Under the pieces are notes generated by a model. The model ran no database searches. It was not told the origin of the DNA and was given only the letters and a program-made list of their open reading frames with translations. The position numbers and the translations under genes were made by a program. From Patescibacteria group bacterium (GTDB taxonomy: Bacteria; Patescibacteriota; Minisyncoccia; Minisyncoccales; JAHCRE01): a DNA stretch of 64,000 bases. The DNA is taken from positions 71,257 through 135,256 of the forward strand of contig JAHCRF010000001.1 in assembly GCA_020148055.1 (NCBI GenBank), given 5' to 3'. Every line of letters starts with the position of its first letter. Positions within the stretch are counted from its first letter, which is position 1. Below, one piece after another: positions 1 through 64,000 of this stretch.

Positions 1-1356
1 AGCGCAAGCGATCGGCCAATCTAGGGTTGCAAATGGCCAGAGAGCTGAGGAGAACCAGGTATCCAGAACATCTTTCATTCCTTTAAGCGGTATTTTATGG
101 CCCCACCAGATTTGACGAGAAACACACCAATCTCTTATATTTTTTAACCAGTTAAAATAAATTTTCTCGAAGCTTTTTGGAACAAATTTAATTTTCCTAG
201 TTTTTACCGCCAAAATTGCCAGCCTGGCTAAATCATTCATTTTTAGAAACCACTGCCAGGAAGGGATTAGTTCAATTGTAGTTTTACATCGATAGCATTG
301 AGGAACTTGATGGACATAATCTTCAATTTTTTCTAAAAAACCTTGGTTTTTTAAATCTTTAACAATCTTTTTTCTAGCTTCCGAAGAAGCCAATCCTCGA
401 TAAGGCAGAGGGACTTCTTTGGTCATTTCCCCATTCTTATCGATAACCTGGATAATTTTTAGATTGTGCAAAAGTCCAATTTCATAATCTGTCATATCAT
501 GGGCTGGGGTTATCTTTACTGCTCCTGTCCCAAATTTTAGATCAACTAATTTATCTTTAATGATGGAGATTTCTCGGCCAACCAAAGGTAAGATAACTTT
601 TTTACCAATTAAATTTTTATATCGTTTATCTTTGGGATTTACTGCCACCGCCATATCTCCAAGCATTGTCTCCGGCCTGGTCGTAGCGACAGTAATAAAT
701 TTTTGACTTTTGACTTTCGACTTTTGATTTTTGATCGGATATTTGATATACCATAATTTTCCCTCCTTTTCTTTATATTCCAGTTCTAAATCTGACAGAC
801 TGGTCTGGCATCTCGGGCACCAATTTATTACTTTTTTCCCTCGATAAATCCAACCTTTTTTATAATAATGTAAGAATGCTTTTTCTATTGCTTGGCAATA
901 TTTCTCATCCATGGTAAATCGAGTTCTTGACCAATCGCAGGAAGCCCCTAATTTCTTCAACTGATCTAAAATGACATTTCCATATTTTTTCTTCCATTGC
1001 CAAACTCTTTTTAAAAATTTTTCTCGCCCTAAATCAAAACGAGTTTTTTGTTCTTTTTTTAACTCTTTTTCTACTCTCGCCTGGGTGGCAATACCAGCAT
1101 GATCGATCCCCGGGAGCCAGAGGGTTCTAAAACCTTGAAGACGTTTCCAACGGATTAAGATATCCTGGACAAGGGTATTTAGAGCGTGACCCATATGAAG
1201 AGAACCAGTAATATTTGGCGGAGGAATCAAAATTGTGTAAGATTTTTTTCTTTCCCCCGGTAGATTATCAGGATTAAAAAAACCAGATCTCAGCCAGAGA
1301 TTATAGATTTGACCCTCTACTTTTTTTGGAGCATAGACTTTTGCTAACTTTTTCAT
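1..1356 (-). CDS. valS: valyl-tRNA synthetase, N-terminal part (gene runs off the window start)
   Basis: Absent from the ORF track because there is no stop in the window. Reverse translation from ATG at 1356 gives MKKLAKVYAPKKVEGQIYNLWLRSGFFNP...PPPNITGSLHMGHALN (HIGH motif)...DVLDTWFSSALWPFATLDWP. Confidence 0.85.
   Translation of the reverse strand, partial: MKKLAKVYAPKKVEGQIYNLWLRSGFFNPDNLPGERKKSYTILIPPPNITGSLHMGHALNTLVQDILIRWKRLQGFRTLWLPGIDHAGIATQARVEKELKKEQKTRFDLGREKFLKRVWQWKKKYGNVILDQLKKLGASCDWSRTRFTMDEKYCQAIEKAFLHYYKKGWIYRGKKVINWCPRCQTSLSDLELEYKEKEGKLWYIKYPIKNQKSKVKSQKFITVATTRPETMLGDMAVAVNPKDKRYKNLIGKKVILPLVGREISIIKDKLVDLKFGTGAVKITPAHDMTDYEIGLLHNLKIIQVIDKNGEMTKEVPLPYRGLASSEARKKIVKDLKNQGFLEKIEDYVHQVPQCYRCKTTIELIPSWQWFLKMNDLARLAILAVKTRKIKFVPKSFEKIYFNWLKNIRDWCVSRQIWWGHKIPLKGMKDVLDTWFSSALWPFATLDWPIACA
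701..735. repeat. five-heptamer array (ttttgac ttttgac tttcgac ttttgat ttttgat) inside valS
   Basis: Direct reading. Translated on the minus strand as ...KNQKSKVKSQKF... just before the conserved ATTRPETMLGD. Confidence 0.85.
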
Positions 1357-1425
1357 GCTCAATTATTATACCACGCAATAATCTCAAAACTTAAATATTC
1401 AATTTGAAGATAAAAATTTTTAAAT

Positions 1426-2694
1426 TTAACTTATTCTTAAATTCGCATCAGCTTCAATATCAGGGGCCCGCCAAAGGCGGGAAGGTGGTCGGGACGCGAG
1501 GCCTTCTCGTGAAACGGGAGGCCCCGTCCTTGGGCGGGTCGGAGTCCAGGCCTTAGTTTCTTTTCTGAGATAACGAAAATAAGCAGCTACTGCCACCATA
1601 ACGGCATTATCAGTACATAAAATTTTTGGTGGAACCAAAAATTTAATCGTTAATCGCTGGTTTTTAATTGCTAATTGAAATTGTTTTCTTAATTCATTAT
1701 TGGCAGCCACCCCTCCACCAAGGATAATCATTCCGGCTTTATATTTTCTTGCTGCCTGGATGGTTTTATGAATTAAAACGTCAACTATTGCCTGTTGGAC
1801 CTCGGTAGACATTTCCTGGATAAATTTTTGCTTTTTGCGTTCTGTTTTCTGTTTTTTGATTTTATATAAGACCGCGGTTTTCAGACCAGAAAAACTGAAA
1901 TCAAAATTTTTTTGGTGAATCATTGGCCTCGGTAATTGAATATTGAATATTGAATATTGAATATTGGATTTTAATTGAGCGGCAAGCCGTTCAATGGCCG
2001 GTCCTCCTGGGTAATCCATTCCTAAAATTCTGGCTACTTTGTCAAAACATTCACCAGCAGCATCATCTCGAGTTTCACCAAGGATTTTGTATTCTCCGTA
2101 ATTTTTCATTAAAATTAACTGGGTATGACCGCCGCTTACCACTAAACAAACTGCCGGAAACGAAAACTTTAAACTTGAACCAACCAAGTTGGCGAAAATG
2201 TGAGCTTCGATATGGTTTACTGGGATTATTGGTAGTTCCCAAGAAAAAGCTAAAGCTTTGGCAAAATTTACCCCTACCCACAAGCAAGGTTCTAACCCTG
2301 GCCCCATAGTCACGGCAATTAGATCAATTTTTGGTTTCCTGTAATTTCTTAAGAATTCTTTTAACTCCTTTAAAAGATATTCTTCTCGTTTGAATATTTC
2401 TTCTAATACTGGATACTTGATACTTAATAGTTGATGCTTATCATTTTTTTTAAGCGATTTTGCTTTTTTTAACGCCCTTTTTAAAACAGGAATCAAATTT
2501 CGTTGGTGCTCTCTTTTAGCTAAGGTTGGATAGACTCCTCCATATTTTCTGTGAATTTTTATCTGAGAAGAGATAATATCAGACAGAATATTAATTTTCA
2601 TCCGTCTAAATCCGCGTTGTAATCTACCTTTATCTACTTCTACAATCGCTATACAGGTATCGTCACATGATGTTTCGACAGCAAGAATAATCAT
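1426..2694 (-). CDS. tsaD: tRNA N6-adenosine threonylcarbamoyltransferase TsaD (Kae1/Gcp family)
   Basis: MIILAVETSCDDT, NHIEAHI, VSGGHTQL, LCTDNAVM motifs. At 422 aa it is longer than usual because of repeat inserts at 1463-1547 and 1935-1969. Confidence 0.9.
   Translation of the reverse strand: MIILAVETSCDDTCIAIVEVDKGRLQRGFRRMKINILSDIISSQIKIHRKYGGVYPTLAKREHQRNLIPVLKRALKKAKSLKKNDKHQLLSIKYPVLEEIFKREEYLLKELKEFLRNYRKPKIDLIAVTMGPGLEPCLWVGVNFAKALAFSWELPIIPVNHIEAHIFANLVGSSLKFSFPAVCLVVSGGHTQLILMKNYGEYKILGETRDDAAGECFDKVARILGMDYPGGPAIERLAAQLKSNIQYSIFNIQLPRPMIHQKNFDFSFSGLKTAVLYKIKKQKTERKKQKFIQEMSTEVQQAIVDVLIHKTIQAARKYKAGMIILGGGVAANNELRKQFQLAIKNQRLTIKFLVPPKILCTDNAVMVAVAAYFRYLRKETKAWTPTRPRTGPPVSREGLASRPPSRLWRAPDIEADANLRIS
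1463..1547 (+). repeat. GC-rich hairpin element family A, copy 1 (in frame near the 3' end of tsaD, antisense to the host)
   Basis: 85 nt, about 87% identical by eye to 28032-28115. It is a GC island in AT-rich DNA and encodes ...TPTRPRTGPPVSREGLASRPPSRLWRAP... of TsaD. Confidence 0.9.
1935..1969. repeat. five-heptamer array (attgaat x4 + attggat) inside tsaD
   Basis: Direct reading. Encodes ...SNIQYSIFNIQ... upstream of the conserved FDFSFSGLKTAV. Confidence 0.85.
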
Positions 2695-2780
2695 AGAACT
2701 ATGAATTAAGAATAATGAATCATGAATAATAAAGAAAATAAGTTTCTCGCATAATTCATAATTCCTAATTCCTGATTCAT
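2693..2780. repeat. composite palindrome: inverted heptamer arrays (..tatgaat taagaat aatgaat catgaat / ataattc ataattc ctaattc ctgattc) around a short core
   Basis: Direct reading. Lies in the tsaD / tRNA-Glu spacer. Same 'gaat/attc' word family as 30476-30556, 37402-37510 and 48315-48401. Confidence 0.75.
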
Positions 2781-2833
2781 TTTAACGTTTGTCTTGCCTT
2801 TTTTCAATTTTTTAATTAAAATGATGATAGTTT

Positions 2834-2905
2834 GGCCTCGTCGTCTAGTGGTTAGGACAAGGGGCTTTCAATCCCTAAACACGGGTTCGATTCCCGTCGA
2901 GGCCA
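2834..2905 (+). tRNA. tRNA-Glu (anticodon UUC)
   Basis: Cloverleaf by hand: acceptor ggcctcg/cgaggcc, anticodon loop cuUUCaa, T-loop ttcgatt. No encoded CCA. Track ORF 2794 reads through it. Confidence 0.85.
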
Positions 2906-2913
2906 CTATTTTT

Positions 2914-4488
2914 ATGAAGGATTATTATCTTAAAGTTAACAAGGCTTCTGATCTTAAAGATAAACAAGAAAGAATAATTTTTCGTATTTTAGAGATTTTG
3001 CCTGGTTTTTTAAGCTGGGCAATTTTACTTTTAGTTATCATTTTATCTTGGCAAAAGCCGATTTTGGTAGCTGTCTTTATCATCTTTTTTGTAATTTTTT
3101 GGTTATTTAGAACAATCTACTTTTCATTTCATCTCCGGGCTGGCTATCAAAAAATGAAAGAACACGAAAATATTGATTGGCTAGCAAAGCTTAATCAACT
3201 GAGAGATAGAAACTGGAAAGATATCTATCATTTAATAGTCTTACCAATGTATAAAGAGCCTTTAGGAATTATTAAGGAAACCTTTAAAGCCTTAGAAAAT
3301 ACTGATTATCCTAAAGATAAAATGATTGTAGTTTTAGCTTGTGAGGAAAGAGCTGGAGAGGAAGCAAAAGAAACTGCCAGGATTATTGAAAAAGAATTTG
3401 CCAATAAATTTTTCAAATTTTTAATCACTTTTCATCCTCCAGATTTACCCGGAGAGATTGCTGCTAAAAGCTCAAATGAGACCTTTGGGGTAAAAAAAGC
3501 CAAGGAATTGATTATTGATCCATTTAAAATTCCTTATCAAAATATAATTTTTTCTTCTTTAGATGCCGATACTAAAATTTTTCCAAGATATTTTAGTTGT
3601 CTTACTTATCATTATTTAACCTCAAAAAACCCAACTAGAACTAGTTTTCAACCCATCCCTCTTTTTATTAATAATATCTGGCAGGCCCCTGGTATTTCTC
3701 GAGTTTTTTCCTTTTCCTCAACCTTTTGGCATACTATTAATCAGCAAAGGCCAGAAAAATTGATTACTTTCTCTTCCCATTCAATGAGTTTTTTAGCCTT
3801 AGTTGATACTGGATTCAAACAGACCAATGTAGTTTCTGATGACTCCAGAATTTTTTGGCAATGTTTTTTAAAATACAACGGAGACTATAAGGTTCAGCCT
3901 ATTTTTTATCCGGTTTCAATGGATGCTAATGTTTCTCGGAGTTTCTTTAGAACCTTAATCAATATCTACAAACAACAAAGAAGGTGGGCTTATGGAGTAG
4001 GGGATATCCCTTATTTTCTTTTTGGTTTTTTTAAAAATAAAAAAATCCCAATCTCAAAAAAATTTTCTTTAGGATTTGAGTTAATTGAAGGACACTTGTC
4101 TTGGGCTACTGCCTCGTTTTTAATTTTTCTATTAGGCTGGGTACCTTTAGTTTTAGGAGGAGAGGAGTTTAACCAGACCCTAATTTCTTATAATTTACCC
4201 TTGATAACCAGAAATATTTTAACTTTAGCAATGGTAGGCCTAACCGGATCTATCTATTTTAGTCTTAATTTACTCCCTCCTAAACCCCCTGAATATGGTC
4301 GGCTTAAATATTTATTTTTTGCTTTTCAATGGTTTTTAATTCCCTTAACAATGATATTTTTTGTTTCCCTACCAGCTTTAGATGCTCAGACGAGATTGAT
4401 GTTAGGGAAATATATGGGTTTTTGGCCGACTGAGAAAATTCGAAGGAATCTTACAAATTACGAATTTCCTCGAATTACGAATTCGTAA
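2914..4488 (+). CDS. membrane-embedded processive family-2 glycosyltransferase (cellulose/chitin-synthase-like)
   Basis: Start moved to ATG 2914, downstream of the tRNA. Has N- and C-terminal TM segments, VLPMYKEP, SSLDADT and QQRRW (QxxRW) motifs. Confidence 0.7.
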   Translation: MKDYYLKVNKASDLKDKQERIIFRILEILPGFLSWAILLLVIILSWQKPILVAVFIIFFVIFWLFRTIYFSFHLRAGYQKMKEHENIDWLAKLNQLRDRNWKDIYHLIVLPMYKEPLGIIKETFKALENTDYPKDKMIVVLACEERAGEEAKETARIIEKEFANKFFKFLITFHPPDLPGEIAAKSSNETFGVKKAKELIIDPFKIPYQNIIFSSLDADTKIFPRYFSCLTYHYLTSKNPTRTSFQPIPLFINNIWQAPGISRVFSFSSTFWHTINQQRPEKLITFSSHSMSFLALVDTGFKQTNVVSDDSRIFWQCFLKYNGDYKVQPIFYPVSMDANVSRSFFRTLINIYKQQRRWAYGVGDIPYFLFGFFKNKKIPISKKFSLGFELIEGHLSWATASFLIFLLGWVPLVLGGEEFNQTLISYNLPLITRNILTLAMVGLTGSIYFSLNLLPPKPPEYGRLKYLFFAFQWFLIPLTMIFFVSLPALDAQTRLMLGKYMGFWPTEKIRRNLTNYEFPRITNS

Positions 4489-4512
4489 TTAGTTTAGATT
4501 CGTAATTCGTAG
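4455..4512. repeat. 'cgaat/attcg' word palindrome; perfect 18-nt palindrome aattacgaattcgtaatt at 4473-4490
   Basis: Direct reading. Overlaps the last codons and stop of the GT gene (peptide ..YEFPRITNS*). Sits between convergent GT and recG, so it is a likely bidirectional terminator. Related to 52212-52278. Confidence 0.75.
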
Positions 4513-4515
4513 AGG

Positions 4516-6711
4516 TTATTCTAAATGGATTCTTTCTCGAAACTTCTCTACTCTTCCCCTTAATAAGGGATATTTTTTTAATTCAGGGTCCTCTTCTAAA
4601 ATTTCTTTAGCCGCCTTTCTAGTTTTCTCAACTAAGAATATATCTTTCAAAGCTGACATTGCTAAATCAGGAATTCCCCATTGTCTTTGACCAAAAAAAT
4701 CACCAGGGCCTCGAATTCCCAAATCTTTTTCAGCTAACTCAAAACCATTTTCAGAAGAAATCAAAGCTTTCAATCGTTGATGAGTTTTCTTAGCTGGAGA
4801 GTCAGTGAATAAAAAGCAAAAAGATTGATATTTTGATCTTCCTACTCTTCCCCGAAATTGATGGAGCTGCGCTAGCCCAAATCTTTCTGCTCCCTCAATC
4901 ATCATTACCGTGGCATTAGGAACATCGATCCCCACTTCAATTACTGAGGTTGAGACTAAAATGTCAATCTTTTTACCCCTTCCGGTTTGTGCAGAAAAAT
5001 GTTTCATTATCTTCTCTTTTTCTTTTGTAGTCATTTTCCCGTGTAACATTCCAACTTTTAAATCAGGGAAAACAATTTTTGATAGTTTTTGATATTCTTC
5101 TTTTACTGCCCTTACCTCAGCCCAGCTTGAAATTTCTTTTTCTATTTTTTCCTTATCACTAGGTTCAATCCTTGGGCAAATAACAAAAACCTGTCTTCCT
5201 TTTTTAACAACAGAGCGTATAAAATTATAAGCAGCCTTACGATTTCCCGGGGCAATCACCTTAGTGACGATTTTTTTCCTTCCCTTCGGCAATTCATTAA
5301 TTAAAGAAAGATCAAGATCACCGTAAATAGTAAGAGCCAAAGTCCTTGGAATTGGGGTAGCGGTCATTGATAATAAATGGGGAATTATTCTTGTTGCTTG
5401 CCCGCCTGCCGGCGAGGCTGGTTGCTGGTTGCTAGTTGCTAACTTTGCCCTTTGTTCCACTCCAAACCGATGCTGCTCATCCAGGATAACCAGAGCCAAT
5501 TTTCCAAAGCGCACTTTTTCTTGAATTAAGGCGTGAGTACCAATTAAAAGATCAATCTCTTCTTTTTTTAATTTTTCTAAAAGTTTTTCTCGAGAAATTT
5601 TGATAACTTTATTTTTTCTGTCGCCGAAAGCGACTCCCCGGAGGGTTGCTCTTTTAGAAAAAATTCTATTTTCTTTCCCGGTTAAAAGACCAATATTTAA
5701 ATTAAATTTTTTTAAAAGTTTTGAAATCTCCTGAAAATGTTGCTTAGCTAGGATTTCAGTTGGAGCCATAAAAGCCACTTGGAAACCTTGTTTTATTACA
5801 TTTAAAGCAGCTAATACAGCCACCACTGTTTTCCCTGAACCAACATCGCCTTCTAAAAGTCTGTTCATCGGTCTTGGTTTTTCGAGGTCTTTTAGAATCT
5901 GCCAGGCTGATTTTTTTTGGGCATTAGTTAATTTGAAAGGTAAGCTTTTAACAAAATTCTTAATTAACTGGGGATGAAAAGGGATTGGAATTGCTCTTTC
6001 TTTTGAGATTTTTAATTTCTCTCTTAAAACAAAAAGAGAAATAAAAAAAAGCTCCTCAAAAGAAAATCTTTTCTGAGCCTTTTTGGCTAAGGTTAAGGAA
6101 TCTGGGAAATGAATCTGCCAGATAGCTCTTTGGATTGGCAAAATTCGAGAATCTCTAATTACTTTTCCTGGTAGGGGTTCGCGAATTTTCTTTTTAAACT
6201 CAACCAAAAGGGGTCTTAGAATAAATCTTAACCATCTTGAAGACAATCCTTCAGTTTCGGGATAAACAGGGACAATTCTTCCGGTATGAATTAGACTTGT
6301 AGTTTGACTGATTTTCTCATGAGCTGGATTTGATAGATAAAGTCCTTTGTCTCCGAGAGTTATTTTTCCAGCTAAACATAAATTATCTCCTGATTTTAAA
6401 ACTTTTATTAAATAAGGTTGGTTAAACCAGATTACCTTTATTGCTCCTGATTTGTCTTTGACTATTGCCTGGGTTAAAATCATTCTTTTTTTCCAGGTTC
6501 TGATGTTTTCAATTTCTAGAATTTTTACCTTAATACAACAGGTTTCATTAAGTTTTACTTGAGATATCGGAATTATATTTGAAAAATCCTCATAGCGATG
6601 AGGAAAATGATAGAGAAGATCCCTGATTGTCTTTATTCCCAATTTCTTCAACCTCTTTTGGTAGCTGAGACCTACTCGAGGCAGACTCTCAATTGGAGTA
6701 GAAAGATTCAT
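4516..6711 (-). CDS. recG: ATP-dependent DNA helicase RecG
   Basis: Start moved to ATG 6711 (MNLSTPIESLPRVG), below the tRNA. Has DVGSGKT Walker A, LDEQHRFG, MTATPIPRTL and QFRGRVGRS. Contains inserts B and E. Confidence 0.9.
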   Translation of the reverse strand: MNLSTPIESLPRVGLSYQKRLKKLGIKTIRDLLYHFPHRYEDFSNIIPISQVKLNETCCIKVKILEIENIRTWKKRMILTQAIVKDKSGAIKVIWFNQPYLIKVLKSGDNLCLAGKITLGDKGLYLSNPAHEKISQTTSLIHTGRIVPVYPETEGLSSRWLRFILRPLLVEFKKKIREPLPGKVIRDSRILPIQRAIWQIHFPDSLTLAKKAQKRFSFEELFFISLFVLREKLKISKERAIPIPFHPQLIKNFVKSLPFKLTNAQKKSAWQILKDLEKPRPMNRLLEGDVGSGKTVVAVLAALNVIKQGFQVAFMAPTEILAKQHFQEISKLLKKFNLNIGLLTGKENRIFSKRATLRGVAFGDRKNKVIKISREKLLEKLKKEEIDLLIGTHALIQEKVRFGKLALVILDEQHRFGVEQRAKLATSNQQPASPAGGQATRIIPHLLSMTATPIPRTLALTIYGDLDLSLINELPKGRKKIVTKVIAPGNRKAAYNFIRSVVKKGRQVFVICPRIEPSDKEKIEKEISSWAEVRAVKEEYQKLSKIVFPDLKVGMLHGKMTTKEKEKIMKHFSAQTGRGKKIDILVSTSVIEVGIDVPNATVMMIEGAERFGLAQLHQFRGRVGRSKYQSFCFLFTDSPAKKTHQRLKALISSENGFELAEKDLGIRGPGDFFGQRQWGIPDLAMSALKDIFLVEKTRKAAKEILEEDPELKKYPLLRGRVEKFRERIHLE
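5383..5439 (-). repeat. element family B, copy 1 (gcaacNN heptamers + GC hairpin), in frame in recG
   Basis: Sense strand gcaactagcaaccagcaaccagcctcgccggcaggcgggcaagcaacaagaataatt is about 90% identical to 50750-50807. Encodes ATSNQQPASPAGGQATR. Confidence 0.9.
5620..5649 (+). repeat. element family E, copy 1 (gtcgccgaaagcgactcc hairpin), in frame in recG
   Basis: The gtcgc/gcgac stem with its flank resembles 48138-48156 (gtcgccgtaaggcgactcc). Encodes ..TLRGVAFGDRK... Confidence 0.7.
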
Positions 6712-6722
6712 AAGAATTGTGA

Positions 6723-6794
6723 TGCCCTCGAGAGGAGTCGAACCTCTATTTGAAGCTCCGCAAGCTCCTGTTTTATCCATTAAACTACGAGGGC
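6723..6794 (-). tRNA. tRNA-Arg (anticodon GCG)
   Basis: Hand fold: acceptor gccctcg/cgagggc, anticodon stem ggagc/gcttc, loop uuGCGga, T-loop ttcgact. No CCA encoded. Confidence 0.75.
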
Positions 6795-6870
6795 AAGCTT
6801 TTTAAATTTAACATAAATTTTTCTTTACTTCAAGTTGACTTAATTAATTTTATCCATTAAAATTAAAAGA

Positions 6871-6958
6871 GGAGGAGTACTCAAATGGTTACGAGAACAG
6901 TTTGCTAAACTGTAACCGTCTAAACAGCGGTTTGTGGGTTCGAGTCCCACCTCCTCCG
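6871..6958 (+). tRNA. tRNA-Ser (anticodon GCU), long variable arm
   Basis: Acceptor ggaggag/ctcctcc, anticodon loop uuGCUaa, long extra arm, T-loop ttcgagt. Confidence 0.85.
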
Positions 6959-6963
6959 CCTGA

Positions 6964-7051
6964 GGTGGGCTGTGCCGAATTTGGTCAAGGCACCAGTCTT
7001 GAAAACTGGGGTCCCGAAAGGGACGTGCAGGTTCGAGTCCTGCGCCCACCG
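6964..7051 (+). tRNA. tRNA-Ser (anticodon UGA), long variable arm
   Basis: Acceptor ggtgggc/gcccacc, anticodon loop cuUGAaa, extra arm ggtcccgaaagggac, T-loop ttcgagt. Confidence 0.85.
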
Positions 7052-7060
7052 CAATTTTTT

Positions 7061-7084
7061 AAAAACCGGCGAAGCCGGTTTTTT
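7061..7084. terminator. bidirectional intrinsic terminator (aaaaa-ccggc-gaa-gccgg-tttttt)
   Basis: 5-bp GC stem flanked by an A-run and a T-run, between the tRNA-Ser pair (+) and comF (-). Confidence 0.7.
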
Positions 7085-7115
7085 ATTCCTAATTCTGGAT
7101 TCATAATTCTTAATT
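7081..7115. repeat. five-heptamer half-element (ttttatt cctaatt ctggatt cataatt cttaatt)
   Basis: Direct reading. Same unit family as the right arm at 37476-37510. Abuts the terminator hairpin. Confidence 0.7.
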
Positions 7116-7119
7116 TTAA

Positions 7120-7842
7120 TTATTCTCTTGCTACTACTACCCCCTGGATTTCTTTAGCTCCTGATTTTTTTAAAACTCGAGCAGCCTCTTCCATAGTCGC
7201 CCCACTTGTATAAATATCATCAACTAATAAAATTCTCTTCTCAAAAATCTTATTTTGGTTCTGGCAAGAAAATGTTTCTTTAACATTTTCTTTTCTTTCC
7301 CTTTCTGAAAGTTTGACCTGAGGTAAAGTTTCTTTTATTTTTATCAAGCAATTTAAAACTAAAGGAATCTCTAAAATTTTTGAAAGTTCTTTACTAATCT
7401 CAGTTGTCTGGTTAAATCCTCGCCATCTTAACCTCTTTTCATTTAGAGGAATAGGGATTAAAATAAAGTTGGAGAAATTTGGTTTGTTGTTAAGTAATTG
7501 AAAATGAGTTATTATTAAAGAAGCTAAAGGTTTTGCCAGCTCTTTTATAAAAGGATTATATTTAAATTTCTGGATTAATTCTTTTATCAATGGATTTTGG
7601 TAGGAGAGAGCAAAATAGAGAGTACTGAGAATTTTTGGTTGACATTCAGGACACTTCTCTCCTTCTAGTAATCTTTTTGGCTTCTTGCAAAGGCAATATT
7701 GATATTGAGAAATTTCCAGGATAGATTGACAATCTTCACAAAGATAGCTTCCCCCCCGGCCGCAACTAAAACAAGATCTAGGGAAAAGGATATCTAATAA
7801 AAATTTTTTAATTTTTTCCATCATATTTACAGTTCTTTCCAA
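7120..7842 (-). CDS. comF: ComF-family competence protein / phosphoribosyltransferase-fold
   Basis: N-terminal Cys-rich zinc ribbons (CFSCG...CEDC, CPEC) and a C-terminal PRTase motif LLVDDIYTSGATM. Confidence 0.75.
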   Translation of the reverse strand: MERTVNMMEKIKKFLLDILFPRSCFSCGRGGSYLCEDCQSILEISQYQYCLCKKPKRLLEGEKCPECQPKILSTLYFALSYQNPLIKELIQKFKYNPFIKELAKPLASLIITHFQLLNNKPNFSNFILIPIPLNEKRLRWRGFNQTTEISKELSKILEIPLVLNCLIKIKETLPQVKLSERERKENVKETFSCQNQNKIFEKRILLVDDIYTSGATMEEAARVLKKSGAKEIQGVVVARE

Positions 7843-7899
7843 ATTGAGTTATAATTAACTTAGAGATTGTTTTTTAGTCTAAAGGTGTTATTATAAAAG

Positions 7900-9015
7900 A
7901 TGGTCCGATTTCCTTTTAAAATAGGTCTTAAGAGTTGCCTAGGGATAGATATTGGGACTTCCGGGATAAAAATTGTTCAATTATCACTCCAAAGAGAAAG
8001 AATAAAATTAGAAAAATATGGTGAGGCAACTGCTCGAATTTTTTATGAGAAACCTTTCAGAACTTTTGAGAAAAGTACCCTTTTACTATCTAATCAAGAT
8101 ATCGCTCGGGCAATTTTAGCTATTTGTAAAGAGGCAAAAATTTCTGAAAGGAAAGCCATTTTTGCAATCCCTGATTTTTCAAGTTTTTTTACCAGTTTTA
8201 ATCTACCGGCAATGACCAGAGAAGAGGTTTCTCAGGCAGTCAGATTTGAAGCTCGTCATCATATTCCCTTACCCTTAGCTGAAGTGAGTTTAGATTGGTC
8301 AATAATTGAAGGAGAATTAAGTGATCGAAAAAAAGTTCCTCTAAAGATCCTATTGGCGGCTGTACCTAACAATGTTATTAATCAATATCGCCAAATAGTT
8401 GTTTTGTCAAATCTTGAACTTAAGGCTTTAGAAGCTGAAGTATTTGGGCTATTAAGATCTTTGATTGGAGATGATAAGAGAGTGATTATCTTGTTAGATA
8501 TTGGAGCTCAAAGCACAAGCTGCAATATTATTGATCAGGGAATTTTAAAAGTCAGTCATAGTTTTGATGTAGCTGGAAATGAATTAACTCAAGTTTTAGC
8601 CAAGGCATTAAATGTTGATTATTTAACAGCGGAAAATTTAAAAAAAATTCATGGCCTAAAATTTTTGGTTTCCGGTGTACCTCCTATTGAAAAGAATCAA
8701 GAGATTCCCTTAATGACCAAGAAGGTTGGAGAGATTTTAAGACCTTTAATTGACCTAATTTTAACTGAAACAAAAAAGACTTCCCGAAGTTTTTATCAAA
8801 CTAAAGGGAAAAAAGTTCAAAAAGTGATTATTGCCGGCGGTTCGGCCTTACTCCCTGGTCTTAAAGAATATTTTTTCAAATCCCTTAAACAAGAAGTAGA
8901 GATTGCCAATCCTTTTTCTGACATTTTATATTCTCCAATTCTTGAAGAGACTTTGAAAAAAATGGGACCCTCTTATGCCATAGCCGTAGGTATGGCCCTG
9001 AGGGGACTCGAATAA
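7900..9015 (+). CDS. pilM: type IV pilus assembly protein PilM (actin-like ATPase fold)
   Basis: GIDIGTSGIKIVQL, DIGAQST and IIAGGSALLPGL motifs. First gene of the pilMNO order. Confidence 0.85.
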   Translation: MVRFPFKIGLKSCLGIDIGTSGIKIVQLSLQRERIKLEKYGEATARIFYEKPFRTFEKSTLLLSNQDIARAILAICKEAKISERKAIFAIPDFSSFFTSFNLPAMTREEVSQAVRFEARHHIPLPLAEVSLDWSIIEGELSDRKKVPLKILLAAVPNNVINQYRQIVVLSNLELKALEAEVFGLLRSLIGDDKRVIILLDIGAQSTSCNIIDQGILKVSHSFDVAGNELTQVLAKALNVDYLTAENLKKIHGLKFLVSGVPPIEKNQEIPLMTKKVGEILRPLIDLILTETKKTSRSFYQTKGKKVQKVIIAGGSALLPGLKEYFFKSLKQEVEIANPFSDILYSPILEETLKKMGPSYAIAVGMALRGLE

Positions 9016-9016
9016 A

Positions 9017-9544
9017 ATGGCAATAGAAATTATTCCAAAAAAAGTAGTTGGACCTTCCCCTTGGCAAAATACCTTGCTTTATTTTTTCATTTCTTTACTT
9101 TTGGTTTCCATTTTGGGTTACTTTGCCTTAGATTATTTTGTCAAAGAAGCTGATCGGACTCTTCTGGAGTTGAAAGAGGAGTTAATTGAAGCAAGATCTC
9201 CTCAACAAGTTGCCTTGGAAAAAGAAATTTCGGATTATCGAGAAAAAATCGAAGATTTCTCTTCTTTACTTGCTAGCCACCAAAAGAGTTCAAATTTTTT
9301 TGATTTCCTTGAGGAAATTACCCATCCTAAGGTTTTCTTTTCTGAGCTAAATTTGGATACTAAAGGAAATCGAGTTAGACTTTATGGTCAGGCTGATAGT
9401 TTTCAGACCCTGGGCCAACAATTGCTGATTTTTCAAAACTCTGAATTTATTCGGAATTTAAGTTTACCAGAAATTAGAATTAGAGAAGAGGGAAAAATCG
9501 GATTCATTTTTGATTTTTCTCTTAATCAAGAATTGTTTCAATAA
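9017..9544 (+). CDS. pilN: PilN-like pilus assembly protein (single N-terminal TM)
   Basis: 175 aa, one TM then a coiled coil. Called on position after pilM. Confidence 0.6.
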   Translation: MAIEIIPKKVVGPSPWQNTLLYFFISLLLVSILGYFALDYFVKEADRTLLELKEELIEARSPQQVALEKEISDYREKIEDFSSLLASHQKSSNFFDFLEEITHPKVFFSELNLDTKGNRVRLYGQADSFQTLGQQLLIFQNSEFIRNLSLPEIRIREEGKIGFIFDFSLNQELFQ

Positions 9545-9547
9545 ATT

Positions 9548-10105
9548 ATGTCTCGATTAACTTTAATTATTATTTGTTTTTTCCTCATTTTATTAATAGG
9601 CCTTTTCTTAATCTGGCCAAAATATCAAAACTTGGGAGCTCTTAAACTTGAAATTGAAGGAAAGGAAATTGAATTACAATACTTGGAAGAATATTTTCAA
9701 AGGCTCGATCAGCTTTCCCAAGAGCTTAAAAAATATGAGGCTCAACTTTCAAAGATTGATTTTGCCCTTCCCTCTGATTCTTCTTTAACTTTGCTTTCTT
9801 TAATAAATTTCCTTCAAAAAGCGAGCTCCCAAAATGGTTTAGTTTTTAAAGAATTGGGATCGTTTTCAATAATCTTACCGAAACCACCAGCCGAAGCTTC
9901 TGGTCTTCAGGAATCTCAACTTTCTTCTAAAATCAAAGAGATCTATCTTGGCTTTGAAGTTGCTGGTTCTTATTCTGCTTTGAAAAATTTCCTTAATACC
10001 TTGGAAAAAAGTGCCAAACTTATCGAAGTAGAAGAGGTTTCTTTTTCTTTTGAAGAGGAGGAGATTTTTTCTTTTATTTTTAAAATAAAAACTCATTCTT
10101 ATTAA
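9548..10105 (+). CDS. pilO: PilO-like pilus assembly protein
   Basis: 185 aa, N-terminal TM plus coiled coil. Called on position after pilN. Confidence 0.6.
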   Translation: MSRLTLIIICFFLILLIGLFLIWPKYQNLGALKLEIEGKEIELQYLEEYFQRLDQLSQELKKYEAQLSKIDFALPSDSSLTLLSLINFLQKASSQNGLVFKELGSFSIILPKPPAEASGLQESQLSSKIKEIYLGFEVAGSYSALKNFLNTLEKSAKLIEVEEVSFSFEEEEIFSFIFKIKTHSY

Positions 10106-10111
10106 AGATCT

Positions 10112-10378
10112 ATGGCTGTTACTTTTATTGAATCAAGAAAAAGGCAGAAATATCTAATTTTTATCTTAGTTGTGGTGATTTTTGGAATTGCTTTCCTAAT
10201 CTGGAATTATTTTTCAGCAAAACCAAAGCTTCCCTTCTTTAAACCTCTGCCGCCACCTGAAATAAAAATAAATTTTGAAATATTAAAAAGTCCAACTTTG
10301 GACGAACTTCAGTTATTTGAAGAGATTTTACCCTTTGAAGAGGAAATTGGTCGAGAAAATCCCTTTACTCCCTATTAG
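10112..10378 (+). CDS. small single-TM protein of the pilus locus (function unknown)
   Basis: 88 aa ORF packed tightly between pilO and pilB. One hydrophobic helix (YLIFILVVVIFGIAFLIW). Confidence 0.5.
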   Translation: MAVTFIESRKRQKYLIFILVVVIFGIAFLIWNYFSAKPKLPFFKPLPPPEIKINFEILKSPTLDELQLFEEILPFEEEIGRENPFTPY

Positions 10379-10432
10379 GTCTTGAGAAAAATCTTCATCT
10401 AATATCTATTACCTAATATCTAAATTTAGATT

Positions 10433-12160
10433 ATGACGTTAGTTCGCCAATTGATTCAAAAAAAGATCTTAAATAAAGAAAAAGCCACTTCTCTAGAATT
10501 TGAAATTAAAAGCTCGGGAAGAAAAGAGGAAGAGGTGATTTTAGAGAAAAAAATAGTTTCTGAAAGTTTTTTATTTAAGTTAAAGAGCGAAAATCTTAAA
10601 ATACCTTTGAAAGAAGTTCTTCCTGAAGATGTAATTTTCAAGGTTTTGGAGCGCATTCCTGAGGAATCAGCCAAGTATTACAAGATGATACCAATCCGTC
10701 AAAGAGACGATCTGTTGGAAGTCGGAATGGTCTATCCAGAGGATTTAAAAGCTCAAGAAGCTCTCAAATTCTTAACTCGTCAGGAAAAATTGTCTTATGA
10801 AGTCTTTTTGATTACCCCTACTACTTTTAATAATCTCTTGAAGAAATACCGAACTTTGAAAAAAGAAGTCACTAAGGCTTTAGAGGAGTTAGAAGAAGAA
10901 ATAAAGGTAGAGAAAGTTAAAGCTAGGCCTTTGGCTCCTGCTGAATTCGAAAGATTGGTTGAAGAGGCTCCAATTTCTAAAGTAGTGGCCGTGATGTTGA
11001 GGCACGCAGTAGAAGGAGATGCTTCTGATATTCATATCGAACCAACCAGAGATAAATTAAAAGTTCGATTCCGGTTAGATGGAGTTTTACATTCTTCTCT
11101 CCTCTTACCTATTAGAATCCATCAAGCTGTGGTAGCCAGAGTTAAAATTCTATCTAATCTTAAGATTGATGAAATGAGAGTGCCTCAAGACGGTAGATTT
11201 TCGACTAGAATAGATGGTCAAGACATTGATTTCCGGGTTTCCACTTTTCCGACTACCGAAGGAGAAAAAGTGGCAATCAGAGTTTTAGACCCTTCAAAAG
11301 GAATGTTGAGCTTGGAAGAATTGGGGATGGTTGGTAGAAATCTCGAGGTGATAAAGGAAGCGATAAAAAAACCCTATGGGATGATTTTAGCTACTGGTCC
11401 CACCGGGACAGGGAAAACCACTACCTTGTACGCTATTTTAAAAATTTTAAATCAGGAAGGAGTAAATATTGTTGCTTTAGAAGATCCGGTTGAATATTAT
11501 ATTGGAGGGATTAATCAGTCCCAGATGAGACCGGATATCGGTTATACTTTTGCCACCGGTTTGCGGCATGTTGTCAGACAGGATCCTGATATCATTATGG
11601 TTGGAGAGATTCGAGATGAGGAAACAGCTTCCTTAGCTACCCATGCTGCCTTAACTGGCCATGTTGTTTTATCTACCTTGCATACTACCAATGCCTTAGG
11701 AACAATCCCTCGACTTATTGATTTAGGAATTCAACCTTATTTAATTCCCCCCACTATAAGTATCTCTTTAGCCCAGAGATTGGTTAGGAGATTGTGTCCA
11801 GAATGTAAAAAGAAAGTCAAACCAAAATTAAAAATCAGAGATTTAATTTTGAAAGAAACTGAAGCTCTTTCTCTAACAGCTAAAAAAGATCTTAAGATCT
11901 CGAAAAGCTTCTCAATTTTTGAGCCTAAGGGTTGTAAAAAATGTCGTTTTGAAGGTTATTCTGGTCGAATTGGGCTTTTTGAAGTTTTAGTAATGACCGA
12001 TGAACTTTCTGAGCTAATCTTGAAGGAACCTTCAGAAGTTAAGATTGCTGAGGAGGCCGAAAACCAGGGAATGATTACAATGAAACAAGACGGTATTTTA
12101 AAAGTTTTAGATGGCATCACTTCAATTGAAGAAGTTTTGAGAGTGGCTGAGGAGAAATAA
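10433..12160 (+). CDS. pilB: type IV pilus assembly (extension) ATPase PilB/GspE family
   Basis: N-terminal GSPII-type domain, Walker A GPTGTGKTTT, Asp/His boxes and a tetracysteine CPEC...CKKC. Confidence 0.9.
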   Translation: MTLVRQLIQKKILNKEKATSLEFEIKSSGRKEEEVILEKKIVSESFLFKLKSENLKIPLKEVLPEDVIFKVLERIPEESAKYYKMIPIRQRDDLLEVGMVYPEDLKAQEALKFLTRQEKLSYEVFLITPTTFNNLLKKYRTLKKEVTKALEELEEEIKVEKVKARPLAPAEFERLVEEAPISKVVAVMLRHAVEGDASDIHIEPTRDKLKVRFRLDGVLHSSLLLPIRIHQAVVARVKILSNLKIDEMRVPQDGRFSTRIDGQDIDFRVSTFPTTEGEKVAIRVLDPSKGMLSLEELGMVGRNLEVIKEAIKKPYGMILATGPTGTGKTTTLYAILKILNQEGVNIVALEDPVEYYIGGINQSQMRPDIGYTFATGLRHVVRQDPDIIMVGEIRDEETASLATHAALTGHVVLSTLHTTNALGTIPRLIDLGIQPYLIPPTISISLAQRLVRRLCPECKKKVKPKLKIRDLILKETEALSLTAKKDLKISKSFSIFEPKGCKKCRFEGYSGRIGLFEVLVMTDELSELILKEPSEVKIAEEAENQGMITMKQDGILKVLDGITSIEEVLRVAEEK

Positions 12161-12166
12161 AATTAT

Positions 12167-12532
12167 ATGAGGTCAATTTTATTGGTTGAGGACGATCCTT
12201 TTATCATTGATATTTATACTACTAAATTGAAAGAGGCCGGATTTTTTATTGAGATAGCCGAAGATGGTGAAGAGGCCTTGAAAAAAATAAGAGAAAAAAA
12301 ACCCGACCTTTTAGTTTTAGATATTGTTCTGCCTAACATTGATGGATGGGAACTTCTTAAGAGAGTTAGAACCGAATTAGGTTGCGAAGATTTAAAAGTA
12401 GTTGTTTTTTCCAATCTCAGCCAAAAGGCAGACGTTGAAAAAAGTTTGGAATTTGGAGTAATAAAATATTTCATTAAAGCGGATTTTACTCCAAGTGAAG
12501 TGGTTGAAGAAATAAAGAAAATACTAAAATAA
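12167..12532 (+). CDS. stand-alone response-regulator receiver (CheY-like)
   Basis: 121 aa. Has the LLVEDD acidic pocket, phospho-acceptor context LLVLDIVLP, and S..K later. Confidence 0.85.
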   Translation: MRSILLVEDDPFIIDIYTTKLKEAGFFIEIAEDGEEALKKIREKKPDLLVLDIVLPNIDGWELLKRVRTELGCEDLKVVVFSNLSQKADVEKSLEFGVIKYFIKADFTPSEVVEEIKKILK

Positions 12533-12540
12533 TTTTAATT

Positions 12541-13608
12541 ATGGACTATTCTTCTCAACTTAGAGAATTATTGAATTTTACCATCCAAGAGAAAGCCTCT
12601 GATTTACATATTTCAGTTGGTCATCCTCCAGTTTTAAGGATAAGTGGTCGACTTATCCCCTTAATTAAATTCAAAAAAATTACTTCCGGAGACTCTCAGG
12701 GGTTAGCTTTTGAATTAATGACAGAGGAACAAAGAGAAAGATTTCTTCAGAAAAAAGAAATCGATTTTTCTTATAATTTTGAAGGAAGGGCAAGATTTAG
12801 AATCAATATTTTTTTTGCAAGTGGAAATATTTCCTCTGCTCTTCGTCTCATTCCAGCCAAAATTCCAACCATTGAAGAATTGAATCTTCCTCCAATTTTG
12901 CATCAATTTACCAAGCCTTCTCAGGGATTTGTTTTAGTTACTGGTCCCTCATCTCATGGAAAATCAACGACTCTAGCGGCTCTACTTGATGAGGTAAATC
13001 ATACCAGAAACGATCATATAATCACTATTGAGGATCCAATTGAATATGTTTTTGAGGACGATCGTTGTATTATTGACCAAAGGGAAGTTTATCAAGATAC
13101 AATCTCTTTTGCCCAAGCCCTAAGATCAACTTTCCGCCAAGACCCTGACGTAATTATGGTGGGAGAAATGAGAGATTTAGAAACCATGGCCACCGCTATT
13201 TCTGCTGCTGAAACCGGGCACTTGGTCTTCGCTACTTTACACACCAATTCAGCCTCCCAGAGTATCCATCGAATTGTTGATTCTTTTCCTCCTTTACAGC
13301 AAAGTCAAGTTAGAGCCCAATTATCAGGCTCTCTTTTAGGAGTAATTTCCCAGAGATTAATTCCTAGAATTAAAGGAGGCTTGATCCCTACTTGTGAAAT
13401 AATGATTAATACCTCGGCTGTGGCTAATTTAATTCGGGAAAACAAAATTCATGAATTACCCTTGGTTATTGAAACCTCAGCTGAAATCGGAATGGCTTCT
13501 TTAAATCGGTCTTTAGCCAATCTGGTTAGAGCAAAAGAAATTTCTTTAGAAAACGCCTTACTTTATTCTCTTAATCCAGTTGAACTAAAAAAACTTCTTA
13601 GATATTAA
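12541..13608 (+). CDS. pilT: twitching-motility (retraction) ATPase PilT
   Basis: 355 aa. Has Walker A GPSSHGKSTT, MVGEMRD and TGHLVFATLHT. Confidence 0.9.
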   Translation: MDYSSQLRELLNFTIQEKASDLHISVGHPPVLRISGRLIPLIKFKKITSGDSQGLAFELMTEEQRERFLQKKEIDFSYNFEGRARFRINIFFASGNISSALRLIPAKIPTIEELNLPPILHQFTKPSQGFVLVTGPSSHGKSTTLAALLDEVNHTRNDHIITIEDPIEYVFEDDRCIIDQREVYQDTISFAQALRSTFRQDPDVIMVGEMRDLETMATAISAAETGHLVFATLHTNSASQSIHRIVDSFPPLQQSQVRAQLSGSLLGVISQRLIPRIKGGLIPTCEIMINTSAVANLIRENKIHELPLVIETSAEIGMASLNRSLANLVRAKEISLENALLYSLNPVELKKLLRY

Positions 13609-13614
13609 AATAAA

Positions 13615-14826
13615 ATGAGATTTAATTATCAGGCCAGAACTAAAGCCGGTTCGCTTCAAAGCGGAACAGTTGAATCCTCTTCCCGAGAGGCAGCTTTAAC
13701 TCTTTTGGAAAAATATGGACTTTATGTCACTTCTTTAGAAAGGGCAGAAGTAATGCCAGTTTTTTTTAGAAAAATAAAGCTTTTCCAGAGAATCTCTAGT
13801 GGGGAGATAGTCAGTTTTTCAAGGCAATTGGCCATTATGTTTAAATCGAGAATTCCAATAGTGGAGATTTTTTATACTCTAGCCAAACAGACTAAAAATC
13901 CAAGTTTTAAAGAAAAAATTATTAAAATTGCTGAAGATGTAGAAGGGGGAGGTCCTCTTTCTTCTACCCTAGCTAAGCATCCGAGAATTTTTAGTCAATT
14001 CTATATCAGTATGGTCAAATCTGGCGAAGTTTCTGGAGAACTTTCAGAAGTTTTAGATTATTTAGCTGACCATTTGGAAAGGGAAAGGGATTTCCGTTCA
14101 AAAATGATTGGCGCAATGATTTATCCCGTCTTAGTTTTAATAGTTGTCTTAGTCGTAATTGTGGCAATGACCCTTTTTGTTATTCCCAAATTAGGTGACA
14201 TGATAAAAGAAATGGAGATGGAGACTCCTTTTATAACTGATCTTGTTTTAGGTTTTTCTGATCTTTTAAGAAAATGGGGAATATTTTTTATTGTTGGTGT
14301 TTTTATCTTAATGTTTGCCTTTTCCCGGTTCTTCAAGACCAAGCAGGGGAAAATAATTTTTGATAAATTTTCTTTGAAATTCCCTATAATTGGCGGTTTT
14401 TTACAAAAGCTTTATCTTACTCGTTTTGCCGAAAATTTGTCAACCTTAATTTCAGGAGGCTTGCCAATTGCCCGGGCTTTAGAAATCACCGCTGACATAG
14501 TTGGAAACGATGTTTACAAAAGCATCATTTTAACAGCTCGAGACGGGGTGAGAAGAGGAGAAACAATATCTTCTATTTTAGAAAAGTATCCTGAAGATGT
14601 CCCTCCTTTATTTACCCAGATGACCTTAGTTGGAGAGAGGGCTGGTCAAATAAGTCCAGCCCTAATGAATATCGTTGGTTTTTATCGAAAGGACGTTGAA
14701 AGAACTCTTGATAACTTTGTCAGTTTTCTTGAGCCACTTTTACTTATATTTTTAGGAGTAGTAGTTGCCGGATTAGTAGCCAGTGTTTTAATGCCAATCT
14801 ATCAGGTTGCCTTAGGAGGAATATAG
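13615..14826 (+). CDS. pilC: type IV pilus platform protein PilC (GspF family)
   Basis: 403 aa polytopic protein with duplicated T2SS-F-type domains. Confidence 0.85.
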   Translation: MRFNYQARTKAGSLQSGTVESSSREAALTLLEKYGLYVTSLERAEVMPVFFRKIKLFQRISSGEIVSFSRQLAIMFKSRIPIVEIFYTLAKQTKNPSFKEKIIKIAEDVEGGGPLSSTLAKHPRIFSQFYISMVKSGEVSGELSEVLDYLADHLERERDFRSKMIGAMIYPVLVLIVVLVVIVAMTLFVIPKLGDMIKEMEMETPFITDLVLGFSDLLRKWGIFFIVGVFILMFAFSRFFKTKQGKIIFDKFSLKFPIIGGFLQKLYLTRFAENLSTLISGGLPIARALEITADIVGNDVYKSIILTARDGVRRGETISSILEKYPEDVPPLFTQMTLVGERAGQISPALMNIVGFYRKDVERTLDNFVSFLEPLLLIFLGVVVAGLVASVLMPIYQVALGGI

Positions 14827-14856
14827 AAGTTTTCCACAGTTCGACTTATAAAGATT

Positions 14857-14865
14857 TGTTATAAT
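14857..14865 (+). promoter_or_regulatory. extended -10 (TGtTATAAT) upstream of the major pilin gene
   Basis: Motif read directly. No good -35 was seen. Confidence 0.35.
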
Positions 14866-14894
14866 AAAAATTGAGCCCTTCTAATGGAACTGAA

Positions 14895-14933
14895 TAAAAA
14901 ATCAAAAGGTCGAAAATCAAAAATTTCAAAAAT
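14895..14933. repeat. degenerate 'tcaaaag/tcgaaaa' word array in the pilin leader
   Basis: aatcaaaaggtcgaaaatcaaaaatttcaaaaa resembles the reverse complement of the valS array (701-735). Confidence 0.6.
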
Positions 14934-14951
14934 TAATGACTAATAATTAAA

Positions 14952-15449
14952 ATGGAAATTATGGTTAAGAAAAAAGGTTTTACCTTAATCGAGCTTCTAG
15001 TGGTAATTGCCATCATTGGAATTTTAGCTTCGATTGTTTTGGTCTCTTTAGGTGGAGCAAGGGCAAAAGCGAGAGATGCCAGGATTACAGGAGCTATGTC
15101 TCAGATTCGAACCAAGGCTGAATTGGTTAATGCAGCAGAAAATGCTTACACTCTTTTGGCCTGTGGTTATGATACTGAAATGACATCCCTTTGTAATGAC
15201 ATCGATAAACAGTGTCCTAGTGGAACATCAGGATGTGGAGCAGATGATGCAGACGGAGGAACTGAGGATGTAACAATTCAAGCGAGTGCTGATAAATACT
15301 GTGCCCATACCCCGCTGAATGTTCAATACGGTGGAGCTAACGATTACTATTGTGCAGATAGCACAGGAAGAGCCGGTAATACTACTACTGCACCCGGTGT
15401 CGCACCTTATTGCATTGCCCCAACTTACGTCTGTCCTGCTGTAAGATAG
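14952..15449 (+). CDS. type IV major pilin (Cys-rich C-terminal domain)
   Basis: Class III signal KKGFTLIELLVVIAIIGILA. C-terminal YC..TPLN..YYCADSTGRAG..YC...CP. Confidence 0.85.
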   Translation: MEIMVKKKGFTLIELLVVIAIIGILASIVLVSLGGARAKARDARITGAMSQIRTKAELVNAAENAYTLLACGYDTEMTSLCNDIDKQCPSGTSGCGADDADGGTEDVTIQASADKYCAHTPLNVQYGGANDYYCADSTGRAGNTTTAPGVAPYCIAPTYVCPAVR

Positions 15450-15541
15450 TTAATAATTGAAAAGCTTCTATTTGGTTTGATAATCCAAATGTGTTAGGGA
15501 CTCTGAAATTAAAGAGTATCAGAGTTATTTGATTTGAAATA

Positions 15542-16012
15542 ATGTTATTTTTCCTTAAGAAATCTAGAGGTTTTATTTTATTTAAAGATCAAAAATTTTC
15601 GGATGGTTTTACTTTGGTTGAACTCTTGGTAGTTATTGCTATTATCGGACTTTTAGCTTCGGTTGCTTCAGTTATTGCAATGGAGGCTCGAAAGCGAGGT
15701 AGAGATACAGGTATTCAGGCTAGTTTAGCCCAAGCAAGATTCGAAGCCGCCTTGATCCATAATAGCGATAAGTCTTATGTTGCTCTCTGTGATGCTAGTG
15801 ATACTCTTAATGATGCTAATGATAATCTCCGTATAATCGAGGATGGAGTTAGAAAATATGCCGGTGTTGACCCGATTTGTTATGCTGCTAAAGATACTTA
15901 TTGTGTTCAGTCTCCGTTAAATATAGGTGGTTATTATTGTTTAGACTCAACTGGATTTGCCGGGAAAATAACTGATTCCACTTATTGTCCAGCAAATACT
16001 CGTTGCCCCTGA
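15542..16012 (+). CDS. type IV pilin paralog with an unusually long leader peptide
   Basis: ...FSDG|FTLVELLVVIAIIGLLA about 22 aa from the start. Shares the YC.QSPLN..YYCLDSTGFAG..YC...CP tail with 14952-15449. Confidence 0.8.
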   Translation: MLFFLKKSRGFILFKDQKFSDGFTLVELLVVIAIIGLLASVASVIAMEARKRGRDTGIQASLAQARFEAALIHNSDKSYVALCDASDTLNDANDNLRIIEDGVRKYAGVDPICYAAKDTYCVQSPLNIGGYYCLDSTGFAGKITDSTYCPANTRCP

Positions 16013-16092
16013 TAAAAAGGTCAAATCTATTTTTTGTGGCGTAATAAAAAAATTTAATAAGATTGAGATAAATCCCGATGGATTTTTAAATT

Positions 16093-16123
16093 TGCTCCGG
16101 GCTTCGGCCGGGCAGATTTTTTT
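16093..16123 (+). terminator. probable intrinsic terminator after the pilin genes
   Basis: Imperfect GC hairpin gctccgggcttcggccgggcag followed by T7. Confidence 0.55.
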
Positions 16124-16161
16124 GTATTTCGATTTACTAACAGATTAGCTATAATAAAAAA

Positions 16162-16962
16162 ATGGAGTTGGTTTCCTTTTTCTCTCTTTTTATTTTCCTT
16201 TTTGGATTAGCAGTAGGTAGTTTTTTAAATTCAATAATTCACCGCTTACATACCGGCGAAAGTTTTCTATTTACTCATTCCTATTGTCCTCATTGTAAGC
16301 ACAAATTAAGCTGGCAAGATTTAATTCCTATTTTGAGTTTTCTAATTTTAAAAGGAAAATGCCGATATTGTAAAAAAAAGGTGTCCTTGCAATATCCCTT
16401 GGTTGAGTCAGCAACTGGAATTTTATTTATTTTAACTACCCATTACACACTACTTACTATAAGCTACGAAAGTTTACTGTTTACTGTTTACTGTTTACTG
16501 TTAAGTTGTTTCTTAATAATAATTTTCGTTTACGATTTAAAACACTATATTATTCCGGATAAAATAATTTATCCTGCAATAGGCATTGCCTTTATCTATA
16601 ATATTCTTTATTCATACTTCATAATTCATAATTCCTATTTCCTTGTAAATAGTTTATTAGCAGCCTTTACTGGAGGCCTCTCTTTTCTTTTTATTTTTCT
16701 CCTTTCGGGTGGCAAATGGATGGGTTTTGGTGATGTTAAGTTAGTTTTCTTTATGGGTCTTTTTTTGAGTTTTCCAGATATTTTGGTTGCTCTGTTTTTA
16801 GCCTTTTTAGTTGGTGCTATAATAGGGATAGGGTTGATTTCGGCTGGTAAAAAAACTCTTAAGAGTGAAGTTCCTTTTGGCCCTTTTCTGGTGACAGGAG
16901 CCTTTATCGCTTTCTGTTTCGGAAATCAAATAGTAAATTGGTATTTAAAAATTTTAAGATGA
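16162..16962 (+). CDS. pilD: prepilin peptidase PilD (A24 family) with N-terminal Cys4 domain
   Basis: CPHC...CRYC, multiple TMs and the GFGDVKL catalytic Asp context. TATAAT lies 6 nt upstream of the ATG. Carries two heptamer arrays. Confidence 0.85.
   Translation: MELVSFFSLFIFLFGLAVGSFLNSIIHRLHTGESFLFTHSYCPHCKHKLSWQDLIPILSFLILKGKCRYCKKKVSLQYPLVESATGILFILTTHYTLLTISYESLLFTVYCLLLSCFLIIIFVYDLKHYIIPDKIIYPAIGIAFIYNILYSYFIIHNSYFLVNSLLAAFTGGLSFLFIFLLSGGKWMGFGDVKLVFFMGLFLSFPDILVALFLAFLVGAIIGIGLISAGKKTLKSEVPFGPFLVTGAFIAFCFGNQIVNWYLKILR
16472..16506. repeat. five-heptamer array (gtttact x4 + gttaagt) inside pilD
   Basis: Direct reading. Encodes ..LLFTVYCLLLSC... Confidence 0.8.
16607..16641. repeat. 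five-heptamer array (tttattc atacttc ataattc ataattc ctatttc) inside pilD
   Basis: Contains the 18-mer attcatacttcataattc, which is identical to part of the rpoB-rpoC spacer arm (30522-30556). Confidence 0.8.
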
Positions 16963-17516
16963 AACAATTTAGCAATAAAAAGGGTTTTACCTTGGTTGAA
17001 ATTGTGGTCGTCTTTTTTATTATAATTTTGTTGTCGGCGATAATTCTTACTAATTATCAGGCAGGAGGACAACAATTTGCTCTTCAAAGATCAGCCAATA
17101 AATTATCCCAGGATATAAGAAGAGCTCAAGAAATGGCAATGTCAGTAAAAGAAGTTGGACCTTCCGGAGCAAAGATCGTGCCAGAAGGGGGATATGGTAT
17201 TTATTTTAAGACAAGTCCGCAAAAGATCATTATTTTTAATGACTGCAATAATAATCAACAATATACTCCAGGAAATGTTTGTGGTACCCCACCTGATAAA
17301 TTTCCTGAAAAAATTGAAGATATAAACTTAGAATCCGGTGTCCGGATAGAAAATCTTTCTCCTTCGACTCCTCTACACATTACTTTTAAACCCCCAGATC
17401 CTACTATCTCTATCTCTGACGGAGATCAAGCTATAATAACTCTCACCTTAGAAGCCGATCCATCAAAAACTAAAACAATAAAAGTAAATAAAGTCGGCCT
17501 GGTTGAGATAGAGTAA
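16959..17516 (+). CDS. minor (pseudo)pilin
   Basis: ATGA overlap with the pilD stop. MKQFSNKKGFTLVEIVVVFFII class III signal. Confidence 0.8.
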   Translation: MKQFSNKKGFTLVEIVVVFFIIILLSAIILTNYQAGGQQFALQRSANKLSQDIRRAQEMAMSVKEVGPSGAKIVPEGGYGIYFKTSPQKIIIFNDCNNNQQYTPGNVCGTPPDKFPEKIEDINLESGVRIENLSPSTPLHITFKPPDPTISISDGDQAIITLTLEADPSKTKTIKVNKVGLVEIE

Positions 17517-17568
17517 AAAAAGCTAACATCTAATTGTTAATAGATCAATTAACAATCAATAATCAACA

Positions 17569-18090
17569 ATGAATAATAAGAGTTTTACTTTATTGGAGGC
17601 AATCATAGCAATTTTTATAATTACAGTTGGAGTTGTTGGAGTCTTAGGTTTGGTTTCCCAGACAATTGGTTCTGTTATTGTTTCATCACAAAAACTAATT
17701 GCTGCCTATTTAGCTCAGGAAGGAATTGAAATTGTTAGAAATATCAGAGATACAAATTGGTTGGAGGGAGCGCCGAGTTGGGATGAAGGTTTAGGAGAAG
17801 ATGATTGGGAAGGAGATTATACAATGACTCAGAATTTGAATTTCTGTCTTTTTGCTTGTGGATATGATGATCTCAGTTTTCTTAAAATTGATGCTAATGG
17901 CTTTTATAGTTATTCTGCCGGAAATGATACAAAATTTAAAAGGAAAATTACCATCGCTGATAAAGAAGATTTGAGTGACCCCCCCGACGGTGTCTATGAT
18001 AAAATGACCGTTACAGTTGAAGTTTTTTGGCGAGAAAAAGGGAAAACCTACAACGTCTCTGCCCAGGAAAATTTATATAATTGGCGATAA
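17569..18090 (+). CDS. minor (pseudo)pilin
   Basis: MNNKSFTLLEAIIAIFIITVG prepilin-type N-terminus. Confidence 0.75.
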   Translation: MNNKSFTLLEAIIAIFIITVGVVGVLGLVSQTIGSVIVSSQKLIAAYLAQEGIEIVRNIRDTNWLEGAPSWDEGLGEDDWEGDYTMTQNLNFCLFACGYDDLSFLKIDANGFYSYSAGNDTKFKRKITIADKEDLSDPPDGVYDKMTVTVEVFWREKGKTYNVSAQENLYNWR

Positions 18091-18095
18091 TAACA

Positions 18096-18683
18096 ATGAA
18101 ACAGTTTAACAATTTAACAAAAGAATCTAAAGGTTTAACCTTAATTGAAATGCTGGTGGCGGTGACTATATTTGCTACGGTCGTAGGAGCCATTTCTGGA
18201 CTTTTTATTTCCGGTATTCGCTCTCAAGGGAGGGTTTTAGCCACTCAAGAGATTCTGGACCAAACAAGCTATGTCATGGAGTACATGAGTAGAGCTTTAA
18301 GAATGGCAAAGAAAGATTTAAATGGCGACTGTATTTCAGCTAAGTTAAATTATGAAAAAACTGGTTCAGGAACAGGCGGAATAAAATTTGAAAGTTATAG
18401 CGGCCCATGCCAAGAATTCTTCCGAGAATGGGACGCGATGGAGGGAGTTCATCGTCTAAAAGAAGCAAAAGCGGGGATTGAAAACTATTTAACTTCTCCT
18501 GATTTAGATGTGGTCTCCTTTAATATTGGACCCGACGCCAGTTGGGACCAAAATGATAATGACCAGCCACGAGTAACTATTTCTTTAGAAATGGAAAGTG
18601 GAAGGCCTGTAACAACAGGACCACCACCAAGAATCCAAATTCAAACCTCAATTTCTCAAAGAAACCTAGACGTCCAGTATTAA
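18096..18683 (+). CDS. minor (pseudo)pilin
   Basis: Start moved to ATG 18096. MKQFNNLTKESKGLTLIEMLVAVTIF. Confidence 0.75.
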   Translation: MKQFNNLTKESKGLTLIEMLVAVTIFATVVGAISGLFISGIRSQGRVLATQEILDQTSYVMEYMSRALRMAKKDLNGDCISAKLNYEKTGSGTGGIKFESYSGPCQEFFREWDAMEGVHRLKEAKAGIENYLTSPDLDVVSFNIGPDASWDQNDNDQPRVTISLEMESGRPVTTGPPPRIQIQTSISQRNLDVQY

Positions 18684-18684
18684 T

Positions 18685-19095
18685 ATGAAAATTGAAAAGC
18701 CAGAGTTCAAAATTCAAAATTCTAAGAAAGGTGTTTCTATTTATCTTGCCGTAATGATTATGTTTATTTTGTTAGCTATTGGTTTAGGAATGAGTGTGAT
18801 TATAGTTTCACAAATAAAAATGATAAGAGAAATGGGACATTCAGTAATTGCCTTTTATGCCGCCGATACCGGGATTGAGAAAGTTTTGTATAAAGATGAA
18901 GAGTGTCGCAGATCTGCTCCGAATTGTGATTTGTTAATTTGTGAAGCAGACTGCAGTAGACTTTCTGATCAAACCTTTCCAGAAGAAGCTATAGGTGGGG
19001 CAAGTTATATAGTAACAGTTTCTAATAATGCTACTTCTTTTGAATCAGTAGGGATTTATAAAGAAACTAAAAGGGCAATTGAAACCACAAGATAA
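18685..19095 (+). CDS. PilX-like pilus-associated membrane-anchored protein
   Basis: N-terminal hydrophobic anchor GVSIYLAVMIMFILLAIGLG without a G|F cleavage motif. Last gene of the pilin operon. Confidence 0.5.
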   Translation: MKIEKPEFKIQNSKKGVSIYLAVMIMFILLAIGLGMSVIIVSQIKMIREMGHSVIAFYAADTGIEKVLYKDEECRRSAPNCDLLICEADCSRLSDQTFPEEAIGGASYIVTVSNNATSFESVGIYKETKRAIETTR

Positions 19096-19107
19096 ATAAT
19101 CCAAAAA

Positions 19108-19137
19108 TAAAAAAATCCCTGATCAGGGATTTTTTTA
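19108..19137. terminator. bidirectional terminator (perfect palindrome atccctga|tcagggat with A-run and T-run)
   Basis: Direct reading between convergent genes. Confidence 0.8.
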
Positions 19138-19156
19138 TTTGTTTTAAGATTCTTTT

Positions 19157-19708
19157 TTACTCTCTAATTATTTTCCCTACCATCTCTAAAGCTTTTAATA
19201 TTATCATTGCTTTTGCCAGCCCCCTTTCTTTTTTTGGTGGAAAATGAAATCTTTTAACTAAAATTTTATCTCTTAATATTACTCCAATATCTACCTGACC
19301 TACTTTCTTCTCTGGAAATCTCAGGTCAGGTCTTGAAATTATTCCGGTAATTCCAATTCCAATATCGGAGCCTTTAATTTTTTTTACTGCTTTTTGGGCT
19401 AAAGCTTCAGCTATTTGAGTACTATAAACTGAATATTTTTTAATTAATTTTCTTGGGATTCCCAAAGCTATTTTTTCTTGCTTAGAATAAGGAACAAAAC
19501 CTCCTTTTATAATTTCTGAAGCGCCTGGGATATTTGTGATTGAATTTATCAAGCCCCCCCCCGTGCAAGATTCCATTGTAGCCAAAAACAATTTTTTCCT
19601 TTTTAAAGTGATTACTAAATTTTTAGCTAAAAATTTAATTTTTTTCTCAAGAATTCTCTTTTTAAATTTTTCTTTTCTTAAGTCAATTTCTTCAAAATTT
19701 TCTTTCAT
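19157..19708 (-). CDS. pncC: CinA-C/PncC-type nicotinamide-nucleotide amidohydrolase
   Basis: ATMESCTGGGLINSITNIPGAS...GGFVPYS motif region. Confidence 0.75.
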   Translation of the reverse strand: MKENFEEIDLRKEKFKKRILEKKIKFLAKNLVITLKRKKLFLATMESCTGGGLINSITNIPGASEIIKGGFVPYSKQEKIALGIPRKLIKKYSVYSTQIAEALAQKAVKKIKGSDIGIGITGIISRPDLRFPEKKVGQVDIGVILRDKILVKRFHFPPKKERGLAKAMIILKALEMVGKIIRE

Positions 19709-21225
19709 GATTTTAAAATGTAGGGTAAATTTCTTTTCCCTTTTGCCTTTTGATACTTTCTTAAAATCAAATCAATTTTTGATTTTTTTATTCTAAATTT
19801 CTTTTCAATTTCTTTTTTTGAAATTTTTAAATCCTCAATAGCAGATAAAACCGTGTCAATTTCCAAATAAAAGGCTCCGATTTCTCCTTCATCTGTCTGA
19901 CCTTTCCATAGTTCAGGAGAAGGAGCTCTTTTGAGAATTTCATCTGTAATTTCTCTAAAGAAATTGGCTATTTGATAAACTTGGATTTTATAAAGATTAT
20001 TTATCGGTTCAACTCCTGAAACTCTATCTCCACCGATTGTAAAATATCCCAACCTTTCTTCACTTTTATCTTCACTCCCAATAACAATAGCACGCTTGAC
20101 AGCTGATAAATCAAATAAAATCCCCATTCTTTCTCTTGCCATTAAATTTCCTTTTCTGATTTTTATGTTCCCACCTTTAAATTTTTTTAGAATTTTCCAG
20201 CTTAGATCAACCTGTTTATTTATTGGAATAGTAATTAAATTTTCTTTTGGCAATTTTAAATTTCTTGCCAATTTTTCAGCTAAAATTAGGCTTTCTTTTG
20301 AAGAAATTCCCAAGTAAGGCATTCTTAAAAAATAGACATTTTTTGGACCTAAAGCCTTAACTGCCAAAGTGGCAGCCAAGGCAGAGTCAATTCCTCCTGA
20401 TACTCCAATCACTGCTTTTTTGAAATGATATTTTTTAAAATAATTTCTTATCTCTTTAATTTTTTTCCCTGTAATCTCTCTGATTTTTTTCTGGGTAAAT
20501 CTTAAATGAGGAGGAATTTTTTCAAAATCAATGTAAGAAGCTCCTCTTGCTTCGTTCAAAAATCTCTCCTTCTTTAGAAAATAGGTTTTTCTTGGCATAT
20601 TTGGAGTAGTATATAATTTTTTTTCTTTAATATACTTTAGCACCTTTTCTGGCACCAAAGAAGTTAAATTTTTACCCTTCCTTATTCTTTCTCGAATTTT
20701 AGTAGCTGAAATCGGTATGTTTAAATTTACTTTTATTATCTTTTTAAAAGCTTTTTTTGATTTTTCTTTAAATTTTTTAGGAAGCTTTTTTAAATTAAAT
20801 TGGTGCCAAGATCTAGTAAAAACAATAAATTGAGCTAAATCTAAAATTTTTAAATCTCCTTTCCACTTCCCTTCAATAATTTCTCTTAAGGAATCTTCTC
20901 CAATTAACCAAAAAATTTGGCAGTTTCTCAACTTTTTTCTAAAAAATTTGAGTGTTTCAATAGTGAAACATTTTTTCTTTTTTCTTATCTCATAATCTGA
21001 AACTTCAAAATAAGGCCTTCTTTCAATTAAAAGCTTAGTCATCAAAAATCTATCTTTAGCTGAAGGCATTTTTTCTTTCTTCAAAGGAGGAACACCCGAA
21101 GGTAAAAAAATAATTTTTTCTAAATTAAGTTTCTTAAGGGCAGTTTCGGCTAAGATTAAATGGCCAAAATGGGGAGGATTGAGAGCTCCTCCTAATATCC
21201 CGATTTTTGAAATTTTTCTTTCCAT
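19705..21225 (-). CDS. fusion protein: nicotinate-nucleotide adenylyltransferase (NadD) + NH3-dependent NAD+ synthetase (NadE)
   Basis: N-terminal half has GILGGALNPPHFGHL and ISATKIRERI (NadD). C-terminal half has VIGVSGGIDSALAA (PP-loop NadE). Confidence 0.8.
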   Translation of the reverse strand: MERKISKIGILGGALNPPHFGHLILAETALKKLNLEKIIFLPSGVPPLKKEKMPSAKDRFLMTKLLIERRPYFEVSDYEIRKKKKCFTIETLKFFRKKLRNCQIFWLIGEDSLREIIEGKWKGDLKILDLAQFIVFTRSWHQFNLKKLPKKFKEKSKKAFKKIIKVNLNIPISATKIRERIRKGKNLTSLVPEKVLKYIKEKKLYTTPNMPRKTYFLKKERFLNEARGASYIDFEKIPPHLRFTQKKIREITGKKIKEIRNYFKKYHFKKAVIGVSGGIDSALAATLAVKALGPKNVYFLRMPYLGISSKESLILAEKLARNLKLPKENLITIPINKQVDLSWKILKKFKGGNIKIRKGNLMARERMGILFDLSAVKRAIVIGSEDKSEERLGYFTIGGDRVSGVEPINNLYKIQVYQIANFFREITDEILKRAPSPELWKGQTDEGEIGAFYLEIDTVLSAIEDLKISKKEIEKKFRIKKSKIDLILRKYQKAKGKRNLPYILKS

Positions 21226-21252
21226 TCTTTTATTATATAATAATTTATAGAT

Positions 21253-23283
21253 ATGGCTAAGAAATTATCGAAAACTGAGGCCAGAAAGAGGATAGAAAAA
21301 TTGAGAAAGGAGATTCAGCATCACGATTATTTATATTATGTTCTTAATAAACCTGAAATTTCAGATGCGGCTTACGATTCATTGAAGAGAGAATTAATCG
21401 AATTAGAAGAACAATTCCCTGAGTTTATTACCCCCGATTCCCCCACCCAAAGAGTTGGGGGAGCCCCTTTGGAGAAGTTTGAAAAAGTAAAACATAGAAT
21501 TCCAATGCTTACTCTACAGGATGCCATGGATGAAAAAGAATTACTTGATTGGCAGGGAAGGATTAAAAAATTGATGACTCCATCTGAAATTGAAAAATTA
21601 GATTATTTTGCTGAATTGAAAATGGACGGATTAGCTACTTCTTTAATTTACAAAAATGGAATGTTGTTTAGGGCAGCGACCAGGGGTGATGGCTTTACCG
21701 GAGAAGATATCACCCAAAATGTCAGAACAATAAAATGTATTCCCTTAAAATTGAGATTAGAAGAATTACCAAAAAAATATAAAATTCCAAAAGAGATTGA
21801 GATTCGTGGTGAAATTTATATGTCAAAAAAGGCCTTTTTGGAATTAAATAAGGAGCAAAAGAAAAAGGGACAAGGAACTTTTGCCAATCCTCGAAATGCT
21901 GCTGCTGGCTCAGCTAGGCAATTGAATCCCGAGGTTACAGCTGTTAGAAAATTAGGTTTTTCCGGCTATCAATTGGTAACAAATCTTGGTCAAAAAACTC
22001 ATCAGGAATCCCATCAATTAATCAGACTTTTAGGAATTCCCGAGAACCCTTTTAACAGATATTGTAGAAATTTAGGAGAGGTGATAAAACTCCACCAAAG
22101 AATTTCGAAAGAAAGAGATAAATTACCCTATGAGATTGATGGGATTGTTATCGATGTTAATAATGATAATTTATATAAAAAATTAGGAATAGTTGGGAGA
22201 ACTCCTCGAGGCGGAATAGCTTATAAATTCCCAGGGATAGAGGCTACGACTAAAGTTAAAGAAATCATCGTTCAAGTAGGAAGAACCGGAAAATTAACCC
22301 CGGTAGCTATTTTAAAACCAATCAAGCTGGGAGGAGTAACTATTTCCAGGGCTACTTTACATAATGCCGATGAAATTGAAAGATTAGGAGTAAAAATTGG
22401 AGACACGGTAATTATTCAACGGGCTGGAGATGTCATTCCCGAAGTGATTAGAGTTTTACCTTCTCTAAGAACTGGAAAAGAAAAAAGATTTAGAATGCCC
22501 CCAAAATGTCCATTTTGTGGAACAAAGATTATCAGAGAACCAGGAGAGGTTGATTATTATTGTCAAAATAAAAAATGCTTTGCTGCTATTAAAAGGTACT
22601 TTTACCATTTTGTTTCAAAGAAAGCCTTTGATATTGAACATTTGGGACCAAAAATTATAGATCAACTTTTAGACGAAGGTTTAATAAAAAGTCCTGCTGA
22701 TATATTCTTATTAGAAAAGGGAGACTTAATCCCTTTGGAAAGATTTGCTGAAAAATCTGCAAAAAATTTGATTGTAGCTATTCAGTCAAGAAAGGAAATT
22801 ACTTTAGCAAAATTCATTTATGCTTTGGGAATTAGAAATGTTGGAGAAGAAACCTCTCAAGATGTAGCAGAATATTTTGGAAGTTTAGAAGGCCTAAAGA
22901 ATGCTTCTTTAGAAGATTTGCAAGAGATTGCAGATATTGGCCCGGTGGTAGCTAAATCAATAAATCTGTGGTTTCGCCAGAAAAGAAATCTTAAATTTTT
23001 AGGAAAATTAGAGAAATCGGGAGTAAAAATTATTACTCAGAAAAAAACAAAATTCCAGCCCTTCAAAGGTAAAACTTTTATTTTAACTGGTGCTTTAGAA
23101 ACAATGACCAGAGATGAGGCTAAGGCAAAAATTAGATTGTTAGGAGGAAAAATTTCTGAATTAGTTTCAAGAAGAACCGATTTTGTTATAGTGGGCAAGG
23201 AACCCGGCTCAAAATATGAAATTGCTAAAAAGCTTGGCATAAAAATTGTCAAAGAAAAAGAATTTTTAGAAATGCTCAAATAA
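21253..23283 (+). CDS. ligA: NAD+-dependent DNA ligase
   Basis: AELKMDGLA adenylation site, OB fold, CPFCG zinc finger, HhH repeats and a C-terminal BRCT domain (FILTGAL..). Confidence 0.95.
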   Translation: MAKKLSKTEARKRIEKLRKEIQHHDYLYYVLNKPEISDAAYDSLKRELIELEEQFPEFITPDSPTQRVGGAPLEKFEKVKHRIPMLTLQDAMDEKELLDWQGRIKKLMTPSEIEKLDYFAELKMDGLATSLIYKNGMLFRAATRGDGFTGEDITQNVRTIKCIPLKLRLEELPKKYKIPKEIEIRGEIYMSKKAFLELNKEQKKKGQGTFANPRNAAAGSARQLNPEVTAVRKLGFSGYQLVTNLGQKTHQESHQLIRLLGIPENPFNRYCRNLGEVIKLHQRISKERDKLPYEIDGIVIDVNNDNLYKKLGIVGRTPRGGIAYKFPGIEATTKVKEIIVQVGRTGKLTPVAILKPIKLGGVTISRATLHNADEIERLGVKIGDTVIIQRAGDVIPEVIRVLPSLRTGKEKRFRMPPKCPFCGTKIIREPGEVDYYCQNKKCFAAIKRYFYHFVSKKAFDIEHLGPKIIDQLLDEGLIKSPADIFLLEKGDLIPLERFAEKSAKNLIVAIQSRKEITLAKFIYALGIRNVGEETSQDVAEYFGSLEGLKNASLEDLQEIADIGPVVAKSINLWFRQKRNLKFLGKLEKSGVKIITQKKTKFQPFKGKTFILTGALETMTRDEAKAKIRLLGGKISELVSRRTDFVIVGKEPGSKYEIAKKLGIKIVKEKEFLEMLK

Positions 23284-23338
23284 ACTTGTTTAAACTTACA
23301 CTCAAAAATCGCTTAAAATTGAATTTTTAACTTAGAGC

Positions 23339-24427
23339 ATGACCCTTCTTACCCATCTTAAAAGATTAGATTGGATTTTAATTATTACTGTATTTTTGTT
23401 AGTTGTGATTGGTCTTTTCTCTATTTATAGTTCTTCTTTAGCTAAGAGAGATTTTTTGAACTTGAAAAAACAAATTATTTTTTTGATAATTTCATTTTTT
23501 TTGATGATATTTTTTAGTTTTTTTGATTGGCGGATCTTTCGAGAAAATCCCTATTTAATTTTATTTCTTTATTTTTTTTGTTTGGCCAGTTTAATTGGTC
23601 TATTTTTTTTCGCTCCAGAGATTAAAGGGGCGAAGGGCTGGTATAAATTAGGCCCTGTTTCAATTGATCCAATCGAATTTACCAAAATTATTTTAATAAT
23701 TTTATTAGCTAAATATTTTTCAATGAGGCATGTCGAGATGTATCGAATAGGCCACATTTTGATTTCCGGATTTTATATGATAATTCCAGCTATCTTGATT
23801 TTCTTTCAGCCGGATTTAGGATCAGTTCTAATCTTAGTTATCTTATGGGTTGGAATTTTAATTATTTCTGGAATAAAAATTCGCCATTTTTTGATTCTCA
23901 GTCTTTTTTCTCTTTTAATTCTAATTTTAATTTGGTCTTTTTTCCTCAAGGATTATCAAAGACAAAGGATCATCAGCTTTTTCCAGCCGAGAATTGAGCC
24001 TTTAGGAACTAGCTGGAGCGGAATTCAGGCAAAAATTGCCATAGGAGCAGGTTCGATCTTTGGGCAAGGTATTGGTAAAGGTTCCCAAGTTCAACTGGGT
24101 TTTCTACCCGAACCTCAGACCGATTTTATTTTTTCAGCCATTGCTGAAGAAATGGGAATGCTTGGGATTGGATCTGCGTTTTTTTTATTTTCTTTTTTAG
24201 TTTGGCGAATTTTGAAAATTGCAATGTCTTCTCAATCTAATTTTTCTCGTCTTTTCGCCTCGGGTTTAGCTATTCTTTTAGTTTCTCAAATTTTCATTCA
24301 TATTGGCATGAATCTTGGAATTCTACCAATCATCGGTATTCCTTTACCCCTAATAAGCTATGGGGGAAGTAGCTTGATTAGTAATTTTATCAGTTTGGGT
24401 ATCTTGCAGAGTTTTAAGACTTATTAA
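23339..24427 (+). CDS. SEDS-family peptidoglycan polymerase (FtsW/RodA)
   Basis: About 10 TM segments. Has QPDLGS, PEPQTDFIFS and PLPLISYGGSS motifs. Confidence 0.85.
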   Translation: MTLLTHLKRLDWILIITVFLLVVIGLFSIYSSSLAKRDFLNLKKQIIFLIISFFLMIFFSFFDWRIFRENPYLILFLYFFCLASLIGLFFFAPEIKGAKGWYKLGPVSIDPIEFTKIILIILLAKYFSMRHVEMYRIGHILISGFYMIIPAILIFFQPDLGSVLILVILWVGILIISGIKIRHFLILSLFSLLILILIWSFFLKDYQRQRIISFFQPRIEPLGTSWSGIQAKIAIGAGSIFGQGIGKGSQVQLGFLPEPQTDFIFSAIAEEMGMLGIGSAFFLFSFLVWRILKIAMSSQSNFSRLFASGLAILLVSQIFIHIGMNLGILPIIGIPLPLISYGGSSLISNFISLGILQSFKTY

Positions 24428-24434
24428 AACCTAC

Positions 24435-24462
24435 TTGATTTAAAATTATAAATCGTTATAAT
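24435..24462 (+). promoter_or_regulatory. putative sigma-70 promoter (TTGATT-16-TATAAT)
   Basis: Motifs read directly upstream of 24542. Confidence 0.4.
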
Positions 24463-24487
24463 TTAATTAATTCTTAATTTTTTGATG

Positions 24488-24526
24488 GTTCGGCTTTGCT
24501 CACGATTAATCCTGAGCCTGCCGAAC
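24488..24526 (+). other. GC-rich nested hairpin in the 5' leader (gttcggc..gctca-N10-tgagc..gccgaac)
   Basis: 7-bp and 5-bp stems read directly. Track ORF 24482 translates through it, but the likely start is 24542. Confidence 0.55.
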
Positions 24527-24541
24527 GGATTGATTTTTAAT

Positions 24542-26866
24542 ATGAAGATTTCATTCAAAACTCGATCTATTAAAATAGCCAATCTTTGCCAAAAAATTAG
24601 CAAGATCATAATTTACTCTTTAACATTTCTATTGCCAATCTTTTTTTTACCTTTGACCTTAGATGTTCTTGATTTTAATAAACAAATATTGCTAATTATT
24701 TTGGTTTCTCTTGCTCTTTTGTTTTGGCTAGTAAAGATTTTAATCTCAGATAAAGTTGAGTTTAATTTTAGTTTTCTGAACGTCCCGGTTTTAATTTTTT
24801 TCCTAATCTACGGCTTTTCGACAATTTTTTCTCAATGGTCCTACGGGAGTTTTTGGGGTTGGCCGCTCAATATTAGTCAAGGTTTTTTAACCTTACTTTA
24901 TTTTCTGGTTTTCTATGTTTTGATTGCAAATATTTTTACTAAAAAAAGAGATATCTTCCGGCTTCTCTTTCTTTTTGTTATCTCCGGAGCTTTAGTGGCT
25001 TTATTCTCAATCTTCCAAATTTTTGGTAAATTCCTTCTGCCTTGGAATTTTGCTAAACTTACTTCTTTTAATACTATCGGAACCCTGAATTCCCTTTCAA
25101 TATTTATAGCTTTTCTTTTACCTTTAGCGATTTCCCTAACCTTTTTAGCTGAAAGACTAATTAAGCGAATATTAATAATTTCTCTCTTTATTTTCTTATT
25201 TTTGCTTATTTTGGTTAATTTTTGGACAGCCTGGATAGTTTTAATTTCAGGTACTTTAATTCTTTTTATTTTTGGTATTTTCAATCTTAGAGAAACCGGG
25301 CAGATTGATTTAATCTGGCTGCCAATGCTCCTTTTAATTATTAGCCTTTTCTTTTTAGTCTTTAGAATTTCTTTAGTTCAAATTCCAATTGAAATCTCAC
25401 CAACTCAGAGAACAGAATTGGGTATTGCCAAAAGTGTTTTGTCTAAAAATTTCTTTCTGGGAACAGGTCCTACGACCTTTATTTTTAGTTATTTAAAATT
25501 TAAGCCAATTGAGATAAACCAGACAGTTTTTTGGAACATTAGATTTACCAGTGGGGCGTCGGAAGTCCTTGATAAATTAATAACCACTGGAGTTTTAGGG
25601 ATTTCTGCTCTATTTTTTATTTTTGGAGTATTTTTTTGGTTAGGCTTGAGATATTTAAAGGGAAAAACCGCTTTTTCGAAAGGGGACAAAGATTCACTAC
25701 TTCCTTTAGGAGTTTTTTCCAGTTTCTTCGGTTTGGTTTTTAGCCAATTTCTTTATTCAGCCAATCTTACTTGGCTATTTTTCTTTTGGTTGTTATTGGG
25801 AGTTTTTATTGCCCTTTTTCCTAAAATAAAAAGCCGGGTTTTTAAATCTCTTCCTTTAGTTCTGGTAGGTCTTTGTGTGTTAATTTTTCTCTTAGGAATA
25901 GGACTTTCTTTTGTTGGGTTTGGGCATCATCTTGCTGAGATGAAATATCTTCAGGGGTTGAAAGCTTGGGAGCAGGGTCAGAGTGGACAAGCAATTGATT
26001 ATTTAAAAAAGGCAATTGATTTAAATCCTGGTTTAGATAGTTATTGGCGAGATCTCTCTCAGCTTTATTTAGTTAGACTAAATGAGATTTTACCCAAAGA
26101 AGATTTACCACCAGAGGCGATTGGAAATTTAATCAATAACCTTTTAGATTCTTCAAGAAAGGCGACTGAGCTTTCTCCAAAAAATGTGAGTAATTGGAAT
26201 GTCAGGGCATTTATCTATCAAAATTTGGCTGGTCTAGTTAAAGGAGCCGAAGATTGGGCTATTACTAATTATCAAAAAGCTGCAGACCTTGAGCCCAAAA
26301 ATCCCTATATTTTTACTGAGATTGGCAAAATTTATCTTAGTAAAGCAGATATTTCTGCCCAATTGGAAAATGAGGAGGAAATGACTAAAAATTTAGCTCA
26401 GGCCCAAGAGAATTTTCAAAAAGCTCTGGAATTAAAATCAGATTACGCCCCTGCCCATTTCCAAATCGCCATGATCTATGTTAGAGAGGGTAAAACAAGA
26501 GAGGCGATTGAGAAGTTAGAAGCAACAAAATTAGTTACTCCCTTTAATGACATCGGTTTGGCTTTCCAGCTTGGACTTTTATATTACAATGATAATCAGT
26601 CGAACAAAGCTTTGACCGAGTTTGAACGAGCAGTTAGTATTGATGAGAATTATTCCAATGCTCGTTATTTCTTAGGATTAATTCATGACCGGCAAGGAAA
26701 CCAAGATAAAGCCATTGAGCAATTTGAAAGAATTGAAGAATTAAATCCTGATAATCTGGCAGTGAAGAGGGTTTTAGCCAATTTAAGAGAGGGTTTACCG
26801 GCCCTAGAAGGAATTCAACCCCCAGAGCTACCAATTGAAGAAAGACCATCGGAGATAGAAAAATAA
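24542..26866 (+). CDS. O-antigen-ligase-like (Wzy_C) polytopic membrane protein fused to C-terminal TPR repeats
   Basis: More than 10 TM segments, followed by repeated TPR-like units (AIDYLKKAIDLNP, NYQKAADLEPKNP, FQKALELKSDYAPAH...). Confidence 0.7.
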   Translation: MKISFKTRSIKIANLCQKISKIIIYSLTFLLPIFFLPLTLDVLDFNKQILLIILVSLALLFWLVKILISDKVEFNFSFLNVPVLIFFLIYGFSTIFSQWSYGSFWGWPLNISQGFLTLLYFLVFYVLIANIFTKKRDIFRLLFLFVISGALVALFSIFQIFGKFLLPWNFAKLTSFNTIGTLNSLSIFIAFLLPLAISLTFLAERLIKRILIISLFIFLFLLILVNFWTAWIVLISGTLILFIFGIFNLRETGQIDLIWLPMLLLIISLFFLVFRISLVQIPIEISPTQRTELGIAKSVLSKNFFLGTGPTTFIFSYLKFKPIEINQTVFWNIRFTSGASEVLDKLITTGVLGISALFFIFGVFFWLGLRYLKGKTAFSKGDKDSLLPLGVFSSFFGLVFSQFLYSANLTWLFFFWLLLGVFIALFPKIKSRVFKSLPLVLVGLCVLIFLLGIGLSFVGFGHHLAEMKYLQGLKAWEQGQSGQAIDYLKKAIDLNPGLDSYWRDLSQLYLVRLNEILPKEDLPPEAIGNLINNLLDSSRKATELSPKNVSNWNVRAFIYQNLAGLVKGAEDWAITNYQKAADLEPKNPYIFTEIGKIYLSKADISAQLENEEEMTKNLAQAQENFQKALELKSDYAPAHFQIAMIYVREGKTREAIEKLEATKLVTPFNDIGLAFQLGLLYYNDNQSNKALTEFERAVSIDENYSNARYFLGLIHDRQGNQDKAIEQFERIEELNPDNLAVKRVLANLREGLPALEGIQPPELPIEERPSEIEK

Positions 26867-26876
26867 AAAGTTTAAA

Positions 26877-26903
26877 GTGGGGGCTTGACCCCCCACCTAT
26901 TTT
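26877..26903 (+). terminator. intrinsic terminator (gtggggg-cttgac-cccccac + ctatttt)
   Basis: 7-bp GC stem plus a T-rich tail, immediately after the stop at 26866. Confidence 0.7.
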
Positions 26904-26918
26904 GCCGTTTAATCTACT

Positions 26919-26987
26919 GGCGGCACACTAAACGAATAGTTTGTCCTCCTAGGGGAGGACTGGGCTATTCGCCCACCGTGTGCCGCC
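26919..26987 (+). other. 69-nt three-helix GC-rich hairpin (candidate small RNA or intergenic palindromic element)
   Basis: ggcggcacac/gtgtgccgcc (10 bp), cgaatag/ctattcg (7 bp), gtcctcc/ggaggac (7 bp), loop tagg. All perfect Watson-Crick. Confidence 0.6.
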
Positions 26988-27056
26988 TAAGTTAAACACA
27001 CTTTTTCGTCGTATTTCTATAAAAAGATGAGTTGAGAAACAAAATAGGTGGGAGGG

Positions 27057-27084
27057 TTGACAAATCTTTAATTAGGAGTAAAAT
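27057..27084 (+). promoter_or_regulatory. rpoB promoter: GGTGGGAGGG-TTGACA-16-TAAAAT
   Basis: Motifs read directly. The same module occurs at 51830-51857. Confidence 0.55.
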
Positions 27085-27177
27085 TAAAAATATCCAATTA
27101 AATTTTTTCTCATTTTTTTTAATTTTAATTTGCCCTAAGAATAAAATAGAGGGTGATTTTAAATTTAATTCCTGAAA

Positions 27178-30100
27178 ATGAAGTTTAAAGATTTTTCAAA
27201 ATCAAAAATTTCCCTACCCTTACCTTATTTACTCTCGATTCAAAGAGAAAGCTGGCAGAGATTTTGGGAAAGAGATTTAAAAGAACTCTTTTCAGAAATA
27301 TCGCCCATTCAAGATTATACCGGAAAGGAGTTAGAACTCTGGTTTTTAGACTATAAATTGGATGAGCCCAAATATAAAACTACCTTGGAAGCTAAGGAGA
27401 ATAATGATTCTTATGAAGCAGCCTTGCGGGCTAGAGTAAGATTAGTCAATCTCAAAACAAAAGAAATTAAAGAACAAGAAGTCTTTTTAACCGATTTCCC
27501 CTTAATGACCAAGAGAGGAACTTTTATTGTTAACGGGATAGAAAGAGTAGTTATTTCTCAGCTTATTCGTTCCCCCGGCGCCTTTTTTACTTCTCAGATA
27601 ATTAGAGGTGAAACTCATTTTGGAGCAAAAATTATTCCTAATCGGGGAGCTTGGCTTGAATTTGGAACTGAAGCCTCCGGTTTTATTGGAGTTAAGATTG
27701 ACCGAAAGAGAAAAGTAGCAGCTACTACTTTATTGAGAGCTTTCGGAATTGATCAAGATGAAAAAATTCTAGAGATCTTCCAAGATATTGATAACAATCC
27801 AGAAATTAACTATATTTCAGAGACAATAAAAAGAGACCCTACTAAAAATCAAGCCGAAGCCTTAATTGAAGTCTATCAGCATCTAAGACCAGGAGATTTA
27901 ACAACCGCTGAGACAGCTAGAGAGTTGATTGAAAACATGTTTTTTAATTTTGAAAGATATGATTTGTCAAAAGTAGGGAGATGGCGAATGTGGCAGAGAC
28001 TACCGGAATTGAAAAAATCCAAAATCCAAAAGGGGCCCACGAAAGTGGGAGGGCGGTCGGGACGCGAGGCCTTCCCGCGGAACGGGAGGCCCCGTCCTTG
28101 GGTGGGTTGGAGTCCAAAATCCAAAACTAAAAAGCCAAAGCTAGAAGAAGGAATCACCAGGTCAGATAGGGTTTTGCATCCCGAAGATATTGTGGCTGTT
28201 TTGAGAGAGATTATTAGATTAAATAATGACCCCGGGGGAAAACCCGATCAGATTGATCATTTGGGCAATCGGCGAGTAAGAACTTTAAATGAACTTTTAC
28301 AAAACCGATTAAGGGTAGGTTTAATGAGAATGGCCAGGATTATCAAAGACCGAATGGCTACTTTAGATATTTCCATCTTAACCCCGGTTCAATTGATTAA
28401 TTCCCGACCATTTATAGCGATAGTTAGGGAATTCTTTACCTCTTCTCAGCTTGCTCAGTTTATGGACAATGAGAATCCTCTTGCTGAATTAGAGCATAAA
28501 AGAAGACTATCAGCTACCGGACCAGGTGGTTTAACTCGAGAAAGAGCTGGGTTTGAGGTTAGAGATGTTCAACCATCCCATTATGGAAGGATTTGCCCTA
28601 TCCAAACTCCTGAAGGACCAAATGTTGGGTTAATTAATCATTTAGCTGGTTTTGCCCGAGTTAATCCTTATGGTTTTATTGAAACTCCTTATTTCAAGGT
28701 GAAAAATGGAAGGGTTACTTCAGAAATTTGTTATCTTAATGCCTATGAAGAAGAAAAGTATAATATTGCCCATGGAGGAGTACCAATCGATGAGAAAGGC
28801 AAAATTACCTCCAAAAAGGTTGAAGCTAGAGTAAAGGGTGAACCAGGAATAGTTGGTAGAGAAAAAGTTGATTTTTTCGACATCTCTCCTGCCCAATCAA
28901 TTTCTATCGCTACTTCTTGCATTCCTTTTTTACAAAATGATGATGCCAACCGAGCCTTAATGGGATCAAATATGCAAAGACAAGCTGTTCCTCTTCTCAG
29001 ACCAGGGGTTCCCCTAGTTATTACTGGAGCAGAAGAGAAGGTAGCTAGAGATTCTGGCCAGGAGATAATTGCCGAGGAAGAAGGGGTTGTTACCGAAGTC
29101 GATGCTAATCATATTAAAATTAGGGGTAAAAAGGGAGAAAAGAAATATCCTCTGCAAACTTTTATTCAGACCAATCAATTCACTTGTTTTCATCAAAGCC
29201 CCTTAGTTAAAAAAGGGAAGGTTGTTAAAAAAGGAGACATTTTAACTGATGGTGGAGGAATTTCTCAAGAACATTTAGCTTTAGGCCGAAATATTTTGGT
29301 TGCTTTTATGTCCTGGCGTGGAGGAACTTTTGAAGATGCAATTTTGATTTCTGAAAGATTGGTTAGAGATGATGCTTATACTTCAATTCATATTGAGGAT
29401 TTTAGTTGTGATGTTCGAGAAACCAAATTGGGACCGGAGATTACAACCTGTGATATTCCTAACGTTTCAGAAGAAAAATTGAGGAATTTAGATGAAGAAG
29501 GTTTAGTCAGAATTGGGGCTGAAGTTGGCCCAAATGATATCTTGGTTGGGAAGATTTCTCCAAAAGGAGAAGTTGATTTAACTGCTGAGGAAAGATTATT
29601 GAGAGCTATTTTTGGAGAGAAAGCTAGAGAAGTTAAAGATACCTCTTTATTAATGGAGCATGGTAAACAGGGGAGGGTAATTAATGTGAAGATTTTTTCT
29701 AGAGAATCGGGTCATAGACTTGACCCCGGAGTGATAAAAAGAATTGATGTTAAAGTAGCGGAGATTAGAAAAACTCAAGCCGGTGATAAATTAGCTGGTC
29801 GCCATGGGAATAAGGGAGTGATTTCTAAGGTTTTACCAATTGAAGATATGCCATTTTTAGAAGATGGAACTCCAGTCGATATTATTTTAAATCCTCTAAG
29901 CATTGCCTCGCGAATGAATATTGGTCAAGTTCTGGAAGCTCATTTAGGAAAAGCGGCCAAAAAATTGGGCTACATTGCTATTTCTCCGGCCTTAGCTGGA
30001 GTGACTGAGGAAGAGATTAAAGAAGAGCTTAGGAAGGCTGGATTACCAGAAGATGGAAAAGTCGCTCTTTATGATGGCCGAACCGGCCTACCTTTTTCCA

Positions 30101-30480
30101 AAAAAATTACTGTTGGCTATGTTTATATGATGAAATTAATTCATATGGTTACCGATAAAATCCACGCCAGATCAATTGGACCTTATTCTCTAATTACTCA
30201 ACAGCCCTTAGGAGGAAAGGCCCAATTTGGAGGTCAAAGATTCGGAGAAATGGAAGTTTGGGCTTTAGAAGGACATGGAGCAGCCCATAGTTTACAGGAA
30301 ATGTTAACTATTAAATCCGATGATGTCCAAGGTCGGGCAGCTGCTTATCAGGCCATCTTAAAAGGAGAGCCAATCAGAAATCCTAATGTTCCCGCGTCTT
30401 TAAATTTACTAATCAATGAATTAAAGGCTCTTGGGCTAAATGTTGAAATAAAAGAAAACCCCAAAGAACAAGAATCCTGA
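27178..30480 (+). CDS. rpoB: DNA-directed RNA polymerase beta subunit
   Basis: 1100 aa with canonical beta motifs (GRHGNKGV, FGEMEVWALE). Carries a 123-nt repeat insert at 28014-28136. Confidence 0.97.
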   Translation: MKFKDFSKSKISLPLPYLLSIQRESWQRFWERDLKELFSEISPIQDYTGKELELWFLDYKLDEPKYKTTLEAKENNDSYEAALRARVRLVNLKTKEIKEQEVFLTDFPLMTKRGTFIVNGIERVVISQLIRSPGAFFTSQIIRGETHFGAKIIPNRGAWLEFGTEASGFIGVKIDRKRKVAATTLLRAFGIDQDEKILEIFQDIDNNPEINYISETIKRDPTKNQAEALIEVYQHLRPGDLTTAETARELIENMFFNFERYDLSKVGRWRMWQRLPELKKSKIQKGPTKVGGRSGREAFPRNGRPRPWVGWSPKSKTKKPKLEEGITRSDRVLHPEDIVAVLREIIRLNNDPGGKPDQIDHLGNRRVRTLNELLQNRLRVGLMRMARIIKDRMATLDISILTPVQLINSRPFIAIVREFFTSSQLAQFMDNENPLAELEHKRRLSATGPGGLTRERAGFEVRDVQPSHYGRICPIQTPEGPNVGLINHLAGFARVNPYGFIETPYFKVKNGRVTSEICYLNAYEEEKYNIAHGGVPIDEKGKITSKKVEARVKGEPGIVGREKVDFFDISPAQSISIATSCIPFLQNDDANRALMGSNMQRQAVPLLRPGVPLVITGAEEKVARDSGQEIIAEEEGVVTEVDANHIKIRGKKGEKKYPLQTFIQTNQFTCFHQSPLVKKGKVVKKGDILTDGGGISQEHLALGRNILVAFMSWRGGTFEDAILISERLVRDDAYTSIHIEDFSCDVRETKLGPEITTCDIPNVSEEKLRNLDEEGLVRIGAEVGPNDILVGKISPKGEVDLTAEERLLRAIFGEKAREVKDTSLLMEHGKQGRVINVKIFSRESGHRLDPGVIKRIDVKVAEIRKTQAGDKLAGRHGNKGVISKVLPIEDMPFLEDGTPVDIILNPLSIASRMNIGQVLEAHLGKAAKKLGYIAISPALAGVTEEEIKEELRKAGLPEDGKVALYDGRTGLPFSKKITVGYVYMMKLIHMVTDKIHARSIGPYSLITQQPLGGKAQFGGQRFGEMEVWALEGHGAAHSLQEMLTIKSDDVQGRAAAYQAILKGEPIRNPNVPASLNLLINELKALGLNVEIKENPKEQES
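28014..28136 (+). repeat. nested insert in rpoB: 'aaaatcc' heptamer array interrupted by element A
   Basis: aaaatcc aaaatcc aaaa[84-nt A]aaaatcc aaaacta aaaagcc. The total of 123 nt equals 41 codons. Confidence 0.8.
28032..28115 (+). repeat. GC-rich hairpin element family A, copy 2 (in frame in rpoB, sense)
   Basis: 84 nt, about 87% identical to 1463-1547. Encodes ..GPTKVGGRSGREAFPRNGRPRPWVGWSP... Confidence 0.9.
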
Positions 30481-30556
30481 ATTATGAATTAGGAATCAAG
30501 AATAAAAAATAAGAAATAAAAATTCATAATTCATACTTCATAATTCGTAATTCTGA
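30476..30556. repeat. composite palindrome in the rpoB-rpoC spacer: 5x7 'NNNgaat' array, 11-nt core, 5x7 'attcNNN' array
   Basis: cctgaat tatgaat taggaat caagaat aaaaaat / attcata attcata cttcata attcgta attctga. The left arm overlaps the rpoB stop codon. Confidence 0.8.
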
Positions 30557-30560
30557 TATT

Positions 30561-33500
30561 ATGAGAGTAGCTGATCTTAAATCAATAAAAATTCGCTTAG
30601 CCTCACCAGAAGAAATTTTATCTTGGTCTCATGGCGAGATTACTAAACCTGAAACCATCAATTATCGAACTCAAAGAGCAGAAAAGGACGGTCTTTTTTG
30701 TGAAAGAATTTTCGGGCCAACTAAAGATTATCAATGCTATTGCGGTAAATATAAAAGAATTCGTTATAAAGGGATAACTTGCGATCGCTGTGGGGTAGAA
30801 GTGACAAAATCTTCGGTCAGACGAGAGAGGATGGGTCATATCAAATTGGCCTCACCGGTTTCTCATATTTGGTTCTTAAGAGGAGTACCGTCGCGAATGG
30901 GAATAATCTTAAATGTTTCTTTACCCAAATTGGAAAGGGTAATTTATTTTGCTGCTTACATTATCACAGAAGTTATAGAGGAGGCTAAGAAAAGAGTTTT
31001 AAAAGAGATTGAGAAAGAATACAGGTCAAAGGTAAAAACTCAAAAAGCTTCCCCAGCCCCACCCGCCACCCATCAAAGGAAAAAAACATCTAAGGCAAAA
31101 ACAAAAAGTAAAAATAAAATAAAACCCCAAGACCTGAAAGTAGCCAGAGATAAAGCTAAAGAGGAAGTGTTAGCTTTGAAACCTTTGAAAATTCTTTCTG
31201 AGGTGGAATATCACAATCTTTCTTTTAAATATGGAGAGGTTTTTACAGCGGGAACAGGAGCAGAAACTCTAAGGAAAATTTTTGAGAAGATAGATTTTAA
31301 AAAAGAAATTACCAAATTAAAAAAAGAAATTGAAAAAGCCTCACCGGTGAGTCGAAGAAAAATTTTAAGGAGATTGAAACTCTTCCAGTCGATGTCTAAC
31401 GCAAAACTGAGACCAGAGTGGATGTTTCTGAATGTTTTGCCGATTTTACCCCCAGATTTAAGACCAATGGTTCAGTTAGATGGTGGTCGTTATGCTTCCT
31501 CTGATTTAAATGATCTTTATAGAAGAGTAATTAATCGGAACAACCGTTTGAAATATCTTTTAGAAATTGCAGCTCCTGAAGTTATTGTTAGAAATGAGAA
31601 AAGAATGTTGCAGGAAGCAGTTGATGCTCTGATCGATAATGGAATGAGAAAGGGAGTAATTACCAGGGCGACCACTGGAGGAAGAAGGCTTTTGAAATCT
31701 TTAGCTGATATGTTGAAAGGAAAACAAGGGAGATTCAGGCAAAATCTTTTAGGTAAAAGAGTTGATTATTCGGGCAGATCGGTGATTGTCGTTGGACCAA
31801 AATTAAGACTTCATCAGTGTGGTCTTCCTAAAAAGATGGCCTTGGAATTATTTAAACCTTTTGTTATTAAAAGAATTTTAGATAAAGAATTGGCTTACAA
31901 TGTAAGGGCAGCTTCGAGGTTGATTGAGCAGGAAACCGAGGAAGTTTGGGCAATCTTAGAAGAAGTGGTTAAAGATAAATTGGTTTTATTAAATCGGGCT
32001 CCAACCTTACATCGATTAGGAATCCAGGCTTTCCAACTAATATTAATTGAGGGAGAAGCAATTCAAGTCCATCCTTTAGTTTGTAAAGCCTTTAATGCCG
32101 ATTTTGATGGGGATCAAATGGCTATCCATTTACCTTTATCAACTGAGGCCCAAAAAGAGGCTAAAGAAATAATGTTATCTACCTTAAATCTTTTGAAACC
32201 AGCCACTGGTATTCCAATTGTAACTCCTACTCAAGATATTATCCTTGGCTGCTATTTTTTAACCAAAATTAAAGAGAAAGCTAAAGGGGAAGGGAAGATC
32301 TTTGGAAATTTCCAAGAGACCGTTTTAGCTTATGAGTTTGGAGAGGTAGACTTAAAAGCCGGAATCAAGGTTAAAATAAAGAATTCGGAATTTTTAGAGA
32401 CTTCGGTTGGGCGAATTATTTTTAATGAGACTTTACCCGCAGGCTTCCGGTTTATTAATGAAGTGATAAATTCAAAGAAATTAGAAAAAGTGATAAGTGA
32501 AATTATTGAAAATTACGGAATAGAAAGATCGGTTGCTACCCTGGATAAAATTAAAGATTTGGGATTTGAATATGCCACTATTTCAGGTTTATCCTGGGGA
32601 ATGGATGATTTAGATATTCCTAAAGAAAAAGAAGAATTAATTAAAGGGGCAGAAACAGAAATAGAGATGATCGAAGAACACTTCAAAAAAGGGTTACTGA
32701 CTGAGGAAGAAAAATATCTAAAGACAATTGAAATTTGGCAAAAAATAAAATCAAAAATTGAAAAAATTGTTCCGAAGACATTACCATCTGAGAGTTCAGC
32801 ATTTTCAATTGTTGATTCCGGAGCGAAAGGCTCCTGGATCCAACCTGTGCAGATGTGTGGAATGAAGGGTTTAGTGATTAATCCAATGGGACAGATTATT
32901 GAACTTCCAATCAAAAGTTCTTATAAAGAAGGATTTAATGTTTTGGAATATTTCATTTCTACCCATGGAGCAAGAAAAGGAACAGTTGATACGGCTCTAC
33001 GTACCTCTACTGCTGGCTACTTAACCAGAAGACTTATTGATGTCGCCCATGAGGCAGTAATAACTGAGGAAGATTGTCATGACGAGAAAGGGATTGAAAT
33101 ATCCAGAGGGGATGCTGAAGAAATTGGCCAGAATTTTATCTTCAAGATTTTAGGGAGAGTAGTTATAGAAGATGTCAGAAATCCCGCCAGAGGCGAGGCT
33201 CGCCAAGGGCGGCAAAAAGCAAAAAGCAAAATTATCAAAAAAGGAGAAATAATTGATTGGAAAGCGGCTGAGGAAATAATTAAAGCTGGGGTTGAAAAAG
33301 TTCGAGTTCGTTCTCCCTTAACTTGTAAGTCAACCAGAGGAATTTGCCAGAAATGCTATGGCTGGGATTTAGGCTCAAATCAATTAGTTAAATTAGGGGA
33401 AGCGATGGGGATTGTTGCTGCCCAGGCGATTGGCGAGCCGGGAACTCAATTAACGATGAGAACTTTTCATACCGGTGGCGTGGCTGGAGGAGAAGATATA

Positions 33501-34205
33501 ACATTTGGATTACCGAGGGTTGAGGAAATTTTCGAAGCCAGAACATTAACTGAGAAAGGAGCAATTTCTCAAGCTGATGGAAAAGTGACTGAAATAACAA
33601 AAGAAAGGGTGATTAAAGTGAAACCTAAAAAGGGAAATCCTCGGCCAAAGAAAAAAGAGATTTTAGAATACAAAATTTCTCCCCGAATGGCTATTTGGGT
33701 TAAACCGGGCCAAGAGGTTAAGAAAGGTCAACAGCTCTCAGAAGGAAGATTGGATCTGAAGGAGCTATTTAAGCTTAGAGATAAAGAAGAAACCCAGAGA
33801 TATATTATTAAAGAAATTCAGAGAATCTATGTTTCCCAGGGAGCAATTATTCATGATAAGCATCTTGAGGTAATTGTTCGCCAAATGTTTTCCCGGCTAA
33901 GAATCCAAGAAGCAGGTGACAGCAATTTTGTTCCCGGCCAAATTATTGAAAGATCAAGATTTTTAGAAGGAAATAAAGTTTTAAGAAAGGAAAAGAAAAA
34001 GCAGGCTAAAGGAACGCCCATTTTGCTCGGAATGTCCCGAGTGGCTTTAACCGCGGATTCATTTTTATCAGCTGCTTCTTTTCAGGAGACTACTCGAGTT
34101 CTAATTAAAGCTGCTATCGAGGGGAAAGAAGATAGACTTGAAGGTTTAAAGGAAAATGTGATTATTGGAAAGTTGATTCCAGCCGGTACCGGTTTTCAAA
34201 AATAG
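30561..34205 (+). CDS. rpoC: DNA-directed RNA polymerase beta' subunit
   Basis: 1214 aa. Has the zinc-binding CYCGKY..CDRCG and the NADFDGDQM catalytic motif. Carries element C and a hairpin plus array insert. Confidence 0.97.
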   Translation: MRVADLKSIKIRLASPEEILSWSHGEITKPETINYRTQRAEKDGLFCERIFGPTKDYQCYCGKYKRIRYKGITCDRCGVEVTKSSVRRERMGHIKLASPVSHIWFLRGVPSRMGIILNVSLPKLERVIYFAAYIITEVIEEAKKRVLKEIEKEYRSKVKTQKASPAPPATHQRKKTSKAKTKSKNKIKPQDLKVARDKAKEEVLALKPLKILSEVEYHNLSFKYGEVFTAGTGAETLRKIFEKIDFKKEITKLKKEIEKASPVSRRKILRRLKLFQSMSNAKLRPEWMFLNVLPILPPDLRPMVQLDGGRYASSDLNDLYRRVINRNNRLKYLLEIAAPEVIVRNEKRMLQEAVDALIDNGMRKGVITRATTGGRRLLKSLADMLKGKQGRFRQNLLGKRVDYSGRSVIVVGPKLRLHQCGLPKKMALELFKPFVIKRILDKELAYNVRAASRLIEQETEEVWAILEEVVKDKLVLLNRAPTLHRLGIQAFQLILIEGEAIQVHPLVCKAFNADFDGDQMAIHLPLSTEAQKEAKEIMLSTLNLLKPATGIPIVTPTQDIILGCYFLTKIKEKAKGEGKIFGNFQETVLAYEFGEVDLKAGIKVKIKNSEFLETSVGRIIFNETLPAGFRFINEVINSKKLEKVISEIIENYGIERSVATLDKIKDLGFEYATISGLSWGMDDLDIPKEKEELIKGAETEIEMIEEHFKKGLLTEEEKYLKTIEIWQKIKSKIEKIVPKTLPSESSAFSIVDSGAKGSWIQPVQMCGMKGLVINPMGQIIELPIKSSYKEGFNVLEYFISTHGARKGTVDTALRTSTAGYLTRRLIDVAHEAVITEEDCHDEKGIEISRGDAEEIGQNFIFKILGRVVIEDVRNPARGEARQGRQKAKSKIIKKGEIIDWKAAEEIIKAGVEKVRVRSPLTCKSTRGICQKCYGWDLGSNQLVKLGEAMGIVAAQAIGEPGTQLTMRTFHTGGVAGGEDITFGLPRVEEIFEARTLTEKGAISQADGKVTEITKERVIKVKPKKGNPRPKKKEILEYKISPRMAIWVKPGQEVKKGQQLSEGRLDLKELFKLRDKEETQRYIIKEIQRIYVSQGAIIHDKHLEVIVRQMFSRLRIQEAGDSNFVPGQIIERSRFLEGNKVLRKEKKKQAKGTPILLGMSRVALTADSFLSAASFQETTRVLIKAAIEGKEDRLEGLKENVIIGKLIPAGTGFQK
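31037..31101 (+). repeat. element family C, copy 1 (C-rich 65-mer), in frame in rpoC
   Basis: Identical over 65 nt to 49629-49693. Encodes [21 protein letters not shown]. Confidence 0.95.
33184..33247 (+). repeat. GC nested hairpin (ccgcc-aga-ggcga-ggc-tcgcc-aag-ggcgg) followed by a 'caaaaag' heptamer array, in frame in rpoC
   Basis: Direct reading. Encodes ..PARGEARQGRQKAKSKIIKKG... The array family matches the uvrC array at 47531-47565 in reverse complement. Confidence 0.75.
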
Positions 34206-34232
34206 AAAAAATAATAGTATAATCAAGGATAG

Positions 34233-36302
34233 ATGGCTCAGAACCGAAAAAAAATAAAGAAAATTAATAAAACTCTTAGTAGGTCTTTAAAGATAAAGAG
34301 ATTGATTTTTGGGACTTTATTATTTTTAATCTCAATAGTCATTATTTTGAGTTTCTTCGATTTAGCCGGAGTTGGTGGCAGGATTTGTTTCAAAACCCTC
34401 ACTTTTTTATTTGGAAATACAGTTTTTTTAATCCCCTTATTTTTTGTGATTTTAGGCTGGGTACTTTTGAAGTCTGAATATCAAAAATTTTTCAAATCAT
34501 TGATTTTGACAATTTTGCTTTTACTTTTTGGAATTTCTGGAATTTTCGGAGCTTTGAATTCAACAAAACAGGGAGGATGGTTAGGTTATATTTTAAGTTG
34601 GCCTTTTTTAAGATTTTTTGGAATTTTGGTGACTCAAATAATATTTGGGGCCATGATTTTGACAGCTTTCTTAATTTTTTTGCAACTTTTTCAAAGACCT
34701 TCTTCCATTTCACCAATTTCAGAAACCAAGAAACCTTTGATCACCAGGATATTTAGGAAAATAAAGGAACCGAAATTGAAAATGAAGGAGATTACACCTG
34801 CTCCAAAACTTGAAATTAAAGAACCTTTAGAACTAAAAACCAAACCTATTTTAGAAAAAGAAGCCCCTCCTTTTTCTTATCAGCCCCCACCTCTTGATTT
34901 ACTCGAAGCTGATAAAGAAGTCCCTCATTCTGGCGACGTTCGAACTAATTCAGCTATTATTAAAAAAACTTTAGAAAATTTTGATATCAAGGTAGAGATG
35001 TCCGGAATCAATATCGGTTCCACCGTTACCCAATATACTTTAAAGCCAGCCGAGGGAATAAAGCTATCAAAAATCACTGCTCTTTCTAATAATCTGGCCT
35101 TAGCCTTAGCTTCTCATCCAATTCGAATCGAGGCTCCTATTCCAGGGAAATCTTTAGTAGGAATAGAAGTTCCAAATAAAGTCAGGGCTAAGGTAAGATT
35201 AAGGAATTTAATTGAACATCCAACTTTTCAGCAATCAGTATCGAATCTCACGCTTGTTTTAGGAAGAGATGTTTCTGGCTTTCCGGTTTTTGCCGACCTT
35301 GCTAAAATGCCCCATCTTTTAGTTGCCGGCTCAACCGGGACGGGTAAAACTATCTTTTTAAACAGTCTAATTTTAAGCCTTCTTTATCGAAACTCTCCCA
35401 GAATTTTAAAATTTATTTTGGTTGATCCTAAAAGAGTTGAATTTCCAGTTTATAATGACCTTCCTCATCTTTTATCTCCAGTTATTTTGGATGTTAATAG
35501 GACGATTAGTGTTTTGAAATGGTTAACTAAGGAAATGGAGAGAAGATTTGAAATTTTAGCTGGGGCCAGGGTTAGAGATATTAGAAGCTTCAATGAGATG
35601 GCTTTTAAAACTAAAACTGAGCCCTTGCCATATATTATCTTGATTATTGATGAGTTAGCTGATTTAATGGCTGCTAAAGGAAGGGAGATTGAGTCAGGTA
35701 TTGTTAGATTAGCTCAACTGGCCAGGGCCGTTGGTATTCATCTGGTAGTTGCCACCCAAAGACCATCGGTCGAGGTAATTACTGGTTTAATTAAAGCCAA
35801 TATTACCTCTCGGGTTACTTGTCAGGTGGCTTCCCAAATTGATTCAAGAACAGTTTTAGATATGGCCGGAGCAGAAAAACTCTTAGGTTTAGGGGATATG
35901 CTTTTTGTTTCAGCTGAAATTTTAAAGCCAAAGAGAATCCAAGGAGCCTATGTTTCCGAAAAAGAAGTAAAAAAGATAGTTAAGTGGATAAGGTCAAAAA
36001 TCCAAATAGAAACAATCGAAGATAAATTAGCTGAAGATTTAGAAAAGGATTTGACTTTCCAACCTAAGGAAGAATTAGGATTTCTAAAAATCGAGGAAGA
36101 TCCCTTATATGAAGAGGCAAAAAAAGTAGTAATTGAGGCCAGGAAGGCTTCAGCTTCCCTTCTGCAGAGGAAATTAAGAATTGGTTACGCCAGGGCGGCA
36201 AGACTTATAGATGTATTAGAGGAGAGGGGGATAGTTGGGCCTCTAAATGGAGCTAAGCCAAGAGATGTTTATATTTCAAGCGATAGCGAAGAAATATCCT
36301 GA
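34233..36302 (+). CDS. ftsK: DNA translocase FtsK/SpoIIIE
   Basis: N-terminal TM domain, VAGSTGTGKT Walker A, and a C-terminal gamma winged helix (LLQRKLRIGYARAARLIDVLE). Confidence 0.92.
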   Translation: MAQNRKKIKKINKTLSRSLKIKRLIFGTLLFLISIVIILSFFDLAGVGGRICFKTLTFLFGNTVFLIPLFFVILGWVLLKSEYQKFFKSLILTILLLLFGISGIFGALNSTKQGGWLGYILSWPFLRFFGILVTQIIFGAMILTAFLIFLQLFQRPSSISPISETKKPLITRIFRKIKEPKLKMKEITPAPKLEIKEPLELKTKPILEKEAPPFSYQPPPLDLLEADKEVPHSGDVRTNSAIIKKTLENFDIKVEMSGINIGSTVTQYTLKPAEGIKLSKITALSNNLALALASHPIRIEAPIPGKSLVGIEVPNKVRAKVRLRNLIEHPTFQQSVSNLTLVLGRDVSGFPVFADLAKMPHLLVAGSTGTGKTIFLNSLILSLLYRNSPRILKFILVDPKRVEFPVYNDLPHLLSPVILDVNRTISVLKWLTKEMERRFEILAGARVRDIRSFNEMAFKTKTEPLPYIILIIDELADLMAAKGREIESGIVRLAQLARAVGIHLVVATQRPSVEVITGLIKANITSRVTCQVASQIDSRTVLDMAGAEKLLGLGDMLFVSAEILKPKRIQGAYVSEKEVKKIVKWIRSKIQIETIEDKLAEDLEKDLTFQPKEELGFLKIEEDPLYEEAKKVVIEARKASASLLQRKLRIGYARAARLIDVLEERGIVGPLNGAKPRDVYISSDSEEIS

Positions 36303-36402
36303 AAGGTATTTCAGTAAACAGTGAACAATAAAACAATGTTTAAACCCCCACTTTTAACAGTGTTTTGACTTAATTTTTAAAGGGTTATATCATAAAGTTA
36401 AT

Positions 36403-37401
36403 ATGGCAAGACAGAAGAAAGAAAAAAAACTTGAAAAAAAGGATTTAGAAGGGGCAATAACCGAAATTAAACAGCGCTTCGGTGAAGGGTCAATCATGAA
36501 ATTAAAAGAAACCCGGCCAGTTGATGTTGATGTAATTCCTACTGGTTCAATTTCTTTAAATCTGGCTTTAGGAGTAGAAGGAATACCTCGGGGTAGAGTG
36601 ATTGAAGTTTTCGGACCAGAGGGAGGAGGAAAAACAACTTTGGCGCTTCATATTTTAGCTGAGGTTCAAAAAAGAGGAGGGGTGGCAGCTTTTGTTGATG
36701 CCGAGCATGCTTTAGATCCTGATTGGGCAAAAAGAATTGGAGTAAACGTCGATGATCTTTTAATTTCTCAACCCGATTCTGGAGAACAGGCATTAGAGAT
36801 CGTTGAGACTTTAGTTAGATCGGGCCAAATTGATGCTATAGTGATCGATTCAGTTGCTGCTTTGACCCCCCAAGCTGAAATTGAAGGCGAGATGGGAGAA
36901 TTTCAGATTGGCCTTCAGGCTCGTTTGATGTCGCAATGTTTACGAAAATTGTCGGGAATTGTTTCTAAAACTAAGACCTCGGTTATCTTTTTGAATCAGA
37001 CCAGGATGAAAATTGGTATTCGCTTTGGAAATCCTGAGACCACTCCTGGGGGTTTAGCTTTAAAATTTTATTCCTCGGTGAGAATTGCTTTAAGAAGAAT
37101 TGCTCAGATAAAACACGGGGAGGAAATTATCGGCAGTCGAATAAAGGCTAAAATTGTCAAAAATAAAGTAGCCGCTCCTTTTAAAACAGCTGAATTTGAT
37201 ATTTATTATAACGAAGGAATTTCTTATCTGGCCGACATTTTAAATACTGGAATTAAGTTAGAAGTTATTAAGAAAGCCGGAAGCTGGTTGAAATATGAGA
37301 ATATAAAATTAGGACAGGGCTTTGAGGCTAGTAAAAAATTCTTGAAAGAGAATCCAAAAATACTAAAGAAAGTAAAAGAAGCGATTGTAAACCAAGTTTA
37401 A
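36403..37401 (+). CDS. recA: recombinase RecA
   Basis: [12 protein letters not shown], the L1/L2 loop region and NQTRMKIG. Confidence 0.97.
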
Positions 37402-37510
37402 GAATCACGAATCACGAATTATGAATTATGAATAGAATAAAAACGGTAATTCAAAAACTGCCCCCAAGGGCAGTTTTTTATTCTTGATTCCTAATTCCTT
37501 ATTCTATTTA
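37402..37510. repeat. composite palindrome: 5x7 array (gaatcac gaatcac gaattat gaattat gaataga), terminator core, inverted 5x7 array (ttttatt cttgatt cctaatt ccttatt ctattta)
   Basis: Direct reading. Lies between convergent recA and rpsR. The right arm overlaps the rpsR stop. Confidence 0.8.
37453..37479. terminator. bidirectional intrinsic terminator core (aaaaa-ctgccc-ccaa-gggcag-tttttt)
   Basis: 6-bp GC stem, 4-nt loop, flanking A-run and T-run. Confidence 0.8.
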
Positions 37511-37701
37511 CTAGTATAAGATAACAATCCTAAAGACCTCGCCCTCTTAATCGCTTTGGCCAATTTCCTCTGATGCTTAGAACAAATCCCGGTTCTTTTT
37601 CTTGCCCTAATTTTTCCTAATCCAGAAATGAATTTTCGTAAAAGTTCAGTATCTTTGAAATCAATTTCTTTTATTCCTTTTTTACAAAAATAACAATCCA
37701 T
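37504..37701 (-). CDS. rpsR: 30S ribosomal protein S18
   Basis: 65 aa, [24 protein letters not shown]... Confidence 0.92.
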
Positions 37702-37704
37702 AAT

Positions 37705-37795
37705 CAGTATTTAGTATTTCGTATTAAGTATAAAGTATAAGAAAGAAAACCTCTGAGCTCGAACCTCAGATACTTTATACAGAATACTTGATACT

Positions 37796-37797
<2 letters not shown>
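37705..37797. repeat. composite palindrome of the 'agtatt/atact' family inside the rpsF-ssb-rpsR operon (ssb-rpsR spacer)
   Basis: cagtatt tagtatt tcgtatt aagtata aagtata, then core hairpin tctgag-ctcgaac-ctcaga (37752-37770), then atacttt atacaga atacttg atacttt. Confidence 0.8.
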
Positions 37798-38245
<448 letters not shown>

Positions 38246-38253
38246 TTATAGTA

Positions 38254-38661
38254 TTAGATTTCGCCTAAAATTTCTTCGAGTTTTTCTCCAATCTTTTCTA
38301 ATTCTACTTTTCGTTCCTTTTTTAACTTTTTAACTTTTACTTCAGGCGTGATTTTTGGAATCTCATTTTTTTTAGGCACTCTCTGTACTAAAATCAGGTA
38401 ACGGAGAATTGAGGATTCCTGTTTTAATTTCTTCTCCAAATTTCCCAGTTTTTCAGGTTCAAAATGAAAATCTAAGGTAGCTAAGTAGCCCCTCTCTCTT
38501 TCTTTAATCGGATATTCCAATTTTTTTTCAATTGGATTTTTAGATTTTTCCAATCTCCCCCCATCTTCTTTGACAAAGGAATTTATTTTTTCCTGAAAAA
38601 TTTTTAGTTCCTCTTCTGAAAGATCAGGAGAAAGTAGGTAGGTGAGCTCGTAGAATTTCAT
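38254..38661 (-). CDS. rpsF: 30S ribosomal protein S6 (with Lys/Glu-rich C-terminal extension)
   Basis: Start moved to MKFYELTYLLSP (ATG 38661). Confidence 0.85.
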   Translation of the reverse strand: MKFYELTYLLSPDLSEEELKIFQEKINSFVKEDGGRLEKSKNPIEKKLEYPIKERERGYLATLDFHFEPEKLGNLEKKLKQESSILRYLILVQRVPKKNEIPKITPEVKVKKLKKERKVELEKIGEKLEEILGEI

Positions 38662-38701
38662 AAAAACGATACTAACACGCAAATGATTATCAGCGTCGGG
38701 T

Positions 38702-39757
38702 CTATATCTTAAATTCTATTACCTCTCCGTCCTGGACAACATAATCTCTTCCAACTGTTCTGATCCATCCTTTTTTTTGGGCGCTGGTCCAAGACTCAGC
38801 TTCAATCAATTTCCGCCAATTAATTACTTCTGCCCGAATAAATTTTTTTTCAAAGTCAGAATGGACTTTTCCTCCAGCTCCTGGAGCGCTTATCCCTCTT
38901 TTAATTGTCCAGGCTCGACTTTCTTTCCCAGTGATGGTGAAAAAGGTAATTAAATCTAAGGTATTATAGCAAGCCAAAATTAGTTGGTCAAGAGAAGATT
39001 TAAGATTTAACTCTTTTATTTCCTTAGCTGAAAGTTCGGAGATTTCCTCTTCTAATTTAAGATTAAGTATTAGATATTGAGAACCGACCTTTAATTTTAA
39101 TTCCCCGCCAATTTCTAATTCCTCGGGTTTGTTGATATTAAATAGATAAATTATTGGTTTTTGGCTAAGGAATTGAAGCTCTCTAATTAATAGGTGTTCA
39201 GTTTCTGAGAGAGAAAGGTCAAGAACTCTTTTCCCACTCGAGAGACTTTCTTTAATTTTTTTTAAAAGATTTAATTTCTTAATCTTCTCTTTATCTCTTA
39301 ATTTTTTCTCTTTTTCTGATTTGATTAATATTTTCTCAACTGTCTCCAGATCTTTCATCAAAAGCTCGATTTCAATGATTTCTAGGTCTCTTTTGGGATT
39401 GACATCCTTTTCTAAATGTTCAACTTTCTCGTTTTCAAAAGCCCGAATTACTTCAACTATAGCATCACAATTTCTAATCTGGGCTAAGAATCGGTTTCCT
39501 AACCCTTCACCTTTGTGGGCTCCCTTAACTAAACCGGCAATATCAACAAACTCAATTGTCGTGGGAGTAATTTTTTCAGGTTTAATAACTTTGGTAATTT
39601 TTTCCAATCTTTCATCAGGAACGAAAACTCTACCGATATTAGGATTGATAGTGGTAAATGGATAACTAGCAATCTCAACACTCTTTTTAGTTATGGCTTT
39701 AAATAAAGTTGATTTACCTACATTAGGTAAACCAACAATTCCTACTGAAAAGCTCAT
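38702..39757 (-). CDS. ychF: redox-regulated ATPase YchF/OLA1
   Basis: GIVGLPNVGKSTLF, the TGS-like C-terminus and YVVQDGEVIEFKI. Confidence 0.9.
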   Translation of the reverse strand: MSFSVGIVGLPNVGKSTLFKAITKKSVEIASYPFTTINPNIGRVFVPDERLEKITKVIKPEKITPTTIEFVDIAGLVKGAHKGEGLGNRFLAQIRNCDAIVEVIRAFENEKVEHLEKDVNPKRDLEIIEIELLMKDLETVEKILIKSEKEKKLRDKEKIKKLNLLKKIKESLSSGKRVLDLSLSETEHLLIRELQFLSQKPIIYLFNINKPEELEIGGELKLKVGSQYLILNLKLEEEISELSAKEIKELNLKSSLDQLILACYNTLDLITFFTITGKESRAWTIKRGISAPGAGGKVHSDFEKKFIRAEVINWRKLIEAESWTSAQKKGWIRTVGRDYVVQDGEVIEFKI

Positions 39758-39781
39758 AAACTTATGTTATAATAAATCTGC

Positions 39782-41203
39782 ATGAAAATCAACCCAAATA
39801 TTTTCAGAGCTTATGATATTCGAGGGATTTATCCTGATGATTTGAACGAAATTGTGGTCTCTCAGATCGTTAAGGCTTTTTGTGTTTTTTACCCCAAAGC
39901 GCAAAAAATAGTTCTTTCTCGTGATCCTCGGTTGAGTTCTCCCTCTCTGTATAGGGCAGCGATTAATGCTTTAATTGCGGCTGGCAGAGAAGTAATTGAT
40001 ATTGGTGTAAGTTCTGACCCTCTATTTTATTTCTCAATTTTCCATTATCATTTCGATGGAGGAATAATGATTTCTGGCTCTCACAATCCGAAAGAATACA
40101 ATGGTCTCACCCTCCATATTAGAAAACCTGATAGAGAAATTTCAGAAGATGTCATTGGAAAGGATTTAGAAAAGATAAAGAAAATGGTTACAAAAGGAGA
40201 AAAAATTGATCTACCAGAGGCTTTTGGGCAGCGGGGGAAAATAACCATTCTTGATCCCGCCAGAGATTACATAAATTTCGTAACCGCTCGGATTGAATTG
40301 AAACGGCCTTTAAAAATTATTATTGATTCAGGTAATGGTGCTTGCGGATTTTTACCAGAAAAAGTTTTTAAAAAACTCGGTTGCCAGGTAGAAACCCTTT
40401 ATGGAGACTTTGATGGTAATTTTCCCCATCACCTACCTGATCCTTATCAGGAAAAAAACCTTTTAGATATACAGAAGAGGGTTTTGGAAAAGAAAGCTGA
40501 TTTAGGTCTCGCCTTCGACGCTGATGGTGATAGAGTCGCTCCAATTGATAATCAGGGGCGCAGGATATCTGGTGATTTTTGTCTTTTAATGTTAGCTCGC
40601 CAGATTCTCCAAAAGAAGAGAGGGCCAGTTGTTCACTGCATGAGAGTATCCAAAGCTTTCTTAGATGAGATGGAGAAAGAGGGGATAAAGACTTATTTTT
40701 CTGTTTCTCATCACAATGCGGTGATTGAAAAAATTATTGAAAAGGGAGCTGTTTTTGGAGGTGAGATTACTTATCATTTTTTATTTCCGCTCGATTATTA
40801 TCTTTGCGATGAGGCTATCTTTTCTTCTTTAAAATTAGCTGAAGTTGCTTCTAAAGTTAAGGATTTGGCTAACCACGTTGATAGTTTACCCCGTTACTAC
40901 GCTAGCCCAGAGGTATTTATTGATTCAACTGATGGAGAAAAGTTTAAAATCATTGAAAATTTAGAGAAATATCTCAGAGAAAGAAATTTCGATTTCATTG
41001 ATGTTGATGGAGCCCGAATTAATTTCTCCGGTGGTTGGGCTTTGGCCCGAGCCTCAAATACGGAGCCCAAGATTAAATGCCGTTTTGAAGGGGAGACTAA
41101 AGAAGATTTAATTAGAATTGAGAAAAAGGCTTTGGAAATTTTTAAAAAAGTGGAGATGCCAGTAACAGAAAAGACCTATTTGGAGTTAGGCCTTAAAGAG
41201 TAG
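39782..41203 (+). CDS. phosphomannomutase/phosphoglucomutase (alpha-D-phosphohexomutase family)
   Basis: ISGSHNPKEYNGL active-site Ser loop, the FDADGDR Mg site and RASNTEP. TGtTATAAT ends 8 nt upstream of the ATG. Confidence 0.88.
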   Translation: MKINPNIFRAYDIRGIYPDDLNEIVVSQIVKAFCVFYPKAQKIVLSRDPRLSSPSLYRAAINALIAAGREVIDIGVSSDPLFYFSIFHYHFDGGIMISGSHNPKEYNGLTLHIRKPDREISEDVIGKDLEKIKKMVTKGEKIDLPEAFGQRGKITILDPARDYINFVTARIELKRPLKIIIDSGNGACGFLPEKVFKKLGCQVETLYGDFDGNFPHHLPDPYQEKNLLDIQKRVLEKKADLGLAFDADGDRVAPIDNQGRRISGDFCLLMLARQILQKKRGPVVHCMRVSKAFLDEMEKEGIKTYFSVSHHNAVIEKIIEKGAVFGGEITYHFLFPLDYYLCDEAIFSSLKLAEVASKVKDLANHVDSLPRYYASPEVFIDSTDGEKFKIIENLEKYLRERNFDFIDVDGARINFSGGWALARASNTEPKIKCRFEGETKEDLIRIEKKALEIFKKVEMPVTEKTYLELGLKE

Positions 41204-41223
41204 TTAATGAGTTTTCGCCTTAA

Positions 41224-42201
41224 TTAAATAAGGCCCATTTTTTTTCTGACATCCTGCATCGTTGATTGGGCAATTATTCTTGCTTTTCGTGCTCCTTTGT
41301 GCAAAATTTCTTTAATATAGACTTCTCTTGATAGAAGTTCTTTTCTTTTTCTCCGGAAAGGTTCCAGAGAGTTTATTAAAAGCTTTATCAAGGATTTTTT
41401 AAATTTTTCATATCCTTGGTCTTTAAAATCTCTCTCTAATTCTTTGATAGATTTCTCACTAAAAAGAGAATAAATAGTTAAGAGATTGGAAATTCCCGGT
41501 TTTTTGATAAGATTATATTTTATTTTTCTCCCTGGATCAGTGACAGCAGCCATTATTTTTTTTCTGATTTCAGTGGGTTTGGCAAATAATTCAATGCATC
41601 CTTTAGGGTCATCAGTTTTTGACATTTTTTTTCTTGGGTTTTGTAAGGACATGATTTTTGCTCCCATTTTTGGAAGTAGAACCCTTGGCATCTTAAAGGT
41701 TTTGCCGAATCTTTGGTTAAAGTGCCTAGCAAGAGTTCTTGATAACTCAACATGTTGTTGTTGGTCTTTTCCAACTGGTACGATGTCTGTCTGGTAGATC
41801 AAAATATCAGCTGCCATTAAAACCGGATAATCCAAAAGTCCAGCATTTATATTTTTCTTAAACTGTTTTGATTTTTCTTTATATTGAGTCATTCTAGTTA
41901 GCTCACCAACCGGAGCTATTGTATTTAAGAGCCAAGTGAGTTCAGTGTGTTCTTTAATCTGAGATTGAACAAAAAAAATACATTTTTCGGGGTCTAAACC
42001 AGCTACTAAATAAACAATGGCTAATTTCATAATATTTTTTTCCAGCTCTTTTGGGCTATAAGGAGTAGTTATGGCATGCAAATCCACAATACAAAAAATA
42101 CACTCATTATTTTCTTGGAGCGGAATCCAATTCTTTATAGCTCCCAAATAATTCCCGATATGAATTTCGCCAGTTGGCCGAATGCCACTAAATATCCTCA
42201 T
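41224..42201 (-). CDS. trpS: tryptophanyl-tRNA synthetase
   Basis: SGIRPTGEIHIGNYLGA (HIGH-like) and KMSKT (KMSKS). Confidence 0.93.
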   Translation of the reverse strand: MRIFSGIRPTGEIHIGNYLGAIKNWIPLQENNECIFCIVDLHAITTPYSPKELEKNIMKLAIVYLVAGLDPEKCIFFVQSQIKEHTELTWLLNTIAPVGELTRMTQYKEKSKQFKKNINAGLLDYPVLMAADILIYQTDIVPVGKDQQQHVELSRTLARHFNQRFGKTFKMPRVLLPKMGAKIMSLQNPRKKMSKTDDPKGCIELFAKPTEIRKKIMAAVTDPGRKIKYNLIKKPGISNLLTIYSLFSEKSIKELERDFKDQGYEKFKKSLIKLLINSLEPFRRKRKELLSREVYIKEILHKGARKARIIAQSTMQDVRKKMGLI

Positions 42202-43916
42202 ACTTCTATTAGCACCGGAAGAATGATTGGACGTCGTTGAGTTTTAGTATATAAGAATTGGCCGATTTTATTTCTTATTTCATCTTTGACATAAGTCCAA
42301 TTAACTGCTCCTCCTGAGCCCGCAGTTCTATTTACAATACTGATTACTTTTTTCCTTGTATTTTTTAGTAATTCTTTTGATTCTCTAAGATAAACAAACC
42401 CTCTTGATATTATATCAGGCGAACCTTTAACTTTACCAGTCTGGCGATCTATTACTGCCACAATAACAAACATCCCATCTCGAGCCAGCATCTGGCGGTC
42501 TCTTAAAACCACTGCGCCAACGTCGCCAATACCTAAACCGTCAACCATGACATAACTTGAAGAAACCCTTGTTTTCTCAATAAAAATTTTTTTCTGAGTT
42601 AGGTTAATAACTTGACCATTCTCAGCCACTACCACATTTTTTTTAGGCACCCCTAAATCCTTAGCCAGTTCTCCATGGGAAACTAACATTGAATATTGGC
42701 CATGGATCGGTAAAAAGAATTTGGGTTTCATAATTTTTATCATTTCTTTTAGCTCCTCTTTCTGAGCATGACCACCGGCGTGAATATCCATCATTTTGTA
42801 GTGGAAAACCCTTGCCTTTTGTCTTAAAATGTCATCTTTCAAAATTTGGACCGTTCTCTCATTTCCAGGAATAACCGAGGAGGAAAGCACAACGGTGTCT
42901 CCTTCTTTAAAACGAATAAAGGGATGTTCTCTATTTGTAATTCTCATTAAGATAGCTGATCCCTCCCCTTGGGCACCGGTACAGAGAATAGTTATTTTTG
43001 AATTTGGATAATTTTCAACATCTTTTGCCCTAATAATCATTCCTTTTTTAAATTTGATATATCCTAAAATCTTTGAGATTTCAACATTAGTTTTCATCGA
43101 ATAACCTTCAATTACCACTTTCCTTTTGAATTTTTGTGATAAACTAATGATTTGCTGAATCCTATTTATTAAGGAGGCGAAAGTAGCGGCGATAATTCTA
43201 CCTTTCGCCTTTTTAAATATTTCTTCTAAATTTTGCAAAATTTCTCTTTCTGAAAGAGAGTGACCGATTTCTTCAGCTCCAGTGGAATCTGATATTAAAA
43301 GTAAAATTTTTCTTTTGGAAAAATTTCGAAGTTTCTGGAAATTGGTTGGTAAGTCGTTTATCGGAGTAGGATCAAACTTAAAATCAGAGGTATGCAAAAT
43401 ATTGCCGATTGGTGTTTCAATAAAAAGCCCCAGATTATCAGGAATGTTGTGATTGATACGAAAGAACTCAATTCTAAAAGGTCCTAGCTTAATTTTTGAA
43501 CCGTCTCTAACTTCATTAATTTGTAGTTTTGGTAGGTTCGGGAAATCTCCCTGTCTTTTTAGAATAATACCCCGAGTTAGAGGAGAGGCAAACATTTTCG
43601 GATTTTTTAATTTTTCAATCAGGTAAGGAATAGCCCCAATATGATCATAATGGCCATGGGTAAAGACTACGCCCAAAATATCTTTTTCTTTGCCCTTAAG
43701 GTAGTTGATATTGGGAATGATAAAATCTATCCCCGGCATATTCTCTTCAGGCAATCTAAAACCCATATCAATAATTAAAATCTTCTTTTTATATTTCGAG
43801 TGGGAACGAGAAATATCCCTAGAGGTATACTCAAGAAGCATCATATTTCGGCCAACCTCGCCTAAGCCTCCTAAAGGAATAACGCGTAAATTCTGCTGCT
43901 TTTTTGTTTTAGCCAT
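42198..43916 (-). CDS. rnj: ribonuclease J (metallo-beta-lactamase / beta-CASP)
   Basis: FTHGHYDHIGA motif and beta-CASP region, 572 aa. Has a 4-nt overlap with trpS. Confidence 0.9.
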   Translation of the reverse strand: MAKTKKQQNLRVIPLGGLGEVGRNMMLLEYTSRDISRSHSKYKKKILIIDMGFRLPEENMPGIDFIIPNINYLKGKEKDILGVVFTHGHYDHIGAIPYLIEKLKNPKMFASPLTRGIILKRQGDFPNLPKLQINEVRDGSKIKLGPFRIEFFRINHNIPDNLGLFIETPIGNILHTSDFKFDPTPINDLPTNFQKLRNFSKRKILLLISDSTGAEEIGHSLSEREILQNLEEIFKKAKGRIIAATFASLINRIQQIISLSQKFKRKVVIEGYSMKTNVEISKILGYIKFKKGMIIRAKDVENYPNSKITILCTGAQGEGSAILMRITNREHPFIRFKEGDTVVLSSSVIPGNERTVQILKDDILRQKARVFHYKMMDIHAGGHAQKEELKEMIKIMKPKFFLPIHGQYSMLVSHGELAKDLGVPKKNVVVAENGQVINLTQKKIFIEKTRVSSSYVMVDGLGIGDVGAVVLRDRQMLARDGMFVIVAVIDRQTGKVKGSPDIISRGFVYLRESKELLKNTRKKVISIVNRTAGSGGAVNWTYVKDEIRNKIGQFLYTKTQRRPIILPVLIEV

Positions 43917-43921
43917 GTTTT

Positions 43922-44010
43922 AAGTATTAGGTATTAAGTATAAAGTATCTAGTATTAAAAAAATAAAATTTAAAAATACTAAGCACTTAATACTAGATGC
44001 GAGATGCGTA
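43922..44010. repeat. composite palindrome, 'agtatt' family: 5x7 array, 19-nt A-rich core, inverted 5x7 array
   Basis: aagtatt aggtatt aagtata aagtatc tagtatt / atactaa gcactta atactag atgcgag atgcgta. Lies between the rnj start and tRNA-Leu. Confidence 0.8.
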
Positions 44011-44013
44011 ACT

Positions 44014-44102
44014 TGGTGCGGACGGAGAGAATCGAACTCTCACGGGGAAATCTCCCCCGATGATCCTGAATCATCGGCGTCTACCGGTTCCGCCACGTCC
44101 GC
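44014..44102 (-). tRNA. tRNA-Leu (anticodon CAG), long variable arm, CCA encoded
   Basis: Acceptor gcggacg/cgtccgc, anticodon loop uuCAGga, T-loop ttcgatt, 3' ACCA. Confidence 0.85.
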
Positions 44103-44694
44103 CTTTTAAAAAATCTAAATTTTTTGGCATTGATTTAAAAGGTTTTTCAAAACGAAGCTTTGGAACTTTAGTATAATTTTTGTTTTTCATCCAACCGGAT
44201 TGAGTATAAAAATAGCAAGCGCCTCCCATTTTTTCTATATCCCTATAAATATTTTTGGTTTTTTCTGAAACCCAGTTTCCTGTTTTTAGTACCCTTTTAG
44301 AGGGATTGATGGTAATTACTGCATAATCCGGAGGCACAACAACCCAATTTCCTGGTTTAGCTGTTGTTATTATAACATCTTTAACAATTTCGCCTTGAAC
44401 TTTTTGCATTAAAAAAATTGCTTCTCCCTTCAAAACAGTATAGAGCTCTTGATAACCTTCTGAATTACGGTTGCCTTTGGTTCTAACAAATTCTTTTCCT
44501 AACATCCTCGCAGGGATAACCGTGATATCATACCTTAAACCGTCTTTTTTTTTGATGCCTCGATACATATAATAAAGCTCCAAATTAGGGGCTGTTTTAA
44601 GCCATTCTTGATCATAAATAACCTTTCGCATATCGTTCAAACAGCGAATATCAGGCTTTCTGTTCTCTATTTCTTGTTTCTTGTTTTTTAACAT
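44071..44694 (-). CDS. cupin-fold protein homologous to archaeal-type glucose-6-phosphate isomerase (metal ligands apparently not conserved)
   Basis: GKEFVRTKGNRNSEGYQELYTVLKGEAIFLMQ aligns from memory with the Pyrococcus cPGI GKEFFFTKGHFHAKLDRAEVYVALKGKGGMLLQ. Start set at the TAATG overlap (44694). The 3' end overlaps the tRNA-Leu gene by about 32 nt. Confidence 0.6.
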   Translation of the reverse strand: MLKNKKQEIENRKPDIRCLNDMRKVIYDQEWLKTAPNLELYYMYRGIKKKDGLRYDITVIPARMLGKEFVRTKGNRNSEGYQELYTVLKGEAIFLMQKVQGEIVKDVIITTAKPGNWVVVPPDYAVITINPSKRVLKTGNWVSEKTKNIYRDIEKMGGACYFYTQSGWMKNKNYTKVPKLRFEKPFKSMPKNLDFLKGGRGGTGRRR

Positions 44695-46700
44695 TATTTC
44701 CAGACCCTTCGGGTTTTGATATACCAATTTTCAATTCCGGAAAATCTTTTGGAAGGATCAACGATTATTTTTGTTTCAATTCCTTTAACTTCTTTAGAGA
44801 CAAAATAAAGATAATTTGGATTACAAAGAAAAACTACTGGAGCATCAGCAATTAAAATATTCTGAAATTCTTCATAAATTTTAGCCCTTTCTTCAAAATT
44901 CTGCATTTTTCTTCCATCTTCGAGTAATTTGTCAACAGCTTTATTCTCGTATAAAGCCAAGTTTAATCCTGGATTTCTTTTTTGTAAAGAATGCCAGAAA
45001 GGAAAAGGGTCAGGGATTGAACCCAAGACTTGGCCAAATAAAAGGCTTTCGTAGTCTCTTGGCTTGATGACTTCTCTTTCCAGAGTTGAAATATCAAAGG
45101 TCTTAATTTCAATCTCAGCCCCTAAAACTTGCCATTGTTCTTTTAAGAGATTGGCAATTTCGATTAAAAATGATTGATCAACAGTAACCAAAGAAAAGGA
45201 AAGGGGTAAAATTTCAACCGGTTTCTCGAAACAGATCTCATTTAATTTAGCCCGAGTAGTTTTTCTCACCAAGCCCGTTCCCTTTTTAAATCCCCAGGGT
45301 TCTAAAATGTCTTTTGCATATTTCTCCTGGAATCTGATTACCGCCTCTTTTGTTAAATTTCCAAAGAAACCTGTAACTTTACCCTCGGGATAAATTTCTG
45401 GATCTTTGGCTAGGCATTTTTGGAGCTCTTCGACTTCTTTCCCTTGTGAATTTAACTTTAGATCACTTTTGAACTGAAATTCAGCCTCTTTTTTAATAGT
45501 CTTTTCCCTTTTGCCTATTTCTTTCTCTTTAAAATCAGCTCTGTCTAAAATTTCCTTAGCTTTCTCTAAATCAAATTGATAAATTTTAATTGGAGGTGAA
45601 AAATCATAAATGGTTGGTAAAATTGGAGAGTCAACGATTTCTCCTTGATTAGCCAGAACTTTTTCTAAAATTTCCTTTTTGTTAGTTCCATAATTTAAGG
45701 CCTCTCTAACTTCTTTTTCTGCCAGAACCTTGGATTTTTCTGGATTAAAAAATAGAGCAAAATATCTTGGCAAAGAAAGAGAATAATTACAAAACTCATT
45801 TTCTTTCAAAAATTTATAATATTCTGGATCAAGAATTGAAAAACCTTGGATTTCTTTTTCTTGAAAGGCCCAAATTAAATCCTCTTCTTTTTCAAAAAAT
45901 TTAAAGGAAATTTTAGATATATTAGGTTTTTTTCCAAAATAATCAGGATTGGCAATCAAGGTTAAAGAAGTTATTGAACCTGATTCATTTTTTTCCAATT
46001 CTTTAAATTGATAAGGACCTGATCCAATAGGTTTGAGATTATAGTCTGATAGACGAAAATTGGCAGCCGATATATTTTCCCAGATATGCTTTGGTAAGAT
46101 TTTTAAGGTTAGATTTTCCAGGAAAGGGGAGTAGGGATTCTTTAGTTTAAAACGAATTCCCAAATCAGAGATTTTTTCTATTTCCACTCCTAACCAGTTT
46201 ATTCTGAGAGGACTATTATATTCCGGATCTTGAATGATTTTAATAGTAAAAATTACATCATCAGCTGTTAATTTATTTCCATCGTGCCAAAAAATATTTT
46301 TTTTTAGATTGCATTCGTAAGTTTTTCCTGCTTCTTGAATTTGACAATTAGCCAAATCTGGGACAATTCCCCCTTTTTCGTTATATTGCATCAATCCGGA
46401 AAACAAGATCTCGGTTAAATCCTGATCAATATCCCTCAAAGGGGCATAAATAGGATTAATAAATCGAGGAAAATCAGTCTCACTCAATACTAATATTCCT
46501 TCTACGAAAATTCCTCCCAACGCTGGTTTAATTTCCGTATTTTTAAAATAAAAATTGGCAGATAGAAAAATAAAAGAACTCAAAGCTAAAGACAAAAAAA
46601 TAAAAAACAAAACTTTCTCTTTTTTGCTTAAAACCTTTAAAAATTGCCTCCATTGGTTTTTGGAAGGCCATTTTTTAATTCCCAAATTAAAGAGAGACAT
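44694..46700 (-). CDS. family-5 (peptide/nickel-type) ABC substrate-binding protein with an inserted peptidoglycan-binding domain
   Basis: SBP_bac_5-like N and C regions. The internal segment GKEVEELQKCLAKDPEIYPEGKVTGFFGNLTKEAVIRFQEKY matches the PG_binding_1 pattern. Start moved to MSLFNLG (46700). Confidence 0.7.
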   Translation of the reverse strand: MSLFNLGIKKWPSKNQWRQFLKVLSKKEKVLFFIFLSLALSSFIFLSANFYFKNTEIKPALGGIFVEGILVLSETDFPRFINPIYAPLRDIDQDLTEILFSGLMQYNEKGGIVPDLANCQIQEAGKTYECNLKKNIFWHDGNKLTADDVIFTIKIIQDPEYNSPLRINWLGVEIEKISDLGIRFKLKNPYSPFLENLTLKILPKHIWENISAANFRLSDYNLKPIGSGPYQFKELEKNESGSITSLTLIANPDYFGKKPNISKISFKFFEKEEDLIWAFQEKEIQGFSILDPEYYKFLKENEFCNYSLSLPRYFALFFNPEKSKVLAEKEVREALNYGTNKKEILEKVLANQGEIVDSPILPTIYDFSPPIKIYQFDLEKAKEILDRADFKEKEIGKREKTIKKEAEFQFKSDLKLNSQGKEVEELQKCLAKDPEIYPEGKVTGFFGNLTKEAVIRFQEKYAKDILEPWGFKKGTGLVRKTTRAKLNEICFEKPVEILPLSFSLVTVDQSFLIEIANLLKEQWQVLGAEIEIKTFDISTLEREVIKPRDYESLLFGQVLGSIPDPFPFWHSLQKRNPGLNLALYENKAVDKLLEDGRKMQNFEERAKIYEEFQNILIADAPVVFLCNPNYLYFVSKEVKGIETKIIVDPSKRFSGIENWYIKTRRVWK

Positions 46701-46705
46701 TGTAA

Positions 46706-46921
46706 TTAAAAAATCAAATTGAGGATGGCCAGAAGAATAAAAAGAATTCCAAAAATTATTGTTGCCCAAAAAACTTTTTTTTCAATTCCTCGCCGGGTAG
46801 CATAAAAACCACTGGTTCCGCCAAAAATTGAACCTAAAGCCCCTCCTCTTTGTTGTAAAAGAATGAACAAAATTAAAAAGATAGCAATAATAATTTGAGC
46901 AAAAGGTAAAAATGTTTTCAT
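46706..46921 (-). CDS. secG: preprotein translocase subunit SecG
   Basis: 71 aa, two TMs, LLQQRGGALGSIFGG motif. Confidence 0.8.
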   Translation of the reverse strand: MKTFLPFAQIIIAIFLILFILLQQRGGALGSIFGGTSGFYATRRGIEKKVFWATIIFGILFILLAILNLIF

Positions 46922-46958
46922 TGAAATTTTATTCGACCGGAGACCTTCTAACCCTAGG

Positions 46959-47306
46959 TCATTTTTTAGGAATAAAGAGAGGGAAGATAAGATTCAATCC
47001 CCAGATAATAACGCTAGTTAAAAAAAAGGGCAAAATTCCTGAAATTTTAAGTTTGGGAAAGATAAAAGTAACAATCCAGACCATTCCCATATTTATTACC
47101 AAACCAAAAAGGCCAAAGGTCAAAATTCTTAAAGGGAGAGTGATTATTTTCAAAATTGGTTTGATAAAAAAGTTAATTAAACCTAAAACTAGGCCAGCTA
47201 AAATTAAAATTTGCCAAGAATCGGCAAATTCCACCCCAGGTATGAACCGAATTGCTAGCCAGATTCCTAAGATGCCGGCAATAATTTGGAGGATTAAACG
47301 TTTCAC
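46959..47306 (-). CDS. 4-TM membrane protein of the 'phage holin family IV'/YvlD-like family
   Basis: 115 aa. LGLINFFIKPILKIITLPLRILTFGLFGLVIN is typical of the family. There is no phage context. Confidence 0.6.
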   Translation of the reverse strand: MKRLILQIIAGILGIWLAIRFIPGVEFADSWQILILAGLVLGLINFFIKPILKIITLPLRILTFGLFGLVINMGMVWIVTFIFPKLKISGILPFFLTSVIIWGLNLIFPLFIPKK

Positions 47307-47327
47307 AATATTGAAGATAGCAGATAT

Positions 47328-48803
47328 TTAATTCCTAGTCAACATTTTTTCCTTTCTCAATTTCCTATGATAAGAAATCGCAAATCGGTGAGCCTCGTCA
47401 CGTAATTGCAAAATTAAATTGAAAATTTCTCTTGGTAAGTTTTTCAGAAAAATCGGCCTTTTTCGATTCTCAATGTATAGTTTATTTCCCTTTTTAGCTA
47501 AACTTGCAACTATTATCTTTTTTTTGCTTTTTGCTTTTTGCTTTTTGATTTTGAGGGCAGCGTTAAGTTGCGTGATTCCCCCATCAATTAAGACCAAATC
47601 TGGCCAGCCCCATTCAGGATGTTGCAATCTCCGAGATAAAATTTCTTTTATCATTGCTATATCACTCGGTCTGCCAGAAATCTTGATTTTAAATTTTCGA
47701 TAAAATTCTTTAGCTGCCTGGCCTCTAATAAATGTCACCATGGCACCTACAGCTAATTTTCCAGAAATATTTGAAATATCATAGGCTTCAATTCTTTTTA
47801 TCTTCTTTTCGGTTTTTAAAATTTTCTTTAAAATTTTTTGAATTTGGGGCCAGTCCAAAATTTTTGCCTGCTTGCCAGGATCTGTGACTTCAAGCGCTGG
47901 CAGGCGGGCATTAAGGATTACCTTTTCTAAGGAAAATATTTTATCCCTAATTTTGGCTGCTTTTTCAAAATTTTGCAAATCAGCTGCTCTTTTCATTTCT
48001 TTTTTTAAATTTCTTAAGACCTGATTTCTTTTTCCTTGGAGAATTTTGAGAAGATTTCTGGCGTTCCTTTGACACTCCTTTTTAATTTTTTCTCTTAGCC
48101 CAGGAATTTGAGAACTAAGTTTTGCTCCCCCCCTAGGGTCGCCGTAAGGCGACTCCTTCAGGGATTTTAATAGGCAAGGAGCTGGACAACGACCCAATTG
48201 ATACCAGAGACAAGGTCTTTTTGGCAAGATTTTGCAGGTTCTGTAAGGGAGAGCTTTCCTTAAAATTTTTAGAGTTTGTTTTAAAGCTTTACCATCAACA
48301 AACGGACCAATAAACTGGAATTTAGAATTATGAATTATGAATGATGAATTATAAGGTTTTTTCTTTTTTGTTCTTGATTCTTGATTCCTGACTCTTGATT
48401 CCCAAAATGGTTGGTGGGTCAAGAATACTCTTGGAAAGCCCTCTTTAGCTATTCCAACATAAAAATAATTTTTGTCATCTCGCCAAACAACATTATATTT
48501 TGGTAGAAATTTTTTTATTAAATTTGCCTCCAGAATTAAAGCCTCGATTTCTGAATCAGCTTTGATAAAACCTATTTTTTTGGTTTTATCTAGAAAAATA
48601 CTTTCTTTGAAACCGGGTTGTTGAAAATGATTTTTAACTCGCTTTCGAATATTTGAAGCTTTGCCAATGTATAAAATTTTCCTTTCTTTGAAGCAATAAA
48701 CCCCCGGCTTTTTAGGAAGTTTTTTAACCCCCTCCTTTTTTAAAAATTTAAATTTTTTCACGTTCGGTAATCCGATTTTAACTTGAAATTGATAATTTTT
48801 CAA
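47328..48803 (-). CDS. uvrC: excinuclease ABC subunit C
   Basis: GIY-YIG N-terminus (PGVYCF..ILYIGKA..), UvrBC domain, RNase H-like endonuclease domain and a C-terminal HhH region. Interrupted in frame by four repeat inserts. Confidence 0.9.
   Translation of the reverse strand: MKNYQFQVKIGLPNVKKFKFLKKEGVKKLPKKPGVYCFKERKILYIGKASNIRKRVKNHFQQPGFKESIFLDKTKKIGFIKADSEIEALILEANLIKKFLPKYNVVWRDDKNYFYVGIAKEGFPRVFLTHQPFWESRVRNQESRTKKKKPYNSSFIIHNSKFQFIGPFVDGKALKQTLKILRKALPYRTCKILPKRPCLWYQLGRCPAPCLLKSLKESPYGDPRGGAKLSSQIPGLREKIKKECQRNARNLLKILQGKRNQVLRNLKKEMKRAADLQNFEKAAKIRDKIFSLEKVILNARLPALEVTDPGKQAKILDWPQIQKILKKILKTEKKIKRIEAYDISNISGKLAVGAMVTFIRGQAAKEFYRKFKIKISGRPSDIAMIKEILSRRLQHPEWGWPDLVLIDGGITQLNAALKIKKQKAKSKKKIIVASLAKKGNKLYIENRKRPIFLKNLPREIFNLILQLRDEAHRFAISYHRKLRKEKMLTRN
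47531..47565. repeat. five-heptamer array (tttttgc x3, tttttga, ttttgag) inside uvrC
   Basis: Direct reading. Encodes ..KIKKQKAKSKKKI... Reverse complement of the rpoC array family. Confidence 0.85.
47866..47909 (+). repeat. 13-bp GC hairpin insert in uvrC (gcctgcttgccag-N18-ctggcaggcgggc)
   Basis: Direct reading. Two of the 13 pairs are G:T, which is only tolerated if the plus strand folds. Shares caggcgggca with family B. Confidence 0.65.
48125..48163 (+). repeat. element family E, copy 2 (gtcgcc-gtaa-ggcgac hairpin at 48138-48153), in frame in uvrC
   Basis: Perfect 6-bp stem with a GNRA-type loop. Encodes ..KESPYGDPRGGAK... Related to 5620-5649. Confidence 0.7.
48315..48401. repeat. complete 87-nt composite palindrome ('gaat/attc' family) inserted in frame in uvrC
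   Basis: ctggaat ttagaat tatgaat tatgaat gatgaat, then a 17-nt core, then ttttgtt cttgatt cttgatt cctgact cttgatt. 35+17+35 = 87 nt = 29 codons (..ESRVRNQESRTKKKKPYNSSFIIHNSKFQ..). Confidence 0.85.
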
Positions 48804-48864
48804 CCAGATTTGTTAGATAGAGGGTTTGTTGAAATTCTTTGAAATTTTGGGTATAATAACTTTT

Positions 48865-49698
48865 ATGAAAGAAAAAGTTATTAAAATCCGTGGAGCCAAA
48901 GTTCACAATTTAAAAAATATTAATCTTGATATCCCAAAAAACAAACTGGTAGTGATTACTGGGATTTCAGGTTCAGGAAAATCATCTTTGGCCTTTGATA
49001 CATTATATGCTGAAGGACAAAGAAGATATGTTGAGAGTTTATCTGCTTATGCAAGGCAATTTTTAGGAGTGATGGATAAACCAGAGGTTGACAAAATTGA
49101 AGGAATTTCACCTGCAATTTCAATTGACCAAAGAAAAGCAGCTCACAATCCACGCTCCACTGTTGGAACCATTACTGAAATTGCAGATTACTTAAGATTA
49201 TTATTCGCTAGGATAGGGAAGCCCCATTGTCCAAAATGTAAAAAAACAGTTAGCCGTCAGACCATCGATCAAATTACTGATCAGGTTTTGAAATTGCCAA
49301 AAAGAACAGAAATTTCGATTTTGGGTCCAGTTGTTAGAGGTCGAAAAGGAGAGCATCGGGGAATTTTAGAAGAGATTCAAAGATCAGGATTTATCCGAGT
49401 GAGAATTGATGGGATTTTACACCGAATTGAAGACTACAACCCACCCACCATGTCCTCCCACTCGCTTCGCGAGCGGGCCCCTACTCTAGGGCTGAAGTTA
49501 GACCGAAAGAAAAAACACAATATTGAGGTTGTTGTTGATAGATTAATAATTGATAAAGACTTGGATAGATCAAGGTTGGTTGATTCTCTGGAAACAGGCC
49601 TAAAGTTGGGAAAAGGAATAGTAATAGTAACTCAAAAAGCTTCCCCAGCCCCACCCGCCACCCATCAAAGGAAAAAAACATCTAAGGCAAAAATCTAA
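48865..49698 (+). CDS. uvrA: excinuclease ABC subunit A, N-terminal fragment; the frame ends at TAA inside or just after repeat element C
   Basis: [47 protein letters not shown]... TATAAT (48852-48857) lies 7 nt upstream of the ATG. Confidence 0.85.
49435..49492 (+). repeat. GC-rich insert D in uvrA (hairpin cccactcgc-ttc-gcgagcggg at 49457-49477)
   Basis: GC island encoding ..[19 protein letters not shown].. between conserved RIDG and [13 protein letters not shown]. Shares gcgggcccct with the reverse complement of element A copy 1. Confidence 0.65.
49629..49693 (+). repeat. element family C, copy 2; coincides with the frame break in uvrA
   Basis: Identical over 65 nt to 31037-31101. Confidence 0.95.
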
Positions 49699-51799
49699 TG
49701 ACTTAATATTCAGCGAGTATTTTGCCTGCGAGGAATGTGGGATTTCTCTTCCAGAATTAGAGCCTCGGCTTTTTTCATTTAATTCTCCTTATGGGGCCTG
49801 TTCAGCCTGCCAGGGGCTTGGAGAAAAATTAGAAATCGATCCAAAATCAGTTTTACCCAATCCAAATTTATCGATTTCTGAAGGAGCAATTTTTCCCTGG
49901 GCTCATGCCTCTCATAAAGTTGGCAGGCAGGGTTATTTTTGGTGGCAGTTCACCCACTTGGCAGAAAAGTATAACTTCTCCTTAGATGTCCCGGTTAAAG
50001 AACTTCCCAAAAAGATCATTGATTTAATTTTATATGGTAATGGCCAATTTGAGGGAGTAGTTCCCAATTTGGAAAGGAGATATCACGAAACTGATTCAGA
50101 ATATACCCGTAAGGAAATTGAGCAGTATATGATAAAAAAGAGATGTGAAAAATGTCAGGGAAAAAGATTAAGGCCTGAAGCCTTGGCAGTGACTGTGATA
50201 AAAAAATCAATAAATGAAATCGTTGAAATTTCAATAGAAAAAGAAAAAAGATTTTTCGAGAATTTACTACTAAATCCTAAATCCTATAACCTAAATCCTA
50301 ATGACTACAAAATTGCCCAACCAATTGTTAAGGAAATCATTAAGCGATTACAATTTCTAATTGATGTTGGTTTAGATTATTTAACCTTAGATCGGAAGAC
50401 AGAAACTTTATCGGCTGGGGAAGAGCAGAGAATAAGATTGGCTACTCAGTTAGGTTCTCAATTAACCGGAGTTTTATACATTTTGGATGAACCTTCAATT
50501 GGTCTTCATGCTAGAGATCAGGGTAGGCTCATCGAAACCTTAAATAAGTTAAGGGATTTGGGCAATACCGTTATTGTTGTTGAACATGATCCTCAGACAA
50601 TCATGGCTGCTGACTGGGTGATCGATATAGGGCCAGGAGCGGGGAAACACGGTGGCAAAATTATATTTAAGGGAACACCAAAAGAATTACTGAGATCAAA
50701 GACACTTACTGGAGATTATTTAGCTGGAAGAAAGAAAGTTGAGATAAAAGCAACCAGCAACAAGCAACCTGCCTCGCCGACAGGCGGGCAAGCAACCAAG
50801 AATAATTATCTAATAATAAAGAAAGCGGCTGAGCACAATCTCAAAAATATTGATGTTAAAATTCCTTTGGGAAAATTTGTCTGCATTACTGGAGTTTCGG
50901 GTTCGGGCAAAAGTTCTCTAATGAATGATATTTTAGCTAAAGCCCTGATGAGGAAATTTTACAAAGCCAAAGAGGAACCGGGAGAATTTAAAGAATTAAT
51001 TGGAACAGAATTTTTGGATAAAGTGGTTTTAGTGGATCAGTCTCCAATTGGCCGAACCCCCAGATCAAATCCGGCAACTTATACCGGAGTTTTTTCTTAT
51101 ATCAGAGATCTTTTTTCAAAAACCAGAGAGGCCAGAATTAGGGGGTATCGGCCAGGACGTTTCAGTTTTAATGTTAAGGGAGGAAGATGTGAAGTATGTC
51201 AAGGTCAGGGTCAAATCAAAATCGAGATGTACTTTTTGCCTGATATTTATATTGAGTGCCAGGAATGTAAGGGGAAAAGGTTCAACAAAGAAACCTTGGC
51301 TATTGAATATAAAGGAAAGAATATTGCTGAGGTTTTAGAAATGACAGTTGAAGAAGCCCTAAAATTTTTCATAAATATTCCCGGTATCTATCATAAATTA
51401 AAAACTTTGTATGATGTTGGTTTAGGCTATATTCAATTGGGCCAGCCAGCCCCTTCTTTGTCTGGAGGGGAGGCCCAGAGAGTGAAATTAGCTACTGAAC
51501 TTTCTAAAAGGGCTACGGGAAAGACTTTATATATTTTAGATGAACCAACCACTGGTTTGCATCCCGATGATATTAAAAAATTAGTTTGGGTTTTGAGAAA
51601 TCTGGTAGATAAAGGAAATACGGTTTTATTAACTGAACATAACATCGATATCATCCGCAATTCAGATTGGATAATAGATTTAGGACCGGAAGGTGGAGAT
51701 GAAGGCGGCGATATTATTGCAATAGGTACTCCATTTGAAATTACAAAAAACAAAAAAAGTTATACCGGACACTATTTAAAACAAGTTTTTAAATCTTGA
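49631..51799 (+). CDS. uvrA: excinuclease ABC subunit A, remainder of the gene in the +1 frame (open from 49631; UvrA homology resumes about 49700)
   Basis: [41 protein letters not shown]... and a second ABC module, [10 protein letters not shown]...[12 protein letters not shown]...[12 protein letters not shown]. The track only lists it from 49958. Confidence 0.85.
50271..50305. repeat. five-heptamer array (taaatcc taaatcc tataacc taaatcc taatgac) inside uvrA
   Basis: Direct reading. Encodes ..[15 protein letters not shown]... Confidence 0.85.
50750..50807 (+). repeat. element family B, copy 2, in frame in uvrA
   Basis: gcaaccagcaacaagcaacctgcctcgccgacaggcgggcaagcaaccaagaataatt. Encodes [17 protein letters not shown]. 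Confidence 0.9.
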
Positions 51800-51829
51800 C
51801 CCCTACCACCAATTTTATTGGTGTGAGGG

Positions 51830-51857
51830 TTGACAAATGCTCTATATTTTCTAAAAT
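51830..51857 (+). promoter_or_regulatory. groESL promoter: GGTGTGAGGG-TTGACA-16-TAAAAT
   Basis: Same module as upstream of rpoB. The -10 is bracketed by the 9-bp inverted repeat tctatattt (51841-51849) / aaatataga (51860-51868). Confidence 0.55.
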
Positions 51858-51869
51858 CTAAATATAGAA

Positions 51870-51896
51870 TTAGCAATTAAAGATTAAAACTGCTAA
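51870..51896 (+). promoter_or_regulatory. degenerate CIRCE-like inverted repeat (TTAGCAatt-N9-aacTGCTAA)
   Basis: The outer hexamers and the 9-nt spacer match the HrcA operator consensus TTAGCACTC-N9-GAGTGCTAA. The inner triplets do not. Confidence 0.5.
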
Positions 51897-51919
51897 AACA
51901 GTTTATAGAAGCAAAACGT

Positions 51920-52210
51920 ATGAAAATAAAACCCTTATCTAATCACATTCTTATTGAGCCAATGAGGCAAGAGGAGAAAACTAAAACCGGAATTTTACTT
52001 CCGGAAACAGCTGAGAAGGAAAAACCAGAGCAAGGAAAAGTAATTGCTGTAGGGCCAGGAAGAAAAACGGATTCAGGTAAAATCATTCCTTTGGAAGTAA
52101 AAAAGGGGGATATTATCCTCTTTACTAAATACGGACCAACAGAAATCAAAATTAATGGTAAAGAATATTTAATTGCTAAGGAAGAAGATATCCTGGCAAT
52201 ACTTGAATAA
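51920..52210 (+). CDS. groES: co-chaperonin GroES
   Basis: 96 aa. [37 protein letters not shown]. Confidence 0.95.
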   Translation: [96 protein letters not shown]

Positions 52211-54010
<1,800 letters not shown>

Positions 54011-54033
54011 ACCCGCATATTATGTATCGGTTA

Positions 54034-54059
54034 AAAAGTGTCTAAAAGGGACACTTTTT
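54034..54059 (+). terminator. intrinsic terminator after groEL (aaaagtgtc-taaaagg-gacactttt)
   Basis: 9-bp stem including the A/T extension, plus a T-run. Confidence 0.7.
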
Positions 54060-54060
54060 A

Positions 54061-54089
54061 TTGCCAGGGGTAAGACTTTAATTTATAAT
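54061..54089 (+). promoter_or_regulatory. sigma-70-type promoter TTGCCA-17-TATAAT for lemA-htpX
   Basis: Motifs and spacing read directly. Confidence 0.55.
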
Positions 54090-54204
54090 AAAATAGTTAC
54101 CTGCTCGCTCCGCCTTGCCTGCCCGACATGACCAGTCTCTGGCAAATGAACGAAGCAAAGCGGGGCAAGGGGGGAAAGGTCGTAAAATTAAAGGAGTTAA
54201 AATT

Positions 54205-54759
54205 ATGATAAACCTAATTTATATCTTATTAATAATAGCAGCTTTTATCATTTTATGGCTGATTTTCACCTATAATCGTCTAATTACTTTAAAGAATCGA
54301 GCCAAAGAGGCCTGGGCCGATATTGATGTTCAATTAAAAAGAAGATATAATTTAATCCCCAATTTAGTTGAAACAGTTAAAGGTTATGCTGCTCATGAAA
54401 GAGCGGTTTTTGAAAAAGTGACTGAGGCAAGAGCAAGAGCAATGGGAGCTAAGACGGTGAAGGAGCATTCTGAAGCGGAAAATTTTCTTTCTGAAACATT
54501 AAAGACCCTTTTTGCGGTGGCTGAAAATTATCCTCAATTGCGGGCTTCAGAAAATTTTCTGGAATTGCAAAGAGAGCTAAGAGATACCGAAGATAAAATC
54601 CAGGCGGCTAGAAGATTTTATAATGGAAATGCTAGAGATTTAAATATTAAAATTGAAAGTTTCCCGGCCAATATTGTTGCTCAAATTTTTCGTTTTGCGA
54701 AAATGGATTTCTTTGAGATAGAGGGGGCGGCCAGAGAACCGGTATCTGTGAAGTTTTAA
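54205..54759 (+). CDS. lemA: LemA family membrane protein
   Basis: Start moved to ATG 54205 (AAAGGAG 8 nt upstream). One TM, then YNRLITLKNRAKEAWADIDVQLKRRYNLIPNLVE. Confidence 0.88.
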   Translation: MINLIYILLIIAAFIILWLIFTYNRLITLKNRAKEAWADIDVQLKRRYNLIPNLVETVKGYAAHERAVFEKVTEARARAMGAKTVKEHSEAENFLSETLKTLFAVAENYPQLRASENFLELQRELRDTEDKIQAARRFYNGNARDLNIKIESFPANIVAQIFRFAKMDFFEIEGAAREPVSVKF

Positions 54760-54827
54760 AAGTTGACTAAGAGTATCAAGAGATTAAGAAATAAACTTAA
54801 TCTCTCAATCAACTTAATATCTTAATA

Positions 54828-55733
54828 ATGACTCTCTATACTCTAGCTGAATCGAATATCCGGAAGACCTGGTTTTATTTAATGTTCTTTTTTTGTTTTA
54901 TTATTTTTCTTGGTTGGATTATTTCTTATTTTCTTCAAAATTGGGGAATTTTCTGGGTTGCTTTAATTCTTGGTATTCTGATGAACTTTGCCAGTTTCTG
55001 GTATTCTGACAAGATTGTTCTGGCAATGGCAAAAGCTAAAAAAATTGAGAAAAGAGATAACCCCGAGCTATATCGAATTGTTGAAAATCTTTGTATCACA
55101 GCTGGCTTGCCGTTACCTAAAATTTACATTATAAATGAGCAGCAACCAAATGCCTTTGCCACTGGCAGGGATCCAAAAAGGGCAGCAATCGCTGTGACTC
55201 AAGGACTAATTGATAAGTTAGATAGAGTGGAATTGGAAGGGGTTCTTGGTCATGAATTAGCCCATATCGGAAATCGAGATATGTTATTGGCAACTGCAAT
55301 TGTGGTTTTAGTTGGGATGGTAGTTTTGATGACTGATTTTTTCTTTCGGATTTCCTTTTGGGGAGGGGGTTCTCGGCGTCGGAGAGAAGGTCGGAGAGAA
55401 GGGGGCTCAATTTTAGGATTAATTGCCTTGATTTTGGCAATTTTTGCTCCTTTATTTGCTACTTTAATAAAACTGGCTATTTCCAGAAAAAGAGAATTTT
55501 TAGCTGATGTTTCAGGAGCCCTTTTAACCAGATATCCTGAAGGATTAGCTAGGGCTTTGGAAAAAATTTCTCGAGACCCGAGACCATTGAGAGCAGCTAA
55601 TGATGCAACTTGCCATTTATATATTGTTAATCCCTTTCGCAGTCAAGAAAGAAAATCCTGGCTTCATAAACTTTTTATGACCCATCCACCAGTTGAGGAA
55701 AGGATTCGGGCTTTGAGAGGAATGAGAATGTAA
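54828..55733 (+). CDS. htpX: M48-family zinc metalloprotease HtpX
   Basis: HELAHIGNRD (HExxH), 4 TMs, and a Gly/Arg-rich loop. Confidence 0.9.
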   Translation: MTLYTLAESNIRKTWFYLMFFFCFIIFLGWIISYFLQNWGIFWVALILGILMNFASFWYSDKIVLAMAKAKKIEKRDNPELYRIVENLCITAGLPLPKIYIINEQQPNAFATGRDPKRAAIAVTQGLIDKLDRVELEGVLGHELAHIGNRDMLLATAIVVLVGMVVLMTDFFFRISFWGGGSRRRREGRREGGSILGLIALILAIFAPLFATLIKLAISRKREFLADVSGALLTRYPEGLARALEKISRDPRPLRAANDATCHLYIVNPFRSQERKSWLHKLFMTHPPVEERIRALRGMRM

Positions 55734-55760
55734 TTTTAAATTTTTAAATTTTCAATCATC

Positions 55761-56291
55761 ATGCTTTGCCCTATTTGTAAAAAAGAATTGGAAGAGTCCA
55801 TTTTTTATAATGTTGAAGTTGATTATTGCCCAAATTGTCTTGGTCTTTGGTTTGAGGAAAATGAATTAAGATTAGCCAAAGATGAAAAGGATGAAAATCT
55901 AAAATGGTTAGATATTGATTTATGGAAAGATGGGAAAAGATTTAAAATTTATCTTGGAGAGAGACTTTGTCCTTTCTGTAGACTTCCTCTTTATGAAGTT
56001 TATTATGGTGATTCTCGGGTGATTGTTGATTTTTGTAGTTTATGCCGGGGAATTTGGTTGGATAGAGGAGAATTCAAAAGAATAATTAAATATTTAAAAG
56101 AGAAAGCTGATTTTGAAATTTTAAATAATTACGCTAAAAACTTACTTGAAGAGGCGGCCGAAATCTTTATTGGCTCAGAGACTTTACGAGAAGAAATTTT
56201 AGATTTCCTAACCATTTTAAAACTTCTGAATTATAAATTTGCTACTCAATATCCAACAATAACAAGGATGATTTCTAATTTACCCCGTTAG
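55761..56291 (+). CDS. zinc-ribbon (zf-TFIIB-like) protein with two CxxC...CxxC units
   Basis: CPICK..CPNCLGLWFEENEL and CPFCR..CSLCRGIWLDRGEF. Confidence 0.6.
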   Translation: MLCPICKKELEESIFYNVEVDYCPNCLGLWFEENELRLAKDEKDENLKWLDIDLWKDGKRFKIYLGERLCPFCRLPLYEVYYGDSRVIVDFCSLCRGIWLDRGEFKRIIKYLKEKADFEILNNYAKNLLEEAAEIFIGSETLREEILDFLTILKLLNYKFATQYPTITRMISNLPR

Positions 56292-56362
56292 AAATGTAGG
56301 AGAAAATAGACTAAAGGGAATACCCCATTGGAATTTCTAACGGGGTTTACCTAAATAAAAAA

Positions 56363-56448
56363 GGAGAGGTGCGCCGAATTGGTAAGGCACTGGTTTGGAG
56401 AACCAGCGGGCCGAAAGGCCCTTGCAGGTTCGAGTCCTGTCCTCTCCG
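56363..56448 (+). tRNA. tRNA-Ser (anticodon GGA), long variable arm
   Basis: Acceptor ggagagg/cctctcc, anticodon loop uuGGAga, extra arm cgggccgaaaggccc, T-loop ttcgagt. Confidence 0.85.
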
Positions 56449-56453
56449 CTTCC

Positions 56454-56945
56454 ATGACAGAAATTCAAAATAAAGAACTTCATCGGATTACCTCAACTGC
56501 CATTGTGCACAAAGACGGTAAATATTTATTATTACAGCGCAGTCCAAATAAAAAGGCCTTTCCGGGGAAATGGACGGTTCCCGGTGGAGGATTAGAGGTT
56601 TCAGATTACATTAACTTGCCAAAGACAACCTCTGACCATTGGTATTTTGCAATTGAAAATTCTTTAAGAAGAGAGATAAAAGAAGAGACTGGTTTGGAAG
56701 TTGGGGAATTGAAATATCTGTGCTCCATGACTTTTATTCGTCCTGATGGAATTCCAACTGTGATTTTAAGTTTCTACTGTGATTGGAAATCAGGTCTAGT
56801 TAAATTAGATGAAGATAATATAAATTATGCTTGGACCGCAGTTGAGGAAGCTAAAAATTATGATTTAGTTGAGGGCTTATTAGAAGAAATCAAAATGGTT
56901 GACCGCCGATACCATCCGCCCTCGGCGGAGATACGAGGCAAGTAA
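56454..56945 (+). CDS. NUDIX hydrolase
   Basis: Start moved to ATG 56454, after the tRNA. Nudix box GGGLEVSD...REIKEETGLEV. The C-terminal tail is encoded by a GC hairpin. Confidence 0.8.
   Translation: MTEIQNKELHRITSTAIVHKDGKYLLLQRSPNKKAFPGKWTVPGGGLEVSDYINLPKTTSDHWYFAIENSLRREIKEETGLEVGELKYLCSMTFIRPDGIPTVILSFYCDWKSGLVKLDEDNINYAWTAVEEAKNYDLVEGLLEEIKMVDRRYHPPSAEIRGK
56903..56928 (+). repeat. GC hairpin (ccgccg-N14-cggcgg) forming the 3' end of the NUDIX ORF
   Basis: Direct reading. Encodes ..DRRYHPPSAEIRGK*. Confidence 0.5.
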
Positions 56946-56957
56946 AATAATAAAATT

Positions 56958-58478
56958 ATGTCAGACTCAATTACTAAAAAACTCTCACTTTTTAAAAAAC
57001 CCTTAAAAGTTCTTTTTGTTGCTGCTGAAGTTCACCCTTACGCTACCATTGGCGGATTGGGAATGGTCGTTTTTTCACTCTCTCGAGCATTGAAGAAGTT
57101 GGGAGTGGATGTGAGGATTTTTATGCCAAAATATGCCTTAATTGACGAAAAAAAATATCGGTTGGAAATAATTTCTGAAGGATTGAGAGTCCCAACTGAT
57201 GAGACAGCCGAGGAAAAAAAGTTTTTGATTTGTAATGTTAAAAGATATCTTCCTACCGATCCTGATGTCCCGGTCTATTTTTTAGAAAATATGGAATATT
57301 ATGAAAAAAGGTCTAATGTCTATGGTTATTCCGATGATCCAATTCGTTTTACTCTTTTATCTCGAGGCGTCTTAGAATTCTTGCGGCAGTCCGATTGGGT
57401 TCCTGATATTATAAATTGTGCTGATTGGCATACAGGCGCTCTCCCAAATTATTTAAAGACTATCTATAACCAAGATCCGATTTTAACTAAAATTAAGACC
57501 GTTTTTTCAATTCACAATCTTTCTCATCAAGGGGTTTTTGACCATCGTTTTGTCTCAGAATTAGATTTTGATGATGGGAAATCACTAATTGCTCCATTTT
57601 TTTCGGAAAAACTTTCAAAACAAAATTTTATGAGAAGAGGAGTTATTTATTCTGATATTGTTAACACCGTTTCCGAAACCTATTCAAGGGAAATTTTGAC
57701 CAAAGAGTATGGTGAGAGATTAGATGATCTTTTAAAAGAGGTAAGGACAAAAGTTTTTGGAATTTTGAATGGTTTGGACTATCGGGAATTAAATCCAGCC
57801 ACTGATAAATTAATTCCTTTCAATTTTAGTATCTCAAATCTTAAAAGAAGAATTAAGAACAAAATTCATCTTCAGAAAGAATTTAATTTGGAGATTTCAT
57901 TAGATATCCCAATTTTGGGAATGGTGGGCAGGTTGAGCGGACAAAAGGGGATTGATCTCCTTTTTCCAATTTTGGAAACTTTAATTTCTGAGTTTAATAT
58001 TCAATTTGTTGCTGTCGGAGCAGGGGAAGCAAAATATCGAACTTTTTTTGAAGAGATTGCCAAAAAATTCCCTAAAAAAGTTGGTTGCCATTTAATGTTT
58101 GATTTTGTTTTAGCCAGGCGTGTTTTTACAGGTTGTGATTTGTTTTTAATACCATCTAAATTCGAACCCTGCGGGATTACCCAAATGGAGGCAATGAGAT
58201 ATGGAGCAATACCGGTCGTTAGAAAAACCGGGGGATTGGCTGATACGGTTGAAGATTTTGACCCAAAAAAGAATTCGGGGAACGGTTTTGTTTTTGAGGA
58301 TTTCAACGCCTATGCCTTTTTTGGAGCAATAGTCCGGGCTTTAGAAACTTATAAACACAAAAAAATCTGGCAAGAATTAATGAAGAGGGCAATGAAAGCT
58401 GATTTTTCTTGGGAGGTCTCAGCTAAAAAATATTTCGAACTCTATAAGAAAGCTCTTGTTTTTGTTTTTAAGAAATAA
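56958..58478 (+). CDS. glgA: glycogen/starch synthase (GT5), paralog 1
   Basis: VAAEVHPYATIGGLGMVV (KxGGL-like region), GRLSGQKGIDL and SKFEPCGITQMEAMRYG. Confidence 0.85.
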   Translation: MSDSITKKLSLFKKPLKVLFVAAEVHPYATIGGLGMVVFSLSRALKKLGVDVRIFMPKYALIDEKKYRLEIISEGLRVPTDETAEEKKFLICNVKRYLPTDPDVPVYFLENMEYYEKRSNVYGYSDDPIRFTLLSRGVLEFLRQSDWVPDIINCADWHTGALPNYLKTIYNQDPILTKIKTVFSIHNLSHQGVFDHRFVSELDFDDGKSLIAPFFSEKLSKQNFMRRGVIYSDIVNTVSETYSREILTKEYGERLDDLLKEVRTKVFGILNGLDYRELNPATDKLIPFNFSISNLKRRIKNKIHLQKEFNLEISLDIPILGMVGRLSGQKGIDLLFPILETLISEFNIQFVAVGAGEAKYRTFFEEIAKKFPKKVGCHLMFDFVLARRVFTGCDLFLIPSKFEPCGITQMEAMRYGAIPVVRKTGGLADTVEDFDPKKNSGNGFVFEDFNAYAFFGAIVRALETYKHKKIWQELMKRAMKADFSWEVSAKKYFELYKKALVFVFKK

Positions 58479-58479
58479 A

Positions 58480-58509
58480 TCCCGCACCTTGCTTGCAAGG
58501 TGCGGGATA
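58480..58509. terminator. strong GC hairpin (atcccgcaccttgc / gcaaggtgcgggat) between glgA-1 and the GH57 gene
   Basis: 14-nt perfect inverted arms. There is no clear T-run, so the terminator role is uncertain. Confidence 0.45.
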
Positions 58510-58516
58510 AAATCTT

Positions 58517-60010
58517 ATGATTTGGGCAAATTTTTTACATATTTATCAACCGGCTGAACAACAGCCGGATATTTTAGAGGCGATTGTTGTTCAAAGTTAT
58601 CGACCGATTTTAGAAGGATTTAAAAAACACAAAAAAGTAAGGCTTACTTTTAATGTTAATGGAGCCCTCCTGGAGCTGTTTGATAGATACAAATATTACG
58701 ACCTTATTGATATTTTAAGAGAACTGGGTCAAGAAGGAAGGATCGAATTTACTAGTTCGGCAAAATATCATGCCTTTTTACCTTTTTTGGAAGAAAAAGA
58801 GATTATTCGTCAAATTAAGATTAACGATGAAACAAACAAGTTTTTCTTAGGCAAAGCTTATAATCCCCAAGGTTTCTTCCCGCCTGAAATGGCTTATAAA
58901 GAAGAATTAGCAAAGATTATTGCCGATTTAGGATTTAAATGGATAATTTTAGATGAAATTGCTTGTGGGGGCGAGGTTGAAAAAGTGGATTATACAAAGA
59001 TTTATCAAATTAAAAATACCAAACTCAAAGTTTTTTTTAGGGAAAGGAGATTAAGCAACTTGATTATGTCAGCGGTTGTTCGTTCTCGAGAAACTTTGAT
59101 TGAGGCAATGAAAGAGGATTTAAAAACTAACCGTTATTTAATTACGGCTATGGATGGTGAGACTTTTGGCCATCACCGACCGGGATTGGAAAAATTACTT
59201 TTTGATGTCTTTGAAGTTCCAGATTTTGATTTAATCAAGATTTCAGAAATTCCGGATTTCTATAAAAAAGTCAAAATAGTAAAACCTGTTAAATCAACCT
59301 GGGCGAGTAGTAAAGAAGATATTGAAAAAAATATTCAATTTCTCTCCTGGTCTGATCCAGAAAATATTATTCATAAATGGCAATGGAGTTTTCTCAAGAT
59401 GGTTTTAAATGAATTTTATAGAATGGATAAAAATCACTCCCGGTATCAAATGATAAGAAAAAAAATTGACCTCTGTTTATCCAGTGATCAATTTTGGTGG
59501 GCATCAGCTAAACCCTGGTGGAGCTTAGAGATGATTGAAGATGGTGTCTATCGATTATTAGATGCCATTCGAAATATTCCCAATGTTTCAAAAGAGAAAT
59601 TGAGAAAAGCCAGGGATTTCTATGAAAATATTGTTTCAACTGCTTTTGAGTGGCAAAGGACTGGAAAAATTAGGAAAATGATGAAAGAGCAGGAATCCGT
59701 CTTAAGAATTCCCTTCAAAGATCGAACTATTGGAAAAGGGGGAGCTGAAAGAGGAGTTTATTATGCTTTCTTGCATATGATGAAAAATTCAGAAAAAAAA
59801 GCCGCCAAAAAGAGAGAATATGAAAAGGCAATTCTTTGGCGGGATGCAATTTATAAGCTGGAAAACAAACTGGATATTTACGATGCTCTAAACGCAATCG
59901 ATCTTTTACGAACAAAAATCCCTCATGACCAAATTGAAAAAACTATTAAGAAATATAAAGCAAAGTATCGGGAAATCCGAGGAGGTCAACCCGAACAAAG
60001 AGGGTCTTGA
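58517..60010 (+). CDS. glycoside hydrolase family 57 protein (alpha-glucan-active)
   Basis: FLHIYQP start and the DGETFGHH catalytic region typical of GH57. Confidence 0.75.
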   Translation: MIWANFLHIYQPAEQQPDILEAIVVQSYRPILEGFKKHKKVRLTFNVNGALLELFDRYKYYDLIDILRELGQEGRIEFTSSAKYHAFLPFLEEKEIIRQIKINDETNKFFLGKAYNPQGFFPPEMAYKEELAKIIADLGFKWIILDEIACGGEVEKVDYTKIYQIKNTKLKVFFRERRLSNLIMSAVVRSRETLIEAMKEDLKTNRYLITAMDGETFGHHRPGLEKLLFDVFEVPDFDLIKISEIPDFYKKVKIVKPVKSTWASSKEDIEKNIQFLSWSDPENIIHKWQWSFLKMVLNEFYRMDKNHSRYQMIRKKIDLCLSSDQFWWASAKPWWSLEMIEDGVYRLLDAIRNIPNVSKEKLRKARDFYENIVSTAFEWQRTGKIRKMMKEQESVLRIPFKDRTIGKGGAERGVYYAFLHMMKNSEKKAAKKREYEKAILWRDAIYKLENKLDIYDALNAIDLLRTKIPHDQIEKTIKKYKAKYREIRGGQPEQRGS

Positions 60011-61041
60011 GTTTTACCAAAGATAATATTGGAAAATATTTTAGGTTTCGTCTTAAAAAGAAGGCAGCCTACTAAAGACTGGGCAGCAATTCTTTTTCTT
60101 AAAATAATAAAATCTTTTCTTAAAATAGGATCTTTTAAAACTTTATTCCAATTTTGGCCAAAATATTCTTTAAGAAAAATTTTAGAGAAATCTTTAAGGT
60201 TATCTAAAGAAAACCTTTTAAGTAGCTGGCGATTTATTAAGTCTAATTGGCAAAGGAAAGTGAAAATATCAATAATTTTTCTGGAAAGACGGCTCTCACT
60301 AAAATCTAAGACCCAGACTTTTCTTCCCCCCAAAAATATATTCTTTGGGTGAAAATCGTGATGAGTAATAACCCTATCAGTACTTTTTCTATTTCGATTT
60401 TCCCAATCTACGATTTCATTAATAACTTTTTTCAGAAATTTTAATTTGCCCGGATAACCTTCCTTTAGAATTCGAAGTTGCTCCTGCCAGTAAGTCTGGC
60501 TATAAGAACCTCGCTTGGCGAGAACCTTGTTTTCTTGCTTCGCTCGAAAATAAGAAAGGGAAAAAACATCTTGAAAACGATAAGGTAAGGTTTTATGAAG
60601 TTTCTTTAGCCAACGGGCACTTTTTTTTAAGGCTGAGAAAATCTCTTGAAATGATTTTTTTTCCAAAATCTCAAAGAATGATTCTCCTTTAATTTCTCTA
60701 GTGATAACCATTGAATGTTTTTTTAAAAAAGCCAGTGGTTCGGGAATGGAGTAATTCCCAGAAGAAAAGTTCCTTTTCCACAAATAATCCATTACCCTCC
60801 AGGATTGGAATCTGGTTGGGTCAGGTGAAGAAAGGGCATGAAAGGCCAAAGTTTCCTTCTTACCATCAATTTTTTTGACCAAAACAGAATATCTAATATG
60901 ATAGCTTCGATCAAGAAAACCTCCTAATCTTTTTGCCTTTACCGAAAGAATCGTTTTTGCCCTTTTGTTAACTTTCTTTTTGTAAGGTAAAAAAAGGCGA
61001 CGACAATAATTTGGGTCAGAAATAAATCGAGGAGAATTCAT
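59986..61041 (-). CDS. APH/choline-kinase-fold kinase (possible sugar/maltose-type kinase)
   Basis: ITHHDFHPKNIF...VWVLDFSES (HxDxxxxN...D(F/L)). Start moved to MNSPRF (61041). Confidence 0.55.
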   Translation of the reverse strand: MNSPRFISDPNYCRRLFLPYKKKVNKRAKTILSVKAKRLGGFLDRSYHIRYSVLVKKIDGKKETLAFHALSSPDPTRFQSWRVMDYLWKRNFSSGNYSIPEPLAFLKKHSMVITREIKGESFFEILEKKSFQEIFSALKKSARWLKKLHKTLPYRFQDVFSLSYFRAKQENKVLAKRGSYSQTYWQEQLRILKEGYPGKLKFLKKVINEIVDWENRNRKSTDRVITHHDFHPKNIFLGGRKVWVLDFSESRLSRKIIDIFTFLCQLDLINRQLLKRFSLDNLKDFSKIFLKEYFGQNWNKVLKDPILRKDFIILRKRIAAQSLVGCLLFKTKPKIFSNIIFGKTQDPLCSG

Positions 61042-61063
61042 TATTTTAAATATAACATAAAAA

Positions 61064-62497
61064 ATGGGCAAAAAATATTTAAAAGTTTTATTTGTAGCGT
61101 CAGAATGCGCCCCAATAGCTAAAGTTGGGGGTTTGGGAGATGTTATAGGAAGTCTGCCAAAGGCCCTAAAGAAATTGAGGGTAGATCTTCGAATTGCTAT
61201 TCCAAAATATAAAGGTATAGATTTTAAGAAACACCTTTTTAAAATAATTGCTAAAAAAATTAAGGTTGGAAAAAGTTTTGTTAATATTTACCAAGGTTTT
61301 TTACCGGGAAGTAAAGTTATTTTATATCTTTTAGAAAATAAAAAATATTTTGGAGAAAATGGAATTTACTTTGAAAGGGGTGCCTTTGTTGGTTCTTTTA
61401 GAGAAATTCAGAGATTTTTGTTTTTTTCTCAGGCAATTTTAGAAATTTTTGAAAATTTAAATTGGTTTCCTCAAATTATTCATTGTCACGATTGGCATAC
61501 GGCAATTGCACCTTTGTTGCTAAAAATAAAAACAAAGAATAAAAAGCCAAAAACTTTACTTACTATTCATAACTTAGCCAATCAAGGAGAATGGAGGGCT
61601 AAAAAAATTTTGGATTTCTTGAATTTAAAAGGAGATGAAATAGATAGTTTAAAAATTAGGGATAAAAGGAAAAAATTAAATATTTTAGCCCAGGGAATTT
61701 TAAATACCGATTTCTTGAATACTGTCAGTAAAACTTATTCTCAGGAAATTTTAACTAAAAAATATGGTGAGGATTTAGAGAAAATACTTTCAAAAAGAAA
61801 AAAAGATCTCTTCGGAATTTTAAATGGCATTGATCAAGACCGGTTTAACCCAAAGGCCTGTCTTAATCTAAAGGTAAATTACTCCGTTTCAAACCTGAAT
61901 CAAAAAAGGGAGAACAAAATAGATCTCCAAAAAATTTTAAAACTTTCTCAAAATCAAAATTTTCCTTTATTTAGTCTTATTGGGCGTTTAACTTCTCAAA
62001 AAGGGATTGATTTAATTGCAAAAATTGTTCCTGATTTAGTAAATTCTGGTTGCCAATTAATAATTTTAGGAGTAGGGGAGCGGAAATATGAAAATAAGCT
62101 CTTAAAATTAGCAAAAAAATATCAAAGGAATGTTTCGGTTCAAATCAAATTTGATCCCGTTCTGGCTCAAAAAATTTACGCTGGCTCGGATTTCTTTTTG
62201 ATGCCTTCTCGTTTTGAGCCCTGTGGATTGGGTCAGTTAATCGCCCAAAGATATGGGACAATTCCAATTGGTAGAAAAACCGGAGGATTGGCCGATACAA
62301 TAGAGCAGGATAAAACCGGTTTTCTTTTTAAAGAATATAAAGCTGGAGCTTTTTTAAGAGTTATTAGAAAAGCTCTAAAATTTTATCAAAACGAAAAAGA
62401 ATGGAAAAAATTAATTAAAAGGGCAATGAAAAAGGATTTTTCCTGGAAAAAATCAGCCAAAGAATATCTAAAACTTTATAACAAGCTTATAGCTTGA
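61064..62497 (+). CDS. glgA: glycogen/starch synthase (GT5), paralog 2
   Basis: VASECAPIAKVGGLGDV (KVGGL), GRLTSQKGIDL and SRFEPCGLGQLIAQRYG. Confidence 0.88.
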   Translation: MGKKYLKVLFVASECAPIAKVGGLGDVIGSLPKALKKLRVDLRIAIPKYKGIDFKKHLFKIIAKKIKVGKSFVNIYQGFLPGSKVILYLLENKKYFGENGIYFERGAFVGSFREIQRFLFFSQAILEIFENLNWFPQIIHCHDWHTAIAPLLLKIKTKNKKPKTLLTIHNLANQGEWRAKKILDFLNLKGDEIDSLKIRDKRKKLNILAQGILNTDFLNTVSKTYSQEILTKKYGEDLEKILSKRKKDLFGILNGIDQDRFNPKACLNLKVNYSVSNLNQKRENKIDLQKILKLSQNQNFPLFSLIGRLTSQKGIDLIAKIVPDLVNSGCQLIILGVGERKYENKLLKLAKKYQRNVSVQIKFDPVLAQKIYAGSDFFLMPSRFEPCGLGQLIAQRYGTIPIGRKTGGLADTIEQDKTGFLFKEYKAGAFLRVIRKALKFYQNEKEWKKLIKRAMKKDFSWKKSAKEYLKLYNKLIA

Positions 62498-62574
62498 TAT
62501 ATCAAAGTGCTGCTTTGTTATAAAACTTTGGCCGTTGATTTACTATAAAATTTTGTTAAAATTAAGTTGCTTTT

Positions 62575-64000
62575 ATGTTTCTTTCTCCTATTGAGGAAAT
62601 CAAAAATCGTCTTGATATAGTAAAAGTAATCTCAAGTTATATTAAATTGAAAAAAGCAGGAGCGAATTATAAGGCTCTCTGTCCCTTTCATTCAGAGAAG
62701 AAACCCTCATTTTTTGTTTCTCCAGCTAGACAAATCTGGCATTGCTTCGGATGTTCCGCCGGAGGCGATATTTTTAAATTTGTAATGCAAATCGAAGGAG
62801 TAGAATTTGGAGACGCCTTAAAGATTTTAGCAAGAAGAGCCGGTGTAAAGTTAAAAAGAGAGGATCCAAAATTAAGAACTGAGAGACAAAGAACTTATGA
62901 AATTTGCGAGCTATCTTCCAGATTTTTCCAAAAACAATTGGAAGGAAGCAAAACCGGTTTGGAAGCTAAAAAATATCTTTTAGCTCGAGGAATTACTGAA
63001 GAATCAATTAAAAAATGGCAAATTGGTTATGCTCCTGATAGCTGGCGGGGATTATCTGATTTTTTGGTCTCTCAAGGATACACGCGGGAAGAAGTTGAAA
63101 AAGCCGGTCTAGCAATAAAAAATGAAAAAGGTAATTTTTATGATCGATTTCGGGGAAGAATAATTTTTCCAATTTTTGATTTAAATTCCCAGCCAATCGG
63201 TTTTGGAGGCCGAGTATTCAAAACAAGTCGCGAGCCACGGGTTATAAGGTCCCGGGCGAGCGACACCTTAAAGGAAGAGGGAGGCAGGGAGCAAGACGAC
63301 CGTCGGAAGGGAGAAACCTTGGTGTCTCCCTCCGAGCCTGCAAAATATATTAATACCCCCGGTACTTTGCTTTATGATAAAAGCCGGATTTTATATGGTT
63401 TAGATAAAGCCAAAATGGAAATTAGAAAAAGAGATTTTTCTATTTTAGTAGAGGGCTATATTGATGTCATTATGTCTCATCAGGTAGGTTTCAATAATGT
63501 GGTAGCTACTTCGGGAACTGCCTTAACGCCTTACCAATTAAAAATTTTGAAAAGGTATTCGGAGAATATTTTGACTGCTTTTGATATGGATATTGCTGGA
63601 GATTGGGCGACTAAAAGAGGAATAGATTTAGCTCAGGCCCAGGGATTTAATGTAAAAATAATTACTATGCCAGAAAGTTTAGACCCGGCTGATATTATTT
63701 CTCAAAATCAAAAAAAATGGAAAGAATTAGTGGAGAGTTCAAAATCAATTTTAGATTTTTATTTTGAAACTACTTTCTCTAAGTTTGATAGAAAAACTCC
63801 CCAGGGAAAGAAGGGGATTTCAAAAATTCTTTTGAAGGTGATAAAAAGAATTCCAAATAAAATTGAACAGTCCTATTGGATTCAGCAACTTTCAAAAAAC
63901 CTGGAAGTTAGAGAGGAAGATGTAATCGCTGAGCTTCGAAAGATAAAAATTGAAAAACCAGAAACTGAGGAGGTTGAGGAATTGCCTCCTCAGAAATCTC
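62575..64000 (+). CDS. dnaG: DNA primase (runs off the window end)
   Basis: Absent from the track because there is no stop. MFLSPIEEIKNRLDIVKVISSYIKLKKAGANYKALCPFHSEKKPSFFVSP..WHCFGCSAGGD zinc ribbon. Toprim EGYIDV..AFDMDIAGD. Contains a 117-nt GC insert. Confidence 0.9.
   Translation, partial: MFLSPIEEIKNRLDIVKVISSYIKLKKAGANYKALCPFHSEKKPSFFVSPARQIWHCFGCSAGGDIFKFVMQIEGVEFGDALKILARRAGVKLKREDPKLRTERQRTYEICELSSRFFQKQLEGSKTGLEAKKYLLARGITEESIKKWQIGYAPDSWRGLSDFLVSQGYTREEVEKAGLAIKNEKGNFYDRFRGRIIFPIFDLNSQPIGFGGRVFKTSREPRVIRSRASDTLKEEGGREQDDRRKGETLVSPSEPAKYINTPGTLLYDKSRILYGLDKAKMEIRKRDFSILVEGYIDVIMSHQVGFNNVVATSGTALTPYQLKILKRYSENILTAFDMDIAGDWATKRGIDLAQAQGFNVKIITMPESLDPADIISQNQKKWKELVESSKSILDFYFETTFSKFDRKTPQGKKGISKILLKVIKRIPNKIEQSYWIQQLSKNLEVREEDVIAELRKIKIEKPETEEVEELPPQKS
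63226..63342 (+). repeat. 117-nt GC-rich structured insert in frame in dnaG
   Basis: Lies between conserved GFGGRVF and (A)KYINTPGT. Hairpin gtcgc-GA-gcc-a-cggg...cccg-ggc-GA-gcgac, followed by a purine-rich segment with a gggaga/tctccc stem. Confidence 0.8.

Follow-up and report, generated by a model that had tools for sequence, protein, structure and literature searches.

The window, a 64-kb stretch of DNA from a Patescibacteria group bacterium, carries on its minus strand an ORF identified as uvrC by its Pfam GIY-YIG, UVR and UvrC_RNaseH domains and by matches to UvrC structures in the PDB. The database protein P0001 begins 14 codons after the start of this ORF, at 48761. The linker that joins the GIY-YIG nuclease domain to the Cys-rich middle domain, between the residues THQ and GPF, is the site of an 87-nt element in which two inverted runs of 7-base words surround a T-rich core, as read directly from the sequence. 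The features of the gene are as follows:

47328-48803, minus strand: uvrC host gene, short Patescibacteria form without the C-terminal HhH domain, from Pfam and PDB matches
48315-48401, minus strand: whole two-arm heptamer element, at the same codon position in the alignment as the elements of loci L082 and L026
48367-48401, minus strand: arm 1, in mRNA sense GAATCAA GAGTCAG GAATCAA GAATCAA GAACAAA, encoding ESRVRNQESRT
48350-48366, minus strand: A-rich core, in mRNA sense AAAGAAAAAACCTTATA, encoding a lysine run, without a G+C hairpin
48315-48349, minus strand: arm 2, in mRNA sense ATTCATC ATTCATA ATTCATA ATTCTAA ATTCCAG, encoding (N)SSFIIHNSKFQ
47518-47555, minus strand: second uvrC heptamer array, (GCAAAAA)n, encoding KKQKAKSKKK, another length-variable site

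On the plus strand the element reads as five NNNGAAT words (CTGGAAT TTAGAAT TATGAAT TATGAAT GATGAAT, 48315-48349), a 17-nt T-rich core (TATAAGGTTTTTTCTTT, 48350-48366) and five NNGATTC-type words (TTTGTTC TTGATTC TTGATTC CTGACTC TTGATTC, 48367-48401), which is the anatomy given in the first-pass annotation. Its placement in frame is likewise correct: the 87 nt correspond exactly to codons 135-163 of uvrC, with codon 135 starting at base 48401. The predicted peptide, UvrC residues 135-163, is ESRVRNQESRTKKKKPYNSSFIIHNSKFQ, and PYNSSFIIHNSK is the tryptic peptide expected from the encoded loop. The arms are not true complements, and a search of the local region with a 6-nt seed detected no inverted repeat between them because they are too degenerate as DNA, in agreement with the DNA fold of the element, which is no better than that of shuffled sequences (z +0.6). 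The inverted repeats are the arrays themselves, with no separate terminal repeats, and the flanks (..AATAAA/CTGGAAT...TTGATTC/CCAAAATGG) show no target-site duplication.

The element belongs to a dispersed repeat family. The pattern GAATNNNGAATNNNGAAT, allowing at most one mismatch, has 36 matches in the window where 1.55 would be expected, and four two-arm copies are present in total, namely the uvrC copy and three others, all intergenic, together with several single arms. The members other than the uvrC copy include:

2694-2780, no strand assigned: intergenic two-arm copy between the tsaD start and tRNA-Glu, RNA fold z -3.1 and -5.2
30464-30553, no strand assigned: intergenic two-arm copy in the rpoB-rpoC spacer
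37398-37504, no strand assigned: intergenic two-arm copy downstream of recA, RNA fold z -4.9 and -5.7
7085-7121, no strand assigned: single-arm (ATTC-type) array, right after a terminator-like hairpin downstream of tRNA-Ser
16603-16641, plus strand: single-arm ATTC-type array inside the prepilin peptidase gene, encoding ..YSYFIIHNSYF..

The architecture that had been proposed to be common to uvrC and the intergenic spacers is therefore present in three of the latter. Over 44 nt, the arm and core of the rpoB-rpoC spacer copy show 80% complementarity to the uvrC element, and the core of the recA-downstream copy holds a G+C hairpin between an A run and a T run, which makes it terminator-like in both directions. 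Word number and core vary between copies, the identity of the uvrC copy with the others in the window is 60-71%, and most intergenic copies contain stops in all frames; the family does not behave as a conserved unit-length element with a conserved peptide. More generally, 27 period-7 tandem arrays were detected in the window, against 0.6 expected from shuffles of it, with periods 5-6 and 8-12 near the shuffle background (period-5 and -6 counts at a looser 0.8 threshold were mostly A/T-rich low-complexity sequence and were left out). Across 824 kb of related loci the corresponding figures are 153 and about 10. Some 15 of 26 heptamer arrays of the window fall inside real ORFs, as expected from the earlier suggestion that these elements are not confined to non-coding DNA. 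Particular units recur in the window, namely GAATNNN, GCAAAAA (in uvrC and rpoC) and AGCAACC (in recG and uvrA). Other genomes have recurring units of their own, each at two loci: a CCCTAAA-type unit in L001 and an AAATAC-type unit in L100. Among all ORFs of the 64-kb window there was no transposase, integrase or reverse transcriptase, and an Rfam search of the window at gathering thresholds returned tRNAs only, with no family for the repeat.

To place the uvrC copy among its orthologs, we compared the THQ-GPF linker across about 155 uvrC loci (a first set of 79 and a second of 77). The base state of the linker, 8 residues, was seen in 18 loci of the first set and 7 of the second. The commonest state is 15 residues (13 and 30 loci), an addition of 7 residues or 21 nt, equivalent to three heptamers. 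The best DNA period of the linker arrays is 7, and the sequence of the unit is lineage-specific. With a 7-nt unit, arrays can survive in ORFs only if the added length is a multiple of 3, which accounts for the typical 21-nt step. The window UvrC does carry extra sequence relative to most orthologs, as had been claimed, but its excess over the base state is 26 residues (78 nt) rather than 29. In the closest relative, L081, whose uvrC is 87% identical in nucleotides outside the element, the linker holds only a (GAGACAA)x4 array, which aligns with arm 1; the core and arm 2 are absent. The clade of the window, L081 and L001 has three unrelated contents at this site. The two-arm GAAT element was also found in two distant lineages, L082/L086 and L026, with frame, orientation and position shared. 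The supposition that distant taxa would lack a homologous 29-residue segment accordingly fails in part: the segment is present in these other Paceibacteria UvrCs, at about 60% protein identity, so the uvrC element is not a private, recent insertion. In a crude NJ tree its carriers do not form a single clade, which implies several gains or many losses.

Further contents of the linker include two-arm inverted heptamer elements built from other words, in L098/L159 (GAAG/CTTC) and L100 (GTAT/ATAC), and G+C-rich mini-elements nested in heptamer arrays, in L019, L010, L009/L129, L110, L130 and L140, from which it follows that arrays can be insertion targets. A metagenome scan for strain-level variants yielded no relative closer than L081 (L084 is the same contig, and L149 begins past the site), and the window's own species was absent from the genome contigs scanned, where the best match was 68% identical. 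A 58-residue concatenation of the window and L082 peptides gave no scored match to other proteins, a result that likely reflects word-indexing and low-complexity limits and is not evidence of absence. These alignments indicate that the linker is a lineage-wide hot spot, not the target of one insertion event.

A mobile element, MITE- or RPE-like, that entered uvrC whole, in separate events in several lineages and with pre-existing arrays as its targets, would account for the dispersal of the family, for its varying presence among relatives, including the non-monophyletic carriers, and for the missing core and arm 2 of L081; the G+C-rich mini-elements nested at the same site of other genomes lend it some plausibility. 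We nevertheless consider such insertion decidedly unlikely. There is no target-site duplication and no terminal repeat apart from the arrays, the copies vary in their cores and in the number of their words, the uvrC copy matches the others of the window at only 60-71% identity, and 64 kb of sequence contain no transposase. Moreover, the occurrence at the linker of two-arm elements made of different words fits local or genome-specific array formation better than a single transposon family.

The element is conserved beyond the gene that hosts it. Third codon positions within it are 0.90, 0.76 and 0.76 identical in the three lineages; for the 40 flanking codons the values are 0.47-0.62, and over the remainder of uvrC 0.47-0.50. 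Between the window and L082, all 20 codons of the element that specify identical residues are the same codon, compared with 52% gene-wide, and the element is 85% identical where the whole genes are 67% identical. This excess of third-position identity means that the element is renewed or constrained at the nucleotide level, and the comparisons indicate that the repeat family is kept or renewed at the nucleotide and not the protein level. The uvrC copy is also nearer to the L082 copy at the orthologous site than to the intergenic copies of its own genome (60-71%), which speaks against a recent origin by insertion of a local family member and would allow for a function. It is conceivable that the insertion was domesticated, the element or its lysine-rich peptide having gained a function in UvrC or at the DNA or RNA level under purifying selection, for example as a protein-binding site of phased GAAT words or as an extra DNA-contacting loop. 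Third-position identity well above the genic level of about 0.50 in three lineages, the shared frame, orientation and position in L082, L086 and L026, and the greater closeness to the orthologous-site copy are all as such a history would predict. However, most orthologs lack the element, having the 8-residue base state or other units, with a simple array in the closest relative; conservation of synonymous sites speaks against selection on the peptide; and part of the identity is forced by the word family, in which 4 of 7 arm positions are fixed. No binding protein is known. Domestication is therefore an unlikely explanation, if one to be taken seriously.

None of the six frames of a perfect palindrome of the family words is free of stops. 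In the uvrC element a single frame of the six is open, the one that is used. If either arm is replaced by the exact complement of the other, the uvrC frame acquires two additional stops. The arms are thus degenerate because a perfect palindrome would introduce stop codons, and the substitutions that remove TAA, TGA and TAG consequently destroy the hairpin on the mRNA strand.

This bears directly on the first-pass proposal that arms of roughly 35 nt form a long hairpin in the uvrC mRNA, damping transcription or translation in the manner of the terminator-bearing spacers. The proposal draws on the architecture shared with the intergenic copies, one of which (37398-37504) holds a terminator-like G+C hairpin in its core, and on the significant folding of the intergenic copies on both strands (z -3.1 to -5.7). 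The mRNA strand of the uvrC element, however, reaches only -12 to -15 kcal/mol (z -1.2 to -1.6). Folds at least as good were obtained from 19 of 300 and from 23 of 200 shuffled sequences, from which it is thus indistinguishable; the arms of the element mismatch exactly where pairing would create stop codons. The sense-strand fold of the homologous elements has z -1.7 in L082 and -2.6 in L026. A consensus fold of the four genic copies amounts to -6.4 kcal/mol and consists of 4-bp GAAU/AUUC blocks with 3-nt internal loops between them, and RNAalifold on these four sequences found pairs changed on both sides in 0 cases for the antisense and 1 for the sense strand, i.e. no convincing covariation. 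No terminator-like site occurs on either strand between 47300 and 48900, and unlike the recA-downstream copy the core of the uvrC element has neither a G+C hairpin nor a U tract. Nothing indicates regulation of uvrC by the element; the attenuator is not supported, and we regard it as highly improbable.

When the arms are compared with shuffled controls, only RNA of the plus strand, antisense to uvrC, folds better than expected, the mRNA strand and the DNA doing no better. This RNA reaches -24 to -26 kcal/mol (z -4.0 and -4.7, with no shuffle as good) in a fold that relies on G-U pairs, and the antisense strand is the better-folding one in all three genic copies. These values could suggest that the plus-strand form is the functional one, as an antisense RNA hairpin or a DNA-level signal. 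But a strand asymmetry is what the stop-codon results would lead one to expect, since a T-to-C change that removes a stop leaves a C-A mismatch in the sense strand and a G-U pair in the antisense strand. Compensatory covariation is absent, no T tract follows the hairpin, and transcription from the two plus-strand promoter-like matches (from 48472) could not cover the element, which lies upstream of them; the region contains 6 such matches against 4.5 expected, no excess over shuffles. A functional plus-strand form is barely credible on these grounds.

Within the protein, the loop has no predicted secondary structure, and residues 131-170 of UvrC have a pLDDT of 24-32 in the AlphaFold model. 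The linker is predicted to be disordered; as the overall confidence of the model is low (mean pLDDT 62), a disordered surface loop is only an indication.

On balance, we favor the reading that the uvrC element is a translated copy of the dispersed heptamer family, a tolerated passenger that lengthens a loop, and not an attenuator. The family consists of two inverted arrays, (GAATNNN)n and (NNNATTC)n, on either side of a core rich in A and T, in a heptamer-rich Paceibacteria (CPR) genome, and heptamer arrays arise, are swapped and vanish in the uvrC linker of more than 150 related genomes, mostly in 21-nt steps. The ribosome would read through the element to give a predicted low-complexity loop of 29 residues, and the element would persist because its frame and orientation alone are free of stops, its words carrying the substitutions that remove TAA, TGA and TAG. 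We infer that the insertion is tolerated and neutral; its copies may have spread by copying or gene conversion from other members of the family, or may have grown in place. Some observations sit uneasily with the passenger reading. A neutral passenger should decay, yet the copy is 85% identical to that of L082. In addition, the window contains neither a target-site duplication nor a reverse transcriptase, transposase or integrase, and therefore offers no candidate mechanism of copying.

More tentatively, Paceibacteria (CPR) may run a sequence-selective 7-nt repeat system, in which each genome has its own few 'house' heptamers, in this window GAATNNN, GCAAAAA, AGCAACC and CTAAATC. Copying or renewal would place these at numerous loci, in many cases as inverted pairs on both sides of terminators, and they would repeatedly colonize, and be translated in, the same permissive loops of essential genes (uvrC, uvrA, recG, rpoC and tsaD), their arrays serving as landing pads for G+C-rich mini-elements. 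If this were true, synonymous conservation across proteins of about 60% identity would reflect active maintenance or a function at the DNA or RNA level, not drift. The uvrC linkers offer a natural experiment, with more than 150 examples at one codon position that comprise the base state, 21-nt expansions, inverted pairs and nested G+C-rich inserts, and this series allows direct tests both of the 7-nt periodicity and of how 'house' heptamers spread. For the annotation of CPR proteins it matters that loops derived from repeats, and not functional domains, may account for many differences in length between conserved proteins.

In-frame repeats of essential genes are known from Rickettsia and heptamers from cyanobacteria and Beggiatoaceae; for Patescibacteria, no description of heptamer or MITE-type repeats, or of in-frame repeats, was found in the searchable literature. 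A 2008 paper by Elhai on small dispersed repeats of cyanobacteria reportedly describes mini-elements nested in heptamer arrays. The short, intergenic, RNA-folding copies near terminators (37398-37504 and 7085-7121) resemble REP/BIME, ERIC, SPRITE and other MITE-like palindromes. Membership of these classes is not supported, given the lack of a target-site duplication, the lack of a RAYT or transposase in the window, and the modular heptamer build. Rickettsia palindromic elements (RPEs) are dispersed palindromes, intergenic or in frame within unrelated housekeeping genes, which are translated into a fold-compatible peptide (PMC10969869). The family described here is similarly dispersed: two-arm copies lie between genes, and one occupies, in frame, a conserved gene whose orthologs mostly lack it. 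RPEs, however, are about 100-150 bp long and form defined families with a conserved peptide, whereas word number and core are variable here and no sequence relatedness is expected; the host is a CPR bacterium, and the site turns over among many array types.

Borg elements contain fast-evolving in-frame tandem repeats that add low-complexity, probably disordered segments (PMC9879509); these appear to be direct tandem repeats, whereas the unit here is 7 nt and the uvrC copy an inverted pair. The TAACTGA heptamers of Beggiatoaceae, Cyanobacteria and Bacteroidetes are genome-specific units present at many, mostly intergenic loci; where genic, such repeats adopt a stop-avoiding orientation and lie at the periphery of the protein structure, and the mechanism of their spread is not known (PMC4679880). 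STRRs have also been reported within the gene for RNase P RNA (Vioque 1997, cited in PMC2858038). The present arrays resemble these STRR and TAACTGA systems in the over-representation of a 7-nt tandem unit and in the use of a few preferred units at many loci. The units themselves, which presumably differ from those of cyanobacterial STRR1-3, are GAATNNN, GCAAAAA, AGCAACC and others in place of TAACTGA, and the phylum is a different one. Finally, apart from a single reported indirect repeat, nearly all members of the TAACTGA sets are direct repeats, while the arrays described here form inverted pairs around a core.

The 87-nt element at 48315-48401 comprises two arms of five heptamers each on either side of a short core:

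48315-48349, + strand: GAAT-type arm, CTGGAAT TTAGAAT TATGAAT TATGAAT GATGAAT
48350-48366, + strand: core, TATAAGGTTTTTTCTTT
48367-48401, + strand: inverted arm, TTTGTTC TTGATTC TTGATTC CTGACTC TTGATTC

The element is contained in a minus-strand ORF (47328..48803) encoding UvrC, with GIY-YIG (35-104), UVR (261-294) and UvrC RNase H (326-476) Pfam domains. PDB UvrC fragments also match this ORF, and its homologs number thousands in Patescibacteria, named excinuclease ABC subunit C; an identical gene is carried by ENA contig ERZ23498930 scaffold_298. Codon 135 begins at 48401 and the 87 nt are exactly codons 135-163 (ESRVRNQESRTKKKKPYNSSFIIHNSKFQ), thus sequence and frame reading bear out the first-pass annotation's description of a 29-codon element in uvrC. 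The mechanical ORF start is a TTG at 48803; the database protein for this UvrC, P0001 (VKKFKF..., 477 aa), begins 14 codons later and most orthologs align from that point onward, so the true start is probably 48761. In an AlphaFold2 model (28 orthologs, mean pLDDT 62), residues 131-170 are predicted as coil at pLDDT 24-32, which is consistent with, but not proof of, a disordered linker joining the GIY-YIG and middle domains.

The window has 36 matches to the GAATNNNGAATNNNGAAT pattern with at most one mismatch, where 1.55 are expected. Further members of the family are:

2694-2780: two-arm copy, between tsaD and tRNA-Glu
30464-30553: two-arm copy, rpoB-rpoC spacer
37398-37504: two-arm copy, downstream of recA; the core holds a G+C hairpin resembling a terminator
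7085-7121 and 16603-16641: single arms

The core of the recA-downstream copy (37445-37480, AAAAACTGCCCCCAAGGGCAGTTTTTT) lies between recA (+) and ssb (-) and is a hairpin preceded by an A run and followed by a T run, so it resembles a terminator read from either side. Near-perfect palindromes of CGAATTA/TAATTCG-type words with overlapping arms are also found at gene ends (4452-4511, 33 nt at 82% complementary; 52210-52279, 41 nt at 83%), and may be relatives of the GAAT family. More broadly, the window holds 27 period-7 arrays of at least three copies, versus 0.6 in shuffles, with periods 5-6 and 8-12 close to shuffle background. Approximately 15 of 26 heptamer arrays fall in real coding sequence, and the excision-repair genes hold more of them (uvrC 47518-47555; uvrA 50266 and 50748). 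In related genomes, 824 kb of sequence around uvrC contains 153 period-7 arrays against approximately 10 expected. No transposase, integrase or reverse transcriptase was found among all ORFs of the 64-kb window, which are all housekeeping genes. (GCAAAAA)n arrays are translated in uvrC at 47518-47555 (KKQKAKSKKK) and in rpoC at 33210-33232 (RQKAKSK); three related uvrC loci, L082, L086 and L026, instead feature (GAATCAA)n arrays at this uvrC site (KIKNQESRIKN).

To place the element among orthologs, we compared the THQ-to-GPF stretch of UvrC in 79 sequences (78 genome loci and the window) and 77 metagenome loci. The base state is a linker of 8 aa (18 genome-set and 7 metagenome loci), and the commonest expanded linker is 15 aa (13 and 30 loci), an addition of 21 nt or three heptamers. 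Expanded linkers have a best DNA period of 7, nearly every lineage with its own unit (GAAATTG, AAAATTA, CTACAAG, AAATACT, TCAAAAT, CCTAAAA and others). The window linker is 34 aa, 26 over the base state; the element is thus an addition to the ancestral linker, as the earlier claim of an insertion had it. That insertion is not private, however: L082/L086 and L026, with UvrCs ~60% identical in protein to that of the window, have the same two-arm GAAT element at the same codon position and in matching frame and orientation. The closest relative, L081, is 84% identical in amino acids and 87% in nucleotides outside the element, and has at this site only a perfect (GAGACAA)x4, aligned to the arm at 48367-48401 (the first in mRNA sense), without core or second arm; L001, next in relatedness, has an array of CCCTAAA type. 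Carriers are not monophyletic in a crude NJ tree, and L098/L159 and L100 have inverted heptamer pairs of other words at this site (GAAG/CTTC and GTAT/ATAC, respectively). The linker is thus a lineage-wide hot spot of rapid turnover, rather than the target of one private insertion.

G+C-rich mini-inserts lie inside the heptamer array at the linker of L019, L010, L009/L129, L110, L130 and L140. These inserts span ~40-130 nt between array halves (e.g. KLKI...KLKI), and the split arrays look like landing sites for a second class of mini-element. The arrangement resembles small dispersed repeats of cyanobacteria that nest within heptamer repeats. In the L019 array the enclosed sequence is similar to an 85-nt element of the window (1464-1548 and 28032-28116; 85% identical; 73% G+C versus 35% for the genome), in frame in tsaD (read as reverse complement) and rpoB (read forward), whose RNA folds strongly by energy alone (-43 to -45 kcal/mol) but reaches a z of only -1.1 to -1.6. 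A 48-nt element, (AGCAACC)x3 plus a G+C hairpin, is found in recG and uvrA (5393-5440 and 50749-50796; 92% complementary) in the same orientation relative to both genes, encoding nearly the same peptide, ATSN(Q/K)QPASP(A/T)GGQAT; a related 'GGQAT' sequence is present at the UvrC site of L009/L129. At 48125-48170, in a second length-variable site of uvrC, lies a hairpin rich in G+C (core GTCGCC-TTAC-GGCGAC; -23.2 kcal/mol and z -3.5 as sense RNA) encoding SLKESPYGDPRGGAKL; several orthologs have SPKESLRLPTGQAKL at this site and others nothing. Finally, a 65-nt sequence has 100% identical copies in rpoC (31037-31101, in frame) and uvrA (49629-49693). Stop codons follow the uvrA copy and reading resumes in the +1 frame, which splits the uvrA call into two ORFs (48826..49698 and 49958..51799). 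ENA contig L083 has uvrA split likewise; the gene may be a pseudogene, or the split may come from a frameshifting mini-insertion or from an error in the A run made in sequencing or assembly.

Element identity and third-position identity between uvrC copies (flanks, 40 codons on each side)
Window vs L082: element 85% nt; third positions 0.90 in element, 0.62 / 0.57 in flanks, 0.50 in rest of gene
Window vs L026: element 74% nt; third positions 0.76 in element, 0.57 / 0.57 in flanks, 0.50 in rest of gene
L082 vs L026: element 76% nt; third positions 0.76 in element, 0.50 / 0.47 in flanks, 0.47 in rest of gene

Whole-gene nucleotide identity is 65-67% in all three pairings. Between the window and L082 elements, 20 of 20 same-residue codons are identical, versus 52% in the rest of the gene, and the window uvrC copy shares 85% identity with that of L082, more than the 60-71% it shares with intergenic copies from the same genome. 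Part of this identity is forced by word structure. Nevertheless, some process keeps or renews the GAAT/ATTC words at the nucleotide level, a conservation for which a passenger model accounts only in part. Candidates are concerted evolution or copying from other family members, lateral exchange of the element alone, and a constraint acting on the DNA or RNA. Linker heptamer units also recur elsewhere in the same genomes (L001, 1435-1467; L100, 25-62), and CTAAATC heptamers are present in window uvrA and in L082. Such recurrence suggests 'house' units at the level of the genome, with local slippage not the whole explanation. The two L001 arrays, at 1435-1467 and at the uvrC site, are of CCCTAAA/CCCTATA type and lie 1.5 kb apart; the complement of CCCTAAA, TTTAGGG, is the plant telomere unit.

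The first-pass annotation had proposed that an mRNA hairpin could attenuate uvrC expression. As + strand DNA the element folds at -5.2 kcal/mol (z +0.6; 148 of 200 shuffles fold as well). The + strand RNA, antisense to uvrC, folds at -24 to -26 kcal/mol (z -4.0 / -4.7; 0 shuffles as good), and the mRNA strand at -12 to -15 kcal/mol (z -1.2 / -1.6; 23/200 and 19/300 shuffles as good). L082 and L026 repeat this asymmetry, with a sense z of -1.7 and -2.6 respectively. Folded as a consensus, the four genic copies give -6.4 kcal/mol in sense, through 4-bp GAAU/AUUC blocks with 3-nt internal loops between them, and -11.8 kcal/mol in antisense. Of 45 predicted pairs, only one, on the sense strand, has a pair-preserving change on both sides. 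Both strands of the intergenic copies fold significantly (z -3.1 to -5.7). Terminator-like sites are absent from both strands of uvrC, and an Rfam search returned tRNAs only. The weak sense fold and the lack of a terminator-like site in uvrC argue against attenuation.

Coding constraint offers an alternative account of the asymmetry. Only one of six frames is open in the uvrC copy, the frame used; any common family word, made into a perfect palindrome, gives at least one stop in every frame, and making the arms fully complementary, by changing one or the other, creates two stops in the uvrC frame. A translated copy must therefore use words like GAATCAA, not GAATTAT. With such words, A-U pairs would become C-A mismatches in the mRNA and G-U pairs on the opposite strand, from which we infer that stop avoidance accounts for the asymmetry without a function for the antisense hairpin.

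Overall, the initial interpretation holds insofar as the element is real, in frame, extra to the base state and of the same family as the intergenic copies, but not for the proposed attenuation by an mRNA hairpin. The element is best read as a copy of a heptamer-word palindrome, translated and tolerated in a hypervariable linker; its nucleotide-level conservation goes beyond what this reading explains. The wider phenomenon of house heptamers, hot spots in essential genes and nested G+C-rich mini-elements outweighs this single uvrC copy in interest.

Our literature search did not find such repeats described for Patescibacteria. The classical in-frame palindromic repeats are the Rickettsia palindromic elements (PMC10969869), which share their behaviour with the uvrC element but have a unit-length, conserved-peptide construction, both features that it lacks. 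Heptamer repeats are represented by the TAACTGA repeats of Beggiatoaceae, Cyanobacteria and Bacteroidetes (PMC4679880) and, through a reference in PMC2858038, the cyanobacterial STRRs. The likeness lies in the 7-nt unit, genome-specific words, an unexplained mechanism and a mainly intergenic distribution with occasional stop-free intragenic copies; the present family differs in its words, its phylum and its inverted-pair architecture.

Follow-up and report, generated by a model that had tools for sequence, protein, structure and literature searches.

A probable recent frameshift in uvrA of a Patescibacteria group genome, associated with a short stretch identical to rpoC

The uvrA gene in the 64,000-nucleotide stretch of DNA analyzed here (the window) is interrupted by a single frameshift, which coincides with a 65-nt block that is identical to part of rpoC in the same genome. 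The break is, in our judgment, probably a real, recent and likely inactivating frameshift that originated from an ectopic copy of rpoC placed into a hypervariable loop of uvrA; we infer the rpoC-to-uvrA direction, the copying mechanism and the loss of function from the sequences compared below. A preliminary description of the locus had listed inactivation of uvrA, a split or recoded uvrA, and a homopolymer or chimeric assembly error without ranking them, and inactivation is the option favored here, as the probable consequence of the break. Coordinates of the features discussed are collected in Table 1.

Table 1. Features of the uvrA frame break, its rpoC counterpart and selected repeats (positions refer to the 64,000-nt window).
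Feature	Position	Strand	Remarks
uvrA 5' part, frame 1	48865..49698	+	277 aa from ATG; Walker A and UvrB-interaction domain; PF17760 UvrA_inter, E 1.2e-33
uvrA 3' part, frame 2	49694..51799	+	701 codons; Zn module, DNA-binding domain PF17755, ABC_tran, both ABC signature/Walker B regions
Frames 1 and 2 both open	49631..49695	+	sole such interval
Frame 1 premature stop TAA	49696..49698	+	
Frame 2 last stop TAA upstream of block	49628..49630	+	
65-nt block ("element C") in uvrA	49629..49693	+	100% identical to rpoC 31037-31101
In-frame rpoC copy, likely donor	31037..31101	+	starts inside conserved K-V-K-T-Q-K; includes apparent lineage-specific insert of ~54 nt (18 residues)
A7 run	49672..49678	+	same run in rpoC copy; removal of one A restores the frame
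G-quadruplex-type motif GGGTGGCGGGTGGGGCTGGGG	49643..49663	-	template strand; twin at 31051-31071
Minimal stretch differing from L003	49631..49690	+	60 nt vs 32 nt of (AAATTCC)n array; net +28 nt; AA shared at the left junction, AAA at the right
Period-7 arrays, examples	1935-1966, 16472-16502, 30464-30553, 47521-47552, 48325-48401, 50270-50301, 50749-50769		

The 5' part of uvrA is read in frame 1, which is open from 48826, up to the premature TAA, and conserved UvrA sequence then continues in the +1 frame (frame 2), while frame 3 is closed across the region. The coordinates previously given for this break were reproduced, and the last upstream TAA of frame 2 lies directly before 49631, from which that frame is open. 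Because both frames are open only in the overlap listed in Table 1, a rescuing +1 shift must fall within it, and this interval coincides with the block as had been proposed. The A7 run and the A5 run (49689-49693) recorded earlier are both present in the sequence, along with an additional A5 at 49634-49638. Loss of one A restores the frame, so the earlier arithmetic was correct, and a +1 slip anywhere in the overlap would likewise lead to full-length UvrA. The UvrA homologs place this genome in Candidatus Nealsonbacteria (Patescibacteria/CPR), and an artificial UvrA joined at 49692/49694 could be aligned along its whole length with 20 UvrA proteins of Nealsonbacteria.

The first ATG, GTG or TTG codon in frame 2 is the TTG at 49958, and therefore 86 conserved codons (49700-49957) are beyond the reach of re-initiation. 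Re-initiation past the TAA was considered and rejected: the stop-overlapping ATG (49698-49700) belongs to frame 3 and its reading ends after two codons, and frame 2 is startless for 86 codons. A split uvrA as a working solution, one of the possibilities raised previously, is excluded by the lack of a frame 2 start codon before 49958. Translation ends after 277 residues, with Walker A and PF17760 retained and without the following zinc module, the PF17755 DNA-binding domain, the site I ABC signature and Walker B, and the entire ATPase site II. The gene has a frame break with no route to its downstream conserved part, a trait of frameshift pseudogenes, and uvrA is probably a newly formed pseudogene or, at most, an allele with very leaky expression. 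The proper annotation would be a frameshifted uvrA, neither two genes nor a recoding site. The neighboring uvrC, as well as ligA and recG, are intact, and uvrB was not found within the 64-kb window.

The block is an exact direct repeat of 65 nt, and the flanks of its two copies are unrelated. A 32-nt core of the block occurred twice in the window versus zero times in 100 shuffles. The rpoC copy is located 18.6 kb upstream of the uvrA copy on the same strand, and, as the preliminary description had stated, it is in frame, residing inside a 1214-aa RpoC ORF. A search with a 24-nt block core yielded no match in 185,579 species genomes (genome_contigs) or in JGI metagenomes (metagenome_contigs). 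Canonical G-quadruplex motifs on either strand of the 64 kb were confined to the two block copies, where they are on the template strand of rpoC and uvrA; such motifs could have a bearing on the stalling of forks and on template switching.

Judged on assembled contigs, the uvrA break is most likely real. The window corresponds to ENA scaffold_298 (36 kb, assembly ERZ23498930, ZHAO22-1_SAMN13740702), with exact agreement at all six loci compared, and NCBI holds a record of the identical RpoC (MBZ9578340.1), encoded on a contig of 137 kb. The 36-kb and 137-kb contigs agree base for base at the compared loci and presumably represent different assemblers. No NCBI protein record was found for the UvrA pieces although RpoC of the same contig has one, which would be expected if NCBI annotated uvrA as a frameshifted pseudogene. 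The study behind the BioSample examined subseafloor sediment off Costa Rica using Illumina NextSeq 2x150 reads, MEGAHIT, and SPAdes re-assembly of bins. The ENA record is linked to the NextSeq metagenomes at the study level only, because the paper puts SAMN13740702 among the amplicon BioSamples, and both assemblies were probably built from one read set. A sister MAG from the same sample, CR_Bin_053, is represented by NODE_7..._cov_12.86, which follows SPAdes NODE naming.

An assembly or consensus artefact would mean that uvrA is truly in frame and that the break reflects a homopolymer miscall, a collapsed repeat, or path switching between strain variants of the hypervariable loop. Such errors are conceivable given that the loop is hypervariable among close relatives, that at least two related Nealsonbacteria populations are present in one sample (L005), that the coverage of the sister MAG is only ~13x, and that the two assemblies probably share their reads. 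Several observations nevertheless make this explanation quite unlikely. An A7 run is not usually miscalled by Illumina, and the window contains 133 A/T runs of at least 7 (93 of 7, 38 of 8, and 2 of 9; approximately one per 480 nt), yet no second broken gene is evident in it: its ORF map is unbroken, and neighboring ORFs that were checked as pairs proved to be separate genes. Furthermore, contigs of the MEGAHIT type and of the SPAdes type do not differ. The block extends 15 nt past the A7 run, less than any k used, so that no poppable bubble should form between the copies, and both junctions should demand genuine junction-spanning k-mers. Mis-pairing or a collapsed repeat would be expected to produce a uvrA-rpoC chimera, whereas the actual block has correct uvrA sequence on both sides. 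The homopolymer or assembly error suggested earlier is accordingly improbable, given the Illumina 2x150 reads, the two identical assemblies and the many other long A/T runs in a window where no other broken gene is evident.

A related contig of 122 kb (L010; ENA ERZ25039515 contig_37715) carries every gene, including uvrA, uvrC and groEL, in ORFs of 60-170 aa, a fragmentation typical of uncorrected long-read assembly and in contrast to the state of the window. Short "split UvrA" database proteins from contigs like this one are not to be taken as biology. Recurrent splitting of uvrA was considered, as a loop-centered protein search gave short UvrA fragments, and was rejected; the one inspected (P0283) sits on the shredded L010. 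At 100% identity, the same search returned only the 277-aa piece itself.

Comparison with relatives indicates that the break is very recent. The best 120 UvrA homologs are all single proteins of 922-1039 aa. The uvrA of a related genome, L003 (GCA_974434335.1), is 93-99% identical to the window over 49320-50133, and in it the frame is intact and the block is absent. Outside that tract, over most of the region (uvrC-uvrA-groES), L003 is 97-99% identical to L004 (CR_Bin_053) and 70-90% identical to the window, while inside the tract (~800 bp centered on the uvrA loop; L003:10001-12961 compared) it is 58-91% identical to L004. This mosaic is the product of either inter-lineage recombination or a chimeric contig, and in both cases L003 preserves a window-type uvrA allele that is in frame and blockless. 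Values of dN/dS against L003 and L004 were 0.08-0.13, upstream and downstream of the shift alike, and the two branches are of equal length, with 45 unique amino-acid changes for the window against 40 for L003. The gene shows no decay outside the frame break and no other lesion. The absence of relaxed selection is compatible with a pseudogene, since it is expected for a very young event; the intact uvrC and the otherwise lesion-free uvrA fit a very young pseudogene and a still-working gene equally. Exact look-ups of both UvrA pieces, GroEL, GroES and RpoC, aimed at in-frame siblings, returned only scaffold_298 plus two GroES contigs from other runs (L008 and L009), which are short, begin downstream of uvrA, and are identical to the window where they overlap. 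Cluster look-ups gave singletons only, and a degenerate 44-nt flank pattern for more window-like uvrA alleles matched only the sister MAG CR_Bin_053.

The site occupied by the block is a hypervariable loop. In the intact uvrA of L003, a period-7 array, (AAATTCC)x4.7, lies exactly at this site; this canonical loop encodes NSKFQIPNSKFKSED, and the loop pattern N.K..I.N.K.K..D is common to several other Nealsonbacteria UvrA proteins. The L003 loop is the nearest intact allele and was used as a stand-in for the old loop of this lineage, bearing in mind that divergence from L003 is greater within ~15 nt of the loop than elsewhere in the tract. Relative to this stand-in, the net gain of 28 nt shifts the frame by +1. 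The resident stretch that was replaced must have had a length of 3n+2 nt, because the upstream frame ends in ...GTA and the downstream frame resumes with AAA-TCT-AAT-GAC. On this reading the loop event would be a replacement and not a clean insertion. When the locus was examined as a templated insertion with L003 as the stand-in allele, AA and AAA were shared at the junctions, and 60 nt stood in the place of 32 nt. An identical donor was present elsewhere in the genome, namely the rpoC copy at 100% identity over 65 nt.

Under the scenario we favor, ~60 nt of rpoC would have been copied into the hypervariable uvrA loop that separates the UvrB-interaction domain from the second zinc module, and the copy would have displaced resident loop sequence of a length not divisible by three. 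The homology of the junctions to the old flanks would have been 2-3 nt, or up to ~10 nt had ACTCAAAAA also stood at the beginning of the old loop. The junction anatomy suggests, as the most likely process, template switching guided by microhomology, or a templated fill-in while a break was being repaired. The event would resemble MMBIR/FoSTeS and theta-type end joining in its short, ectopic, same-strand copy from 18.6 kb away, its few shared junction bases, the loss of resident sequence, and the disregard for reading frame; those processes have been described mostly in eukaryotes and in a small number of bacteria, whereas here the process is deduced from the anatomy of the junctions.

The origin of the block itself was addressed by comparison with other RpoC proteins. 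Homologs contain K[VI]KTQK where the block begins (P0125 and P0135, with similar sequence in P0139 and P0133), and the 13-residue insert stretch of the window RpoC was absent from all RpoC homologs aligned. Removing 18 residues from the window RpoC gives ...KVKTQKTKSKNK..., matching ...KIKTQKTKIKK... of P0125. From these alignments, the block seems to begin with rpoC-native codons and to continue into an rpoC insert of ~54 nt that is young and lineage-specific. Since the block seems to hold rpoC-native codons, copying from rpoC to uvrA is favored over two hits by an autonomous element, with the direction held at moderate confidence only because the alignment region is lysine-rich and of low complexity.

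The preliminary description had referred to the block as an element, a label that is questionable considering its two copies, the lack of a palindrome, of a usable target-site duplication and of a public match to its 24-nt core, the apparent rpoC-native codons, and the apparent replacement of resident loop sequence. A small autonomous mobile element, similar to a Rickettsia palindromic element or a MITE, that hit rpoC and uvrA independently would have the same consequence for uvrA. The presence of other short, GC-rich intragenic repeats in the window (85 nt in rpoB/tsaD and 48 nt in uvrA/recG) is in keeping with such an element, as is the length of the differing stretch relative to L003-type flanks (60 nt, a multiple of three), and a native rpoC reading of KVK-K-TKSKNK is conceivable too. 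Even so, we regard this origin as unlikely: there are two copies only in 64 kb and, for the 24-nt core, none in public collections; palindromes and terminal inverted repeats are lacking (MFE -3.1 kcal/mol, z +1.17); T-Q-K at the 5' end of the block is a conserved RpoC position; and resident uvrA sequence seems to have been lost as well. Neither a multi-copy family with defined ends, nor a palindrome, nor a target-site duplication was found for the block within the 64 kb. A candidate CAAAAA target-site duplication was rejected, as the repeats lie within the shared block and the 49-nt core plus 6 nt amounts to 55 nt, which would put rpoC out of frame. Rickettsia palindromic elements and MITE-like repeats are short repeats within ORFs that are translated as extra loop residues at variable surface loops, and the other GC-rich repeats in the window resemble Rickettsia palindromic elements in that behavior. 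The block differs from them in having no palindrome, two copies, apparent rpoC-native codons, and a uvrA copy that breaks the frame.

There is no support for a programmed shift, and no recoding signal was recognized. None of the features of prfB-like sites, i.e. a re-pairing P-site codon at the stop, a Shine-Dalgarno or structural stimulator, and a conserved site, was found at the break. The codon preceding the TAA is AUC, and the +1 codon UCU cannot pair with tRNA-Ile. The A runs do permit Lys re-pairing, in line with the earlier suggestion that a Lys-tRNA could re-pair +1 on AAA, but these runs do not adjoin the stop. Shine-Dalgarno-like bases are limited to AAGG at 49684-49687, and RNA folds of 49629-49693 (z +1.17) and 49620-49760 (z -0.21) were no better than those of shuffled sequences. 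Efficient slippage by bacterial RNA polymerases takes place at runs of ~9 or more, as in Thermus dnaX and the poly(A) tracts of Buchnera, and the longest A/T run in the overlap is the A7. This A7 is not special, because A7 and A8 runs are everywhere in the genome, and slippage at the block should be capped at a low, rare level because every candidate slip site is also present in the essential rpoC. Programmed recoding, as raised in the preliminary description, thus finds no backing in stimulatory structure, in prfB-like context or in run length; furthermore, the shift is found in none of the homologs, the closest allele has an unbroken frame, and the block has its twin in an essential gene.

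In principle uvrA could still work, by transcriptional slippage at the A7, by a +1 ribosomal slip (of Lys-tRNA at one of the A runs, or of Pro-tRNA at the CCC-G of 49651-49654), or by reversible phase variation of the A7 in DNA. Any +1 shift in the frame overlap would produce full-length UvrA, predicted to carry a trans-frame peptide such as ...KKTSKAKSNDLIF..., the remainder of the gene is undecayed, uvrC is intact, and cells need very little UvrA. We consider a working gene very unlikely nonetheless, given an A7 below the slippage length of ~9, the ubiquity of A7/A8 runs in the genome, a block and surroundings without RNA structure, an AUC before the stop that is not re-pairable at +1 with only a 4-nt AAGG nearby, the absence of the shift from every homolog with the nearest allele intact, and the duplication of the candidate slip sites in essential rpoC. 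A low background of rescue, perhaps ~1%, is plausible as a prediction. A more far-reaching variant, in which the block turns uvrA into a stochastic switch, is a long shot: most cells would be without UvrA, rare +1 events (A7, A5, CCC-G) or reversible A6/A7 changes in DNA would restore the full-length protein, and templated copying from gene to gene would supply the hypervariable loops of Nealsonbacteria proteins. If true, this would give a CPR bacterium with a reduced genome a nucleotide-excision-repair, or mutator, state that can be tuned.

The locus was also compared with known classes of broken or shifting genes. Like ordinary frameshift pseudogenes (annotated as "frameshifted" by NCBI PGAP), it has a single break in an otherwise perfectly conserved gene, no restart codon, and no NCBI records for the fragments; here the cause is not a simple indel but a 60-65-nt stretch identical to another gene of the same genome. 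Systems of prfB-type frameshifting or slippage rescue (Thermus dnaX; Buchnera/Blochmannia) share with uvrA an A run in the frame overlap and a protein that is restored by loss of one A. The uvrA case differs from these systems in its A7 rather than a run of at least 9, in having no re-pairing codon at the stop and no proper Shine-Dalgarno or RNA structure, in the lack of conservation of the shift, and in the twin in rpoC. Phase-variable contingency loci have a similar coding homopolymer where one base toggles the frame, but A7 tracts here occur approximately once per 480 nt, and to our knowledge phase variation is without precedent in uvrA.

Taken alone, uvrA adds one more case to the recently broken genes of metagenome-assembled genomes, an ordinary event whose history can be read unusually well. 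With the donor (rpoC), the recipient (uvrA) and an intact allele of nearly identical sequence all at hand, the locus would provide an unusually clean snapshot of the copying of short sequences between genes into variable loops in a CPR bacterium, with the event apparently caught before selection has removed the out-of-frame product. If such copying is common, it would help explain the many lineage-specific loop inserts in Nealsonbacteria proteins.

Other repeats are frequent in the window. Tandem arrays of period 7, each with its own unit, numbered 34 versus ~2.5 expected from first-order Markov simulations, while arrays of other periods were at most a few-fold over expectation. Many of the period-7 arrays are inside ORFs, where a change of one unit would shift the frame. 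Literature searches brought up no relevant work on heptamer arrays or on GC-rich inserts that keep the frame in CPR/Patescibacteria. Within uvrA, positions 49436-49483 hold a 48-nt in-frame GC-rich insert (16 residues) with a CUCGC-UUCG-GCGAG hairpin, which neither L003 nor L004 has and which occurs only once in the window. A different 48-nt repeat is found in uvrA (50749-50796) and recG (5393-5440, minus strand), with 92% complementarity between the strands, same-sense QPASP(T/A)GGQAT in both genes, and flanking heptamer arrays AGCAACC/GCTGGTT; in the sister genome, this position of uvrA is occupied by an expanded form of the repeat, PASPARSAGASARRAGGQAT. An 85-nt repeat with 70% G+C and 85% identity between copies is present in rpoB (28032-28116) and at the 3' end of tsaD (1464-1548, minus strand); it is translated in both genes, in opposite orientation relative to each, and is highly self-complementary by eye. 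Finally, uvrC (minus strand; 48122-48157 and 48307-48401) contains a GC-rich hairpin insert, GGGTCGCCGTAAGGCGACTCC, and a pair of heptamer arrays that encodes ...NSSFIIHNSKFQF..., in which the peptide NSKFQ is shared with the uvrA loop of L003.

Follow-up and report, generated by a model that had tools for sequence, protein, structure and literature searches.

GC-rich hairpin repeats as the probable source of an in-frame insert in the primase gene of a Patescibacteria group bacterium

REPs are extragenic by definition, carry the tetranucleotide GTAG at the 5' end and are linked to a RAYT gene. Rickettsia palindromic elements (RPEs) recur in frame within housekeeping ORFs that are otherwise unrelated; translation proceeds through them, which adds peptide segments that are compatible with the protein fold (PMC10969869). 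GC-rich hairpin repeats are also present in AT-rich mitochondrial genomes, in which they occur as single, double or triple elements of up to ~84 bp; they lie mostly between genes, are found in variable parts of protein and rRNA genes as well, and are kept in transcripts (PMC2800124).

Here, we analysed a 64-kb stretch of DNA from a Patescibacteria group bacterium (hereafter, the window) in which the gene for DNA primase, dnaG, carries an insert made up of two modules, H1 and M2 (Table 1). We consider it probable, at roughly 78%, that the insert is a mosaic of non-autonomous GC-rich hairpin repeats that are dispersed in Patescibacteria and that recently entered dnaG. Sister families of repeats, i.e. 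F1, F1-short and F2, are present inside other essential genes of the window.

Among the described systems, the RPEs appear to be the closest functional analogue, in the sense that the insert may work like an RPE and not that it is a member of that class. Both consist of short repeats that form hairpins, are non-autonomous and lie in frame inside housekeeping ORFs of a reduced genome, and the insert in dnaG is an in-frame, stop-free insertion with copies of its modules at unrelated loci (one extra copy each). However, RPEs are limited to Rickettsia, have a length of ~100-150 bp and are grouped into families, each of which has a conserved peptide, whereas the modules described here are 45-90 nt long, strongly GC-rich although their genome is AT-rich, arranged as mosaics or nested, and located in coding as well as intergenic DNA. 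As the two groups belong to different phyla, the modules would not be expected to be homologous to the RPE families. REP/BIME (REPIN) elements resemble the modules in being GC-rich imperfect palindromes of ~35-50 nt with bulges and mismatches, which are dispersed and arranged in mosaic clusters; here, such clusters combine H1 with F1-short (locus L005 of the closest relative) and H1 with M2 (dnaG). By contrast to REPs, H1 begins with GTCGCG and not with GTAG; GTAG is found ahead of the F1-short copy in uvrA, and CTAG, AAAG or TCAG ahead of other copies. Moreover, the dnaG copy is intragenic, although the copies in L005 and in the more distant locus L008 are extragenic, and no RAYT, Y1 or HUH gene was detected by Pfam/NCBIfam among the ORFs of the window. 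The GC clusters, double-hairpin elements and repetitive hairpin-forming elements of mitochondria (yeast, Allomyces and sponges) are alike in composition and behaviour, but they are organellar, unrelated in sequence and belong to another domain of life. Finally, MITEs are small, non-autonomous, structured and multicopy, and can form in-frame fusions; the insert differs from them in that it is a composite without TIRs and without a target duplication of fixed length, and no parent IS was identified. In the open-access literature searched in full text, we found no description of such elements in CPR/Patescibacteria.

Table 1. Features of the window discussed in the text, with positions counted from the first nucleotide of the window.
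Feature	Positions	Strand	Remarks
dnaG (DNA primase) CDS, host of the insert	62575..64000, cut by window end	+	translation matches P0001 at 100%
Whole insert	63226..63333	+	~108 nt/36 codons, encodes SREPRVIRSRASDTLKEEGGREQDDRRKGETLVSPS; absent from relatives
Module H1	63227..63272	+	imperfect 38-nt palindrome (stem-loop 63227-63264) plus tail ACACCTTAAA
Module M2	63266..63336	+	5' block, variable centre and 3' block; both blocks identical in L008/L009
M2 5' block AAGGAAGAGGGAGGCAG	63271-63287	+	17 nt, identical in L008/L009
M2 3' block TCGGAAGGGAGAAACCTTGGTGTCTCCCTCCGAG	63303-63336	+	34 nt, identical in L008/L009; contains the apex hairpin
M2 apex hairpin GGGAGA/TCTCCC	63309-63330	+	within the 3' block
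F1 repeat in rpoB, in frame	28031..28116	+	86 nt, 72% GC; 87% identical to 1462-1548
F1, second copy, 3' end of tsaD (gene on - strand)	1462..1548	+	87% identical to the rpoB copy
F1-short in N-terminal ORF of uvrA, in frame	49431..49485	-	49/53 identical (49431-49483) to L005 3113-3165
F2 module in recG, in frame	5383..5441	-	91.5% identical to 50749-50807
F2 module in uvrA, in frame	50749..50807	+	91.5% identical to the recG copy

Position, composition and fold of the dnaG insert

The primase is represented in full length (610 aa) by the database protein P0001, in which Pfam places Zn_ribbon_DnaG at residues 6-96, DNAG_N at residues 117-228 and in a second stretch, and Toprim at residues 290-374. 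The insert (~residues 218-254) lies upstream of Toprim and interrupts DNAG_N (PF08275) at position ~111 of the 128 in the profile. Because DNAG_N itself is split, the insert sits within the catalytic core of the primase and not, as the first-pass annotation of this DNA had placed it, between the zinc-binding and the RNA-polymerase domains. The same annotation had described an abnormally wide spacing of the conserved GFGGR and KYINTP motifs, and this was borne out: the gap is 43 residues in this primase and usually 8-18 residues among the 120 best homologues, in which the next-longest gaps (31 residues in P0028 and P0036, 36 residues in P0040) contain nothing like the insert.

In the alignment of DnaG orthologues, which had been proposed as a check, the insert is absent from the 119 other homologues listed. 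These include the closest relative among them, P0002 (84% amino acid identity; assembly GCA_020148025.1, locus L001), the dnaG of which is ~89% identical at the nucleotide level in the flanks and encodes an 11-residue loop in place of the insert. Similarly, query residues 222-254 lack a counterpart in solved primases, and the PDB alignments have a clean gap at the insert (2AU3 picks up at chain 213/214 and 5GUJ at 116/117). In an AlphaFold2 prediction based on 60 homologues, residues 221-254 have a pLDDT <50 and no secondary structure, while the flanks reach 85-96, and the insert lies between the strand ending in GFGGR and the strand at KYI. Without the two modules, a loop of ~7 residues (VFKTEPA) would be left, which is typical for homologues. 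The loop is naturally variable in length, and P0040 has a 59% GC insert in it with a sequence unrelated to the insert described here.

An intein (at least ~130 aa, with an N-terminal C/S/T and a C-terminal HN followed by C/S/T) was considered and rejected, as the insert has 36 residues, ends in ...VSPS/EPA and lacks HN; the predicted disorder disfavours an intein as well. Translational bypass and DGR readings were dropped for lack of any defining feature.

The first-pass annotation had further described the insert as a GC-rich island, in agreement with a GC content of 61.8% for 63227-63336 compared to 34.7% in the remaining dnaG. The window has an overall GC content of 35.0%, and 80-nt windows along it (sd 0.071) peak at 0.64 over the insert. 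GC3 is 0.64 within the insert and 0.26 outside, and GC at the three codon positions of the insert is flat (0.64/0.56/0.64) with no periodicity; moreover, arginine is encoded by CGN/AGG in the insert and mostly by AGA in the rest of dnaG. The insert reads in frame without a stop codon, and the ORF continues beyond it. Its boundaries are uncertain by ~3 nt because of GAG/G microhomology. In total, we conclude that the insert is a genuine, compositionally foreign, hairpin-forming insertion into a normally short loop.

The loop length varies from 8 to 36 residues among homologues, in agreement with an ordinary, lineage-specific expansion of the loop under protein-level selection that involves no repeat DNA. 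We regard this explanation as very improbable: the codon usage of the insert is unlike that of its host gene, and the near-identical non-coding copies of both halves (see below) already contradict it. Moreover, the 39-aa peptide of the insert has no related peptide among 1.84 billion representative proteins, the only match being a spurious one to the tandem-repeat protein P0121. A search with a concatenated three-frame peptide was also without matches, but this search missed P0001 itself despite a local phmmer E-value of 4e-16 for that protein.

The stem that the first-pass annotation had drawn for the first half of the insert, i.e. gtcgc-GA-gcc-a-cggg/cccg-ggc-GA-gcgac, corresponds to the predicted MFE structure of 63227-63264. 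This hairpin alone has z = -4.5 as RNA, and -3.9 and -3.5 as DNA for the two strands; the whole region of 129 nt has z = -4.1, and the second half by itself shows no significant structure (z = -1.3). Folding is significant on both DNA strands for H1 only, and the RNA of the + strand folds slightly better than that of the - strand. The stems of H1, the stems of the M2 apex hairpin and the 4-bp stems of the M2 outer helix consist of Watson-Crick pairs only, while G-U wobbles are present in the mid-helix and in the short 5' stem of M2.

The high stability of the H1 hairpin and the slightly better fold of the + strand RNA are in favour of an RNA element that acts in cis within the mRNA of dnaG (a mini-intron, a ribozyme, a regulatory structure or a protein-binding motif) with the G-A loop at its core. 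The first-pass annotation had leaned towards this explanation and had regarded the tandem G-A/A-G loop as an RNA motif; we found no support for either and consider an RNA element improbable. First, the suggested Infernal/Rfam search, which was run on the whole window at the gathering threshold and on the insert region at E<=10, returned nothing relevant, and no family matched even at E<=10. Second, the H1 stems are all Watson-Crick and H1 folds on both DNA strands. Third, the insert is in frame and stop-free. A self-splicing intron or a known ribozyme was rejected on the absence of a match to a curated RNA family and on the length of only 108 nt; self-splicing introns are far larger than 108 nt. 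The copies of the modules described next also bear on this explanation.

Copies and junctions of modules H1 and M2

A 21-mer from the 3' arm of the H1 hairpin was scanned across one genome per GTDB species, which gave three matches. Those in L003 and L004 lie in high-GC genomes, do not extend past 21-22 nt and were set aside as chance controls. The match in L005 (JAHCRH010000010.1) extends to an H1 copy that is identical at 45 of 47 positions (L005 3047-3093; E 4e-12). L005 belongs to the assembly of the closest relative but is a different contig from the one with its dnaG, and the H1 copy is intergenic: it lies on the opposite strand to its two neighbours, an nrdD-like gene and ftsZ, in the spacer that separates them, with the F1-short copy 20 nt away. 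The sole internal difference of this H1 copy is an extra A in the G-A loop, and because the loop here reads GAA/GA, the tandem G-A loop of H1 is not conserved.

For M2, the apex hairpin of the second half was used as the query in a metagenome scan, which led to L008 and L009. These two contigs are 99.4% identical, have a GC content of 34.5%, and derive from a distant Patescibacterium because their ychF-rpsF-ssb block is only ~55% identical at the amino acid level to that of the window. In L008, the M2 copy is intergenic (5420-5516) and its central hairpin is longer than in dnaG; the M2 copies outside the window are on the strand opposite to both neighbouring genes. The L008 copy is bracketed by an unusually long direct repeat of 27 nt (5366-5392 and 5520-5546), a duplication of the 5' end of the neighbouring gene (ATATATAAAATCTGATGATAATCCATA).

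Two observations were made alongside. The 25-nt matches in L006 and L007, which are 60% GC contigs of high-GC organisms, have only the apex hairpin in common with M2; in these contigs, the apex hairpin GGGGAGAAACCTTGGTGTCTCCCC lies within a conserved ~110-nt repeat of their own (L006 12487-12600 and L007 1400-1510), close to REP-like GGGCGCGCGATGCGCGCCC palindromes, and the similarity may be due to chance or to a shared hairpin motif. In addition, the RNase P RNA of L008 (2292-2772) and L009 (7946-8426) is 481 nt long compared to 367 positions in the model, and several large insertions of 48-74 nt and ~90 nt are present in it.

Together, H1 and M2 fully account for the 108-111 nt between 63226/7 and 63333/6. 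They join in the common stretch CCTTA(A/T)AAGG, and the junctions have only short microhomology, consisting of CCTTAAAGG where H1 meets M2 and of GAG at the 3' edge. Terminal inverted repeats spanning the composite were not found, as its ends, GTCGCGAGCC... and ...CTCCCTCCGAG, are not inverted copies, and the empty-site comparison of dnaG with the closest relative revealed no clear target-site duplication. Two candidate duplications were rejected. A direct repeat of CGAGCC, 102 nt apart, has both copies inside hairpin stems and is at odds with the boundaries set by the external copies. A flanking repeat of CAAAA as the insertion edge implies an insert of 122 nt, which is not a multiple of 3.

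That the window holds no second copy of the insert, as previously stated, was confirmed by blastn, and we found no additional H1 or M2 copies in the ~160 kb of related loci. The uniqueness that this had implied did not hold: the recommended search of related genomes recovered copies of both halves in other genomes (H1 in L005, M2 in L008/L009). For each module, one further copy locus was found; with two copies per module and identical stems, there is no covariation signal to score. A blastn search of the insert against plasmids and phages gave nothing meaningful, scans of viral contigs with four module patterns gave zero matches, and the module peptides in all frames matched only themselves, P0131 and P0139 among 240 DnaG and UvrA homologues. 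The insert, then, seems not to be unique DNA but a mosaic of modules that are also intergenic in other Patescibacteria.

These copies bear on two alternative explanations. The blocks of M2 are perfectly conserved across distant genomes, which favours an RNA element; however, the other copies of both H1 and M2 are opposite in strand to both neighbouring genes, and the G-A/A-G loop differs in the second H1 copy, both of which argue against a role as an RNA motif, a ribozyme or an intron. An artefact of assembly or binning, i.e. a chimeric join or a foreign read in the MAG contig, would fit with the insert being carried by one member of the cluster on one contig. It is hardly credible, since the insert is in frame, the gene flanks continue perfectly, both modules are present in Patescibacteria assemblies from independent projects, and similar inserts are found in three related genomes.

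Related repeats in other genes

F1, a structured repeat, is present in rpoB and at the 3' end of tsaD, in which it supplies the last ~30 codons (~32 codons and the stop codon). Its orientation relative to the coding sequence is opposite in the two genes, which is a further argument against an RNA element, and F1 has no match in Rfam. The rpoB copy is flanked on both sides by TCCAAAATCCAAAA, a 14-nt duplication in a heptamer-repeat context. F1-short shares the 5' end (GGGGCCC, hairpin and GGGAGG) and the 3' end (GGGTGGGTTG(G/T)AGTC) of F1 and lacks its central domain. It is missing from the uvrA of the closest relative, and is present in the nrdD-ftsZ spacer of that relative (L005 3111-3167). 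F2 encodes the same peptide, ATSN(Q/K)QPASP(A/T)GGQAT, in recG and uvrA; in the relative's uvrA, F2 (L010 ~11953-12040) has a 30-nt insert of 77% GC nested in the hairpin loop. A concatenated rpoB/uvrA/recG/tsaD query returned UvrA homologues only, and the gene-level empty-site comparison covers dnaG and uvrA.

We aligned positions 39788-64000 of the window with the syntenic 24 kb of the relative (L010 and L001), which are 78-89% identical. All nine GC-rich (>=0.58) indels inside genes in this region are multiples of 3 in length, and some are specific to each of the two lineages. Such a rule would be needless if the inserts were excised, and this argues against an intron-like RNA element. Whichever of the six frames is read, the modules contain 0-2 stop codons; they are nearly stop-free because stop codons are AT-rich, and genes stay open after insertions of 3n nucleotides because the modules are nearly stop-free.

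The related genomes have GC-rich hairpin inserts of their own. In the closest relative, inserts of 42 and 33 nt lie in uvrC/uvrA (L010 9538-9579 and 10432-10464). A third relative, L011, has families of its own in uvrC and uvrA (9378-9587 and 11359-11432; inserts of ~75 nt), one of which is common to the two genes, and a module is nested inside the uvrC module.

Several further observations concern the window itself. The uvrA gene (48826-51799) is split into two ORFs (48826-49698 and 49958-51799), with the frame change at ~49640-49690 in a C-rich insert, after which comes an A7 run. The UvrA of the relative (P0131, 1013 aa) is intact; the split may stem from a sequencing error or from slippage, or uvrA may be a pseudogene here. 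GC-rich intergenic hairpin clusters are present at 26876-27012, upstream of rpoB, and at 54086-54198, between groEL and lemA; both are without a match in Rfam, and the latter is partly absent from the relative. A perfect 30-nt palindrome at 58479-58508, ATCCCGCACCTTGC-TT-GCAAGGTGCGGGAT, sits right behind the stop codon of a glycosyltransferase gene. The closest relative lacks it, and it may be a newly acquired, terminator-like hairpin. Finally, the gene for an M48 peptidase has a tandem 12-nt duplication, GTCGGAGAGAAG (55366-55389), that is absent from the relative.

Origin, movement and significance of the insert

To explain the insert as a mosaic of dispersed repeats, we propose that H1 and M2 belong to a population of such repeats in Patescibacteria genomes, and that the mosaic would have entered, or been copied into, the primase loop after the split from the closest sequenced relative. 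The gene remains open because the insertion has a length of 3n and GC-rich DNA is almost stop-free in most frames. Because the in-frame rule is strict, we argue that the mRNA retains the inserts and, hence, that they are translated. The insert is thus most likely transcribed and translated, in which case it would form a highly charged loop of 36 residues, and its peptides ASDTLKEEGGR and GETLVSPSEPAK would mark the translated protein. A tolerated, disordered surface loop is the most economical reading of the predicted structure, and an RNA-level function is unnecessary to explain the insert.

For the movement of the modules, our leading guess, a tentative one, is a trans-acting enzyme that recognises hairpins, i.e. 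a REP/RAYT-type or IS200/IS605-type single-strand transposase encoded elsewhere; in the window, no gene for a transposase, HUH protein or RT was found by Pfam/NCBIfam on the ORFs or in the synteny annotation. Our next guess, a possible but not a favoured one, is that break repair, ectopic gene conversion or snap-back template switching, and not dedicated transposition, put pre-existing hairpin repeats in place. The clustering and nesting of the modules agree with either mechanism. The junctions with short microhomology only fit with such copying, and so do the inconsistent flanking duplications, which are unconvincing at dnaG and differ in length between rpoB (14 nt) and L008 (27 nt), the inserts nested in hairpin loops, which partly mirror their flanks, and a window without a transposase. 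However, near-identical modules in genomes with only ~55% identity at the protein level suggest active spread, and families such as F1 and F1-short, which are multi-copy and have defined ends, resemble discrete elements. The identical M2 blocks in such divergent genomes imply horizontal spread or strong constraint, and the identity of the 17-nt and 34-nt blocks could reflect functional constraint, which counts against mobility.

A broader reading, which we regard as rather doubtful, is that H1, M2, F1 and F2 are an undescribed class of modular GC-rich hairpin elements of Patescibacteria that spread between distant lineages, colonise essential ORFs, move by a route different from those of MITEs and REPs, and drive variation in protein length. 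The colonised ORFs would be rpoB, dnaG, uvrA, uvrC, recG and tsaD, thanks to the low number of stop codons in the elements. The route, without TIRs or a fixed TSD and with insertion beside or inside each other's loops, would possibly involve hairpin priming or an RNA intermediate. The elements would then be a major and fast source of protein-length variation in reduced genomes.

Our verdict is that the insert is one case of a lineage-wide habit, in which GC-rich repeats lie in frame in essential genes. The proteins of Patescibacteria (CPR) differ from their homologues in other bacteria. If much of the extra length of their core proteins for replication, transcription and repair comes from selfish GC-rich hairpin repeats, this would account for compositional islands and for "inserts" that complicate annotation and alignment, and the repeats would be fast presence/absence markers between close strains. 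For the primase, the insert identifies a loop of the catalytic core as permissive. If true, the explanation would also extend the phenomenon of RPEs and mitochondrial GC clusters to another group of bacteria with reduced genomes, and it would raise the testable question of which enzyme moves the elements in genomes with very few recognisable transposases.
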